Made by a program: the position numbers and the translations under genes. A stretch of DNA of 64,000 nucleotides, counting the filler, from Jimgerdemannia flammicorona (lineage: Eukaryota): the NCBI GenBank assembly GCA_003990765.1. It is 3 parts of 3 records of this genome, joined end to end, with 100 filler letters (N's around TTAATTAATTAA, not from the genome) between each part and the next. Parts side by side here need not be neighbours in the genome. Positions count along the whole stretch, not along the records: positions 1 to 21,485 come from RBNJ01001440.1; 2 more parts are not named here. One strand, written 5' to 3'. This document shows, piece after piece, positions 1-64,000 of this stretch. Positions within the stretch are counted from its first letter, which is position 1. The number at the start of each line of letters is the position of its first letter. The notes beneath the pieces were generated by a model, which was not told the DNA's origin, did not search any database, and saw only the letters and a list, made by a program, of their open reading frames with translations.

Positions 1-241
1 TTAAGGGCTTTCAAATGACACCAAGATCATCAAATTTGGATGATTATTCATCAAGTTATTGATGTAAACATTTAATTGTCTAATTTGGAAATCAAAACAA
101 TGGTTGATTCGAATCCGATTCGAATCCGATTCGAATCCGATTCGAATCCATCCGGATGGGATTTGAATCCGATTCGAATCTGATTCGAATCCAATTCGAA
201 TCCATCCGAATCCCATCCGGATTGACTCGTTCGGAGCACTA
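1..241 (-). mobile_element. Terminus of a probable hAT-type DNA transposon inserted in the gypsy-1 integrase
   Basis: The gypsy-1 integrase frame (..DCLIKTMVAESTTTN) stops at 242. The minus strand then starts TAGTGCTCCGAACGAGTC, followed by near-palindromic GAATCCGATTC subterminal repeats. CpGs are retained, unlike in the flank. The other end lies outside the window. Confidence 0.5.
106..225. repeat. Tandem 11-bp near-palindromic repeats (GAATCCGATTC)n in two blocks
   Basis: Directly visible: gattcgaatcc repeated about 7-8 times, with interspersed CATCCGGAT motifs. Confidence 0.9.
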
Positions 242-2649
242 TTGGTAGTAGTTGATTCAGCAACCATAGTCTTGATCAGGCAGTTAATAAATATAATGAT
301 AGCATCAGTACCAGATTGAGTTCATGGTAGTTGAGTTACAAAGTTCATGGTGACTTGCTCGAACTTCTTGGTAGAAATTAGCAGTGGTTGTAGCAAACCA
401 GTAGATGCTTAGTTGGTAGACTTGTTGTGCTGACATAGATTATAGCTGGCAACATAGTTCTTGATTTTCTTGACCATATTTGGCCAATAGTAGCGATGTT
501 GGATGTTCTTGACAGTCTTCCCAATTCCCAGGTAACTGGCAAGAGGAGAGTCATGGTGTTCTTGCAAAACCTTATAGCATAGGTTTATGTTTTCAAGTAG
601 ATAGACTTGATCTTGATGATAGATCAGGTTGTTCTCGACAGTATATGTATCCTTGAGTTCATTCAAGAAAACTCTAATGGCAACTGTGTTTTCTTTGTAA
701 GCTTGCCTGATTTGGTCTAGGAATTCTGATGCCAAGGTGACTTGCATGATTGTGATGAGATCTGGGCACCTTAATAAGGCATCTGGTACTACAAGTGTCT
801 TGCTGGACTTGTAGATGATTGTTGGATTGAAGGTTTGAGGCTTGAGGCTCTACTTGGCTTGTAGATATGACAGAGTAGGTTGGGTGTTGATATACTTGAG
901 AGATTGATAATCAGTAATGACATCAAACTCAATATCTTCTAGATAGCATCACCAGTGGTCTAGTGCATGTATTATTGCTAGTAGTTCCTTCTTGTGAGTA
1001 GCTAGCTTTTGTTCAGCTGGGGCTAGCTTGCAGGACTCAAAAGCAATCAGGTAATGTCCTTTGTCATCATCTTGTGACAGGACTGCTCCAATGGCAAAAT
1101 TTGATGCATCAGTAGTGACTATGAATTTTAGGCCTTGATCTACATTATACAGAACTGGGGCATGAGTCAGGCAGTTCTTGAGTTCTTGAAAGACTTGTTG
1201 ACAGAAGAGATCCCAGGTGTAGGGTACATAGTGGTCTGAGTGTGGGGCCTTCCTTATGAGATTAGCCAGTGGCTCAGTAATGCCAGAGAAGTTTCTGACA
1301 AAGTGGTGGTAATAGCCAGCTAGATTAAGAAAGGATCAGAGTTCAACAGAATAGGCCATTCTTTAATTACTTCTATCTTATATGGGTCTACTTGAATTCC
1401 TTGTGTAGAGATAATATGGCCAAGGTATTTGACTTATTTCTTGAAGAATTCACACTTCTTGAGCTTGGCATAAAGCTTGTGTTTTCACAGGATCTCTAGG
1501 ACTATTCAAATGTATTTGAGGTATTCTTCTTTAGTTGTACTAAAGATCAGAATGTCATCAAGATATACCAACAGGAAAATAAATAGTTGGTCCTTGAATA
1601 TAGAGTCTGGAATATGGTGGGTGCATTGATGAGACCAAATGCTAAGACCAGGAATTCATAGAGTCCAAAGGGGGTCATGAATACAGTTTTGAGAATGTCT
1701 TCTGGCTTGATTCGAATCTGGTGGTATCCTGACATGAGATCTAACTTGGTGAAGTACTTGGCATTCTTGAGAGTATCAAAGATTTGATCAATCAAGGGTA
1801 ATGGATAGCAGTTCTTGACAGTGAGTTTGTTGAGTGCATGATAGTTTATGTACATTTGCAGGGTACCATCCTTCTTCTTAACAAATAAGACTGGTGAGCC
1901 ATAAGGAGATTTGCTTGGCTGGATGGCTCCTTGTGCAAGTAGTTCTTCTAGTTTCTTCTTGACTACTTCAATTTTGAGTGGTGACATATAGTACATATAT
2001 TTCTTGGGTAGTACAGCTCCTAGGGTCAGTTCAATTTCATGATCAACTTCTCATATAGGTGGTAGGCCAGATAGCTTGTCTGAAAAGACATCCTTGAATT
2101 TCTCTAGTAATAGCTTGATACTTTCATTAACTGATAGTCTCTTGTCTTATTTCTTGGGGTGGATCATTACAATAAAGGCATGCATTGTCTTCTTGAGTGC
2201 TTTCTTATACTGTATGGCTGACAGTATTGCAATTTGGATCTTGCTCATGGTCTTGTCTGTCTTGGTCATGATGTTGGCTCTATTTTGAAGTAGGGTGACT
2301 TTATTCTTGCACCAATCAATGTCTGGATTGTGTTTTGTAAGCCAGAGTTTTTCTAAGATCAGATCATGATCTCTTAGTGATACAACCTCAAAGTCTACTC
2401 ATTCACAATATTTCTAGATCTTGATGGGCAATTTGGTGGCAATTGACTTGATGGGGTGTAAAGTACCATCTGCAGTAACTATACTATTGTTCTTGGGTTC
2501 AGGCTTGGTGAGGATTTTGAGGTTTTCAATAAGATTCTGATTGATGTAGTTCTCTATAGCTCTGCTATCTATGAGTACTTGAACTTCTTTTCCTTTGACT
2601 AGGCCTTGAAAATGAGTATAACTTGAGCTCAATTTTCACTAAGACTTGC

Positions 2650-3055
2650 TGCTTGATCAGTGCTGCTAAAACCCTTTTGATCTTATTTGGTTTTAGAGAG
2701 TTCTTGAACTTCTGTAATCTTGAGTTGACTGGCTTTTTCCAGGATCATTTGCATGACTCAGTCTCCTTCTTTAACTGTGTAGTCTTGATCCTTCTGGTTA
2801 ACAAGTAAGACTTGAACTTGTCTTCAAAAGTCTGGGTCAATGACACTAGTGCCTATATCTAAATGATGTTTGATACTGAGTCTTGATCATGGTGCAATTC
2901 TAGCATAATGTCTTTCAGGACATTGGACTACAATTCCAGTAGGTACCAGAGTATGTCCCTTGGCTGAAATAGTGACTTATTTGACTGAGTATAGGTCTTC
3001 TGTTTGATATTGAGGGACCTGGGCCTTCAGATGAAGCTTCTTGATCTTGAGCTCA
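2650..3055 (-). pseudogene. dUTPase domain of gypsy-1, between gag and protease
   Basis: Manual translation: LKIKKLHLKAQVPQYQTE-DLYS..LVPTGIVVQCPERHYARIAP*SRLSIKHHLDIGTSVIDPDF*RQVQVLLVN..VKEGD*VMQMILE..TK*DQKGFSSTD. Trimeric dUTPase motifs 2-5 are recognisable, and the stops fit CGA/CAA to TGA/TAA changes. Confidence 0.88.
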
Positions 3056-4104
3056 AGTTGACTTGTAGTGAGATTGATGGGTGTGTCCTTGGACAATATG
3101 GTGACTGGTCTTGAGGGTTTGCTAGTCTTCCTAGGACATTTGGTTGCAATGTGTCCTATTTGGTGACAGAAGAAACAAGCTCCAGATTTCTTCAGATAGT
3201 CCTTTTCTTCAGGGGTGAGCTTGGTATTCTTTTTTTTTCATAGTGTCTAAGTCTATTGGTGCTGGGCCAACTGTCCTTGGTTGGTTTCTGTGGCAGTTCT
3301 TGAAGTGGTTCTTTTTGTGGTGTTCTGGTTCAAAGCAGTTACCAAAGATGATGATATCAAATCTATCAGATTCTCATGGCTTCATTAAGAGTTTTGGGTT
3401 CTTCTAGCTTGACCTTGACTTATGTATTTCCCTTCAGACCTCAGATATAGTAGTCTATCTTTTTATCCTCAGATACTGCTGGTAGCTCAAGTAGGATTGA
3501 TAAGAATTATACATTATAGCTTTGCATAGACTTGAGTTACTTGATGATTGCTAGCTTATCTCTGGCTAGCTTGGTGGCATTAGCAGGCTTGAACTACTTG
3601 TGAAGGGCTCTCTTGAAAGCTTCCCAATCTCTAATTTATACATATGAGTGTACAGATGTAACCATGATATGATTGTACCACCAGATAGCTATATTTCCTA
3701 AGAGAAGTGTGGTGGCAAATTGAACTTGCATATCATCTTCCATTCTTGTGAGCTTGAAGTATTGATCCAATTGGAAGGTACATGCATCGGTAGATAGTCC
3801 TTCTCAATGGCTGTCAAAGGTATCTGGCTTGAGTGGCTTGAAACTGACTGGCACTATGACAGGATGTGATGTTCCTGTAGTTTGTGATTTCTGGTGTTCT
3901 AGTTGTGCTTAAAGTTCTTGAATTTGGTGGGTCATGGCATTGATCATATCTTCTATATTGAGCTGCAATCCTCCTGTTTCTTCTGTAGCAGAGGGGTTTG
4001 GCTGGTAGACTGTCTCTTCATGGCTCATTTTGGGTTCATGTGAATAGTTGTGACTGGTTTCCGAATTTGTGTGAGGTTTCTTAATAAGGCAAGGTGTAAT
4101 GACA

Positions 4105-4116
4105 CCACTGCTACCA
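4105..4116 (-). promoter_or_regulatory. Primer binding site of gypsy-1 (TGGTAGCAGTGG, tRNA-iMet-like)
   Basis: Lies 2 nt after the LTR end (..ATTACA). TGGTAGC is complementary to the 3' end of initiator tRNA-Met. Confidence 0.6.
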
Positions 4117-4118
4117 AG

Positions 4119-4583
4119 TGTAATGGTTCTAGTTTCTTTAAGAGAAAGTAGCTAAATCTGAAAGTTCTGGTTGGCCTAAAGTAGCTTGAAGAGATACTTA
4201 AAGATTCAAGTATTCTCAAAGGATTTCTGAGAGAAAATATTCTGAGCTTTATTCAGGCAGAGAACAAGGATATTTATATATGATCTAAAAGAAAGATCTG
4301 GAAGGATCTTGGAAAGAAAGAGAAATGCCAAGAAATAGATTCTCAGCAAAGCTGACTAATACTATTCTACAATGTTCCAAAAGGTTCCATAACTAGCTGA
4401 GATAAGATACTTGGTACTAAGGAAAGACAAGAATGTTCTAGTGGTATCTAGGTACTGAGAGAAGGTTTCTAAGCAAGTAGAAAGTACCAGAACATAGTAG
4501 AATGTTTAAGAAATGATAAGAAAAGACTGACTAAAAGATGTAAAAAATATACTAAGACTAAATATGACTGTGAAATTGTTACA
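4119..4583 (-). repeat. 5' LTR of gypsy-1 (~465 bp)
   Basis: Minus strand begins TGTAACA at 4583 and ends ..TTACA at 4119, followed by the PBS. Copia RT sequence resumes directly at 4584. Confidence 0.7.
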
Positions 4584-5435
4584 TTAGCAAAGTAAGCTTG
4601 AATATTAGAAAAAATATCTTGATATAGTCTATACTATAATATTATAAATAACTGTTAGCAATAAAATAAGCTTTATACTATTCTATACTTTTATTACTCC
4701 TATGCTTAATTTTAAATCTAATGAGATTCTATAGCTTGTTAATTGACCAGAAGAGGTATTAGATCTTATGTATTATTCTTGATAAGTAAATTATATTCTT
4801 CATCTATAACTTATTTCTATCTCTTATTTTTAGAGAAATTTATTGCTTTATTATATATACTGGGCTTACTAAAAGTTACAATAAATATATATTTATATAT
4901 CTTATTATAGCTTACATAGTCTTTATAAGAGATCTTTAGTATATCTCAATAACTCTCTAAATCAGAATGAGTTTCATAATGAATATTGGAGCATTTTTAA
5001 TTACTCTTTATAGAGGATCTCCCATCACTAGAGTGTTTATTGTTATTTTCATCTTTGATTTTTATTATTCTTGGCTTAGATATGTATAGAAATTTTGCTT
5101 TATTGAAGAGATTACCACTGGTTACTATATTTATATTAACTAAGATATAGAGATTATAACTGATATATCTATATAGATCTCTGAGCCTTTTTCTCTAAAC
5201 TATATATTCTGTAAGATTACTATATAATATTATATAGATTCCACAATCTATATAACTTTCTGTTATATTTGAGAAATATGTACTTATCTATCTTAGACTC
5301 AAATTTATACTAATTTCTCCTTTCTTCAAAGTATAGACCTTATATTTCAATATATATAAATATGAAATGTCTGATTTAGATCTGCTCTATAATTCTTTAG
5401 AAGTAAGATCATGATTATTTCTAAATTGTATATTG
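4584..5435 (-). mobile_element. Highly mutated Ty1/copia relic (integrase C-terminal SH3 to start of RT)
   Basis: Minus-strand translation through stops: SKSDISYLYILKYKVY..KFESKIDKYIFLKY..YRLW (copia SH3), and KPSIYNKA..VIDEEYNLLIKNNT*DLIPL..YKAYFIANSYL*YYSIDY, matching EP.TY.EA..AM.EE..SL..N.TW.L..YKAR.VAKGYSQ.YGIDY. Confidence 0.8.
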
Positions 5436-5856
5436 TTTATTTTATTTTATTTTATTTTATTTTATTTTTTTATTTATTTTTTTTTTTTTACAGTTACTTA
5501 GACTTTTGTATTTATTATCAATCTAATCTATATAATAACCTGACCACTTACTCAATTCTCTTAGAGAGCCTCTCTTTTTTCTACCTTATTATACATATTA
5601 GAATACTAATAGATTATTAATAACTACAATTCTTTTACTACTTTTTCACAAATACTCTCTATTAGATAGTGATAGCAACTACCCTAAGAGCTCCACCCCC
5701 TCTATCAGTCAGACATAATATCTACTACCAATCTCTCCCATTATACTATTTGCTCCTCTAACCTTATCTGCTAGCTATTCTCAAATACATATAATCAATG
5801 TCTAGCAAAACTCATACAACCTATGTCTAACTAACTATGAGTTACTTATTATCTAT
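5436..5856 (-). mobile_element. LINE-A 3' end with poly(A) tail (older relative of LINE-B)
   Basis: Poly-T/(TTTTA)n at 5436-5489, with AATAAA just upstream on the minus strand. The C-rich plus strand continues across the gypsy-2 insertion at 20413. Confidence 0.7.
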
Positions 5857-6096
5857 TGTAATGGTGACCCCAGAATGATGACATCAGCACAGGAGACAGC
5901 CTTTCCTTGCAAGCCACTATATCGGAGCACAAGAAGATTATATGGCATATGAGATGAGCAATAATGACTAACTGTGAGTCATTGTGACCACCACAAGCAT
6001 CCTGAAAAATATAAAAGAAGGATCAAGGAACCGCAGTAGCAGCAACCAATAAGAACCACCAATCCCAAAATAGCTCAAAGACTTATCACAAATGAA

Positions 6097-6929
6097 ATGC
6101 CTGCTACCTGCCAAACCTCAAGGTCAAGGAATCACCAAGGTATCTCAGTTGAGGAAAGGATGTTCCAAGACATCAGAAGAGCCATGGAGACCTGCTCAAG
6201 AAGGACTCCTAGTGTCAACCTGGGTACTGCAGACCCTTACCACTTTATTCTCTACTGCTGCAAAATGGAAACAAGGATCACCATTACTACTGAATGCCTC
6301 CAAATGTGGCAGGAGTACGAAATAGGAAATCTCCTCTGCTGGGAGTTCCCAGAGGCCAGCACCCAAAAGCTATAAGATGCTACTCCCATGGATATACATG
6401 AAACAAGGACAGCTAAGAAGATCCATCAGATCTTCAGGCATGCACCATGGTCGATCCCCAACTTGGAGTATGTTAGAGTCTCAGACTTCAGAGACCTGTC
6501 ATCCTGCCAAGTCAATGCACTAGAAGCCAGGGTAGGGTGGCTACAGAAGCCCAGTCCACTATCACTCTCAACAGTGAAGAAGTAGAAGACTTCTGGCACC
6601 CTATCCTTCAGGACAACCCAGATCAATTCCTGCAAGGATTGATCTCAGTATTCCAAGGCCCAAGCATCTGGGTTAGATCTCCACAAGACCCCACATTTGT
6701 TCCTTATTTTGTAGAAGAGAATCTCATAGACTGGAGAGCTCCAGACCTTGTCCCCGATTTCCCTGCCACAGCCGAATGTGATGACATCATCGATGATGTC
6801 ATCCTGTGTGACATACCTGAAGCACGCGAAGTATGCGAAACGTATGACCTATATAGCAAATTCACGGATCTCATCTCCTTCAGTGATGATGATGATGAAG
6901 CCCCCATGATCCTGAACTTTCTGCTCTAA
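6097..6929 (+). pseudogene. LTR-encoded ORF, 5' LTR copy (disrupted by a TAA at 6373 and a 5-nt duplication near 6530)
   Basis: ORF pieces 6097-6375, 6388-6585 and 6537-6929 align with 19133-19960. A TATAAAAG lies at 6010. Confidence 0.75.
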
Positions 6930-7101
6930 GTTCTTTGTTATACTGGATAATGCCAGCACTGGTATCCTGAGGTGACGCGAAATTGTTCCAGCACTAGCAT
7001 TTTGATGTAACACTAAATAATGCCAGCCCTGGAACTTAGTAGTTTTAGTTATTGGAATTTATATTTAGCTTTATATCTTAGCAACTATTGAATTATATTT
7101 T

Positions 7102-7136
7102 TATATAAATACCCCTCTTATTTCCTCTGAAATAAA
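7102..7136 (+). promoter_or_regulatory. Probable main LTR TATA box (TATATAAATA) and poly(A) signal (AATAAA)
   Basis: Typical arrangement ~240 bp before the LTR end; conserved in the 3' LTR (~20170-20202). Confidence 0.5.
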
Positions 7137-7345
7137 GTCAGTTCTTCTCAGTGCAATACACACTTCCTTGTAAGCAATTTAAGAGATAACAAGACAGTTT
7201 AAAGATAAGAAGTTTGAGGACTATAAGACCTTGGGAAGGCACTCCAATAAGAACTTGCTTATAACAAACTTGAGTTAGTCTAAGAGATATACCTTGAAGA
7301 GAATCTGGCATATTTGAAGGACTCAGCGACCACTATGTGACAACT

Positions 7346-7366
7346 TGGTGCCCATTGGCTGGTAAT
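7346..7366 (+). promoter_or_regulatory. Primer binding site of gypsy-2 (TGGTGCCCATTGGCTGGTAAT)
   Basis: Lies 3 nt after the LTR end and starts TGG. It resembles the complement of tRNA-Gly(GCC) (TGGTGCATTGGCCGGGAAT) with 2 extra nt. Confidence 0.55.
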
Positions 7367-9262
7367 TCAAGACGAATCTCTCACTTACAAGCTGAAAAAT
7401 GAACAACTCCCACAACATCTACCCTGACTACAAGATTCACTCCTGCAAGAATTCAAGACAAGATGGAAATGCGTCCCCCCACATTCTATGGATATACTAC
7501 TGAAGAGTCAATCCTGACCTTCATTGAAGACTTTGAACAATTTACTGCCATATGAGCCCTTGGTGTAGATGCTCAATTGGCCCTTCTACCAGTCAGCCTT
7601 AGAGGACCTGCCAGAGACAAGTTCAATGCAGCCACCATTGCTGATGCTGGTGCAGCCAAACTTGCCAACATGAAGGTCTTCCTTAGAACAACATATTATA
7701 CTGAAGAGATCAAGCAAGCTCTCAAGGATCAACTCAATACTATCTGCCAAGGACTTAGTGAAGATCCCAACTCATTCTATACCTGAATTTGCCACCAGAT
7801 TGTCTTGGCTAGCTATGATGACCACCTCAAGGAACAAATAGCGGATTCAAACTTCCTCAAAGGAGTTCACTCTGAAATTGCCCTAGCAATCAGATCTACC
7901 CCAGCTGCACTGACCCTTGATCAGAAAGTGGTCTTTGCACAGAGATATTGGACTACCAGACACCCTGCCAAACACCCAATGGAGAAAATAACTGGCATTA
8001 AGATGGAGCCATCAAAGCTAACTAGTATCTTACCTGCCACAGTTGTAAACAGACAACCAACCCCACCTACCCCCAAGACAGCCAAAGCTGACCCAGTGGA
8101 GGAACTTGCCAAGCAGTTTGCTGAAATGACTGCACACCTTGGTGATGTTGTTAGAGAAGTCCGAAGCACCAACAGGAGACCAGTGCAGAGATTTGCAGCT
8201 ACTACAGAAGAATGCAATATCACATGCTTCAGATGTGGAGAAGAAGGCCACTATGCAAAGAGTTGCATGACCAAAACAATATGCAAAGCCCAACCAAGCA
8301 ATGCTAGCAGAACCAGAGAACAAATCAATGCAGTAGTCATTGAGGAGATTGGTGACACCGATGATGAAGAATACTATGAAGAGCTCGAATTCTACCCTAC
8401 TACTGAAGGTACCAGAACCCAGTCCAAGCCCTATGATAAGAAGAGCAACAGCAAGCCAGTTGGAAGACCAAAGAAGACCCCAGCTGTCACTATTCAAAGC
8501 AAGACCCAACCCAAGGAGATTGATCAAGACATGGAGTTAGATGAAGCTGCCTGCCAAATCATTAAAGGCACTACTCCAGTCTCAGGAGAAAGTGAAAGCA
8601 AGAAGGAACAGAAGCTGTGCAAGACTAAGATCCATCAGTATGATATCTACAAGGATCTCAAGGAACAGAAGGTCAATGCCACTTTTGGACAGCTAGCTGA
8701 AGTCCCTGCCTTCAGACAGCAGTTGAGAGTAGGACTTGCAACTACTGCCAAGAATCAAGAGTACAAGATTGTAGAAGCTCACAATGCACAGAAAGAATCC
8801 GAGAACTCAGGTGAAGAATCTGAAGACTAGCATAAGACATCAGCCTATACCCCCTGCCAGATTGAAGACTATATCTTTGATGCCATCATTGATACTAGTG
8901 CTGGAGGATACCTCATAAGCAAGAAGGCAATTGACCACCTAGGTTGGGATATTGAAGAGTCCACTAAGATGGTCTATGTCACAGCAGATGGTACATGAGC
9001 TACCTCCCTTGGTAAAATCCAAGAAGTCCCCATCAAGATAGGAGGAGCTACCATTCCAGTAGATGTGATTGTTATAAGCGCCACCAACTATAACATCCTC
9101 ATTGACAACCAATGGCTTCACAAGGCCAAGGCCATCATTGACCTCAATGCCGATCAACTACAGAGGAAGAAAGGTATGAGTCTCTATCAATGTCCACAAA
9201 GGAGTCCTACCAGACATAGAGAAAAGAGATGAAGAAGACACAGAGGTCTTCATGCACTCAGT

Positions 9263-9305
9263 GAACAAGAACAAGAACAAGAACAAGAACAAGAACAAGA
9301 ATAAG
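9263..9305 (+). repeat. (AACAAG)n microsatellite inside gypsy-2 pol, encoding NK repeats
   Basis: About 7 hexamer units visible. Confidence 0.9.
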
Positions 9306-9559
9306 ACACCCAAGCTCACAGATGAGCAGTGGTACAACAAGGTCATTGATAGCTATGCTCCTCAAGGAAGATGTCCCCATGGTACTAGAATGTACTGCTC
9401 TGAACACCTGAATGACTACTGGTCCTATATCAGTGAAGTCAGGAAAATCTGCCAACAGAAATATAAGCAAGAAGCTGCCAAAGCAAAAAGGAAAGCCAAA
9501 GAAGATGACCAGCCCCCAGAGCTTCAAGCTGACAGCAATGATGAGAAGGAATAAGAATC

Positions 9560-9930
9560 AGACATCACCCTCAAGGTCAAGAAGTTTCACCCTGAAGCCA
9601 AGATCCCAGAATACAAGAACAGACCACCACCCTACTTGGCACTGGAATTGGAGTTAAGTTACCAGAAAACCATGCTGGAATTATCAAGACTAGGAGCAGT
9701 CTGGCCAAAAGCGAAATCTCAGTTGAAGGAGGAGTAATTGACCCTGATTACACTGGTGAGATTTTCCTCATAGTCAGAAATCACAACCACACCACCCCTT
9801 TCGAAGTCAAGAAGCATGACAGGATTGGCCAGATGCTGATCTATGAAGTCAAGAAGCACAAGATCATAGAAGCCATCGAACTCATCAAGACCAAGAGAGG
9901 AGAACAAGGCTTTGGATCTACTGGAAGAGG
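9560..9930 (+). pseudogene. dUTPase domain of gypsy-2, between protease and RT
   Basis: ITLKVKKFHPEAKIPEYK / TTLLGTGIGVKLPENHAGIIKTRSSLAKSEISVEGGVIDPDYTGEI..KKHDRIGQMLI..TKRGEQGFGSTG. Motifs 2-5 are intact and in frame with RT; motif 1 is deleted with a frameshift at ~9620. Confidence 0.93.
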
Positions 9931-11350
9931 AGCCTATGCTGCCACCAAGATTACCAAACTTGAGTACAAGAAAGACAAGGACCAGAAAAAGCACACATAT
10001 ACCATTGGAGAAAACTTTCCCCTTGAGAAACAACTTCTCAAGATCCTGTACCAGAATGAAGGAGTACTTGCTACAGACTTTAGAGATATCCACAATCAAG
10101 AACCCAAGTACTACTATGAAGTTGACACCAGTGATACCAAGCCTATCTACCAGAAAGCCAGACCCATACCACCTGCCTACAGAGAGTGGCTGCAAGCAGA
10201 ACTCAAGGAAATGGAAGAAGCTGGAATCATCAAGCAAGCTATCAGCCCCTGGGCCTCACCCATTGTTCTAGCCCCAAAGAAAGGAAGCAAGTCTGGAGAG
10301 TTTGCACCAAGACTCTGCATTGACTACAGGAAACTCAATGCCATTACCAAGAAGGATAGGCAGCCCTTGCCAAATATTCAAGAAATCCTTACCACCCTTG
10401 GAAGTGAAGCCAAATACTACACTACCTTGGATCTGTTCTCAGGCTTCCATCAGATTGGTCTCACTCAAGATACCAGTGAGAAATCAGCCTTCATCATACC
10501 TGTGCCACCTATATCTACTTGTGAATGTCATTTGAAATGTGCAATGCCCCAGCAAGTTTCCAGAAAATGATGAACAGAGTCTTCAGCAACAAAATTGGAA
10601 AATGGCTCTTTGTCAATGTTGATGATGTGATCATCTTCAGCAACACAGCACAGGAACATGTCAATCACATCCAGCTAGCCCTCAAGAGGCTCAAGGAGCA
10701 TGGCCTCTACATCAAGCCCAAGAAATGTAAGTTTGCAGCTCAGGAAATTGCCTATCTAGGACACCTCATCAATCAGACCGGAATCCACACAGACCCCATG
10801 AAGATTGAGGCTATTGCAACCTACCCAAGACCAAGAACAACCATAGAAGTTTATGCCTTCCTTAGACTGGCCAGCTACTATAGGAGATTCATCAAAGGAT
10901 ACTCCAACATTATAGCTCCTATCTATGAGCTACTGAAGAAGGAGACCAAATTCGAATGGACCAAGGAGTGCCAAGAAATCTTCAATGAACTCAAGACCAG
11001 GTTGATCCAAGCACCCATCCTCAGAAGACCAGACTGGAACCTAGAATTCATCCTGCAAACAGATGCGAGTGCTATAGGACTTAGAGCAGTCCTAGCTCAG
11101 AAGAAAGATGGACATGAATATGTCATCTCCTATGCAAGCTGAGGTACCCACGGAGCAGAACAGAACTACAAGTCATGCAAGCTTGAATGCTTAGCAGTAG
11201 TCTGGGCAGACAAGTTCAACTACTACCTAGCTGGGAAATACTTCACCATTCAAACAGACCATTCTGCAGCATTTTCTCTGGTAATATTCAGGTTACACAA
11301 CCCTTTGGCAACACTTTCAATACAGTTTCTAGAGAAAAGCTACTAGTATT

Positions 11351-13381
11351 ATGGCGACCAATGAGCATCCGGAGGTGCATACTGAGCAGGGTGGCCCTGG
11401 AGCATTTGAATAGCAGCAAGTGGGGAGAGGCCCCGGCTTGGAGGGAAGTGTGAGGGGCCTGCTGGTAGGGGGCCATGGTGGAGGAGGGGGCAGAGCTAGA
11501 GGTCAAGGGTCTGGCAGGGTGAGCTTTGTGGAGAAAGTGAAGGGGGGTCGGCAGGGAGCTGGACTGGAGAGCTGGCTGAGAGGGGGGAAGGTACCAGTGG
11601 TGGCTTCTAGGCAGCAACCTCTTGGGGGTACCTCTCTAGTGGGCCATAGGAGTGGAGCTGGGGGGGTAGCGGCTGGGGCAGAGACTGCTGATAGGGGTGT
11701 GACAGATGATCTGAAAAAAAATCTAGATGGGACTGCTGATGGTGAGCCAAGTGGTGGGAAGGGCATGAGGCCCGGGGACCTGGCGGATGGTGTAACAGGA
11801 CTAGCAGTGGCTCTGTTACTCAAGAAGTTGATCTCGGCATTCACAGTCACGCTGTGTTTCCGGGGCTTAGCAGTGATGGCAAAAATGGTATTGGGGCTTA
11901 TCGCTAAGCAGGTGGTGGGAGCAGCTTCGGTGAAGTTCCTGAAGGGACTGGAAGGGGTGGAGGTGGGATTTGAGGAGGTTGAACTGCTGGAGGAGGCGCT
12001 GAAGGTTGGGTTGGTGGTTGGGGAGGTGTGTGTTCCAATGGCGAGATGTCTGAAATGGGATCCGAGGGTGGTCCAATTGCTGGTGAAGGGAGTACCCACG
12101 GTGACGGCGATGGAGACGAGGAAGAGAGTGGAGGATGTCATGGCGGAGTATGGAGAGGTGGTGGATATTGGGTTCAGGGTCTGGGAAGGGACTACGCTCA
12201 GGACTGGGGATGTGGATGTGAGAATTTGGCTGGCTGGGAAAGAGGCTACTGGGAAGACGAGGGACTGGCCTTCAGTGTTGGTCTGGGGAGCTTTCCTGTG
12301 CAAGGTGACATGGGTGAAAGGAAGTGAAGAAGAGGAGGAGGATTTATTGGAAGTGCTAGTGGAGCTGGATGGGGCTGTGGAATGGTGAGCTAAGGCCTGG
12401 AAGACTTTCAAGGAGTCGACACTCCTGGAGGTGGTGGATGGAAAGAGGATTCAAGTAGACAAGGTGCAGTGGGAAAGAGCTCAGGGGCAGAAGAGGCAGA
12501 AGGATCTGCTGGCTAAGCTGGGGGGTGGACCACAGAAGGATGCGAGCATGAGGCTAGATGCAGAAGGGGCTGGAGCGAGTGTCTGGGCTGGTGAGAGGAG
12601 TGGGAATGATGGGGCAAAGTCAGGGAAGGCTAAGGAGGCGAAGATTAGTGACCTATATGCTGATGGCACCTTGGAGGTTTGGGATGAAGTCTGGGAGAAT
12701 TCCCCCACCCCTTCCCCTCTTATCAGGCATGGCCCGGCCTCCAGGAATAAGTCTGGGGAGGACGTGACAATGCTGGAGACCCTGTAGGTGAAATTCAGCA
12801 TTCCAGAGGTATTGGATGGGGACCAAGTAGTGGCAGCAGAGGAAGAGGAACTGGTGGATGTCCCGGAGGTATGGGATGAGGACGCGAGTGCAGGAGCTAA
12901 TACCACAATGCTGGATGGTAGGAGGCCGGCGACCCCTGGTGGAAAGGAGGTAGGGAACCTACTTTGGATGTGCCGAATGATGAATAACCTGGTGGCAGAA
13001 GAGATGGGGGAGGTGGACTTGTGTGGGATGGGTGACGAGCACTGGATGAGAATTTTGCAGGGGAAAGGAGTGGCGATGGTGCTGAAGGCAGAAATTCTCG
13101 CGGTGTATCTGGAGGAGAAAGGATATGAGGTGGATAAGGAGAGGGAGGTGGAGTTGGCAGTGGTCACTGGGGAGAAGGCTGAGTACTGTTGGAACAGACA
13201 TCATGGATTGCAGCTTTGGCAGGAGGCTTGCATCGAGTACCAAGAGGAGTTTGAGGAGAAGGCTGATGAGGAGATGAATGAGCTGTTGGCTGGACTGGAG
13301 GCTCAGAGGGCTGAAGAGGATGAGGTGATGGCTGAACATAATCTGGACATGGCACAGGAGGAGAGGGGCATGGAACAGTAG
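11351..13381 (+). pseudogene. LINE-B ORF1 (RRM-like region, acidic C-terminus), with in-frame stops
   Basis: ORF pieces 11420-12388, 12431-12787 and 12788-13381 share one frame with the ATG at 11351. VKGVP..YGEVVDI..RTGD is typical of LINE ORF1. Confidence 0.75.
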
Positions 13382-13411
13382 GGATTGATTGAGAATAAAC
13401 CGTATTTTACT

Positions 13412-16400
13412 ATGAACAGTATAACCAACATTTTTTCTTTGAATGTGAATGGGCTGAGGGGCACGGTTTGATGCAGGAACATTTTTATTTGGTTGAAGGG
13501 ATTGGAGGCCAATCTCTTTCTCTTGCAGGATGTCAGGTGCGAGGATGATGCTGATAGGATGGAATGGACTAAGAAATGGGGTGGTATGGCAACTTGGAAC
13601 AGCAAGGTCGGGATTCTGGTTCGGAAAGGCAGAGGAGAGATAAAGGATGTGAGGAGCTGGGGGGAGAGACTGGTCTGGGGTGAGTGGATTCGTGCAGGTT
13701 GGGAGCCGGTCACCATTGGCTCCTGTTACTGCCCTACTATGTGGGGAGAGCATGTGGATTGGGTGAAAGGGCTCCTGGAGAGTGGGATCCTTGCTGAAGC
13801 TGGATTGGATATGCTTGGAGGAGATTTCAATATGGTTCGGGATGTACAGCTGGATAGAACTGATGGAGGACGGGGTGCGGAGAGCAGGAGTGGGGGGTTA
13901 GCGATGTGGGAGGAGGTTGAATAGCTAGAAGCACTGGTGGATGCTGGTAGGGAGCACTGGGGGGACAGGAGGGTATACATATACGCATTGGGCTGGAGGT
14001 CTGGGGACAAGGATTGACTGGATTCTGACAGCCGACTGTTGGGGCTGTGATGTTTGGAAGGTGGTAGAGGTAGAATGGTATCCATGGTTGGATCACTGGG
14101 GCCTCTTGGGACAGGGGTGTTTTGGGGGAAGTAGGGATGGGCCTGGATATTGGCACCTAAATTCCTCCTTATTGGATGATGAGGCCCGGTGGGAGGAGTG
14201 GGCGAAAGACATTCAGCTGAAGGTGGTGAATTGGTGGCAGGAAGGGGCCACGATTGGGGTTTGGTAGATGAGAATGAAAGAGATGGCCAGGATGTATTGG
14301 AGCAAGGCTGGCAGAGTGGCTGGGAAGCAGTGAAGGCAGAAAGTGTGTTGGGCTTCTACTAGATTGGCTAGGCTCCTGAAGGAGTGGGCAAGACTGGTGG
14401 CAGTGGAGGGAGAAGAGGATTGGAGAATAATGAGGATGAGGATGGAGGTGGGGGAACTGCAACAGGTGCTGCGGGAAGAGGAAGAGTCAAGGGTGCAAGG
14501 CCTGGTGGCACGGCTTCATTGGCAGGAGCTGGAGGAAGGGGAGAGGCCTTCCAAGTTTCTCACAAGGACACTTCGAGCAAGAAGGGCACAGCAGTGGTGG
14601 GAAGGGGTACTTGGCTCAGATGATATACTAGTACATGGTGTACAGGACATCCTTGGAACACTGAAGGCACAATGGAGTGGATTGTGGAGTGAGGAGGAGG
14701 GTGGGGTGGATGCTACAGCCATTGACCAAACATTAGAAGATTGGCACCCGCCACAAGCTGAGGGACTAGGTGACCTGGTGATGTCTGTAAAGGAGGACAA
14801 GATCTATCAGGTTCTTGCTGCAACAGCCTTGGGTACAGCGCCTGGGGAGGATGGCCTCCCTTGGGACTTCTGGAAGTAAATGGTTGGAGTCCCAGACATA
14901 TTGGGGGAGTTGACAGCACTGTGTGACTCTATATTGCAGTCAGGGAGATGGGTGGGAGAGCAAGACCTTGGGCTAGTGACACTGCTTTATAAGAACAAGG
15001 GAAGGTGAGAGGATTGGAAGAACTGGCAGCCAATAATGTTGCTAGATATGGACAGGAAGTTGGTGACTAAGGTGGTGGACACAAGGCTACAGAAGGTAGC
15101 CCAGCAAATTGTGGGTGTTGAGCAGAGGGGCTTCATAGGGGGTTGGCTTATTAGAGATGGCATGGCCTGGGTACATGGAGTTATTGAAGGTGCTCAAGCC
15201 TGTGGACTAGATGGGCATCTTGTCTTCTTGGATCAGGAGAAGGCTTATGACCGGGTGTGGCGAGTCTGGCTGGCGAAAGTATTAGATAGAATTGGAGTTC
15301 TGGGCCCATTTCGGTTGGCAATGGTCAGCCTACTGGAAAGGAGTAGGGCTGCGCTCATGTGCAATGGGCACAGAGGGGTGGCTTTCCCTCTGGGTAGGGG
15401 AGTGCCCCAGGGGGACCCACTGTCCCCCATTTTGTATACTCTTTCCTTGGAACCTCTGATGGACAGGATTCAGCAGAAGATTGTGGGGCTCTCTATCTAT
15501 GGCATTGGCTGGAAGGTTGGAGCCTTTGCAGATGACATGGTGGTTGGTTTGGAAGTGACTGCGGATGTCAAGGAGCTCCAGAAGACAGTGGAGTGGTATG
15601 AGGAGAACTCTGGGGCGAAGCTGAATTGGCACAAGTGTGAAACAATGGTACTGGGCAATGGCTTGGTGGGTGGAGAAGTTATTGGAACAATTGTCCCCAC
15701 CGGAGAGGCAGTGTGGTACTTGGGCATCTATTTGTCAGTCTATGGGTCTGTTTTGTCCAGGCTGTGGTGGGAGCAGAGGATTGGAATTTGGGAGGAGGAC
15801 CTGCAGGGTTGGGGGGGTCGACACTTCTCTCTGGTAGGAAGGATCTCGATTTTGAATGTATACTGGCTGCCAAAGCTGTGGTATTTGGCCTATCATCTGG
15901 ACTTCCCAGCCTAGGTAGTGAGGAGATTGGTGAAGGTGGCCAAGGGATGGATTTGGGCTGGCAGACAAAGTCAGATTGGTTGGGAGACTTTGTCTCTACT
16001 GGGGCGAGAGGTGGTCTTGAGCTGGTGGACTTCCCCAAATGCCTACACTACTTGAGGGCTTGGTGGCTGAGGAGGGCAGTGGAGTTGCATGGAGGGGGCT
16101 GGGTCCCCCTGCTGCAGAAGATATGGGAGAGGCAGACATTACCTAGAGGCTTGACTAGTGATCTTCTTTCATTGGTTGGGCTTCAGAACACTGCACAATT
16201 GAGATATAAAGGCTTCTGGTGGGGGATAGCCAAGGGGGCACACCACATTGGTATTTGCTGGCAAGGGGATGAGGGGGAGAGGGCTTGGGACCCGGCAATG
16301 TGGAGATGAGATAGCATTCTTCTGGAGGGCATGCCTTTACTGGAGTTCAACATTAGTGATGGCATCAAATGCCAAAGGGGTCCAGGCCAGGATCTGTGGC

Positions 16401-17060
16401 CTAGTGGTTGGCAAGGAGTTGGAATTGGTGAGGAGTGGGACTGGCATGGGGTTTGGACCTGGAGTGCTACAGTGAAAAATTAGATACCGCCGAAGTACTG
16501 GGTAGTCTGGTGGCATATACTGAGGAGAAATGTGATGCTTAACTTCTGCTCAGGACACCTTGTTGTAGGGGGCTGCTTTGACTGTGAGGAGTGCCATAAT
16601 GTTGAGCAGGAAGGGAGATTGATACAGATGCCGGAACATTGGCTAGGGGAGTGTGAGGTGTTGAGAGACTTTTGGCAGGCCATTGGGGACTGCTTGGGGG
16701 TAAGGCGTAGGGGTGATGATGTACAGGGGAGGTGGGAGGACCTGAGGGATCAATTGATAGGAGGGGTTGGGGAAGAGTGGATTACTCTAGACTGGGTGTT
16801 GGCTATTTGGGTTGGGCTGGCCGGATACTGGCTATTTGTATTTGAGGAGGAGAAGTAACTGAGCTTGGGGAGCCAGTTAGCAAGGTGGCAGTTCCTTATG
16901 GAGGATACCTTGACAGGCTGGTAGCTTGATTGGGAGCTGCAGGGGGGTCAGAGGTGCCACTTGGTGGTGAAAATCTGTGGGCAGAGTGGTGGGAGAGTTA
17001 GAGTTATTGGTGAGAGGGTGGTCTTTATACATGACGAGGTGGGGTGGGGCCACCCGGTGG
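13412..17060 (+). pseudogene. LINE-B ORF2 (AP endonuclease, RT, C-terminal Cys/His), with stops and frameshifts
   Basis: SLNVNGL, LLQD, GGDFN, RIDWIL, DH; APGEDGLP; FLDQEKAYDRV, GVPQGDPLSPILY, FADD; CFDCEEC..EHWLGEC. The 3' end coordinate is approximate. Confidence 0.92.
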
Positions 17061-17162
17061 GGATCGGATAGTTGGTGGTGATATTGTATACTTATTCATA
17101 GACTGGTAATAAAGATGGATTCCAAGAGACTAAAAAAAAAAAAAAAAAACAGACCATTCTAC

Positions 17163-18535
17163 TCTTGCCTAGCTATTCCACACTCTGCACCCCAAAGGAA
17201 TATATGCCAGATGGATCTACAGGCTGCAAGAGTATGACTGTACTGTCAAGCACCACTTAGGAAAGACCAATACCAATACCGATGCACTCTCAAGGACATC
17301 CTGAAACACCCCCATCAAGACTATTCAACATAAATAAGGAGCTATACTATGGATTAATCAGCTATCTTGGGCAGTGGAAGATGCCCAACTACCTCGAACC
17401 CTGGACAATCACCATCATCAACCGGACTTGGAAACAGTTTGAATTAGACAACACTACACTCAGAAAAGGAGGAAAGCTAGTAATACCCGAATACAAGAAG
17501 TATCAAGTAATGAAGGAAGTACATGAGCAAGGACACTTAGAAGGAACCAACACATATGACAAGGCAAGAAGAACCATGTAGTGGCCCAAGATGGAAGAAG
17601 ACCTATGCCAATTTGTCAAAGGGTGTGACAAGTGCCAAAAACAGAAATAAGATCAGCAAGACCAGGCACCCAGGTCATCAAGAATTGAGCCTATCTCCTT
17701 CCACCACATTACAATGGATATCATTGGACCACTACCAGTAACACTATCAGGAAACCGCTATATTATAGTTATTATAGACCTCTTCACCAAATGGATAGAG
17801 GCAGGAGCATTACAAGAAGCCAATGCCCTCTCTATAGCTGACTTCCTGCACCGAGAAATCATCTGCCGCTACAAGACACCAAAGCAAATCACAACAGACC
17901 ACGGAACAGAATTTGTCAATGGATTCCATGAGATAATGTATCAGAAATACAAGATCCAGCACATCAAGACCACCATGTACCACTCTCAAGGAAATAGACA
18001 GACAGAGAGAACCAACAAGACCCTCAAGAACATCCTAGCAAAGATCTCAGAGACATATGAGAATTGGGATAACTATCTCCCAACTGCCCTCTCTGTCCTA
18101 TGAGACATATGGTCACAGAGCACACATTTTACCCCAAGAGAGCTGCTCTTCGGAGAAGAAGATTCTGATGGAATCTCAGCTACAAATCTAGACCTAACTT
18201 GGAGATGGGTTGATGCAGAAATCTGGAGACTATACCAAATCAGGAAGAAGGCTGAAGATTACATCACCAAGTCACAAGCACTGACAAGGAAGAATGTGGA
18301 AAAGAATCACAAGGTCCTAGAACCCATCCGAATTGGAGAAAAGGTTCTACTGTATCGAAATATGGTAGAAGCCTCATGGTCATGAAAACTGGAGCCCAAA
18401 TGGAAAGGACCCTTCTATGTGCAAGATATCAAGAGAACTACCTTCTGGCTTAGAAAAATCTCAGGGACCATACTGCCTACTACAGTACATAGGAACAGAC
18501 TCAAGAAGAACCATGAATCTATACAAGAGAAGTAA
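17163..18535 (+). pseudogene. gypsy-2 RNase H end and integrase
   Basis: H..GH..C..C zinc finger, MDIIGPLP, IDLFTKW, TDHGTEF, YHSQGNRQTERTN, and KLEPKWKGPF (GPY/F motif). No chromodomain seen. Confidence 0.92.
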
Positions 18536-18890
18536 AACATGATGACCACCTGCAAGATTCTAGTCCACGAATTGTAACAGCATGTCCTGTGACCAGCAGG
18601 CTATCTGTCTGGACCATTCTCTAAGAGATACAGCACTGGCAACTACTCATCTGTGAGACTTTTGAAGTCAGAGGAGTTCAAACCATCAACTGATTGGTCA
18701 AGATCAGAATCAGGCCATTGCTCTATATGAAGGGAGCGACCCTTCACTATTATGCCAAAATACAAAGGGAAGACACCAGCCTATAAACACTAGTTTTCGA
18801 CCCCTTGCCAGAGGTAATGGGATCAGCAAATTTTTCAGGACTGGACCAATGAATAAGAATGCTCAGGAAGATCCTTATTCAGGAGAAAGA

Positions 18891-20408
18891 TATAACAGTG
18901 ACCCCAGAATGATGACATCAGCACAGGAGACAGCCTTTTATTGCAAGCCACCAGATCGGAGCACAAGAAGATTATACAGCATATGAGATGAGCAATGATG
19001 ACCAACTGTGAGTTATTGTGACCACAGCACAAGCATCCTGAAGAATATAAAAGAAGGATCAAGGAACTGCAGTAGCAGCAACCAACAAGAACCACTAATC
19101 CCAAAATAGCTCAAAGACTTATCACAAATGAAATGCCTGCTACCTGCCAAACCTCAAGGTCAAGAAATCACCAAGGTATCTCAGTCGAGGAAAGAATGTT
19201 CCAAGACATCAGAAGAGTCATGGGGACCTGCTCAAGAAGGACTCCTAGTGTTAACCTGGGTACTGCAGACCCTTACCACTTTATTCTCTACTGTCATGAA
19301 ATGGAAACAAGGATCACCATTGCTACCAAATGCCTCCAAATGTGGCAGGAGTATGAAATAGGAAATCTCCTCTGCCGGGAGTTCCCAGAGGCCAGCACCC
19401 AAGAGCTACAAGATGTCACTTCCATGGATATATGCGAAACAAGGACAGCTAAGAAGATCCATCAGATCTTCAGGCATGCACCATGGTTGATCCCTAACTT
19501 AGAGTATGTTAGAGTCTCAGACTTCAGAGATCTATTATCCTGCTGAGTCAATGTACTAGAAGCCAGGGTGGCTACAGAAGCCCAGTCCACTATCACCCTC
19601 AACAGTGAAGAAGTAGAAGACTTCTGGCACCCTATCCTTCAGGACAACCCAGATCAATTCCTGCAAGGATTGATCTCAGTATTCCATGGCCCAAGCATCC
19701 GGATTAGATCTCTACAAGACCCCACATTTGTTCCTTATTTTGTAGAAAAGAACCTCATAGACTGGAGAGCTCCAGACCTTGTCCCTGATTTCTCTGCCAC
19801 AGCCAAATATGATGACATCATCGATGACATCATCCCGCATGACATACCTGAAGCACATGAAGTATGCAAAACGTGTGACCTACATAACGAATTCATGGAT
19901 CTCATCTCCTTCAGTAATGATAATGATGAAGCCCCCATGATCCTGAACTTTCTGCTCTAAGTTCTTTGTTACACTGGATAATGCCAGCACCAGTATTCTC
20001 ATGTAATACTGGATAATGCCAGCACTGGTATTCTGAGGTGACACGAAATTGTTCCAGGACCAGCATTTTGATGTGACACTAAATAATGCCAGCCTTGGAA
20101 CTTAGTAGTTTTAGTTATTGGAATTTATATTTAGCTTTATATCTTAGCAACCATTGAATTATATTTTTGTATAAATACCCCTCTTATTTTCTCTGAAATA
20201 AAGTCAGTTCTTCTCAGTGCAATACACACTTCCTTGCAAGCAATCTAAGAGATAACAAGACAGTTTAAAGATAAGAAGTTTGAGGACTATAAGACCTTGG
20301 AAAGGTACTCCAATAAGAACTTGCTTATAACAAACTTGAGTTAGTCTAAGAGATATACCTTGAAGAGAATCTGGTATATTTGAAGGACTCAGTGACCACT
20401 ACATAACA
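18891..20408 (+). repeat. 3' LTR of gypsy-2 (1518 bp)
   Basis: Colinear with the 5' LTR. The 32-bp length difference equals +35 (extra repeat unit) +2 -5 indels. Confidence 0.95.
19133..19960 (+). pseudogene. LTR-encoded ORF, 3' LTR copy (275 codons, single TGA at 19544)
   Basis: 19133-19546 and 19568-19960 are in the same frame, separated by one TGA where the 5' LTR has CAA (ancestral CGA inferred). Confidence 0.8.
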
Positions 20409-20412
20409 CTAT

Positions 20413-21450
20413 ATACTCCATCAAATGCAACTTCAAGTCTCCCTAATAATCCTCCTCCCCACTCTCTCACCTCTATACCCTCAAGTAACTACTAACTAAT
20501 CTCAGAAGTTCTCAAGAATCTTAAAACTTCTCTCCTATTCTTCATTATAGCACTCTTTGCAATTTAACACCCCCCATCAACCAAATGATCTGAATAAAAG
20601 TTCAACATAATATTTCTCCTTAGTATATATCACTATATCACTCAAAACTTCAGAGAAAGTCAATGCTATACCTCAGCACTCTAAGATTAGATACTAGCTC
20701 AGTTCTACTCCTTACTAATATCTGCTGACTACTAGCCAACTGGTCACAAATCCTGACCTATTCTATATTAGTACTTTACTCTAGCACTAATATCAAAGTT
20801 TATCAGAAGAGAGCTACTCAGCAGGAGTCTATTCTATCTCTACATTGCTAGATCCCACTATATTTCTCCTTTAGTACTCTGCTAATATAGACTAATATAA
20901 TGAGTACTATCTACTACCTCTTACCAGAATTTCTTAAACTATAAGTACTAACTATCATCTATATCTTCTATATCAAAGACATCTATTTACTATCATACAT
21001 ATAACTCAATAGCTCTCTTCAATTACTATGCTCTAAGATAGTATAGTCTCTTCAGGAAGTATATTAGACCAATACCTCCCCTGGCCACTAGAGTTATCAA
21101 GACCTCTCAATTTATCTAACTACTCCTCTCAGCCTAAAGCCAGTCCTTCATCATCTTTAACAATCTCTTCATTACTTATGTAAAAAAGTCCAAATAATAT
21201 ACTAAGTACCAGAGCTTCAGTAATCAATAGATATTCAGAATCAATATCTACCCAATAAGAGAAATATGATAGTCTCTCTAACTCTGAAAGATATCTCCCC
21301 ATTCTACTATCTTTCTCTCTCACTATACTTTAGATAAGACTGATCTATATACTGATAGATAGACTCAAAAACCACACAGTCTCTCCCATAGGGACAATAG
21401 ATCTAATAATATCTCTACTGATCAAACTATTTTCCAATATAATTATTTTA
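20413..21450 (-). mobile_element. LINE-A ORF2 C-terminal part (heavily mutated older relative of LINE-B)
   Basis: Minus-strand LNFYSDHLVDGGC..CKECYNEE matches LINE-B LNFCSGHLVVGGCFDCEECHNVE. IILENSLISRDIIRSIVPMGETVWFL matches LINE-B MVLGNGLVGGEVIGTIVPTGEAVWYL. Confidence 0.85.
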
Positions 21451-21485
21451 TACTTTTTTTTTTTATTTTTATTTTTTTTTTTTTT

Positions 21486-21585
21486 NNNNNNNNNNNNNNN
21501 NNNNNNNNNNNNNNNNNNNNNNNNNNNNNTTAATTAATTAANNNNNNNNNNNNNNNNNNNNNNNNNNNNNNNNNNNNNNNNNNNN
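21486..21585. other. Assembly gap with TTAATTAATTAA linker
   Basis: N run with an embedded all-frame stop linker. Confidence 0.98.
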
Positions 21586-21644
21586 AAAAAAAAAAAAAAT
21601 CCTTGACGCCACAAACTGCTCTTCTCTCACCCATCTACCCACCT

Positions 21645-22455
21645 CCTCAGCATTCCCGCGAGCCTAAAGAGCTGGACGACGTTCCTGATGCCGAGCAGGA
21701 TGGCGTCGAGGATGGCCTCCTCGCGCTCGGCGACAGAGCAGCCCGTGGAGATGACAATCAGGGTGATGCAGCAAAGCAGGACCAGTATCAGGTCTATCAG
21801 GTTCCATTTCGAGGCCCAGTAATTCTGTGGAGAGTTCGTGGTTATCGGTGAGGACTAGGAATGAGAGGGAGAATGAGAGGTGTTTTCAAAAGCGTACCCG
21901 TCCCAGCGCCAGTACCCTGACGGCAACCTCGATAATCATAGCGAGATTGATGATGGACTCGAGAGCAATAAAGAGGAGGGTCGGGCTGCAGTGAGGGTTG
22001 TGGGAGGGTGAGAGTCAAAGTCAAAGTCACGTACATCAGAGACTAGTCCGATAGGTTCCTTGTTGGGTACTCACCAGGTATCCTTTATTGACTGCGCGAT
22101 GACATAACAATATCAAAAAAAAAAAAAAATGGTGAGGTTTTTCGGTCTTTTTCGAGACTCGTGCTCCCTCCCCTCCCCTCCCCCTTACGTACCAGTACGA
22201 TGGACACCAAGCTCATGACTGCCATGGCAGAATATAACATGATATAAAACTTCGAGTACATGAGCCTGTTGGCGACCCCCTGAATGATCTCGGAGCGGGT
22301 GAGGCCGTACTGGGTACGGAGGGTGGGGACGTCACTGTAGGGAGGTGAGAGAGAATGAGTTTGAGCGGAATATTACGTATGTATGCGTGAATTACGTACT
22401 CGTAGTTCGTGGCCGGGGCGAGGAAGCGCGCGTTGTCGTCTATGTTGAAGGCCAT
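21645..22455 (-). CDS. Spliced 4-TM ion-transport / voltage-sensor-like membrane protein (3' end lost in gap)
   Basis: Five GT-AG exons reconstruct MAFNIDDNARFLAPATNY-DVPTLRTQYGLTRSEIIQGVANRLMYSKFYIMLYSAMAVMSLVSIVL-SIKDTC-PTLLFIALESIINLAMIIEVAVRVLALGR-NYWASKWNLIDLILVLLCCITLIV..LLGIRNVVQLFRLAGMLRR. S2 E..E..R, S3 WN.ID and an Arg-containing S4 pattern are present. Confidence 0.75.
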
Positions 22456-24152
22456 TGTTCAAGAAGTCTTGAGACTCGTTCACAGTCGACACAACTTGGT
22501 AGCGTGGCGCAGCAGGCCCCGTCATCGCACAGACATTTATTCCCGCGCAACCCGCGTCGTGGTCCCTGATATTGCAGTCAAGAAAGGGTGTGCTCATGCC
22601 GACGGACCTCGTTAGGGAGATCCCGGAGTACTGCTATAGGCGTTAGATATGTGTGCTCACTCAATAAGAAATGAGAGGAAATATTTGTGGCTCCAAATAT
22701 ATATATGAATCGCAAATAAATAATGACTTAATGCTATACACATCAGCGCCGTGCTTGCGAGATTCAGAGACGATGGTGGTGCAAAGACAAATGAAGGGAA
22801 AGGTACACATACACAACTCATCAACGAGCATTCCTCGCGAAGACCACCTGGCTGCATTTTGAAAATATAATTATCCATACTGGAATTTTGTAGAGATTTA
22901 AAAGGTGACGCAAAAAATCGTTTTATAAACCCAATACCCAATATGCCACCGCTTCCTGGCCTCCAGTTTGTCGCTTTGCAACAGTTACTCTGATTTTAAA
23001 TTTAGGGGGTGGGCCTTTGTCCACAACCACGCGTCCAAGTTTACATGTATGCTGTAAGATCGGAACGCCGCCAGCGATAGTAAACAAGGTGCCGTTGGCG
23101 GAAAATATCGGCATCGCCCACAAACATCCTGTTTGTTTGGGCAACGAATCTCCCGGCTCCTCGTTGGGTCACGCAGCCAATCATCAATCTCCAAATGAAC
23201 TTAAATTTGAAAATATATACATATATAATTAAAACGTTGCCTCCATTACATAGTGAGACGAACAACGACCTCTACGTCGTACTCCTCATGCCTCCTACGC
23301 TCACAAGTTTGCTATAGGAGAGTGGGCAGACTTTTCTGAAGAGGATATCAAGCCGTGTGCCGTTGACTATGTCGGCGTGTACCGAAGAGCCAGGCCAGGC
23401 CTGCTGATATGTGGACCCTCATCCTTGTGTGCCCACATCGCCTGATGAGCTTCATGGAGGCTGTCGACAGGTTTACCAAGACGTCTCCGTACTACATCGC
23501 CTTTTGTCGCACGCGTCCGGGTATCGCAGAAGTCAAGATCTCCAGTGGGATCGACCGAAAATCGGGAAGGTGGCGCAGATCTCTATCCTCAGGACGAGCT
23601 ATACGAACGGGACGTAACGATCGAGTTCGTTGGATTGCAATGTGGCCCCTTGGAATCGATGTATGAATATGATGGTTTAGGCGCATTATAAAACCAAACA
23701 AAGATTTTTCAAAGTTCCCCATGCTTCTCGGTTTTGAGAACGATCGCACGGAATATATACATCGTCGAAGGACTTGGCATGCGGCCTCGTGATTGGGGAT
23801 TGTTTGGTTCGATTCTTCGTGCATGTGTGTTATTAAACGAATCGGGGACCATATGCTATGAAAGAAGGCAGTGAGGAAGTGGGGGCGCGACTTAAGGATA
23901 ATCAGTCGGCAATGTCACAGAAATATATGGCATGCGAGGCTAAGCAGATATTTCAAAATTCACGCTCTCTTACGTAATACCATTACACAATAACCTAGAT
24001 ACTACGCTATCTTCTGCCACGATCGTTATTTTATATTATTCTGTTGAACCAAAGTTCAGATCACTGCTTCTACACACGCGGTATATACGGCGACAACCCT
24101 TTTCCTGAAAAACATCTTCATCCATTACATCTCACCTATCCGTATCCCAATC

Positions 24153-25698
24153 TTACCAATTACCGCTCCCCAACACCTCCTCCAACCTCCCCAACATGAT
24201 CTTATTCTCCTCCTCAGTCCCGACCGTGATTCTCAAACATGCCTCACACCCAATCTCATTCCCCCTAAACCTGACCACGACGCCCTCTTTCTCCGCAAGC
24301 CTCTTATACACCTTCTCGGCCTTCACATTATCCGGCTTGCCCGTCTTAGCATCCACGATCTGCGCAAGAACGAAGTTTGCGTCGTTGGCACCGACAATGC
24401 GGCCGACGCCGGGGACGGTGAAGGACTGGAGGGCAGCGATGATACGAGCGCGCTCAGAGAGGATGGAGGCGCGGTGGCCATGCATGGTAGCGAGACCGGC
24501 AGGGGAGAGGGCTCGCAGAGCAATTTCCGAGGTCGGAGTGGAGATGTTGTAAGGAGCCTTGGTGTTGTTCATGAGCTGGATGATAGAGGGGTGGGAAATG
24601 GCGATGCCGAGTCTGTGGGGGCCGAGGCGGTGAAACGTGAAAGGTGTGAGGGACAGAGGTTGGGATGGTCGCTGTTTCCTGGCCGATTTAATACCCGCTG
24701 TTGCCCCGTTCGCGATCCATCACAATAAGCCACAACTTTCATAAGCCGGGCGAACAAACTCCTAAAATCGAGTAGCCCACCCAGCATAGTCTCCTTTAAA
24801 AATAAAGCACAAAACCTGCCTAATCCCAGCCAAGCCAAAACTCTTACTCAGCGTCTGCATGACAACGAGATTCGGGTACTTGTCAATCCAGTTTGCGACA
24901 CTTCCGTCGCAATCGTCGGCCACGAAGTCGACGTAGGCCTCGTCGACGGCCACGACACCGGCGTAGGATGGGTTCTCAAGGATGGCGCGAATGGAGGCGT
25001 GCGAGAGGACAGTGCCCGTCGGGTTTCCCGGGGAGCAGAGGAAGACCAGCTTGATGGAGGGGTCGGACGCGAGGCGGGCGTTAATCTTGGAGGGGGAGAT
25101 TTGAAGGTGTGGAGAATTAATTGGTTTTTGTTGACGGTGATAGGCGTTATGTTACCATGAGTTGAAGTGATGATAAAAATGGATATATGACGTATTGTTG
25201 ATTAGGATAGCGTTAAATTAACAGCGATAATAATATCGAGAAAAAAAGAAAAGAAAAAGCCTCACAACACACCTCCTCCGGTTTAATCTGGAACCTCCCT
25301 TCCTCCACATCCAAATTAACTTTCGAGACCTTGACATCATTAATCTGAGCCGACACCGTGTACATGCCATAGGTTGGCGGCGTGATAAGCACGCTATCCT
25401 TTGCGGGCACACAAAAGATCCGTATGAGGAGGTCGATGACCTCGTCGGACCCGACACCCAGAAACAAGTTCTCGGCACCGCGCAACGAACGCAGGGCGAC
25501 TAGCTTCTCCTTGACGAGGCGCTGCGTCGGGTCCGGGTATCTGTTGAGTGATCCGCCCTCGGAGGAGGGGAGGGAGGGCCCGTAGGCGTTCTCGTTGGCA
25601 TCGAGGAGGATACCCTCGGAGTAGTCGTCGCGCGCGCAGCGGTAGGGTTTGAGGGCAAGGATGTTGGGACGGACGACGTTCTCGAGGATGAATGGCAT
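24153..25698 (-). CDS. HIS5: Histidinol-phosphate aminotransferase (3 exons: 25698-25273, 25085-24820, 24612-24153)
   Basis: LDANENAYG, LNRYPDP, GVGSDEVID, CSPGNPTG, VDEAYVDF, TLSKSFGLAGIRLG (PLP lysine), LRITVGT. Confidence 0.97.
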
Positions 25699-28025
25699 GT
25701 TTTGGAAGGGTAGGTGTGGGTGTGTGGATTGCTGAGGAGGAGGTTCCGGATAGAAAAAGAGGGGGTGAGTCGCGATTCCCAAGCCCCCGATGCAAGTCAC
25801 GTTTCGCTGTGGATCGATTATCGAACGCGCTTTTCGCCAGCCACGTGCTTGGGATCTCACCTTTGCGCATACATAATTACAATACATACGCATGCGAGCA
25901 GCAACGTCATCATCTACCCACGCCATTTTAGCATTATATATAGACCTTCAAATAATGACTTTGGGGGTCCGGCCCTGTACAGTTACCAATACACGCTCGA
26001 CCTCTGCGCATTGTCACAACCACATACCCATCTTCACCACGGGATTGTGAGCGAGCATACCAAAGACGATGGTAGCGAACGATATCCCTCTTTGTTTGTC
26101 TCCTTCCGTCACCCACCATTAGCGAACAATCCTCCGATTCCGGGCTCCTTCCCACACAATCACTTATTAATTGGAACCTTTAATTCCCAACACAATCACC
26201 AGCGCTGTGTGTCAGGCCGCGGCCCTGCCACGTAATCATGAGCGGTAGCCTGAGCCGGCAGACTGGTTCTGGCGTAGGTGATAAAATCGCGGCGGTCTTT
26301 TATGCTTTCCAAGCACCAAGGGGAGACCCTAATCGCTATCAACATCGAGAAGCAGAGTTGGACGACCTTCAGTAAAAAATTTTAGTCGCGTGCATCCAGT
26401 ATGACAGTTCGAACAGAGATAGTTGTATTTTGCAAGAAGTAGTAGACAATATATGTCACATGATGAGGTGTCTACGCGGAATTTGTCTAGTATATACGCC
26501 GCAGTGTTTGTTGATTGATGCTACTATAATAGGAAATCTTAATCCACGAGCTTTTAATATTTTGCCCTGTGTAACAACTTCCTGATGCTTCTTCAGTCCC
26601 GACTATACGCAAAGTGGGATACTGAAAGGTAGGAAGCCGGCAAACCTCCTGAAAATCGGGAACTGCCTCACGTCGGAAGTTGCACGAATTGATATAAAAG
26701 GCAGACCGGTGACCCTGACTTGAGAGCCTAGTTCGCGCTCCGTCCGACTCTGCCGGTGTCCGGTATCGCCGATATGATGGAATGTCTGGACAAGGCGGAA
26801 ATTATTGAGGAATGTCGAGGAATTCTTGTGGAAGAGTATGGAAAGCATTCATCTGTACTCCTCAAATGGTAATTCAGAGAACAATACGAACCCGGTTGGG
26901 TGACCCTTGATGCAATTTAAATGTAATCTTGCGATCTTCATGAAACAAAGCTGGTTAGTATTGATGGTTTCCTTTGGATCAGGGCATGAGATGTTACGTT
27001 TCAGATTAATGTATTTGGGTGCTCGATTTGGTTTCATAGAGACACATCAAGCCATCGGAATTTATCTATATCCCAAATTATCACCGTGATTACTCCATGT
27101 TAGGATGTTAGGTCATGATATTTTCCGCTCCGTCCTTCTGGATCTGTGCATTGTTTTTATGTTGAACATCACATGAGAAAATAAATAATTATTATAAATT
27201 AACGTGACATGTCACAAATAATTGATTGTTTGTCTTAGTATCGAACACGGACAGGTGCCCCTTAGGGGGAGGTTTTTGAATTCTGCAATTAATATATTAT
27301 GAGCTGTAAAGAAGTCTGAGAAGATCGAAAATTAATGTTTGGATACAAATGGACTTAGTGGCGCAGTTCGCTCAGCACCACTGCGAATAGCCACACCACG
27401 AAGCTGTGTGTATATCGGAAAACCGCACATGAAAACGTACGCAACGAGACACGATCGACGAGCCTTGCTCTCATCATCATCTATTCTGATCGCCTTGATC
27501 TACATGATGTCAATAAGAAGCTCGGCCAGCTCGAGCCGTCAGGCTGTGAGGTCCACAAAAGGCAATTCCGTTAAAGTCGTGTAACCTGAGTACCGATCGG
27601 CTGCGTCGAAGAAAGGCTCAGCCAATCTCGCCGCGTGGCCGGGTTGTCTCCGAATCCGCTCGCGTCATTTTTTTTTCTTTGCAAAAAGGGTGTCAAGCCC
27701 AGCCAGCCCTCGGTTTTGATGACCCGTCCGACGGTGGCGTGTCCCGGAAACGGGTGACCGAGGGTGTCACTGTCCGGGCTAAATCCCATGTGTTTCGAGG
27801 CCGACAACTGCAATAAAGAAGATCCGGCATGAGTGGAATATTTGTATAAAAGACCTGTTAGGCCCTTATCATTTCAGTTCATATTCATCGGTTTGGGCAT
27901 AGTGTCAAGTTGCGATCCAAACCACGTTTGCCTTAGTATCCCCTCTTTTCACCACATCTCTTTCTTTATCGCGTAGTATTGACTACACGCGCCTTTAGCT
28001 CATACACCACCTCCCTTCAACAACA

Positions 28026-29582
28026 ATGTACAACCGCGCAATCAAACGGGCCGCCATGTCGCTCCTCTGCTTTGTAGCCATTCTGTCCTGTATCTTCATC
28101 GGTACCGCGAGCGCTGCCCCAGCAAAGAAAAAATCATCGAAGGGCCCGGTCGTCATCGGCTACTATCCGAGCTGGAGCGCTGGCCAGTTTACGCCCAGCG
28201 AAATCCCCTTCAAAAGGCTGACCCATGTCCATTTCGGTAGGTGAAAAATTCCTTTCCCAGTCGATTTGGCAGTGTCGGTGGTGTTCTTTTAACCGACATA
28301 CTCCGTCCACATTCTCCAGCTTTCGCCATTCCTCAAGGTCCAGGCTCTGATGAATGGAAATTCGAGTCTTCCGATGATAGTTTTAAGCAGCTTGTCACTT
28401 TCGCTCACGCCGCTGGCACCAAAGGTATGTAAACCGAATATTAATCATAATACCATTTTCTGAATGTTAAAATTCAATCTCCATATTTATTGACCAATTT
28501 TGGTTTCCTGATTGCAGTTCTTCTTAGCTACGGAGGGTGGGGCGGGTCTCAAACGTTCAGCGGTATTGTCTCCAGCGCTGCTCGTCGCACGAAGTTTGTG
28601 AAGAACGCTCTGGGCTTTGTCAAAAAATTCAATCTCGACGGGATCGATATCGACTGGGAGGTATGTAGATTGAAATTGACGCAATTCCAACATATTCTGT
28701 TGCTTTTTTCAAACCACATATCTTAAACGGCACATTCCATAATTTCTCTCTTTTCAGTATCCCGGCTCCGCTGGCAACACCAACGACTTCAATGCCGCCC
28801 ACGACACCGATAACTTTCTCCTGCTTCTAAAGCAGCTTCGCAAGGCCCTGGACGCCAGGTACAAAGGCTCCAAAAGGAAAGAGATCACCGCTGCGACTAG
28901 CATGGATCCATGGTCCAAGAATGGAACTCCCCTCAAGGACCTCAGGGCCTTTGTTCCTCTCCTTGACCGGTTAGTGAGGGTTGGTCTGATCAATTCGTTG
29001 AATTATTTATATGCGTAGCAAGTTACTGACCTTCCTCCAATTTCTTTTCTCACAATAATTAGTGTTGGCATCATGACATACGATGTGTACGGTAGTTGGT
29101 CCTCCACCACCGGCCCCAATTCTCCTCTTAACACCTCGCCTGAGAACTCTCTAGCCATCACTAGTGCCGTCAAAGCCTGGAAACGGGCCGGCTTCCCCGC
29201 CAAAAAGATCATCGTCGGCGTCGCCTTCTATGGCCGTGGCGCGACAGCCTCCAAGGCTATGAGCAACTCCCAATATGTCCCCTTCAATGCCGGCAGCAGC
29301 AAGGAGTACACGTATAAGGACCTGCGGTCACAGGGAATCCTCGCGACCTCGACCAAGGCCGTCGCCCCGTGGGTGCGCCACTTCGACAAGGTCTCCAGCA
29401 CCCCTTGGTTGTACAACAAGAATACCAAAGCATTCATCTCGTACGACGATCCAGTGTCGTTGAAGCTTAAGGGCCAGTTCGTAAAGAGGAACGGGTACGC
29501 CGGTGTCATGATCTGGGAAGTGTCTCAGGATACCGCATCGTCAGAGCTGTTGGTCGCTTTGCGCAAGGGGTTGAGAGGATAG
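28026..29582 (+). CDS. Secreted GH18 chitinase (about 5 exons)
   Basis: Signal peptide, VIGYYPSW, LTHVHF, SYGGWGGS, catalytic DGIDIDWE-YP split by an intron, MTYD, FISYDD, GVMIWEVSQD. Confidence 0.95.
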
Positions 29583-30249
29583 GTGATTCGATTGGTATTT
29601 AATTTTCATATATATAATTACATGATACTGTAATGAATGAAAAAAAAAAAAAAAAAAAAAAAAAAAAGGTATTTAATTGATAGATGATGACATGTACATA
29701 ATGTGCACGGACAGCTAAACGAAACATCACAATGAATAATACTATGTTCTTAAACAAAAGTGGTAATCTGTGCAAAAGACCGATATATGCCACGTGACAT
29801 TTAGCGACCCATTTTCCGGGGGGTTTGAAAACGACAAATTCGTTATATCACACATCAAAGGTAAAAAAGAAAAAAAAAGAAAATCCTGCCCATCTTCCCA
29901 TGTTTGACGTTACATGGAATTGGGCCACTCGAATTGAGACAACCATCTGGCGATATTGGCAATGGAATTCCAAGCAAAAACCTTATTTGCTCGGTCTGAC
30001 AGGTCTCCAGCCAACAAAACCTTATTTGTTCGGTCTGGCAAGTGTCATACAGGGCTTCGAGGACTTAACGTGTTTTATCCTTTTCCGGGAAGCCCCTTTT
30101 CCGGTACACCACTTGTTCACTACCAACAATGTTCAAGGACGGAAGATCTATGGAAGGAGGTGTCACTTGCTCTGAGACGTGGCACAGGTGATGGGGAGAT
30201 GATGAGTTAAGTACCTTGTTGAATCAGGAAATGTCATGATTATAGGCCA

Positions 30250-30900
30250 CCAAACAGAAATCTTGGAACCAATATTCCGGTTATGACCAAGAGCTCCGTG
30301 TCTGCCTCGACACCTTGGGCGTGCCATAACTGGAACAATATCTTACTTGGATCCTACACTGTCGATTCATCTCATGTAAACAGATTGCCGAAGGCGGATT
30401 TGCCAAGAACTGAACTCGTTGATGGTTGCAGAGGTTAAATCCCATTTGATGTAATCCACGTATTATTTTTCATACCACCTGGATTATCAGCAACCCTGCC
30501 TTATTTTCATTCTACTAAAACAGTTGGTGCCAAATGTCTATTTGAGTCTCTACGCAAGTAATGCCTACGATGTTCCAACAATGGATACTTAATGGTTATG
30601 CAATTTGCTAATATGGAGCACTCTGAGAAGCAGCGATGCAAATAAGATGGTGATTGGTACACTGCGTTGACATATGCCACAAAGTTTGCCAGCTGCTTGG
30701 CCAGTCTCCACGACTTGGGCTTCAGCTATGAGGATCTCCATGCGGGTAAAGTATTCCACAAGTCTCACACCACTCTCTTGATCGATGTTGGACTTAGAGG
30801 ACGCACATTCCGAGGACGGTGCCTATGATGAGATAGCATATCATGTTCGAGAGAAAGCAGTATACACATTACGAAGAGCTGTTCCCTGGTGCCCAACAGC
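30250..30900 (+). pseudogene. Degenerate tyrosine-kinase-like (TKL) protein kinase
   Basis: WILHCRFISCKQIAEGGFAK (Gly loop), YLMVMQFA, LHDLGFSYEDLHAGKVF (compare H..IHRDLHSGNIL), LLIDVGL. Interrupted by stops and frameshifts; coordinates approximate. Confidence 0.7.
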
Positions 30901-31639
30901 ATTCAGCGAAGTCTCGACTCCAGTATATACGCAAATTCTCCGGCGGTAGCCGAATTTGGCCATGGGACGGTTCAGACAATAGAATGACGGACCACCATTG
31001 ACTTACATTTAAAACTTGTTTATAGTTAGGAAAAGGCATTGCCACTGACGTACATCACGTTCTAGAAGGAGCACGCCAAGCTTACGATCTGTGCATCTCA
31101 AGTATGGCACATTATTTTGTGTGTTTGAAGCTCTCCATTAACCATAATCATAACCTCTAGGAATAATACTCAGGTAATCACGCACTAATTAAGGTGATAA
31201 ATAATTATTACATACCCCTCCCTAGAATATGAGCATGAATAAGGCTCCGAATGTATGTATATATATATATACATGATCCAAAATTGGAGTGGTAATTACA
31301 TTGACCACAAAACATTGACGATTAACTATACAGAATGATCTGATATTCGGAAATTGAGAACCCAAGAGCTTAATCGGTTAGGGTCACTGCCAGCAATCCA
31401 TTTCACTTTTATTAGTTTTTTTTTTTTTTTTTTTTTTTTTTTCTGTGGATCTTTTTGGTTGCAATATTATTTACAAACCATACTGATTGGGCTGTACGAA
31501 TTTAACGTAACATAGCACTGATTCACATACTAGTCTTTACAAACTAATGCGCGCAACACAGTCGCGGGCTCATCAGCACGCGCGATAGAGCAATGCAAAA
31601 AAGAGTTACCAAACCACCACCTCCACTCCTCCCCGCGCC

Positions 31640-34408
31640 TTAATATTTCGTTCTATACATATCATACTCCCTCTCATACAAATCCCCCATCCTATCCCTG
31701 CTCCTCCAATACGGGCTCTTGTCCTTCCTATCCCTCTCCTTCTCATACGGGCCCCTGTCCCTCTCATACGAGTTCCTGCCTCTCTCATACGAGTTCCTGC
31801 CCCTTTCATACGAGTCTCTGCCCCTTTCATACGAGTCCCTGCCCCTTTCATACGAGTCCCTGCCCCTCTCATACGAGTCCCTGCCCCTCTCATACGAGTC
31901 CCTGCCCCTCGCATACGAGACCCCGTCCTTCCCATACGTATCTCCATCCCTCCTATACGGATCTCTGTCTCTCCCATACGAGTCCCTGTCCCTCCTATCT
32001 CTGTCCCACCCATACGAACTTCTGTCCCTCCTATCTCTGTCCCACCCATACGAACTTCTGTCCCTCCTGTCCCTCGGACTTCTATCCCTCCTATCCCTGT
32101 CCCTCCTATCCCTCGGACTTCTATCCCTCCTATCCCTGTCTCTCCCATCCCTGCCCCTCCCATAAGTACTCCAGTCCCTGCTCCAGCTCGTCATATCGTC
32201 GTACTCCCTCTCCCTTGAATTATAGCTCCTCGACTCACCATTCCTACCATCATCATACCTCTTCTCCCTCTGTTCGCCGCGTCTCCTGGTCCACTCAGCC
32301 GCCTGCACTCCCCTGGCCTCCTCATACGCGATCCTGAACCCCGCGTTCTTCTGCGCGGCCCTCGGGAAGAAGGACAGCACGGGTAGGGATCTGCCGTGCC
32401 GGATACGTGTCTCCTCCAGCCCGTGATTGTCCCACCCAATCGGTGCGGGGGCGGCGGGCTCGATCCGCCTGCGCATCCAGTACAGTTGCTTGGTGCTGTA
32501 GGGACAGAAGTGGTACCCACTGCGGAAAGAGTCGGCGACGGCGTTCCGGAGGTGGCGCGAGACGAAGGCAGCAATAGTGTCTTTGCGGGACCCGGGAGCG
32601 GGGCCCGAATCCGGCACGGGGATGTCAAGAATGGTCAAGAATCCGTCCCACGCGTCGATTACGTCTGGGATGCCCGCATCGCCCACGGGCGCGTCGAGGA
32701 CGCGTGCACCGAGGTCGTCGATGTCGTGGACGATGCGGAGGAGACGTTCCGGGAGTGCCGAGAGCGGATACCCGTACCGATCCTCGGATGGCGGGTTCTG
32801 CCTGACGAGTTTAAGAAACGTGACCTGGAACATGACGAGCTTCATGGAGGTGACGGAGGCGACGAAGGCATCGCGGAGGCGGGACAGGCTTGGGGGGGAG
32901 TCTGCGGGCTCTAGATAGGCGAGATGTGGACGGTTCCCCTTGCTTGGATCGAGCTGCCACACAACCTGCCTCGTGAGCAGTTCCGCGAGGAATGGGACGG
33001 AGAGACGGTCGCGCCATGCAGCAGGGCCACGAGCAGCATCGTCGGTATCGAGCATGGCGTAGATGAGGAATTCGCCCAAATCCGGAACGACTGACTTGTG
33101 ACGAGAGGCCACGGAAGCGACGAAATCACGGAGGCGAGTGGAGATGTGGGTTTGGAGGGTTGGGTGGTGGCGGACGAGCATCTGTGCGAGGTGGAGGAGG
33201 AGATAGTAGCCCGTGAGGGCTTTTTCGGAGGCGCAGAGCCTGGTGGTAGTGTGTATTGATGTGGTGGATGTTGAGCAGGCTTCAACCAGGTTGAGAACCA
33301 TCTGGTTACACATCTTGGGGATGATCTGGAGCACGAGGGTCGGTGTCCAGGTTGGGCATCGGGGTTGGTTCTCCGCAGCGAGCAGGAGGAGTGACTCGCG
33401 GATAGCTGGGAGCGCACGTTCAAAGTGCGCGGTGCTAAGCGCGACAGGTAAGAAGTGAGTGAACGGTTCGTTCCAGATCCCCCTTCGCAAGTGGCAATTT
33501 GCGAATGCCTCCTGGGAGAAGAGTTCGAACTCGCGTGCGCGAATGTCGATCTTGCGTCCTTTGACAGTAGCTTGGATACCGATGCCCAGGATGGCCTCAG
33601 TGAAGGGCTTGCGCAGGTAGAAGCAGACAAGGCCGCGGCGGATGATAAGGTTGTAGTCGCGCACAATTCGGGCGAAGCGCGGGTACGCCTGGCAGAAGCA
33701 ATGGATGGCCTGGTCTGGCAGATCGTCGGCGATCAGTGCCCACACATCTTCTGGGAGCCGGTCCAGGGTCCTGGCCTGGGTGGGACGAGCCATACCGGCA
33801 AGGGTGGGTGCCGTCATGGTATTGTCAACTGTATCTACGTCCATGCTCGTGGCCGGGGTGATACCAGGGGCAACATCGGCGGAGGAAACGATGACGCCTG
33901 GAAGGCCGCCGGGCATGTTGAAGTTACAACGGGGGCAAGCGAAGTTGGCACAGATGGTGGCGTTTGAGTATTTGTGATTTTGGTAGTTGACGCTAGCAGT
34001 GTAACCGCCGGTCTGCTCGACCTTGTTGCTCCCAAAAAACGAGAGTAGGTTCATAAAAATGTTTTTGAGGAGGTAGGCGGGGCTGTACCCGCCATTGTAC
34101 CCCAGGGCACGGTCGTAGGCGACTTCGTGCTCGTTCTTGAGGACATCGGCACACAAAAAGTCGCCAAAGACGTTTGGGTGGACGATGGAAGTGTTGACCG
34201 TGACTTCAGGAGGCTGCATTGGGTAAGTGGTAGGAATGTAGACAGTGAAGTGCAGGCGCAGACCTAGGTATGGCGAGCCCTCTTGCGGGGTGAGGACGAG
34301 GCACATTTGGGAGATGTCCTTGTCGTCGATAGTGACGTCCACGCCCGGGGTAGGATCGAAGTGCAATTCGCGGATATCTTGGAGCAGGCGTAGCTTCCAG
34401 GTGTCCAT
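31640..34408 (-). CDS. Intronless E2 ubiquitin-conjugating domain / F-box-like fusion protein with Arg/Asp/Tyr repeat tail (~922 aa)
   Basis: Uninterrupted ORF, likely start MDTWKLRLLQD. UBC motif YPMQPP..HPNVFGDFLCADVL with catalytic Cys, C..FACPRC, F-box-like LDRLPEDVWALIADDL, then a long globular region and a repetitive C-terminus. Confidence 0.88.
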   Translation of the reverse strand: MDTWKLRLLQDIRELHFDPTPGVDVTIDDKDISQMCLVLTPQEGSPYLGLRLHFTVYIPTTYPMQPPEVTVNTSIVHPNVFGDFLCADVLKNEHEVAYDRALGYNGGYSPAYLLKNIFMNLLSFFGSNKVEQTGGYTASVNYQNHKYSNATICANFACPRCNFNMPGGLPGVIVSSADVAPGITPATSMDVDTVDNTMTAPTLAGMARPTQARTLDRLPEDVWALIADDLPDQAIHCFCQAYPRFARIVRDYNLIIRRGLVCFYLRKPFTEAILGIGIQATVKGRKIDIRAREFELFSQEAFANCHLRRGIWNEPFTHFLPVALSTAHFERALPAIRESLLLLAAENQPRCPTWTPTLVLQIIPKMCNQMVLNLVEACSTSTTSIHTTTRLCASEKALTGYYLLLHLAQMLVRHHPTLQTHISTRLRDFVASVASRHKSVVPDLGEFLIYAMLDTDDAARGPAAWRDRLSVPFLAELLTRQVVWQLDPSKGNRPHLAYLEPADSPPSLSRLRDAFVASVTSMKLVMFQVTFLKLVRQNPPSEDRYGYPLSALPERLLRIVHDIDDLGARVLDAPVGDAGIPDVIDAWDGFLTILDIPVPDSGPAPGSRKDTIAAFVSRHLRNAVADSFRSGYHFCPYSTKQLYWMRRRIEPAAPAPIGWDNHGLEETRIRHGRSLPVLSFFPRAAQKNAGFRIAYEEARGVQAAEWTRRRGEQREKRYDDGRNGESRSYNSREREYDDMTSWSRDWSTYGRGRDGRDRDRRDRSPRDRRDRDRRDRSPRDRRDRSSYGWDRDRRDRSSYGWDRDRRDRDSYGRDRDPYRRDGDTYGKDGVSYARGRDSYERGRDSYERGRDSYERGRDSYERGRDSYERGRNSYERGRNSYERDRGPYEKERDRKDKSPYWRSRDRMGDLYEREYDMYRTKY
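31740..32165 (-). repeat. Coding tandem repeats: 21-nt (YERGRDS)n and DRDRRDRS(P/SYGW) units
   Basis: Visible 21-nt units tcatacgagtccctgcccc(t/c)(t/c), and longer units upstream. Confidence 0.92.
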
Positions 34409-34819
34409 TGTCCAGGGGTAGAAAGGAGTGGATGAAGGGAAGGAATGAAGAGCGGATGGGTCATGTTTATTGTTTTTATGATGCAAAACGGTGGCAAATG
34501 TCTCAGTATATACATCAACATCAACAACGAGCCGCAGTCATGTCTCAGAACCAACCACTAATTAGTCGAAATTGCATTGCACCGCGTCACGGACGATGTA
34601 ATTACGTGGGAATGGAATATATCCACATATATCCGCGGGAACAACTCCCAAGGGATAGTAGCCATCCAGTTATATACATATTCAGCGAAGTTTATTAAAA
34701 AAGTATATACCTTATGGCCTATCTGGATTGGTACCTTTTGACCCTATTCCCCCAGTCCCCCAGTCCCTCCCCCAGTCCCTCCCCCAGTCACGTCATTCCT
34801 CTTGCTCACAGAACATACC

Positions 34820-36511
34820 ATGTCTGCCCTTTCGCAAAAAACAAAAGAAATAAAAGCCATTCTAATCGATATAACCGGTACAATACTCTTCCACGGCAAG
34901 CTCGTCGATGGCTCTATTGAAGGCCTAAGGCACCTGCGCGAGTCGGGCATTCCGGTAAACCCTCGTTCCATCGTTCGACGACCTCTGAGGAATCTCACCG
35001 TGAAAGTTCTCACGCGTTGGTTTCTTCCCAATATTTAGTTCAGGTATGAAGACAGCACTAAAATTATGAACTTTTAACTGCAAGCTTTAGATAAATGCGC
35101 TAACGAAGCCAGAAACGATCCGCTTGTTCGTCAAGAATCACTACAAACACCACAAGGGAAAGTTCGACGAACCTGATGAACAAGCTTAACAATATGGGAT
35201 TCAATGTCCAACGCCATGAGGTGAGAACCATGTGTATAGCCATTAGAAGTTTGACATTTTTTTGCTGTGGAGTGGATCCGCCAATAACATAAATATCCCC
35301 CGGTATACGGGCCGATATACGATCCTAAAAGACAATGTATCTCCTCAAAATCTCTCTGCGTAGATCTTCACCACGCTGAAAGCGTGCCGCAATCTGGTCG
35401 CTTCGAAAGGGCTCAGGTTCATCGATAACGACGCCAGATATCATTTCACATTGCCAGAATCTTTTAATTCTGACATTCTGACTAACGACCGATCGATCAC
35501 ACAGACCTCTCCTCCTACTCGACGATATATCGCGCGAGGAATTCGACGATATTCCCACCAGCGAACCGAACAATGCCGTTATCATTGGGCACAGCCCGAC
35601 GTCCTTTCGATATGAGCTGGTGGGCGTCTGAGCATTGTTTCAAATGAATCATGGCGTTGGATTATTGTCAGTCATGGTTGCCGCGACTAACCAATGCCGT
35701 TATCGACTTGCAGCTGAACAAAGCCTTCCATCTCATCCTGAACGGGGCGCCGCTGATTGCAGGGCACAAGGCGCAATGGGCCGACAGGGAAGGCGAAGTG
35801 GACCTGGGACCAGGAGCGTTCGTTACAGGTATATACGTATTGCTTCCTGCAATCGAGCTCGTGCGTGCTTGGAATGTCGTTGTCTGATAATGTATGTACC
35901 TTACGTCCCCCCATCGCTTCACATGCAAAAAATGAAGGCCTTGAGTACGCGACGGGAACCGCCGCTGTCATCGCAGGCAAGCCGTCAAAGAGTTTCTACG
36001 AGTTGGTACTCGAGGACATGTAGGTGCTTTGATCGATTTCCAATTGTTCTATGATGGCTGAGGATGTGATGTTGATGTTGGCGGTTTTATTTCGAACCTC
36101 CCATGACAATTTATTCGCGCCTCCGTTTGCAGAGGCTGTCTAGATTGCCCACAGAAGGTCGTTATGATCGGTATGTGGGCCAAGTGAAGAATGGAATGCT
36201 GCCACAACGCTTAGTGTGTTGATCCGTCTTTTGTTACAACAGGTGATAACATCCACTCGGACTTCGGGCACAGCGCCCATGAACTAGGGCTGATCCGGTA
36301 TCTGGGTAGGTACTTGTTCTGCGGGTTCCAGAGTGCTGACTTCATTTTGATCTCATCCTTCCTTTTCCTCCATTTTGCAGTCAAGACAGGTAAATACCAC
36401 GATGGCGACGAGAACAAGACGGACGAAAAAGGCGTGCATGGGGTGGATGGTATATTCGATAATTTCGAACGCGCTGTGGATCACATCGTAGGAGGGAGAT
36501 CGTCAGCGTGA
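34820..36511 (+). CDS. HAD-superfamily class IIA hydrolase, HDHD2/LHPP-like, copy 1 (~10 exons)
   Basis: [67 protein letters not shown] junctions. Confidence 0.88.
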
Positions 36512-36998
36512 TCGTACGTTTGGGCGGGGGTGGTATGTGTAGTGGTTACAGATAGAGTCGCTGGATGGCAGGCGAGGGTGTGGTGTGGTGTTTTTATCAT
36601 CCCCTAAGTTATGATTGACGAGCATGCTTTTGATTGCCATGTTTCTTTTCCTGGTTTGGGACATGCATTACTCTCCCACAATGGTAGAACGCGTCAAATT
36701 TCCATCTCTCATACTGTACAATTTGTGGCTAATGATGGCTAACGGCCCTCTTGACTATTGATGGCCAATGTACACGCCTTGCCGAGCATTGTTCTTAGTC
36801 CTTTTTGTCCTGCCTTTTTTTTACCTTGCGTTTCTCCTTATAATTTTGTAAGGCATTGCTCCGTTTCGTCTTGCCTTGTCTTGTTCCTTTTCGTCCTGAG
36901 ATACTATAAAAATCCTCTCCCCAATGACTCTTCTTTCTGCTCATCAAACATTCTTTGTCGCTGGCACAGCAGCGTCCACCCATCTCTATAACGTCAAT

Positions 36999-37640
36999 CA
37001 TGTCAACCCCACCTCTATCAACCACACCTTCATCCAATCCTCCACCCCGAGCCGCCTCCTCAAGCCCTGTGCCACAAGAATTTGAAATAATGGACATTCA
37101 TCTGGATCTACGAGAGGACGTGATTGCCTCCTGCGATAACCAACAGGAGGCTTCAACGTCTTCTCCCTAAATCCTGGCGTCCATTGTGGAGTCAAGGTAT
37201 AGATATATTAATAGCGTCCATGAGATCGTTCTCCGGGCTTTGCTGGATGAAACTGTCCCTAAAGACAAGTTGGACATAGACAATATTGGTTAGTAATGGC
37301 CAAAGTTTTATAATTATATTAAATATCATAGTGTATTTATATTTTAATTGAAATTATCTATTAAATTATAGATCTTTGAAAAATTAGTTGAGTATAATTT
37401 ATAAATTATCAGAATTATCAAATAGTATTTATATTCTTTATTTATTTAATATAATAAATATTAACACTATTATTAATATAAGCTTATCAAAGTAAATTGA
37501 TAAAATAAGAAATTTAATAATAAATATAATATAAAATAAAAGGTTTTACTTAATTTTATTAATTTTATAAAAAAAACATTTACATAATTAATATATAATT
37601 ATATATATATATAGATATATAGAATATTTCTATCAAGTAT
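36999..37640 (+). pseudogene. Gene or TE fragment grading into an extremely AT-rich block
   Basis: The MSTPPLSTT.. frame continues past a stop (ILASIVESRYRYINSVHEIVLRALLDETVPKDKLDIDNIG). The sequence then loses nearly all C and G from ~37300 to 37630. Confidence 0.4.
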
Positions 37641-37747
37641 TCTGAGGCAGGGAACCATGCTTTTCGGGCGGCGGCTTAGAAAGTAATATTGACCCAGTCA
37701 GGTGACATCTAGCCCTTCCCCACAGCCACGCCGTTCTTCACAGCACC

Positions 37748-39451
37748 ATGTCTGCCCTATCGCAAAAAATAAAAGGCGTTCTAATTGATATAACCGGTAC
37801 AATACACTTCAGCAACAAGCTTATTGATGGCTCTGTTGAAGGTCTAAGGCGCCTGCGCGAGTCGGGCATTCCGGTAAGCCCTCGTGTTTCGATCGTTCGA
37901 CGACCTTTGAGGAATCTCACCATGAAAGTCCTCACGCGTTGGTTTCTTCCCAATATTAGTTCAGGTATGAAGGCAGCACTAAAATTATGAACTTTTGGCA
38001 GCAAGCTTAGATGAATGTGCTAACGAAGTCGCTTTGTTCGTCAAGATTCGCTTCCAATAACACAAAAGAAAGCTCGGCGAGGCTGATAAACAAGCTTAGC
38101 AACCTGGGATTCGACGTTCAGCGCCACGAGGTGAGAACCATATGTATAGCCATTCTCATTTTGCCAAAAATTTGACATTTTTTGTGGTGGAGTGGATCTG
38201 CCAATATCAAATATCCCCGAAACGAGCCGGTTTATCCTAAAAGTTAATGTATCTTCATCCAAATCTCTCCGTGGCACCAGATCTTCACCTCACTTTCAGC
38301 GTGCCGCGATCTGGTCGCTTCGAAGGGGCTCAGGTTCGCCGACAACGACGGCCATCGTCGGATATCATTTCACATTTCCAGAATCCTTTCATTCTGACAT
38401 TCTGATTAACAACCGATCGATCACACAGACCCCTCCTTCTACTCGAGGACATAGCGCGCGAGGAATTTGATGGCATCCCCACCGGCGAACCGAATAATGC
38501 CGTTGTCATTGGGCTAAGCCCGACATCCTTTCGATACGAGCTGGTGGGCGTCTGAGCATTGTTCCAAATGAACCATGGTGTTGGGTTATTGTTGGTCATG
38601 GTTGCTGCGACTAACCAATACCGTTATCGATTTGCAGCTGAACAAAGCCTTCCACCTCATCCTGAACGGGGCGCCGCTGATTGCAGCACACAAGGCGCAA
38701 TTCTGCACCGAGAAGGAAGGCGAAGTGATCCTGGGACCAGGAGCGTTTATCACAGGTACGTATTTGCTTCCTGCAACCGAGCCTGCGCGTGTTTGGAATG
38801 TTGTTTTGGTAATCAGGTCTGATCATGTACCTTCCGCCTTCTCCCTTCCCATCGCTCCATGTGCATAAACGAAGGCCTTGAGTATGCGACGGGAACCACC
38901 GCTACCATCGTAGGCAAACCATCAAGGAGCTTCTACGAGCTGGCGCTCAAGGATATGTAGGTATTTTGATCGATTTCAAACTACTTTATGATGGTGGTAC
39001 TATTCTCGAACCTCCCATGACAAATTGATTCGCCCCCGTTTGCAGAGGCTGTCTAGATTGCCCACAGGAGGTCGTTATGATCGGTATGTGGGCCAAATGA
39101 AGAATGGAATGCTGTCACAACGCTTAGCAAGAAAACCATCTGTATCACGTGTGTTGATCTGCCCTCGCTTACAAACAGGTGATAACATTCGCACGGACTT
39201 CGGGCACGGCGCCCATGAACTCGGGCTGATCCGGTATTTGGGTAGGTACTTCTGAGTGAAGTTCCAATTGCAACAATCACTGTCATTTTGATCGCATCCC
39301 TCCTTTTCCTTTATTTTGCAGTCAAGACGGGGTATTACCGCGACGGCGACGAGAGCAAATCGGACGAGAACGGCGTGCATGGAGTAGACGGTATATTCGA
39401 TAATTTCGGGAGCGTTGTGAATCACATCGTAGGGGGAGGATCGTCAGCGTG
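37748..39451 (+). CDS. HAD-superfamily class IIA hydrolase, HDHD2/LHPP-like, copy 2 (tandem paralogue)
   Basis: Same exon structure as copy 1: [40 protein letters not shown]. Introns align with those of copy 1. Confidence 0.88.
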
Positions 39452-40121
39452 ATCGTACGTTTGGGGTGCCCACACGTGTGGTGGGTACGGATAGAGTTGC
39501 TGGATGGAAGTCGAGGGCGTGGTGTGGCGTTTTAAGTTGTAGAGTTACTATGGGGTTTCCATGACTATTGGAACAAGCAAAATCGATCGACATGTCTTTG
39601 ATTACGATGTCATTTGTTCAAGACGGGTTTACATGATAGTTTTGACCATTGGAGGTCCTTTGCAAGATGTTTCTTTTCCTGGTTTAAGACATACATTGAA
39701 TATTCCCACAATGATAGAACGCGTCAAATTTCCACCTCCCATACTACTGTACTACTTTATTCTAACCAATAACAAGTTGAGCATGAACGCAATTTGCCTG
39801 GAGTTGCAACAAAGCGAAGGCCCACCCCCCTCGCTCGCTCTCCTTCCCAAATGGAAAAGAAAAAAGATCAGACGGAGAAGGTGCCAACAATGCCTCGGTT
39901 TTCTTTTTCTCATTTTACGTTCGTTTTTTACTGTCGTACGAGAACTCCATCAAAAAAATATATGCAAACTATTTTGGAGCTTGGAACCCGGTGCCAGACA
40001 TACGATTCACACAACCCCACCATATTTTGAATCACCCTGACCCGCAGCACAGCACCACCATTCTCGCCGTCATCATTCCTGCCAAAACCCCTGTATATGT
40101 CAAACTATACTCACCCGATCT

Positions 40122-41827
40122 TCATTTAAACACAAACACAGCCTCCTCACGATAACCCATCTCCCTCATATAGTTCGTCATGTTGTGGTTGAACGAGGCC
40201 GGCCCGCAAATCAGGATCCGGTATAACGAGTCCGCGAGGTCCGACGCGGAGGGGAGGAGCTTGGCGAGGAGGACGGTGTCGAGACGGCCGACGGAAGGAA
40301 TGAGGTGGGTGTAGGAGGTAGGTGAGACTAGGGTGGACTGGGAAAGTGGTTGTGGCGGCTGAGGAAGAGAAAGAGGTGATTGATGAAGTGATGAAGTTGA
40401 TGTAAAGAAGGGAAGGATCGTGAGTTTAAGGTCGTTAGAGCCAGATCTTGTCACTATATGATAAGTACATGTCACGGTGCCGTCCAACAAACCAATAAAC
40501 GCCACGATAGACAACTTAAACAAACCCCGAATCGAAACTTACCCTCGTAATGACGTGGTACACGCGCAACACATCCAACTCCTTCGCAAGGATCTCTAGC
40601 TCCTCCCGCAACCACACGTCCTCTTCCGTCGAGTTACTGTACACGAGGTCCAAGCGCGTCATGTCGTCGCTTCGGTGGTCGCGCAGCTTCATCAGGATCT
40701 GATACATTGGCGCAATTCCCGAGCCAGCGGCGAGCATGATGAGGCGGGCGGCCTGCATGGAGATCCGCTTAATGAGTGATGGACTATGAGCACGATGAGG
40801 AAGGCGAACATTGTAATTATGATTACCGTATTGGGGACGTAGGAGTAGCCGCTGTGGATAGGGCCGCGGAGGTGGATGGAGTCGCCAATGGAGAGAGATC
40901 TGAAGTACTTGGACATGGCGGTGTTCGGGTAGCTCTGATGGTGTCAATGGCGAGGGAGTCAACCTTTTAATTTGTGCACTTCCCGAGAGAACGATGTAAT
41001 GGTTACATGAAACATCTGATGCCCATGTCACGAATATTTTACCTTGATCATAATCTTGAATGTCCCTTTCGTATCCGGATGCGATATTGGGGTGAAGGCT
41101 TTGGTGATGATGTTGCCCATGTAGCTAGCCCTGGCAAAGATGTAAAACGAAAGCGAGACATTCGTTAAGAAATATTCCCAGAATTTTGTTCACCCGCATC
41201 GTCATTAACATAACTATACCTCAACAAAACATGCTCTCCATCCTTCACCCCAAGAGCTCTTTCTGTCTCGTCCTTGGCGCAGGGCACCCTCCCAACTACG
41301 ACGACCAATTTAGCCGACACGTGGTGAATCTCCTCGACACGGAACGGACGGTACGCCTTGGAAGTGAGCGGTCGATCGTCCGCCGCCGCCAGCCTTTGTA
41401 GGCGCTCGCTAGCGACGCTCGACGTGTCCGAGCCGTCCCGCGAGAAACAGCAAGACTCGAAGTCGAGCTTGAGTTGCTCGACGAGCTCCTGGTGGTCGCG
41501 TAGCTCGCCACTGTAGACATCAAAGACGCACGGCGTGCAGCCGTTGTTGCAGCAATCGGATTGATCCGGCTTCTCGGGCGAGTCGGGGAGGTTCAGGCAG
41601 GGCTGGGATTGGAGAAAGATGGGGAAACATTGGTTGGCGTAAAATACCAGAAGAGAGTGAAGGGGAATTTGGTTAAGACAAGATACCTCTCCATCTTCGT
41701 AATAGATTCCTACTGGCTTTGCAAACTTTTTTTTCAAAAGGTCTTGTTCCCTTTTTTCTTGCTTGGCTGCAACTTCTGCCTTCACCTTCGCCACCTCTTC
41801 AAGATATTTCAGCAATATCGGATTCAT
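40122..41827 (-). CDS. CYB5RL: NADH-cytochrome b5 reductase-like protein with N-terminal oxidoreductase-like Cys motif (multi-exon)
   Basis: PEKPDQSDCCNNGCTPCVFDVY, FAD-binding GEHVLLR..RATWATSS..MSKYFRSLSIGDSIHLRGP, NAD-binding MLAAGSGIAPMYQ, LICGPASFN. Confidence 0.85.
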
Positions 41828-43064
41828 TATCAACGATCTGTGGCTGCACGAATCACGTGAACCAAAAAGGTCGACGACGAAATATGATTGTTGCTAAGAA
41901 CTATGGACAAATTATATTTTGTTTGCTCCAAAGTATTTTCTTTCTTTTTTTTTTTTTTTTTTTTTTTTCTTATTACAATTTGCAATCAAATTTTCCTGCA
42001 AATTAGTCATATATAAATACAGGACCGTAATAAGGGATACTGTCAAAACCCAATTTTGTAATAAAATACTATGAAGTTGTATAGCTTATGAAAGCCCTAT
42101 TTATTACGCAGGACGGAGCAGACGATAAACTTTCGTTAAGCTGCAGTCTGCTAGTCCTCCATTCTCTGCGTGAATTTGACTGGTAGCCACTGCCACCGGC
42201 TCCGCCATCTCGAGGATCCGTTGAATACGCTGACGGAGGGAGGCGCGAGAAGATATGATTTTTTTCGTGCGTGTTTGTTAGTCCATTCTTTGCGGAATTC
42301 GTTGTTAGGTCACTCCTGTTTCACTGTCAGCTGCCTATCTACGAAGAGCGGCCGAAATAATTCTAGTCGAGCACCCGAGCATACACTAAAAAGTTCTTGA
42401 ATGAGACCTATCAATTAATTACAGGCGGACGAGGTAGACGGTGGCGAGTTGCCGCCTGTCAGGGTCATGAAATAATGATCGGATCCGCCAGATTTCCGTA
42501 TACGTCATCTCCATTGGCCAATGAAATGCGACCTTGGCACAAAAATTTTCATTTCAGTGGCCAATTCCATAAGCGCTGGCAGAGGGGTGAAAACTAGTAG
42601 TTATAAGCTGGCGTCTTCCCCATAGCATTATAGCGCTTAGGGCTGAGCAAGGTCGAGAGACCGAGTTCATATGGGCACGGCGAGGGACTGGGCGCTCTAT
42701 AAAATCAGCGGGCCGAAGTGTTTTTTTTTTTCTTTATTTTATTTTTTTATTTTATTTTTATTATCAAATATATACACTCATCGATTCTTACTATGGCCGC
42801 TGCGAGCGAATGCACGCAATTTGCAACTTAGGTATTCACCCTGACCCTTTCAGTATATGTAGAGGCCGGCATATGCGAATGAGGCGCGAATGCGGGGGAG
42901 GCGAATGAGGAGGTGAGCGAATGAGAAGAGGGGCGAATGAGGAGGCCGTGGGCAAAGAGGGTAAAAATGGTGAAGACCAATACCCGAACTGTTGCTCTTG
43001 CTGCGAGATACTTTTGTAACTCCCTTCCACTTTATGTGCGATCTCTCGCGGAGGAGGGGGGGGG

Positions 43065-43164
43065 NNNNNNNNNNNNNNNNNNNNNNNNNNNNNNNNNNNN
43101 NNNNNNNNTTAATTAATTAANNNNNNNNNNNNNNNNNNNNNNNNNNNNNNNNNNNNNNNNNNNN
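43065..43164. other. Assembly gap with TTAATTAATTAA linker
   Basis: N run with embedded linker. Confidence 0.98.
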
Positions 43165-43618
43165 CTTTTTTTGTGTTTTTTTTTTTTTTTTGTTGTTTTT
43201 GCCTAACACCCATCCCCCACCATCGGCGCGGGCAGAGAGTGAGTGGCGCCACCCCCTCCCCCACCAAAAAAAAAGGAAACAGTCTTTTCATAATCCCGGA
43301 ACCGGTTCAATGGAAATAGAATATGTGATATGTGCTTTTGACATTTTATGATAATATAAATACCGTTTCTAAACCTTCTCAAAGGCGTAATCAAGTAACT
43401 TCAAAACAAGATTAGAGAAGTTGAACGGTCGTTCATTTAACACAATTCTAAAAGTCCGCCCCTGACCACCGCATTAGCCCCAATACTAAGTTATAATCGG
43501 TTTTGAGCTGCTAGTGGTCGCCGAGAGGTCGCGTAACCTATTTTCCTAATATCCCTGCTCGAAGCACCGACGTACACGGTATATTTGGCCACAGGCACAA
43601 CCTATTTTTGGGTGGATG

Positions 43619-44011
43619 CTAGTTCAAGCCGAGCGTGACAGTTCTTGTGCTTCCGGACTTAAGGAAGACTTTCTGGAAACCACGGAGGACCTTGAGGGGC
43701 TCACCTGCCCACTTGGGGAATCCAAGATACAACTGGACGATCTCAACACCCGCAACCTTGCCAGTGACCGTAACCGTCAGAGACACTGCGGGGGACGATT
43801 CTTGAACGACAAAAAACTTCGACTACTTAAAGTGGTGTACGAGAGACCGTGACCGAAGGGATAGAGGAGTCCAATGTTCTTGTGGTCAGGCCAATGGTAG
43901 TCGATGAAGAGACCCTCCGAGTAATCAATCTGAGGGGTTTCGGAAGAGTCGTAGAGAACATTGGCAGGGTAAGTGGAGGCCTTCTTGGCAATGGTACAGG
44001 GAATTTGGCCC
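43619..44011 (-). pseudogene. GH3 beta-glucosidase C-terminal / Fn3-like domain fragment
   Basis: Manual translation, absent from the ORF track: GQIPCTIAKKASTYPANVLYDSSETPQIDYSEGLFIDYHWPDHKNIGLLYSFGHGLSYTT, then a frameshift, then VTVTGKVAGVEIVQLYLGFPKWAGEPLKVLRGFQKVFLKSGSTRTVTL*. Confidence 0.85.
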
Positions 44012-44317
44012 GTGTAGTGCCTACTACCTGTTCAATACATACTCCGGAGTTCCAAAGATTAAGTCTCGAGTTTTGACCGGCTGTTGTTTTTCTTTGGTGA
44101 TAAGGCAGGCTGGCTTGAATTGGTGGATATATCAGAAACGCCATTCTGCAATATTATGCAAATTTTCTCAGCGTCGCCACTAGGGAGACGTGGATCTGAC
44201 ATATTAATAAGCGATGGTGTAGAGGGGGAGTAGGATGCAGGGTATCGGGTAAAAAACAGGTTTCCGTGAAGTCGAACGATGTGTACGTTAGCTTCATGCG
44301 TCGAACCATCCCCTCCA

Positions 44318-44348
<31 letters not shown>

Positions 44349-46445
44349 CTCGCTGAAATCTAAATATTGCCGTATACACCACGTGGCCGCAATGGGGAGA
44401 GGATGTCGTCATTGTAAGAAATCGGCTAGCACATTGCGAATGACGTGAGTTTGATGTGTTTATTCAAATCGACACCAAAAATCGAACAATTTAGGAATGA
44501 CGAACGGGTTACACCACTGCCTTACCGTTTTATGTTAGCCCACTCAGATTTACAAGAGCGGATTAGATCAACAAGTATTACGTTTGTCGGCACTCGCATT
44601 AAGTTCGACAGGTCTTATATGGATAGGGTGAGCCCATTTTGGTCGAGCGTTTCGATGACCCGAAGGGGACTAACACTAGTTAGTCGGAGTCGGAAAAATC
44701 CACTTCCATTGATGTCTTTAGAGAAGGGTGGCAAGAGGAGGGCAACGTACTTTTGGTAGACACTGGATTCTGTGCATAAATGGACGACTGCGCATAAACA
44801 TTATATAACTGGTTACATAGTGGCTACAAACCACCTTTCATTGATATTTGCAATATATACTGGAATAAAAGCTTGTACAAACGGATATAGGTGATTTTAA
44901 GACGCAGGCAGGTATACCGTTGGGAGTAGACTTTATTCGTGAGAGTAGCCTTTAAGCAATTGCCTCAAATAAAGCTTTCGGATTATCAAAATGATGTAAT
45001 CCTATCGACGTAAAAAACAAAGGAAAAATGATCTTTACAATTTCCAGATTAAGTGCTAAAAAGGTGTCGAAAAATATACTGGACCTCAACAATGGATACG
45101 ACGAAAGGGTGTGGGAGCTCAAGCGTGTGCGAAGCCAAGCGTATGTTGATAAGATGAAAATGGCGAAGATAGAGTACTCACTTCCAGATGAGGTCAATCT
45201 TCGCGACTTTATTTGGTTAGACCCAATGGACGAACGCTGTCCGCTGTCTGTCGCTGAAGGCATGGAAACACTTTGGTGGATCAAGCGGTGTCCTCTGTTT
45301 CTGTTATCACGTTTATGCTCGTAGCGAACGTGAAGCCAGAATGTAAATTAGAAATGGTCGGTTTCACTCGCAATGTGTTGGACCTCTGCAACCCAGATAT
45401 ACAATATACAACAAGAGACAAAAATCGATGAAATTTTGGGTCGCTCATCCCAATCGCAGTTTCTTCAGTTTTAAAATTTTCGAATCGCTCACAAATCTGT
45501 TCCGTCCAAAGTAAACACCCTCCAACTTCAGTTACAGTGCAGGAGATGATTTGCAAGTACGGTGCTCCATCATCAACTTCGATTGACCGGATCACCTTCG
45601 TCCCCTCGCATACGCTTGGACCTTAAGATCCAGCCCATAAACCCCGACCTCTCAGCCGGCTCACGTCAATCCTGCACAAAGATCAGGAAGCCATCGAGTT
45701 CTTGTCGTTCCTCCCGGAGTGGTTGCGTGCCTTGGCGATGAACTGGATGCCGGTGCGCAGAAGAACGGAATGAGATTGACATCGGAAGTTCTGGCGGCAG
45801 TTCATGCACCTGCTGGTTTCTGTTGACCGGGTCACGCTGAAGGCTCTGCTTTCAGTTCGGATTCCATGATTTTTGGATTGCTTTGCCTTTGAAAAGCAAA
45901 GCTGCGACGTATTCCAACAAAGTTGAGTCGTGATTAAGTATGGATTGTCTCATAATTCGAATTACTTGAACTTGCACGTTTTTATAGAAAGTGGAATGCT
46001 GTGATAACTTACGCATTGTGGACAATGTTCGGGTTTCGGGGATGCTGTTTGTTTTCAAGTAGGTGAAACGGTTTCCGTGTCCAATCGAGCGAGGCAGGTC
46101 AAACCCGACCTGCTCGTAGCTAGCGCATAAATCTCAGGCGTCGAATTTTCTCACATTAATAAATTGTATACGGTATTCTTTCCCTCTACAATTGTAAGAC
46201 TATGACACTATTGAGATGGTCGCTTTTTTTTTTCTTGGTTCGTCAGTTCCCGCCACGGGCTATTACACTTTGTGACTTCATAATTGCCCCCTTGCCATAG
46301 ATGGCGACTACTAGTATAAGATCGAACCCATAAAAATGGATACAAGGGAACATGCTGTGCTTCGCCATTTCGCGGCACAACAGCCAGGCTTGGTATTTTT
46401 TTCCCTCGGAATACTTACAAAAAAGAAAAAAAATAAAAAAGAAAA

Positions 46446-46529
<84 letters not shown>

Positions 46530-47454
46530 GGGAAATGTCGGAAAGCACTCATTCAAATCGCACCAGTCAAAAACCTCGCTAGTGTTGGCCGTAATCTACG
46601 CTATCACGCCTTCTTTGTGGTACGCGAATATTTCTAATTAAATGAGTATGCCGAGACGCTGCGGAGGGTCTCTGAAGCAGAACACGCTATGCACGAACAG
46701 TAGGCGCCTCAAAACTAATTAGGACAAAATGCGCTAACTGGAAAGGGAGTTCACAATTTCGAATCCATGGGCGAAAATGAGAAAAAAAAAAATCCAATAA
46801 ATTTTTTATTCAGACATAGGGGTTGTCGGAAAATAAGTCCTAGGTGCCTCAAACTATATATCAGTAAGACGATCCGCGGTTACCCTTGCCTCAACTAATG
46901 AACGAGGCTTTCGCCTCAAGGCATGAGTTGGTCATTCAGGGTCACAGATAGCTGTTTTAACGTGTTTAATTTTATCTTATTTATTTATTTCAAAAAAGGT
47001 CTCTCCTAATAGAAACATTCGTTCAGTGAAATCAGACTCGGACTTTCGTAAGAATTTACAAATACCGAGCCAGCTCTCAGTATGGACGTATTGTTCTTGT
47101 AAACGGAGAAAATCAACCCTGAAGGTGCGTTATGGGCCCATTTTTCTTGCTCCCCGTGAGGAATTTTTGCTGTGCTGTTGGGAATCCAGTACGTAATCGC
47201 CAAAACACTGTGTGCTAAATCCGGCCCAACGATATGACGAATTGTGTAAAAACTAACCTTTGCTGTAGTTCGGCATCGTAGTTAATCCGTCACATGTAGT
47301 TTCGCGGAATTCTCTTGCCGAATCTCCTGCCGAAAATGTTATTTTTTTTTGTTTTAGGATTTCGAAAGAAAGGAACCGATAATTTTATCCTGAAACTCTC
47401 GTAAAATAATAATAATAAATAAATAAACTCTTTGAGCGTGTGAAATTTCTCATG

Positions 47455-47609
<155 letters not shown>

Positions 47610-50600
47610 TGAGTGCGTGTAATGCGGGAGCGTGTAATGCGAAATCCTAATTGGCCATCGAAATTATGGCGAACGCCCTCTTGGCAATGAGGGCGGTTTT
47701 TTAACGCCGGCGAACAAGACCACCTAAAAAGGAAAAAAGGCTAACTAGGGCATACGTATTCTGGTTGCATGTAGCTTGCTTACAATCGGGATAAAGAAAT
47801 GAGGTGAACGCTGAACCAACGCTCTAAACATTTTGGACTTTATTTAGCGGAGAAACAAATTGTATTCTCAGACTCGGAAATGGGTTAGATTTTTGCATCG
47901 CTTTGTCAGGGGGTATTCCCACGCAGAATCATAAAGCGGTGGCGTTCTTAATTGTGTTTTCTGTTAGAAATAAAAAGTAAAAAATAAAAACAAAAATAAA
48001 AATGGATTTCGGTTTGACCGAAGTGCCCCCCACCAAAGAAAAAGAAACTCAATTTCTTCAAAAGTAAACGGAAATTCTCATCACTTACCCATTTGTTAAC
48101 GCACGTGACCTGTGCATTTGTTTACAACGATTTGCTAGGTATTTATGAATCTTTTATTATTTTGACCGTTGTTCTGACGCATCGAATTAGATGAACTGAC
48201 GAACGGCCTATGCATTCAGGTCTGCTTTGAACAATGCATATGAGGGTGGCAAAGGCAACCCGAACTCAACGATGTTCATCGCGCCGATGACCCAAGCGAT
48301 CGGGATTGGTATTTACTGAGCCAGTCATGTTTGCTAATAGTGTTGCAGAAAAACCGATGGGGAAAGTTTTCCAAATTTCAATTGGGTTTAGTTCAAGAAA
48401 ATTAATGGATGAAACCTGGCGCTAGGGTAAACACTGATTTCGGGACGCGCCGGTTCCGTTACCCTGCAACCAATTCCTTCGTTGTTGAAAGCTTAGTGTG
48501 ACCTGATTATGTCATACAAGGTCCAGACCGTCAGGAATCTTATATACGATCAAGACACCTGCGTTACATTCGGCGGGTTTTTGCGATTGAAGCGAAAAAG
48601 GAAGAACAACAAACTTTCGATGGTACGAGGTGTTGTCAGCAGGTCACGTGACATCGGCTCCTTCGATGGGTCGATGGGATCATGGGAGATGAGGAAAGGC
48701 GCCACCATGAGATGATTTTACAATAGTCATTAAAAGGTTCCCGGAGATCACGGAAGTAACCTTAAGGTTGAACCGCGAGCACGCTTCCGAGCGAAATATA
48801 CCGTCGTATCCAAATTATGTAAATTATGTTGTACCTTGAAGCACAGACGATCCCATATCACAACCATCGCCCCGTGCTCCTTTACTAAAACTCGTTGATT
48901 TTGTTGATATCCCGTCAAAAATACGGTTATCCCATCTATCTTGATCTGGCGACAAACGTGGATTGCGGTCATGTTGATGGATGGCTAAAAAAACTCCATT
49001 TTGGTCCCACAAATTACACGGAGATTTGATAATCAAAAATAGGAAATAATAATAAAAATAAAAAAATGGAATAGGACCGAAAAAAGGGGGAAAGAGGCCG
49101 GAGGGTTACTGATTGGGATTGGGGCTGAGAAGATACAGTAAACCGTACCCGTAAAATAAAGATAAGGAAAAACAATAGGAACCAATGTTCATTCAAGCAC
49201 TGTATTGCATATGCACTATGGATACTCTGATCAGGCCCATCAAACCTTGTGGACTAAAAAATCAAATGCTAGCCCTATCGCCGTCGCATGTGGTCAGGCA
49301 GTCAAGCTCCCGATCCCCTTTTTCTCCGTGCGCGAAGCGCACATCCTCCATCACCATCCTCACCCGTGACAGGCCCACACTGCCCCATGTCTATGGTTTC
49401 GCGAAGCCTCAAATTACTCCATTGTCCCACCTCTGCTAGCGGCTTCCATCCAACTTACGAAACAGCACAACCCCACAGCTCCGTCTTCCGAGTTCAACGG
49501 TCAACACCTCCACACAATCGCACTCGATTGGCCCAGTTTATGTCACACAGTGACCCGGGTTGCTTTCACAGACGGTACTTTGGAGTTGTGCTTTTGAAAT
49601 AATAGTGCATGTGATGTGGCTTCCGCGGTATCCCCACTTCCAAAGAAGAGAACCCGAGGCTTCCAACTGTAAAAAAAGAAAATTATTTTTATGAGGTCAT
49701 AACAAACCTCAAAATGTATATAATGTATACATACCCGTTACACTCTCGCTGCTTGAGGTGAAGTCATTCATCACCATAAAAAGTTACTTTATTAGCTGAA
49801 GTCTTGCATGATTCAGCATTGCAAGTTTTTCAAATTTGACTACCGTCAAGTGTGGCGAATTCGGGAATCTTACAACCGAAAACCATCACAACTTCGTGTG
49901 ACTGGTCAACTCGAATCTGCGTGCTTGTCTGGTTGCCTCTGACGCAATATGAAGGGATATGGTAATCTAGATAAATATTATGAAATACTTCAAGGAATAA
50001 ATAGATAAAATAAATAAATAAATAAAATAAGTGAAAATAAAACAAGGAGTATCTCATCCATCTTATCCTGCCTAATTATTTTCGTCGTCCCCTCCTGGAC
50101 AAGATATGAGCCGAATTCACTTCAAAGTTAAACTATTTACGTTTGGAACGCCTCCCCCACATGCCACGACCCTTTTCATCGCAAACCCAGGGCATTAGCA
50201 CTGGTACTGTTTCCCGATGACATGAACGTTCACATATAGTAATACTTCTCGAGCACGATGCTCGGAATTAATAGATTGATGGGCGTCGCGTCTGCGCAGC
50301 GTCTTCCGGTTCGTCGCGACGTAGGTGACCTGGCCCGGGTGCACGTCAAAGGTGCCCAGGTCAGCAATGACGGGATGAAGCATCACGGTAGAATTTTGCT
50401 GGTTGTGATTTAAGTCCTCGTTATAATGGCGTCAGGGAAGAGGGCGTTTTGTTTGGGGCTGTCTCGCTAAAATCAGTGACGTAGGGGATGTAGGGCGCTG
50501 ACTGATGACCCCGCGTCATCTCCTAATTTGGTTTTGGTGATTTGAGTGACGTGGAGGAACACAGGTAAATTTTGTGCCGTTGTCGATCCTTAGATGCACG

Positions 50601-52706
50601 AGCCGTTCCACGCGCGGAGAACCCTCACTTGGGGTAACGTTACCAATATCTATCAAGCGTTAGAGCAAGTCCCTAGCAATCCGCCAACCTGGCTTCATGC
50701 GTGATTTGACGTCAGGAAATGCTGACAATGTTGCAGACGTCTTCCGCCATCGAGGGTCCCTTGGCGCCATGCAATACAACGGATTATGTAATGGAATATG
50801 ATGATCGCCCATCCGATATTGGGCATGCGCGATGAGAACGGTTGATAGAAGATAAAATTTGGAGAGGAGTTCTACGAATGGACATGGAAAATTGAGTATT
50901 TAGTGGTGCGATTTGACGTCAAAACCCGCTCGGCGGCGTGCTCTGTTCTTTTCGCAAGGTTATCAAAAATTGCTCTAAACGACCATTTGTAGACAAACCC
51001 CACAAATAGTCAAGGCTGCCAAACAAATCTGTCATCAGTACGGATAAACTTTCCTCCTTTGTATCCTCCGTTGACGCCCTGAGATGCCGGGGATTTCCAT
51101 ATACTTGTCGGAAGTCACAATTAGGAGTGGGGAATCGGAAATATCAAACATGTGGATTTGGCCTGTCGAAGGTTGCCGATCCCAACGTGCAAAAAATTTC
51201 ACTCGTCACAATGAGATTTAATTTGGGTCTCGGACCCCAATGTCCATGATCGAGCGTGCTACCTACTTCCCTTTATGTCTCTTGCTTTCTCTGTCTTCAA
51301 CGTTCGATATATGCATGGAACTTTACTGTACACCCTTGACCTACCCTTGAGCCCCTGATCGCACACGACACAGCAGGTCTATGGAAACTAAGTACACGGC
51401 ATTCATTTCTTTAGGATTTATTTAGAGTTGGGGTGCCAGGTTTTGGGCATCGACCTGGTTGGCTTCGTCCCGATAGATAGCCGTTGGGCGGCCCGCTTAC
51501 TTACATTCCTGAACTGGACGGGCGCACGACGCACGGGTTCCATATTTGGCGCCTGCCAGCGTGTAGCTATATCAGATCTTCCGCGCTTGTGCCAAGGGTC
51601 TGGGGGACTGAAGGTTACGGCGCTGCCCCATCTATGCGCGCAGAGGAAGCCGACAGATGGTGTAGGTGGTCCATATCGGTGCTCAGATCATGATGCGCCC
51701 ACGTGATGTACATCCAGAATGGAAATGACGTCATGAGGTGGGGTGAAGGAACGGTTAGCAGTAGGTGTCAAGTGTGTGTGCTAGGGCCGCTTGGGGCATG
51801 AGAGTAACGTGGCGATTCATTGTTTCAAACTGGGCCAGGCTTGATTTGGCGACGTTAGTCTTTTTGGGAATGGGCGTGGAGGTGGTCGCCCATGGGGTCG
51901 CATTGAGTGAGCAAGTCTTTTCCCCATTAGAGGCCGAAAAGATCCTTAATTGTGGATTTGCATGGTTCTTAGCTAGCACTTTTTTCGATTCATGGCCAAC
52001 CAGACGATCTAAACTAACCAATGTTATATCTCACTTTCATCACAGACGCCATATTTGTGCAATAGGCTGAAACCAAAACGCACTTTTATTTGCACACAAT
52101 ACGTGCTTGAAGCTTCAGGTCCCAGATCTGCTTCATTTATACATATGACCGTATCCCTGCTTACGAAAGACGCCACCATTTATTAGGCGTAGGACAGCGG
52201 AGTGACGTGCCGGATACCCTTTCCATTGAACGAAGAGTTGTCGCAGTTCTCCTGCAAGCTTACAACATGCATGATGAAGTGCCATATTTCTTTGCATTAC
52301 GAAATCCGGGCCGATAACAAAAACGCCAATCGACTTTTGGGACGAAATGTTTTCCAAATCGGTGATGAGAGATGAAGACTGTGCTAATTTTCTCGCATAT
52401 TGTCTAGGCATCGCAATCACGTCAAAGTGGCACCGACCGCGAGGTACGCCCTCCTAAATCGGGAGGTAGGGCGATCGACTATAAGGTTAAAGTTTTAAAG
52501 TTCATTTCATTCATGTGATCTTTTTGGGTCATGATATTACAATGACATCACCCTTTTCGGAAGGGGCGGCGAGTGGTGGTGTTTGGCCTACTCGAAGATT
52601 TACACAAATATATATACGAACCCCCCTTTGCATCGGAAAACCTCATCCGAACGAAATTATAGAATATTCCATTGAGTATCTGTTATTTCTCCTGATCTCT
52701 ACATTG

Positions 52707-55113
52707 ATGGCAACCCCTCGCCTCCGCACTCAGTCCACGCCATCCCCAACAGGGTTTGCTCCCAAGAACCTCCTGCTGGATATCAATCTCGACATTCTTT
52801 ACAGTATCATCAAATGCATGGACAACAAGACCCTTGCTGCCCTCTCCCAGACCAATCATTTCTTCCATAATCAGTGCCGAAAATCTACCGCTTTTGCCAA
52901 GGCCATTTGGAGACCCCTTCCACTCGTTGACGACACCCGCACACCTCCCGTCTTCAACCCGCGCGGCGGCGTCCTGATCGGTGCCCGATTTTACCTTCCC
53001 TTTATGACCACGCGCCCGACCTGTTACGTGCTCGACCTTGTCACATCGCGCTGGGATTGCTACAATATCGAGGTCGAGAACGACCCCACCTACCAGCCGT
53101 TCGTCACCTCCGCCGTCGCCATTCACGGCATCATATACATGTTCGGTGGTCGTCAGCTGCAGACCTACCAGCTCTCCAATGCGCTCTATACGCTCAATAT
53201 TACAAGCTGGAAGTTGCGCAAGGTACAAGACGCGGGCGGCTCGGTGCCGAGACCAAGGCACGAGCATTCGGTTGACGTCGTCCACAATCGGTACTTGGCC
53301 ATCTTTGGCGGGTTATGCCATCACTCTGTCGGTAAGTGCTGAAATGTGACGCTCAGTTGACCAAACCTGCTAGTTGAGGTTTTTGGGAGTGAAAAATTTC
53401 ACTCGGGTCTTGTTAGGGTTGGTTCTTCCCCAGTAAGTACTTTGCTATGACGCGACCTATGGCCGCCAATGCAGGGGGAAGACTTGGGCGTTCGTCAAGA
53501 TAGCTGATCTGCACAGTTCAGAATTCCACCACCACCAATAAGGTTTAACTCAAAGCTAAAATAAAAATTATTGTATGGCGTCTCCTATCTAGGCGAAAAT
53601 GATCTCTTTTTGTACGATGCCCAGCACAACATGTGGCTTGAGCCGTCGATTACAGGGTAAATATGCCAAAAATAAGATGGGGATCCCTTCCCCGCCCTAT
53701 GTAATGTTTAAAACTCATTTTATTATTTTGATGTTTGCCTCGCTATTTTGCAGCCGGGTTCCTCACGTGCGTTTCGGTCACAGTTCCACCGTCATCGGTT
53801 CGGACCTCTACATTTTTGGCGGCTCGCAGATTGAGAACGACGTCAACGTCGTTTACGATGACCTTCACCGTCTCGACTGCGGCTCATGGGTCTGGCACAA
53901 GTACGATCCACCGGAGGCCTACCGCTACCGCAGGATGTCACCGCCGTCCGAGTTCCTGGACCCCGACGTCGACATGGGGTCGCCCATCGAGCCCATGCGA
54001 GTTCAATGCCTGATCCCAACAACGGGCCAGCAACCGCGCGAACGGTTCCAATCCGGTATGTGCGCGGTGCGTAACAAACTCATCATATTTGGCGGTCACA
54101 CTATCATCTCCGATAGTGACGACAACGCCGAACCCTTCGATTACTCGTTACGCGCCCTCGACGTCTTCTGTACCGTCCGCAACCACTGGACCAAAGTGCG
54201 CGGCCGCGTACACAGGACCGACGCCGTCTACCCGCAGGACATGTGCTTCGGCGTCGCCGAGGGCATCCCGCTCTCGCTTCCCAGTCAACGCGGACACTGC
54301 ATTATCGTCGTCGGCCAGCAGAAGGTTTCCCGAAAGTCTGGTAGCACTGGAAGTAGCAACCGTCCGGCGCAACTGCGTTTGTCCGAGTCGTCATCACCTC
54401 CCAGGGAGCACTCGGGCCTACCCCTTAGTCCAACGTTCGCCAACCGCAACGATGCTAATACCGGGCAAAATGTCCTGCAGAAGGTTGCGCAGTCGTCCCC
54501 CACGTTCGGGAACATGCGGATCCACAACACCATCACCGAACAGGACCGACAGTCCCCGACAAAGGAAAACTTCAACCCATCCATCGATTCGGCCTCCAGC
54601 TACGCAGACCATGGGTCTCTTCACAAACGCTTAGTGTCCCCGGCCTCAATCCCAGCAACTTTGTCCACCCATCCCCTCGTCCAGGCGACTCCATTCAATT
54701 CCACGGTTGATCAGCACCGCGACACAAAACAGCCTGCCAACACACCGCCCTCGAATCGTCACGATTCCATTCATGTACAGTTCGCGAGCGTCGCAGACGG
54801 GAAGCACACGGCACCCAGCGACACCTTCTACCCGGCTCCGCATAAGGCGGGATTCCCGTCCGACGAGGAGGTGGAAATGATCGCCGCGGATAGGACCGGC
54901 GTTTTTGAGAGCCCCTCTTCCTCGCAGCGCGAAAACCTCTCCTCTTCCAGCACCAGGGCTACCCTCAACTCGGGCAGCACTGGTCGTAGCACCTCTTCGT
55001 CTGGGTCAGCACCTGATCATTGGTTCTGCAAGGATACCCGCCATTTCTCCCTTGCCCCCTTCCGCATGATGCTCGTGCTCGATGGCGATAGCGATGGCGA
55101 GAGGTTTAAGTAG
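52707..55113 (+). CDS. F-box and Kelch-repeat protein with Ser/Pro-rich C-terminus (3 exons)
   Basis: LLDINLDILYSIIKCMDNKTLAALSQTN (F-box-like); Kelch repeats IYMFGG, PRPRHEHS..IFGG, RFGHSS..YIFGG, RFQSGM..IFGG; introns near 53332-53592 and 53657-53753. Confidence 0.88.
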
Positions 55114-58100
55114 AGTGCAGGACGGGATGTAGTACCGAAACAAAAAAAAAAGACACGTCTCGAATAGATGTATATATGGCAACATTGTTTTAAAAAAATA
55201 TGTTTCTCTTTTACTCTCTCTTATGCTTTAATCTCACTATTATTATTCATGCACCATACTTGTACCTCACTTTTGGCCCTTCCAATGACTTTGCCTTTTT
55301 GTTAATCAGGTTGAGAATTGTATATACATAGCCATACAATTCTTCATGCAGGACAATTGTGCGTCGCGCGTACTTGTCGTTATATTATTATATCATATAT
55401 GAATCTGTTCTTTCCTTCTCTTGCTTTAAATATACCTTTTGCACTTTATTGTCGTTATTCTTCTTTTTTTTTTTTTTTTTTTTTTTTTTTTCTTGTTTCT
55501 TTCGCTCGAGCCATACCTTCTTTCCACATTTCGGAAGTCAATCCCGATAGTAATAAATCACATAAATATGTGTACGATTCTGACCGGTATATATCTCCCA
55601 CAAAAGCCTTGCGACCATGATTTCATGAAATTACATGGCACGAGTTTGTCACAATAGCGCCTTTTTCATAAATTGCAAAAAGGTGGACATGAAATATAAA
55701 CTGCGAAGAGCACAGAGTGCTGACCATGCCAAATGAAGACCTTTTCCCTGATGACATCAGCGACGATCCTTGTTCTTTTTGTTACAATGCAAGTAGATAA
55801 GTTTTTTTTTTGCCAATGAGGTCATTAAAATATAGTATACGGGTGGTCTCACTTCTGATATGGTAGGGGTAATGGCTGTAACACGTCGGGCCGTATTGTC
55901 TTTGAAAATCTTGGAAACACGAGCATCGCGCGCCTTTGTTACTGATGGAAAACTACCTATGAATCGTGCGACCATCTCCACTCGTTGACATACCCAAATG
56001 CCGCTCGTTCCGCCTCCGCCAGGCAAACAAGGTTTTCACGATGTACAAGTGCGACTTTGGACCGCGGCTGCTTATTGGTAGTAGGGCAGGCGGCTCGCGT
56101 GTGGGAGGGATCCGCATCCTTTTGTATCACCGACCGCCCAATCTTTTAGGCCTGGAACAGCCGCTACGAATCGCACGAGGCTCGGAAACTTACGATCCCC
56201 CCTCCCTTCCTCCCCTTCTCCCCCAACGGTGTTTTCCCTTCGTGCGCACGGCGGGTGGCTCCTCGTTCTTTGTCTCGATGTGATGGCGACAGTTTGATTT
56301 GTCACTGGCTGTGCATATCGACGTTGCTCTGTCGAGTCACTCGAGGCGCTGTTGCATACTAGTGCGCTAATAGGTATGTTCCTCACCCCTCTGATCCACA
56401 AAAATGCCTCGACAAAAGCTAGTTAGCCAATCACCTCGGACGATGCATCGCCTATGCCATCGGATAGGTCTTCCCGCCTCTTTTTCCGCCCAACAGCTGA
56501 TTGGTAACGCCTAGGAGCGAGGCGTGAGTCTCAACTATGTCCATGCAGTAAAACCTGTTATTTTAATTTTAATTTAATTTAATTTATTATATTATATTAT
56601 ATTATATTATATTATTTATATTGCTTTGTATTTATTTTTGAGCTTAAGTTGGATTTGGATATGTTACTTGACGGGATGAAGTTGGGGAGGTCGCTTACCG
56701 TGGGCTGTTGCTATGACGGCAGAAGTGTTTGGAAGGTAGAGGCTGTTAGTCGCGGGACTCTCTCGTGTTCGAAGGCAGTTCACAACATCCCGTCAGTCAG
56801 TGGGTGACTGCAAAAAGATAATGCCGATAAGCTTTGTCGGGAACATAATCACCAACCCTAACACCATCAAACTGCCGCATGTCATACACATTTGCCTCCG
56901 TCGCCAACGAATCAGAACTCCGACGGCAAAGCGGTCCCAAGTTCACTAAAAAAAAAAAGCTTTCTATTGCCGCTAGAGCGTTACCCCAATCAGCATCTAC
57001 ACCATTGTCCAGATCTCATCACTTGCTGTACGAATCCATTTTTAGTTGAGATATTCCATTTATTGAAAACCTCCACGCACTGATGGCGATAGATAATCTG
57101 GCGTTCGACTGTCGGATTGTGAAAGGATTGAGAAGCCGGTCGCGTTGGTCGTACCAGTTAATTCTACGGAACTAAAACTTAGAGAAGCAAACCCAATCTT
57201 TGGTCGATTAGCATGGCAGGGTTATAATAGGTTTTTTGAAAGTAACACGCCGTGGGCTTTTATGTACGATTAGTTGCTATTTCTAACAACAACTGGGCTG
57301 TTTTACAGTGTATATAACTTTGGTTTCAGTCCCTGGTTCCAGTTACTGTTGTTCTTGCATATATAAAGTTTCGGCGCGCGTATGTGACCTGTACGTTCTT
57401 TTAGCTCAAATAACTCACTTTGTGTTTTTTTCTTTTCTTTTCCAAGTCTCTACTGTTCTTGGTTCGTTGGATGGCCTTCAGCCCAATCCAATTGCCAAGA
57501 TCAATATTGAAAAATTATTTCCGGAAAGGAAATGTTCGAATTACATTTTCTAGGCTCGCTAAGTCCGGGACGTGCACGGGCGAGTCGGGCGCCATCCCCT
57601 CCAAAAGTCGCCAAGACGTTCACTTAGGACGTGAGTCTTTTTTTATTTTATTTTTTGGCGGCTATTTGTTTGAGTGCCATTTGCATTTAGTGTCGTCTCT
57701 CATCCGGCGCCGAAAGCGGCCTTAGACTGTACTTGTTCTGGACCGTCGACAAGGGCAGCCACACGCTGTCAGGATCACGTCTGTCACGCCTGGTGACTTT
57801 TGATGGTCTAGATTTTCAGCATTCTATCCCCGCCCCTATGGACCAACCCGACTCACGTGGCAAAATTTGTCAGAGTGTATGATTTTCTTTTTTTAATCAA
57901 TCGGGCTTTGAACAAATCAATGACATCCCGCACTATCCACCTTCAAACCCTTCCCGCTCTACGGCTGGCGTCTCTTATCCGTTAGTCAGCAAACAGTAGG
58001 ACGTGACATACTCAAGTTTGTGTCGCGAAAAATAAATTGGGAATCCGTCGCGCGATTCGAGGTGGGGAGGTCCGTATGAAATTTAATGACATGTGGATGG

Positions 58101-59210
58101 CGCGAGGCTCGAACGTGGCTTTGTGCTATACAGATTGGGTCGGCAATGTCATGACAGTGATCCAAGTACCCGCGCCGTTCATTAGGAAGACGACGGGGTT
58201 TCAAAACAAAGCAAAAAAAAAAAAAAAAAAAAAAACAATCATCGCGCTGGTTTGCCTGAAAACGTGGCCGACGATTTGTCGGCAGCAGGGACCGTGTGTA
58301 CCCTCTTGGGACACTTAAACGACGAGAGACAATTAGACACAAGAATGCAGCGTATGCATGCATTCATTTCCCGACGGTGACCTTTTGTTGATTGCCCAAT
58401 CTCAAATTTTCCATTCCCGACGTCCGTTTCCAGGCAAATACCTAAATTTGTAGACCGATATACACATATATACGCGAATGGAAAAAACATTCCTGGTTCT
58501 GCTTTCATACGCACAAAATACTCGTCATACTCGAACAGTGACGTTGCGAAATGAAACTCCAGAACAGCTTCATGTTTCATCCTGAACTCGACTCAGCGTT
58601 CCTGCCGTCGTATGAACGATATGTCTCAATCTTTCCTTGTGGGATTGATACGGCCTGGGACATGTCCACAAGTAGGCATATATATATGACTGATCGTCGG
58701 AGTGGACAAGATTGGGAAATTGGATGGGGCTTAGATCATTCATTAAGTGATCACACACAAACAACAATGTGATCTACCCTCCCGACAGATTGTGGTTTCC
58801 CTCTGCGGCTGTCCTTCGGAGATGAGCCTGTTTTCGCAAGTGAGGCCGGCCGTGTTTGGCAGCTGTGTCAGCAAGTCCGAGGTTTGATGGCCGGCTGCGT
58901 CCTTTTTGGGCCTGATCTCCTGTGTCCTTTAAAAGGGGCTACAGTTTAGTGTTCAGCTTACCTGCCAGGGGTCACCAGGCCAGACGACGTCCATCGTTGC
59001 ACTCGGTATTTATTTTTATCACAGGCGCAGTTGACGCCATTCAATGAAAAGGGTCAACATTTCCACCGAGTCTGCTTTTTGTTGTTGTCAACGCTTCCGG
59101 TCTTTTACCTGCCCCTACGAACGACTTTCCCGGTGGGGCCCTACGAACGACTTTCCCGGTGTGTTGGGGTTTATTTTTCCTCAACCAGTTAAAAACTCCT
59201 TCCCCCCACC

Positions 59211-60923
59211 ATGGCCACAACCACCACCACCCTAATTCCGCTCACTCAACAACACCAATACCTCCGCGCCTCCTCCCCCGTCCTCCGCACTCATTCCGCA
59301 CCGCAAATGTTTAACTCCCGGCGCCCGGTCTTCCCGGCGCCAAACACCCGCGCTCACGTCCCGGACGACCTCGATCGCATCCAGCAACAGCATGACATGC
59401 TCTTCGATGCTGATGAGTCGGCCGATATCGTTATGAGGGCTGCGTATAAAAAGGATCCGCGCGTGTCGCGACCATCAACACCGACAAAAAAGGATCCGCG
59501 CGCATCGCGGCCATCGACACCGACAAAGAAGGATTCGCGCGCGTCGCGACCATCGACACCGACAAAGAAGGACCCGTTCACAGCAATGATGGACCCATTT
59601 CCGCCCAATAAGGTCACGGACGACTCCTCGCCGGCACCACCGCAGCTGATTCAGAATTCCAGATCTACGGGAATCAAGTCTCTACTCAAGAAGAGAAAGT
59701 CGAACGTCAATATACCGGCGATCCAACTCATCGGGTCCGCGAGGCGACACTCAAACGACATTGACCACCCGCTCCACAGGGACACAACTCCCGAAAGGCC
59801 ATCGGAGCGTGACCGGGAACGCGACCACACTAGTTCCTCCCCTGCAGCAATCCCCAACTACGCAGCGAGCCTACCCCGTCTGTCAGCCTCCTCCTCAATC
59901 ACAACCGTCTCCACAGGTCCCCTCACGCCGCGCTCGCCGCGCTCGCCGCGCTCGCCGCGCTCACTGCCACCCACGCCGCGCTCACCACCAACCACGCCGC
60001 GCTCACCACCACCCACGCCGCACTCACCGCCACCCACGCCGCGCTCCCCGCCACCCACACCACACACACCACACACTCCACACACCCCACACACCCCACA
60101 CACCCCACACACCCCACACACCCCACACACCCCACACACCTCACACACCCCACACACCCCACACACCCCACCGCCCCGTACAAGGAGCCAAAAACCCAAA
60201 CCCAACCCCGAACCCGCGCCATTCAAAGAGTGGAGCTACGACGAGTTACCTCAAAACGTCAAGAAGAAGTTCCTCTCCCCGGACGAGCGCATGCAGCTCG
60301 ATGAGCCTGACGCACCGCTCATTGACATACACTACGTATGTGGTCCGATCCCGTATTTGCGTCCAAAGACCGCGACGGCTACTTTCAAATTCGTACGTCC
60401 GCCAGCGGCAAGGAACAGCAACCACGACCACGTCCATACTCCACCGCAGCCGCCAAAACCGCAGCCAGTTCCCGCTCCCGTCACGACCGTCGATAAGGCG
60501 CACAGGGCCCGGTTCTACGACGACGTGGTCGTCCGACACATGATCCGCGCCTATATCTCCTCGTACGACCGGTTTGACGAGATGATTAAACATGGGTTTC
60601 CCGTCATCGAAGAAGACGACTGTCAAAGCACGACACCCTCTCCCACAGCCGAGCGCAGGCCCGCTACCAGGCTCGCCAGGAGGAGACCGACCGCGCAAAG
60701 GTGCATGACCCTCAGGGTTACCTTGACCCCGTGGCATTGTCGCGCGGACGATTGTGAGATTTATGGCGTGGTGGGGGCGCGGCGGGAAACGGCGAGATTG
60801 GATGATGATAGGAGGAGGACTGGGTTAGATTGCAAAGTCGCGGAGGTGGAGACCCTGGCGAGTAGGGAGTTGGAATGGGAGCCTAGAATTTATGAGGGGG
60901 ATGATGGTAGGTCATGGATTTGA
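59211..60923 (+). CDS. Pro/Ser/Thr/His-rich protein of an uncharacterised fungal family (570 aa, single exon)
   Basis: Long ORF. Motifs LPQNVKKKFLSPDER, IRAYISSYDRFDEMIKHGFP and MTLRVTLTP..RADD.EIYG resemble, from memory, an uncharacterised fungal family (LP..V.R..FS.EE / FDEA.EFGFP / MTLRMTLT). Confidence 0.8.
   Translation: MATTTTTLIPLTQQHQYLRASSPVLRTHSAPQMFNSRRPVFPAPNTRAHVPDDLDRIQQQHDMLFDADESADIVMRAAYKKDPRVSRPSTPTKKDPRASRPSTPTKKDSRASRPSTPTKKDPFTAMMDPFPPNKVTDDSSPAPPQLIQNSRSTGIKSLLKKRKSNVNIPAIQLIGSARRHSNDIDHPLHRDTTPERPSERDRERDHTSSSPAAIPNYAASLPRLSASSSITTVSTGPLTPRSPRSPRSPRSLPPTPRSPPTTPRSPPPTPHSPPPTPRSPPPTPHTPHTPHTPHTPHTPHTPHTPHTPHTSHTPHTPHTPPPRTRSQKPKPNPEPAPFKEWSYDELPQNVKKKFLSPDERMQLDEPDAPLIDIHYVCGPIPYLRPKTATATFKFVRPPAARNSNHDHVHTPPQPPKPQPVPAPVTTVDKAHRARFYDDVVVRHMIRAYISSYDRFDEMIKHGFPVIEEDDCQSTTPSPTAERRPATRLARRRPTAQRCMTLRVTLTPWHCRADDCEIYGVVGARRETARLDDDRRRTGLDCKVAEVETLASRELEWEPRIYEGDDGRSWI
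59925..60175 (+). repeat. Coding repeats (PRS)3, (PPTPRS)5, (HTP)~13; also a 39-nt KKDPRASRPSTPT x3 at 59448-59572
   Basis: Visible 9-nt cacacccca units and 21-nt units. Confidence 0.92.
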
Positions 60924-61500
60924 TCTCGGGCGGCGGGGTATTGTAATGGGATGTATGTTGCTTGTGTATAATTGATTACTTTTCGCTTGTATATCTTTCT
61001 ACTTCTATTACCTTAGTTCCACTTATTACTTTTTCTTTTTCTTCGGGGTTGAGAGCGATCTCTTTTAGTACGCACACGGATCGTTACTCCTGGGGCAGGT
61101 CTCTGGCCGAGTTCCGACTCACTGCACTGTAAAAAATTATCCATTATAATCCTGGCCACTATCTGTATAAAATTACGCTCGGTTTCCACAATCTTATAAC
61201 TCTGCTCGTGTCCATTTATTTTTCTTTGTTGTGTTTGTTTCGGAGGGAAATCGTCTCTTACGTCCTCCCCAAAAAACGGCGTCGCGATGACGAAATTGTT
61301 TGTTTTGTTCGCTGTAATGGTAAGTGTTTGAGAGGTCGAACAGACCCAAATTGGGTATGTCGCGCGAGCTCTGGGGGGAATGGCGCGACTTTAGACTCAG
61401 AGCGATGGTGGATGGATGCGTGGCTATGTAGGTATGGGACGGCTGCGGAGTTGGGGGTTCGTCCACGTGTGTCGCATGGAAGAAGAGGCGATTTTCAGGA

Positions 61501-61571
61501 TGGCGTGGCACGTCGAAGGGACAGTTTTTATTTTTTGGCGTGGCACGTCGAAGGGACAGTTTTTATTTTTG
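61501..61571. repeat. Tandem duplication of ~35 bp (TGGCGTGGCACGTCGAAGGGACAGTTTTTATTTTT)
   Basis: Two adjacent identical units. Confidence 0.9.
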
Positions 61572-62751
61572 GGACAGAGCGTAGAAACTAAGCGCAGACG
61601 AGGGTAACCCCATTCAGTTCGAATTCAGCCTATTTATTTCCCGGGTGTCATTGTTGCATCAAAACCTTGAGTTCAGTTGCCTCTCATTTCGGCGCCCTCA
61701 GATAAACATGTGTCCCCCCATCCAAAGAATCCATTGCAAATTCTGTGTTGGGGCTGCCCTCGAACCCTCAAGACAGGAGAGGGGGGACTTCCATTGGGAA
61801 AGCTTCAGGCCATCTGGTCAGATGTTCTACAAATACTAGAATATATTTGTGGTAGCGGTTTATTCATGGAATATTCCACTGATGAAGTGGGTTTGGTACT
61901 AATTTTCATTTTTCATTTTGGTTATGGAATTATGATTGTGTGGAACAATTACCCCATCACGCGTGCCTCTGGAGGATGGTTGTGTACCTCACTGACCTCA
62001 TCTGTGCCATCCGTGGTGGGTTCGTGCGACATGGGGGGTCGCGTTTGTGGCGCTGCGGTTTCGTAACTACGGGGCGTTTATGATGATCGTCTTTACTAAG
62101 CCAGCTAGTTAGGTGCGTCTGAGGCCGTGAAAGGGAGGATGGGGGTTTCGAGAGAAGGTAGGTTTACCTTGATGAGCAAATGATGTGTACAGTACGTAAA
62201 AACCCATGCATGCTTGGATCGGTCCATTCCCCAATACCACCTCGCACAGTAGTAGTGTTGTTCGTAAGCAAATCGTATGTGAATTGGTGAAACGCGCCCG
62301 ATGACGTCATGACGTCAAGTGACGTCAGGACAAGACAGTCACCTGGTGGGAGTCGAAGTGTAGGAGTGGAAGGAAAAGGACGGGAGGACGGGAGGACGGG
62401 AAAAAGAGGGAGGGGAGTGAGAGAAGGGGAGAGTGGATTGTGGGTTGTGGATTGTGGATTGTGAATGGGGTGTGGAGGGATGTGAATTGGCGAGAGGGAG
62501 AGATTTTCAGTTTCAATGGAGACGGACATGCATCATATTCCTTAAAATAGATTGAGTGGCTCCTTTGTAAGTCTCCACTTTGTTGACATGCCCACTTCCA
62601 CACCATACACCTCACTTCCACACTTTTAACCATCTAAACATTTCCTCGCCGTCTTTCTACAACCTCTTATCCTCGACGGTGTCTCCTGTTGTGTTCCTCG
62701 CCGTGTTGTGCGTACACACACCGACAAAATATCCAACACTCAACATTCACA

Positions 62752-64000
62752 ATGGTTGCAATACGCCGTAACCCATACACCCAACCGCCCTTCGCTGAGA
62801 CACTCGTCCACACGCGCATAGCCATTCGGCGCATATCCAAACCGCCCAAAACGCGTATCGATAAACATGTCCGAACAACGCATCCAAACCTTCGTTCCTC
62901 ATACCGATCCCGCAAGCTCCAACCCCAAGCCATAACCTCCACCCTCGCCCAATCCCGCGAGACTAGCCCCCGAATCACGCGTCCAACCCCGCTCCATCTG
63001 TCTCCAAACCCGCGCCGCGACTGCCTCGTCCAGTTCAACGCTCTCGTCACCCCGCTCGGCGTTCGCCCACTCAAGCTCAAATCCGTCCCAGAACCGCCTC
63101 CGCCGCCACGGCCACTTCCGCCGACGCCCACCCCCCGCATAGCCACAGACAATGGCTTCAAACTCTTGTCATCGCGGGCGAGCAAGACCCCCGCTCCCCG
63201 CGCACCCACAGACGATGGCTTCAAGCTCCTGCCAACGCGGCCGAGCAAGACCCCCCGTCCCGGGATGCGGCACAACTCGAGCTTCCTCAACTTCGCGTCG
63301 CTGGCCAAACCCACTTCTGGTGGGAGCGGGAAAGAGAATCTTGGGCTTCACAACGGCAGCATGACGGACCTGCTGAAGCTGCCCAAGAAGGGCACGGCGG
63401 ACCGCGAGACACGGGAAGCACAGAGGGAGAAAGAGAAGGAGGAGAGGCATACCGAGAAGCGTGAGAGAGACGCCGCTAAAGCCGCTAGAAAGGAGGAAAA
63501 AGAAAGGGGTCGCGCAGCTAGAGTTGCTGAGAAGAAGGATAGGAAGCATGCCGGCAAAGGAGTGGATAAAGAGAAGGATGGGGATGGGCAGCATAAGCAA
63601 CGCAAGTGGAGCAATATGCTGTTTGGGACAAAGGGCAACTTGGACGGAAAGAAGGGGGGTGGAGTGGTAGTGAAGAGACCAGGTATGTTAGACAGTTGGG
63701 GTGGGCTCGTGGTCGGACGTAAGGTGTGGAATATAGTCTGATCTTGTCACCTTTTCCTTGACGTCTCCTAAAAGGTGCGCCCAACGGTGCTATCTTTGGA
63801 GCCCCCCTAGACAGGTCCCTTCACTATGCCGGCATCGACCTACCCAATGGGCTGAGGATCCCGCTGGTTGTCGAGCGGTGTTGGCGCGAGATCGATTCTA
63901 GAGGTGACTATTCATTAAATTGATATGCGCGTATATATTTCATGCGCTAAAGATTCTTTGATTTCTTCCATTCGTATTTCCCCACTTATCCCTCCCCCCC
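62752..64000 (+). CDS. RhoGAP-domain protein, 5' part (continues past the window)
   Basis: Long Pro-rich and basic exon 1 to 63723, a short GT-AG intron, then exon 2 ..LRIPLVVERCWREIDSRG, the canonical start of a RhoGAP domain. Confidence 0.75.

Follow-up and report, generated by a model that had tools for sequence, protein, structure and literature searches.

Long terminal repeats (LTRs) are usually regarded as promoter and terminator modules that code for nothing, and the annotation of transposable elements masks them; for a gene of a retrotransposon, the interior of an LTR is an unusual location. The locus described here, in a stretch of 64,000 nucleotides (filler included) from Jimgerdemannia flammicorona, referred to below as the window, raises the question of whether an open reading frame (ORF) carried by both LTRs of one element is a gene of that element and, if it is, from which promoter it would be expressed and what its product would do. 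The relevant features are the following:

5857..7342, + strand: 5' LTR, 1486 nt, TGTAAT...GTGACA, preceded by CTAT
6010..6017, + strand: TATA1, TATAAAAG, 87 nt before the ATG of the 5' ORF copy, conserved in the related contig L001
6097..6929, + strand: 5' ORF copy, with TAA at 6373-6375 and an extra GGGTA at 6530-6534
7102..7136, + strand: TATA2, TATATAAATACCCCTC, and AATAAA (7131), the inferred U3/R boundary and shared poly(A) signal
7346..7358, + strand: PBS-like site, TGGTGCCCATTGG, 3 nt past the 5' LTR
7787..8830, + strand: gag frame, with a CCHC zinc knuckle
9596..11142, + strand: first part of pol, with dUTPase, reverse transcriptase and the beginning of RNase H, frameshifted across two frames
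11200..17200, + strand: nested non-LTR (LINE-like) insertion splitting pol, boundaries approximate, reverse transcriptase at 15009-15914
17261..18385, + strand: second part of pol, integrase region, rve core at 17651-18103, several broken frames
18881..18890, + strand: polypurine tract, AGGAGAAAGA, abutting the 3' LTR
18891..20408, + strand: 3' LTR, 1518 nt, followed by CTAT
19046..19053, + strand: TATA1 of the 3' LTR, TATAAAAG, 87 nt before the ATG
19133..19960, + strand: 3' ORF copy, 275 codons and a stop, with a single internal TGA at 19544-19546
20170..20202, + strand: TATA2 and AATAAA (20197) of the 3' LTR

The element, an LTR retrotransposon of the Ty3/gypsy group, is dead and belongs to a fungal-type host. 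Two direct repeats, 91% identical by BLAST over their aligned part, bracket a gag-pol interior; their termini are TG..CA, and CTAT is present on both outer flanks, a match of 4 nt beyond which the fifth base differs. The paired LTRs around gag-pol, these ends and flanks, the PBS-like site and the polypurine tract are the features by which a Ty3/gypsy element is recognised, and the domains follow the order reverse transcriptase, RNase H and integrase (Pfam RVT_1 and RT_RNaseH_2 in 9596-11142, then rve in 17651-18103). No tRNA gene was found in the window. The nested LINE-like insertion is G-rich, in contrast to the gypsy frames.

The initial annotation held that both LTRs carry the same ORF, broken at different places, and the coordinates together with the LTR comparison bear this out: a frame of 275 codons is present in each LTR, on the sense strand and wholly within the repeat. 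Both defects it named in the 5' copy, a CAA to TAA change and a GGGTA duplication, were found, the TAA being CAA in the 3' copy; likewise, the TGA of the 3' copy stands where the 5' copy has CAA (6508-6510). The residue aligned with this TGA is Arg in four of four close relatives, and the 3' copy is colinear from end to end with P0003, an intact relative of 271 residues. Since each of the three defects is private to one LTR and the TGA replaces a conserved Arg codon, the claim that the ORF was intact at insertion stands as well. The ORF ends (19960) 210 nt ahead of TATA2 (20170), with AATAAA at 20197, and hence lies in U3, the boundary of which is inferred from these signals. Since insertion the window copies have decayed neutrally, by transitions of the C-to-T type: the substitutions between them comprise 83 transitions and 4 transversions, the changes in the ORF are 20 synonymous and 39 non-synonymous (22/17/20 by codon position), and 23/28 of the amino-acid changes are of the C-to-T type. 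The base composition of the ORF (A 0.30-0.33, G 0.20) resembles that of gag/pol (A 0.35-0.38) and differs from that of host ORFs (A 0.22-0.25, C 0.30-0.38), which points to an origin in the element.

Beyond the window, 29 database proteins related to the LTR ORF were found, 28-85% identical and falling into four subfamilies; all are metagenome-sourced and none is named, and the masking of LTRs in annotation may be the reason for this. The total of 29 comprises search matches plus cluster members, and 24 were aligned. A search with P0001 gave matches at E<=0.01 for 6 of 338 candidates, a family-profile search matched 12 of 3994, and five representatives matched in a library of 1.84 billion. Seven of the 24 aligned proteins (P0003, P0010, P0012, P0020, P0022, P0025 and P0029) are full-length and intact, beginning with MP(A/P), a start they have in common, and including the acidic tail, and the frame persists in relatives with as little as 28% identity; because gene callers report open frames only, the set of proteins has a bias in favour of intact copies. 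P0020 lies on a contig of 4.8 kb and P0027 on one of 19.4 kb. One relative, L001, comes with DNA, a contig of 1345 nt that has an intact ORF of 323 codons, LTR-like flanks and no LTR pair; LTR context beyond the window is that of this contig alone.

Selection was assessed between the window ORF and the L001 ORF over 273 codons, with four dN/dS methods. The differences are distributed 97/76/136 by codon position, and the estimates (dN 0.36-0.42, dS 0.99-1.99) give an omega of 0.19-0.37, or 0.13-0.34 for the first 212 codons, values that are approximate because dS is saturated. A ratio near 1 had been proposed as evidence against a gene; with this one relative, and with dS saturated, the ratio found lies well below it. 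In neutral simulations the frame was open in 0.12% of the runs at 20% divergence, in 0 of 5000 at p=0.30 and in 0 of 5000 at p=0.38, the observed divergence being 38%. Judged from these comparisons, the LTR ORF belongs to a small orphan family under purifying selection and is itself a conserved protein-coding gene maintained by selection; given the 29 relatives in four subfamilies, it is not a fragment unique to the window copy.

The ORF is flanked upstream by a conserved TATA box and downstream by the conserved TATA/AATAAA pair of the LTR. A TATA box of its own about 85 nt upstream of the ORF, and a second TATA/AATAAA set at about 7102-7136, had both been suggested, and both were recovered: L001 keeps the upstream TATAAAAG as well as the downstream TATAAATACCCCTC/AATAAA, and TATA2 reads TATA(T)AAATA across both LTRs (7102/20170). 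When the window is compared with L001, GAATATAAAAG, located 65-87 nt before the ATG in both, and TGTATAAATACCCCTC with AATAAA stand out as conserved islands, and the other non-coding sequence aligns poorly. TATA2 lies 22-27 nt upstream of AATAAA, with perfect conservation over 16 nt. The persistence of both TATA boxes despite saturated synonymous sites would fit a separate promoter for the ORF.

With regard to the protein, Pfam gave no family at E<=10 and none that was significant across 25 members, and no match was obtained in a sequence-profile search of the PDB (best E 0.38), with Foldseek against the PDB (best E 1.2), with VIA-align wide (best Z 4.4) or in BFVD (best E 0.16); this agrees with the initial annotation, which recognised no family and had proposed the Foldseek check. 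The protein has a basic N-terminal part, followed by a helical core and then an acidic-hydrophobic tail. The net charge of the N-terminal 50 residues ranges from 0 to +7 and that of the C-terminal tail from -12 to -26, and 26-37% of the tail residues are bulky and hydrophobic in the five members examined, so that by composition only the tail resembles the acidic, hydrophobic-studded activation regions of the Tas/Tax type. The AF2 model of P0003 has an overall pLDDT of 59.8; residues 14-160, which are all helical, mostly score 62-94, with residues 34-45 below 50. The predicted helical core is moderately confident, and it has no detectable structural match. No transmembrane segment was found, the maximum 19-residue hydropathy (KD19) being <=1.07.

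It is proposed that the lineage of this dead element probably carries a genuine accessory gene located entirely in the U3 of the LTR and working as an LTR cassette. Each LTR would be self-contained: TATA1 would start an mRNA of about 1.1 kb through the ORF, which would end at the LTR's own poly(A) signal, and both LTRs, as well as any solo LTR, could express the protein without genomic RNA. The product would be soluble and intracellular, basic at its N-terminus, helical in its core and acidic in its C-terminal tail, which is studded with hydrophobic residues. Solo LTRs are the commonest remnant of LTR elements, and with a selected gene inside U3 they could stay protein-expressing units; such a gene would also demonstrate that "complex" regulatory genes evolve in non-retroviral LTR retrotransposons, and a compact cassette of this size would offer a handle on the relation between a fungal retrotransposon and host repeat defences. 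In its widest form, the proposal makes every LTR, solo ones included, an autonomous gene (own TATA, ORF of 270-340 codons, LTR poly(A) signal) for an orphan regulator whose dose tracks LTR copy number and which activates the LTR promoter or blunts repeat-silencing, and this would be the first separately promoted U3-borne accessory gene outside retroviruses; we regard this form as possible rather than probable.

As to function, we suggest only tentatively that the protein is a trans-acting regulator aiding its family, most likely in the form of a transcriptional activator or adaptor whose acidic tail works on the LTR promoter; this guess derives from composition only, and searches for activator or DNA-binding homology gave no match. 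A product that instead antagonises host silencing, a possibility raised by the initial annotation, or that serves as a copy-number sensor or self-restrictor scaling with LTR number, comparable to p22 of Ty1, is also a doubtful candidate. The substitutions in the element reflect a transition-only process of the C-to-T type (83/87), and therefore the host attacks such repeats; a cassette kept in solo LTRs would, in addition, tie dose to copy number. Nevertheless, the Pfam, PDB and fold searches revealed no similarity to a known silencing suppressor or restriction factor.

A gene without a promoter of its own is unlikely. The ORF would then be the 3'-terminal gene of genomic RNA, translated, like MMTV sag and HIV nef, from an RNA that is spliced or subgenomic, and TATA1 would be incidental or an enhancer. 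U3 is indeed the 3' end of all full-length LTR-element RNAs, and a contig of run X1, which is not on record as RNA, joins unrelated upstream sequence to the first 160 nt of the LTR, upstream of TATA1; if it is RNA at all, it does not fit a simple transcript starting at TATA1, and assembled contigs cannot reveal transcript starts. On the other hand, GAATATAAAAG is conserved ahead of the ATG where synonymous sites are saturated, and the subgenomic splice must span several kb, which to our knowledge is unusual for fungi. It is quite improbable that TATA1 is the main LTR promoter and the ORF the first cistron of genomic RNA ahead of gag, with TATA2 secondary; on this reading R would measure about 1.1 kb. 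TATA1 is conserved, and the LTR of BARE1 provides a precedent for two TATA boxes; however, AATAAA lies about 1.1 kb past TATA1, inside the 5' LTR, so most TATA1 transcripts would terminate before gag, and the spacing and perfect conservation of TATA2 and AATAAA correspond to the classic short-R arrangement. A captured fragment of a host gene, or a chance open frame, passive in the LTR, is hardly credible: LTR elements do transduce host sequence and the two window copies evolve neutrally, but the frame persists in four subfamilies at identities as low as 28%, omega is low, no simulated frame stayed open at the observed divergence, the composition is that of gag/pol and not of host genes, and no longer or fused homologues appeared among 7757 candidates of 600-2000 aa (weak evidence).

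The favoured cassette can be compared with known systems. Like the "LTR ORF" sag of MMTV, it has an ORF of about 300 codons placed in the U3 of a long LTR (>1.2 kb), a location that puts the ORF in both LTRs. However, MMTV is a vertebrate retrovirus and its Sag a membrane glycoprotein, whereas the window product has neither a Pfam match nor a hydrophobic segment (KD19 <=1.07), thus showing neither Sag homology nor the traits of a membrane-anchored glycoprotein, and its ORF belongs to a Ty3/gypsy element without env and has a conserved TATA directly upstream. Foamy-virus tas/bet and HIV/SIV nef, genes of accessory or regulatory function, lie at the 3' end and overlap U3, Tas being an acidic transactivator with a separate internal promoter. 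Like the window ORF, tas/bet and nef are tied to U3, but they start upstream of the LTR, whereas the window frame opens inside it (stop-to-stop from 19076, the LTR starting at 18891), and searches of PDB, folds and BFVD gave no match. Additional ORFs (aORFs) beyond gag-pol are reported for Botrytis Boty-like elements (brtn), bdelloid rotifers (extra ORFs) and orchid Ty3/gypsy elements (a demethylase domain) (PMC8365987, PMC5408684, PMC9289625); in the available excerpts of these articles, brtn is presented as a gene in antisense orientation, and the remaining ones are located internally or inside pol. As described there, they likewise represent lineage-specific coding capacity on top of gag-pol, and the window ORF is also an extra conserved ORF belonging to its element (four subfamilies, omega <1, element-like composition); however, it is sense and wholly within the LTR, away from the internal and often antisense location of aORFs, and differs from brtn as described. 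The excerpt available of PMC2864245 reports, as in the window, a dUTPase ahead of reverse transcriptase in the pol of fungal Ty3/gypsy elements, namely PosPlaTy3 of Postia placenta and those of Phanerochaete and Tuber; its Figure 3 legend lists an "add. ORF" of unknown function, which may be an earlier sighting of an ORF within an LTR.

A feature overlooked by the initial annotation is an out-of-frame ATG located 5 nt upstream of the ORF in both copies (6092/19128). It arises from a duplication of AAATG that L001 does not have, and it could damp translation of the ORF.

The Ty3/gypsy retrotransposon that bears the ORF in its two LTRs is complete but dead. The LTRs were recognized in the window as direct repeats by repeat finding, alignment and BLAST; they share the ends TGTAAT...GTGACA, and the sequence CTAT is present at both outer flanks. 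A PBS-like sequence, TGGTGCCCATTGG, is located 3 nt past the end of the 5' LTR, and a purine tract, AGGAGAAAGA, directly adjoins the 3' LTR. The interior includes a CCHC-knuckle gag and a pol in which dUTPase, RT, RNase H and integrase follow the gypsy order; a LINE-like element with its own RT (RVT_1, 15009-15914) and a G-rich sense strand is nested in this pol, which accounts for the length of 14.5 kb. The accessible text of PMC2864245 describes gypsy elements with a dUTPase from fungi, and reports the domain directly before RT in some basidiomycete elements. The main features of the element are the following:

5857-7342: 5' LTR, 1486 nt, located by string searches
9596-9925: dUTPase domain, immediately 5' of RT in the gypsy pol (Pfam, E 4e-21)
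11200-17200 (approximate): LINE-like non-LTR retrotransposon of ~6 kb, nested in pol between RNase H and integrase
18891-20408: 3' LTR, 1518 nt, located by string searches

The two copies of the ORF are broken as the initial annotation had described. The frame in the 3' LTR (19133-19960) has 275 codons and is interrupted once, by a TGA at 19544-19546 that is opposite a CAA in the 5' copy (6508-6510); the frame in the 5' LTR (6097-6929) is broken by a TAA (6373-6375) and by five additional nucleotides, GGGTA (6530-6534). Each of these three defects is private to one LTR, which means that the element inserted with an open frame, as had been proposed. A feature that had gone unmentioned is an out-of-frame ATG located 5 nt before the ORF start in both LTRs (6092 and 19128), which opens an overlapping frame of 77 codons; its source is an AAATG duplication that is absent from L001, a metagenome contig bearing a related ORF.

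The LTRs differ by 87 substitutions, 83 transitions and 4 transversions, many of them in CpA/TpG or CpG contexts. The differences that fall within the ORF, 20 synonymous and 39 non-synonymous, are spread evenly over the codon positions (22/17/20), indicating neutral decay after insertion. The window protein differs from its close relatives at 28 of 212 well-supported columns, and 23 of these changes are of the type made by C-to-T or G-to-A, such as R>C, R>H, A>V and E>K; codon 138 is Arg in all four close relatives aligned there. From the sequences, the extreme transition bias between the LTRs suggests a RIP-like process or methylation-driven deamination in the host.

In contrast with a host fragment present only in this copy, which the initial annotation had considered, the ORF belongs to a family with 29 proteins in the databases; all come from metagenome-type sources of JGI or ENA, and none has a name beyond 'hypothetical protein'. 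The query was P0001, i.e., the 3' copy translated with X at the stop. A direct search matched 6 proteins of 338 candidates, a profile search over 1.84 billion representatives gave 5 matches, and a profile word search gave 12 of 3994 candidates; the total includes cluster look-ups. The alignment took 24 of the 29 (P0009, P0011, P0014, P0015 and P0017, short or near-duplicate cluster members, were omitted) and revealed four subfamilies with 28-85% identity to the window protein. Seven of the 24, with 271-342 aa, cover the whole length from a common MP(A/P) start to the end of the C-terminal tail. Since gene callers list only open frames, this protein set over-represents intact copies; several members are decayed, and thus the metagenome set mixes live and dead copies. 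One of them, P0023, is visibly decayed, with many R-to-C/H/W changes. Serial replacements of Arg by Cys, His or Trp are seen in decayed members of alignment A4 (P0023 versus P0022, and P0001 versus P0002 and P0003). No relative was found among viral contigs (65 pattern matches), and no longer or fused form among 7757 candidates, which is weak evidence.

At the DNA level the comparison is based on one relative, L001, obtained from a metagenome DNA scan that yielded at least one locus. This contig of 1345 nt carries an intact frame of 323 codons, and 38% of the nucleotides aligned with the window ORF differ, with 97/76/136 differences at codon positions 1/2/3. Four estimators gave dN of 0.36-0.42, dS of 0.99-1.99 and omega of 0.19-0.37 (0.13-0.34 for the first 212 codons), values that are rough because dS is saturated, though their direction is clear. 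In simulations of neutral change on the L001 frame, it stayed open in 2.6-5.0% of the cases at 9% divergence, in 0.12% at 20%, and in none of 5000 at 30% or at 38%. Taken at the family level, these sequence comparisons show that the LTR ORF is a real gene under selection.

The stop-to-stop frame starts at 19076, inside the LTR, so the gene is not a continuation of pol. With tblastn at E<1, the ORF matched neither the gag or pol of the element nor any other part of the window. Its composition (A 0.30-0.33, C 0.26, G 0.20) is like that of the gag and pol of the element and unlike that of the C-rich host ORFs, which favours a long residence in the element over a recent capture. Outside the ORF, the window and L001 align poorly apart from three short islands:

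Island 1: GAATATAAAAG, 65-87 nt before the ATG
Island 2: TGTATAAATACCCCTC, perfectly conserved
Island 3: AATAAA, 18-22 nt past TGTATAAATACCCCTC, followed by U5-like patches

The signals reported previously are in place: the upstream TATA box, TATAAAAG, 87 nt before the ATG, and a second TATA box at 7102/20170 followed by AATAAA at 7131/20197. A TATA box with AATAAA close behind is the classic layout of LTRs with a short R; on this basis the U3/R boundary was placed near 7135/20200, with the ORF in U3. The location of the gene in U3, with conserved flanking signals that are probably its promoter and terminator, has good support in this element and in one relative. A search for tandem repeats in the LTR gave two 12-nt doublets only.

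Regarding expression, we infer from these signals that the upstream TATA box would direct an mRNA of ~1.1 kb ending at the poly(A) signal of the LTR itself; each LTR, any solo LTR included, would then be a self-contained cassette. Alternatively, the ORF may be expressed as the 3'-terminal gene from genomic or spliced RNA, or R may be long, with the upstream TATA box as the main promoter. In three sequencing runs (X1-X3) the word depth of LTR-like sequence is high, and there is almost none for the host flank after 20457. In X1, guessed to be RNA, the depth of the integrase end (18000-18818) is ~0 versus 112-6368 for the LTR; X2, likewise guessed to be RNA, shows the reverse pattern. This contrast might reflect LTR-only transcripts, or equally related families with other interiors.

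The protein family had not been recognized in the initial annotation, and searches of Pfam, PDB sequence profiles, the ESM Atlas and folds did not reveal a known family or fold. In Pfam, P0001 had no match even at a threshold of E<=10, and the matches among 25 members were all insignificant; ATG5_HBR, matched by three of the 25 (best E 0.028), was treated as noise. The best E in the PDB sequence profile search was 0.38, and the best feature score in the Atlas, 0.83, was uninformative given that the Atlas's own model has a pLDDT of 0.35. A first AF2 model (P0001, 16 rows) reached a pLDDT of 47.2 and was not used for fold searches. The model of P0003, an intact relative of 271 aa (25 rows; pLDDT 59.8, pTM 0.53), is all-helical in residues 14-160, with a 37-residue helix and a disordered tail; pLDDT in this region is mostly 62-94, and below 50 for residues 34-45. 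No meaningful match to this model was found with Foldseek against the PDB (best E 1.2), VIA-align against 48,161 chains (best Z 4.4) or BFVD (best E 0.16).

Net charge ranges from 0 to +7 over the first 50 residues, a basic to neutral stretch, and from -12 to -26 in the C-terminal tail, which is strongly acidic and has many interspersed F, L, I and W; a P-x-x-L-N-F motif is conserved at or near the C-terminus in three subfamilies. We take this tail composition to resemble that of acidic activation domains and other tails that dock through short motifs, and from this likeness our guess is that the protein could be a trans-acting regulator or adaptor serving the element family; on equally conjectural grounds, it may instead antagonize silencing or sense copy number.

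By position, the closest analogue is sag, the LTR ORF of MMTV (according to the available text of PMC2118998); the window protein is unrelated to it and, with no hydrophobic segment, is not a membrane protein. Searches of the running text of mostly open-access papers gave LTR ORFs for MMTV and other retroviruses only, and none within the LTR of a fungal retrotransposon, in agreement with the initial annotation, which recognized none in fungal Ty3/gypsy LTRs. Extra genes have been described in LTR elements of fungi, among them brtn, an antisense gene of Boty-like elements (PMC8365987); a figure legend in PMC2864245 names an 'add. ORF', and the accessible text on the crapaud LTR element mentions only gag and pol ORFs (PMC10787394).

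The host of the element is likely fungal: long exons and a fragment of a GH18 chitinase are present in the window, and the Atlas clusters nearest to a host ORF are eukaryotic, most commonly from Ascomycota. One host ORF contains at least 12 tandem repeats of 21 nt (7 codons) at 31668-32024:

31640-34537, minus strand: host ORF with a UQ_con domain, 965 codons

A second pair of direct repeats (34845-36524 and 37764-39465) is 86-89% identical, and the two starts are ~2.9 kb apart; the sequence in between lacks any ORF of at least 150 aa. The pair could be a tandem duplication or a small LTR element of the non-autonomous kind. The two gaps (21486-21585 and 43065-43164) are built alike, 44 N, 12 bases and 44 N, and are the filler joining the records. 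An RT fragment on the minus strand at 1547-2050 (RVT_1, E 2.8e-14) is presumably the 'gypsy-1' implied by the name gypsy-2 in the initial annotation or another retroelement remnant.
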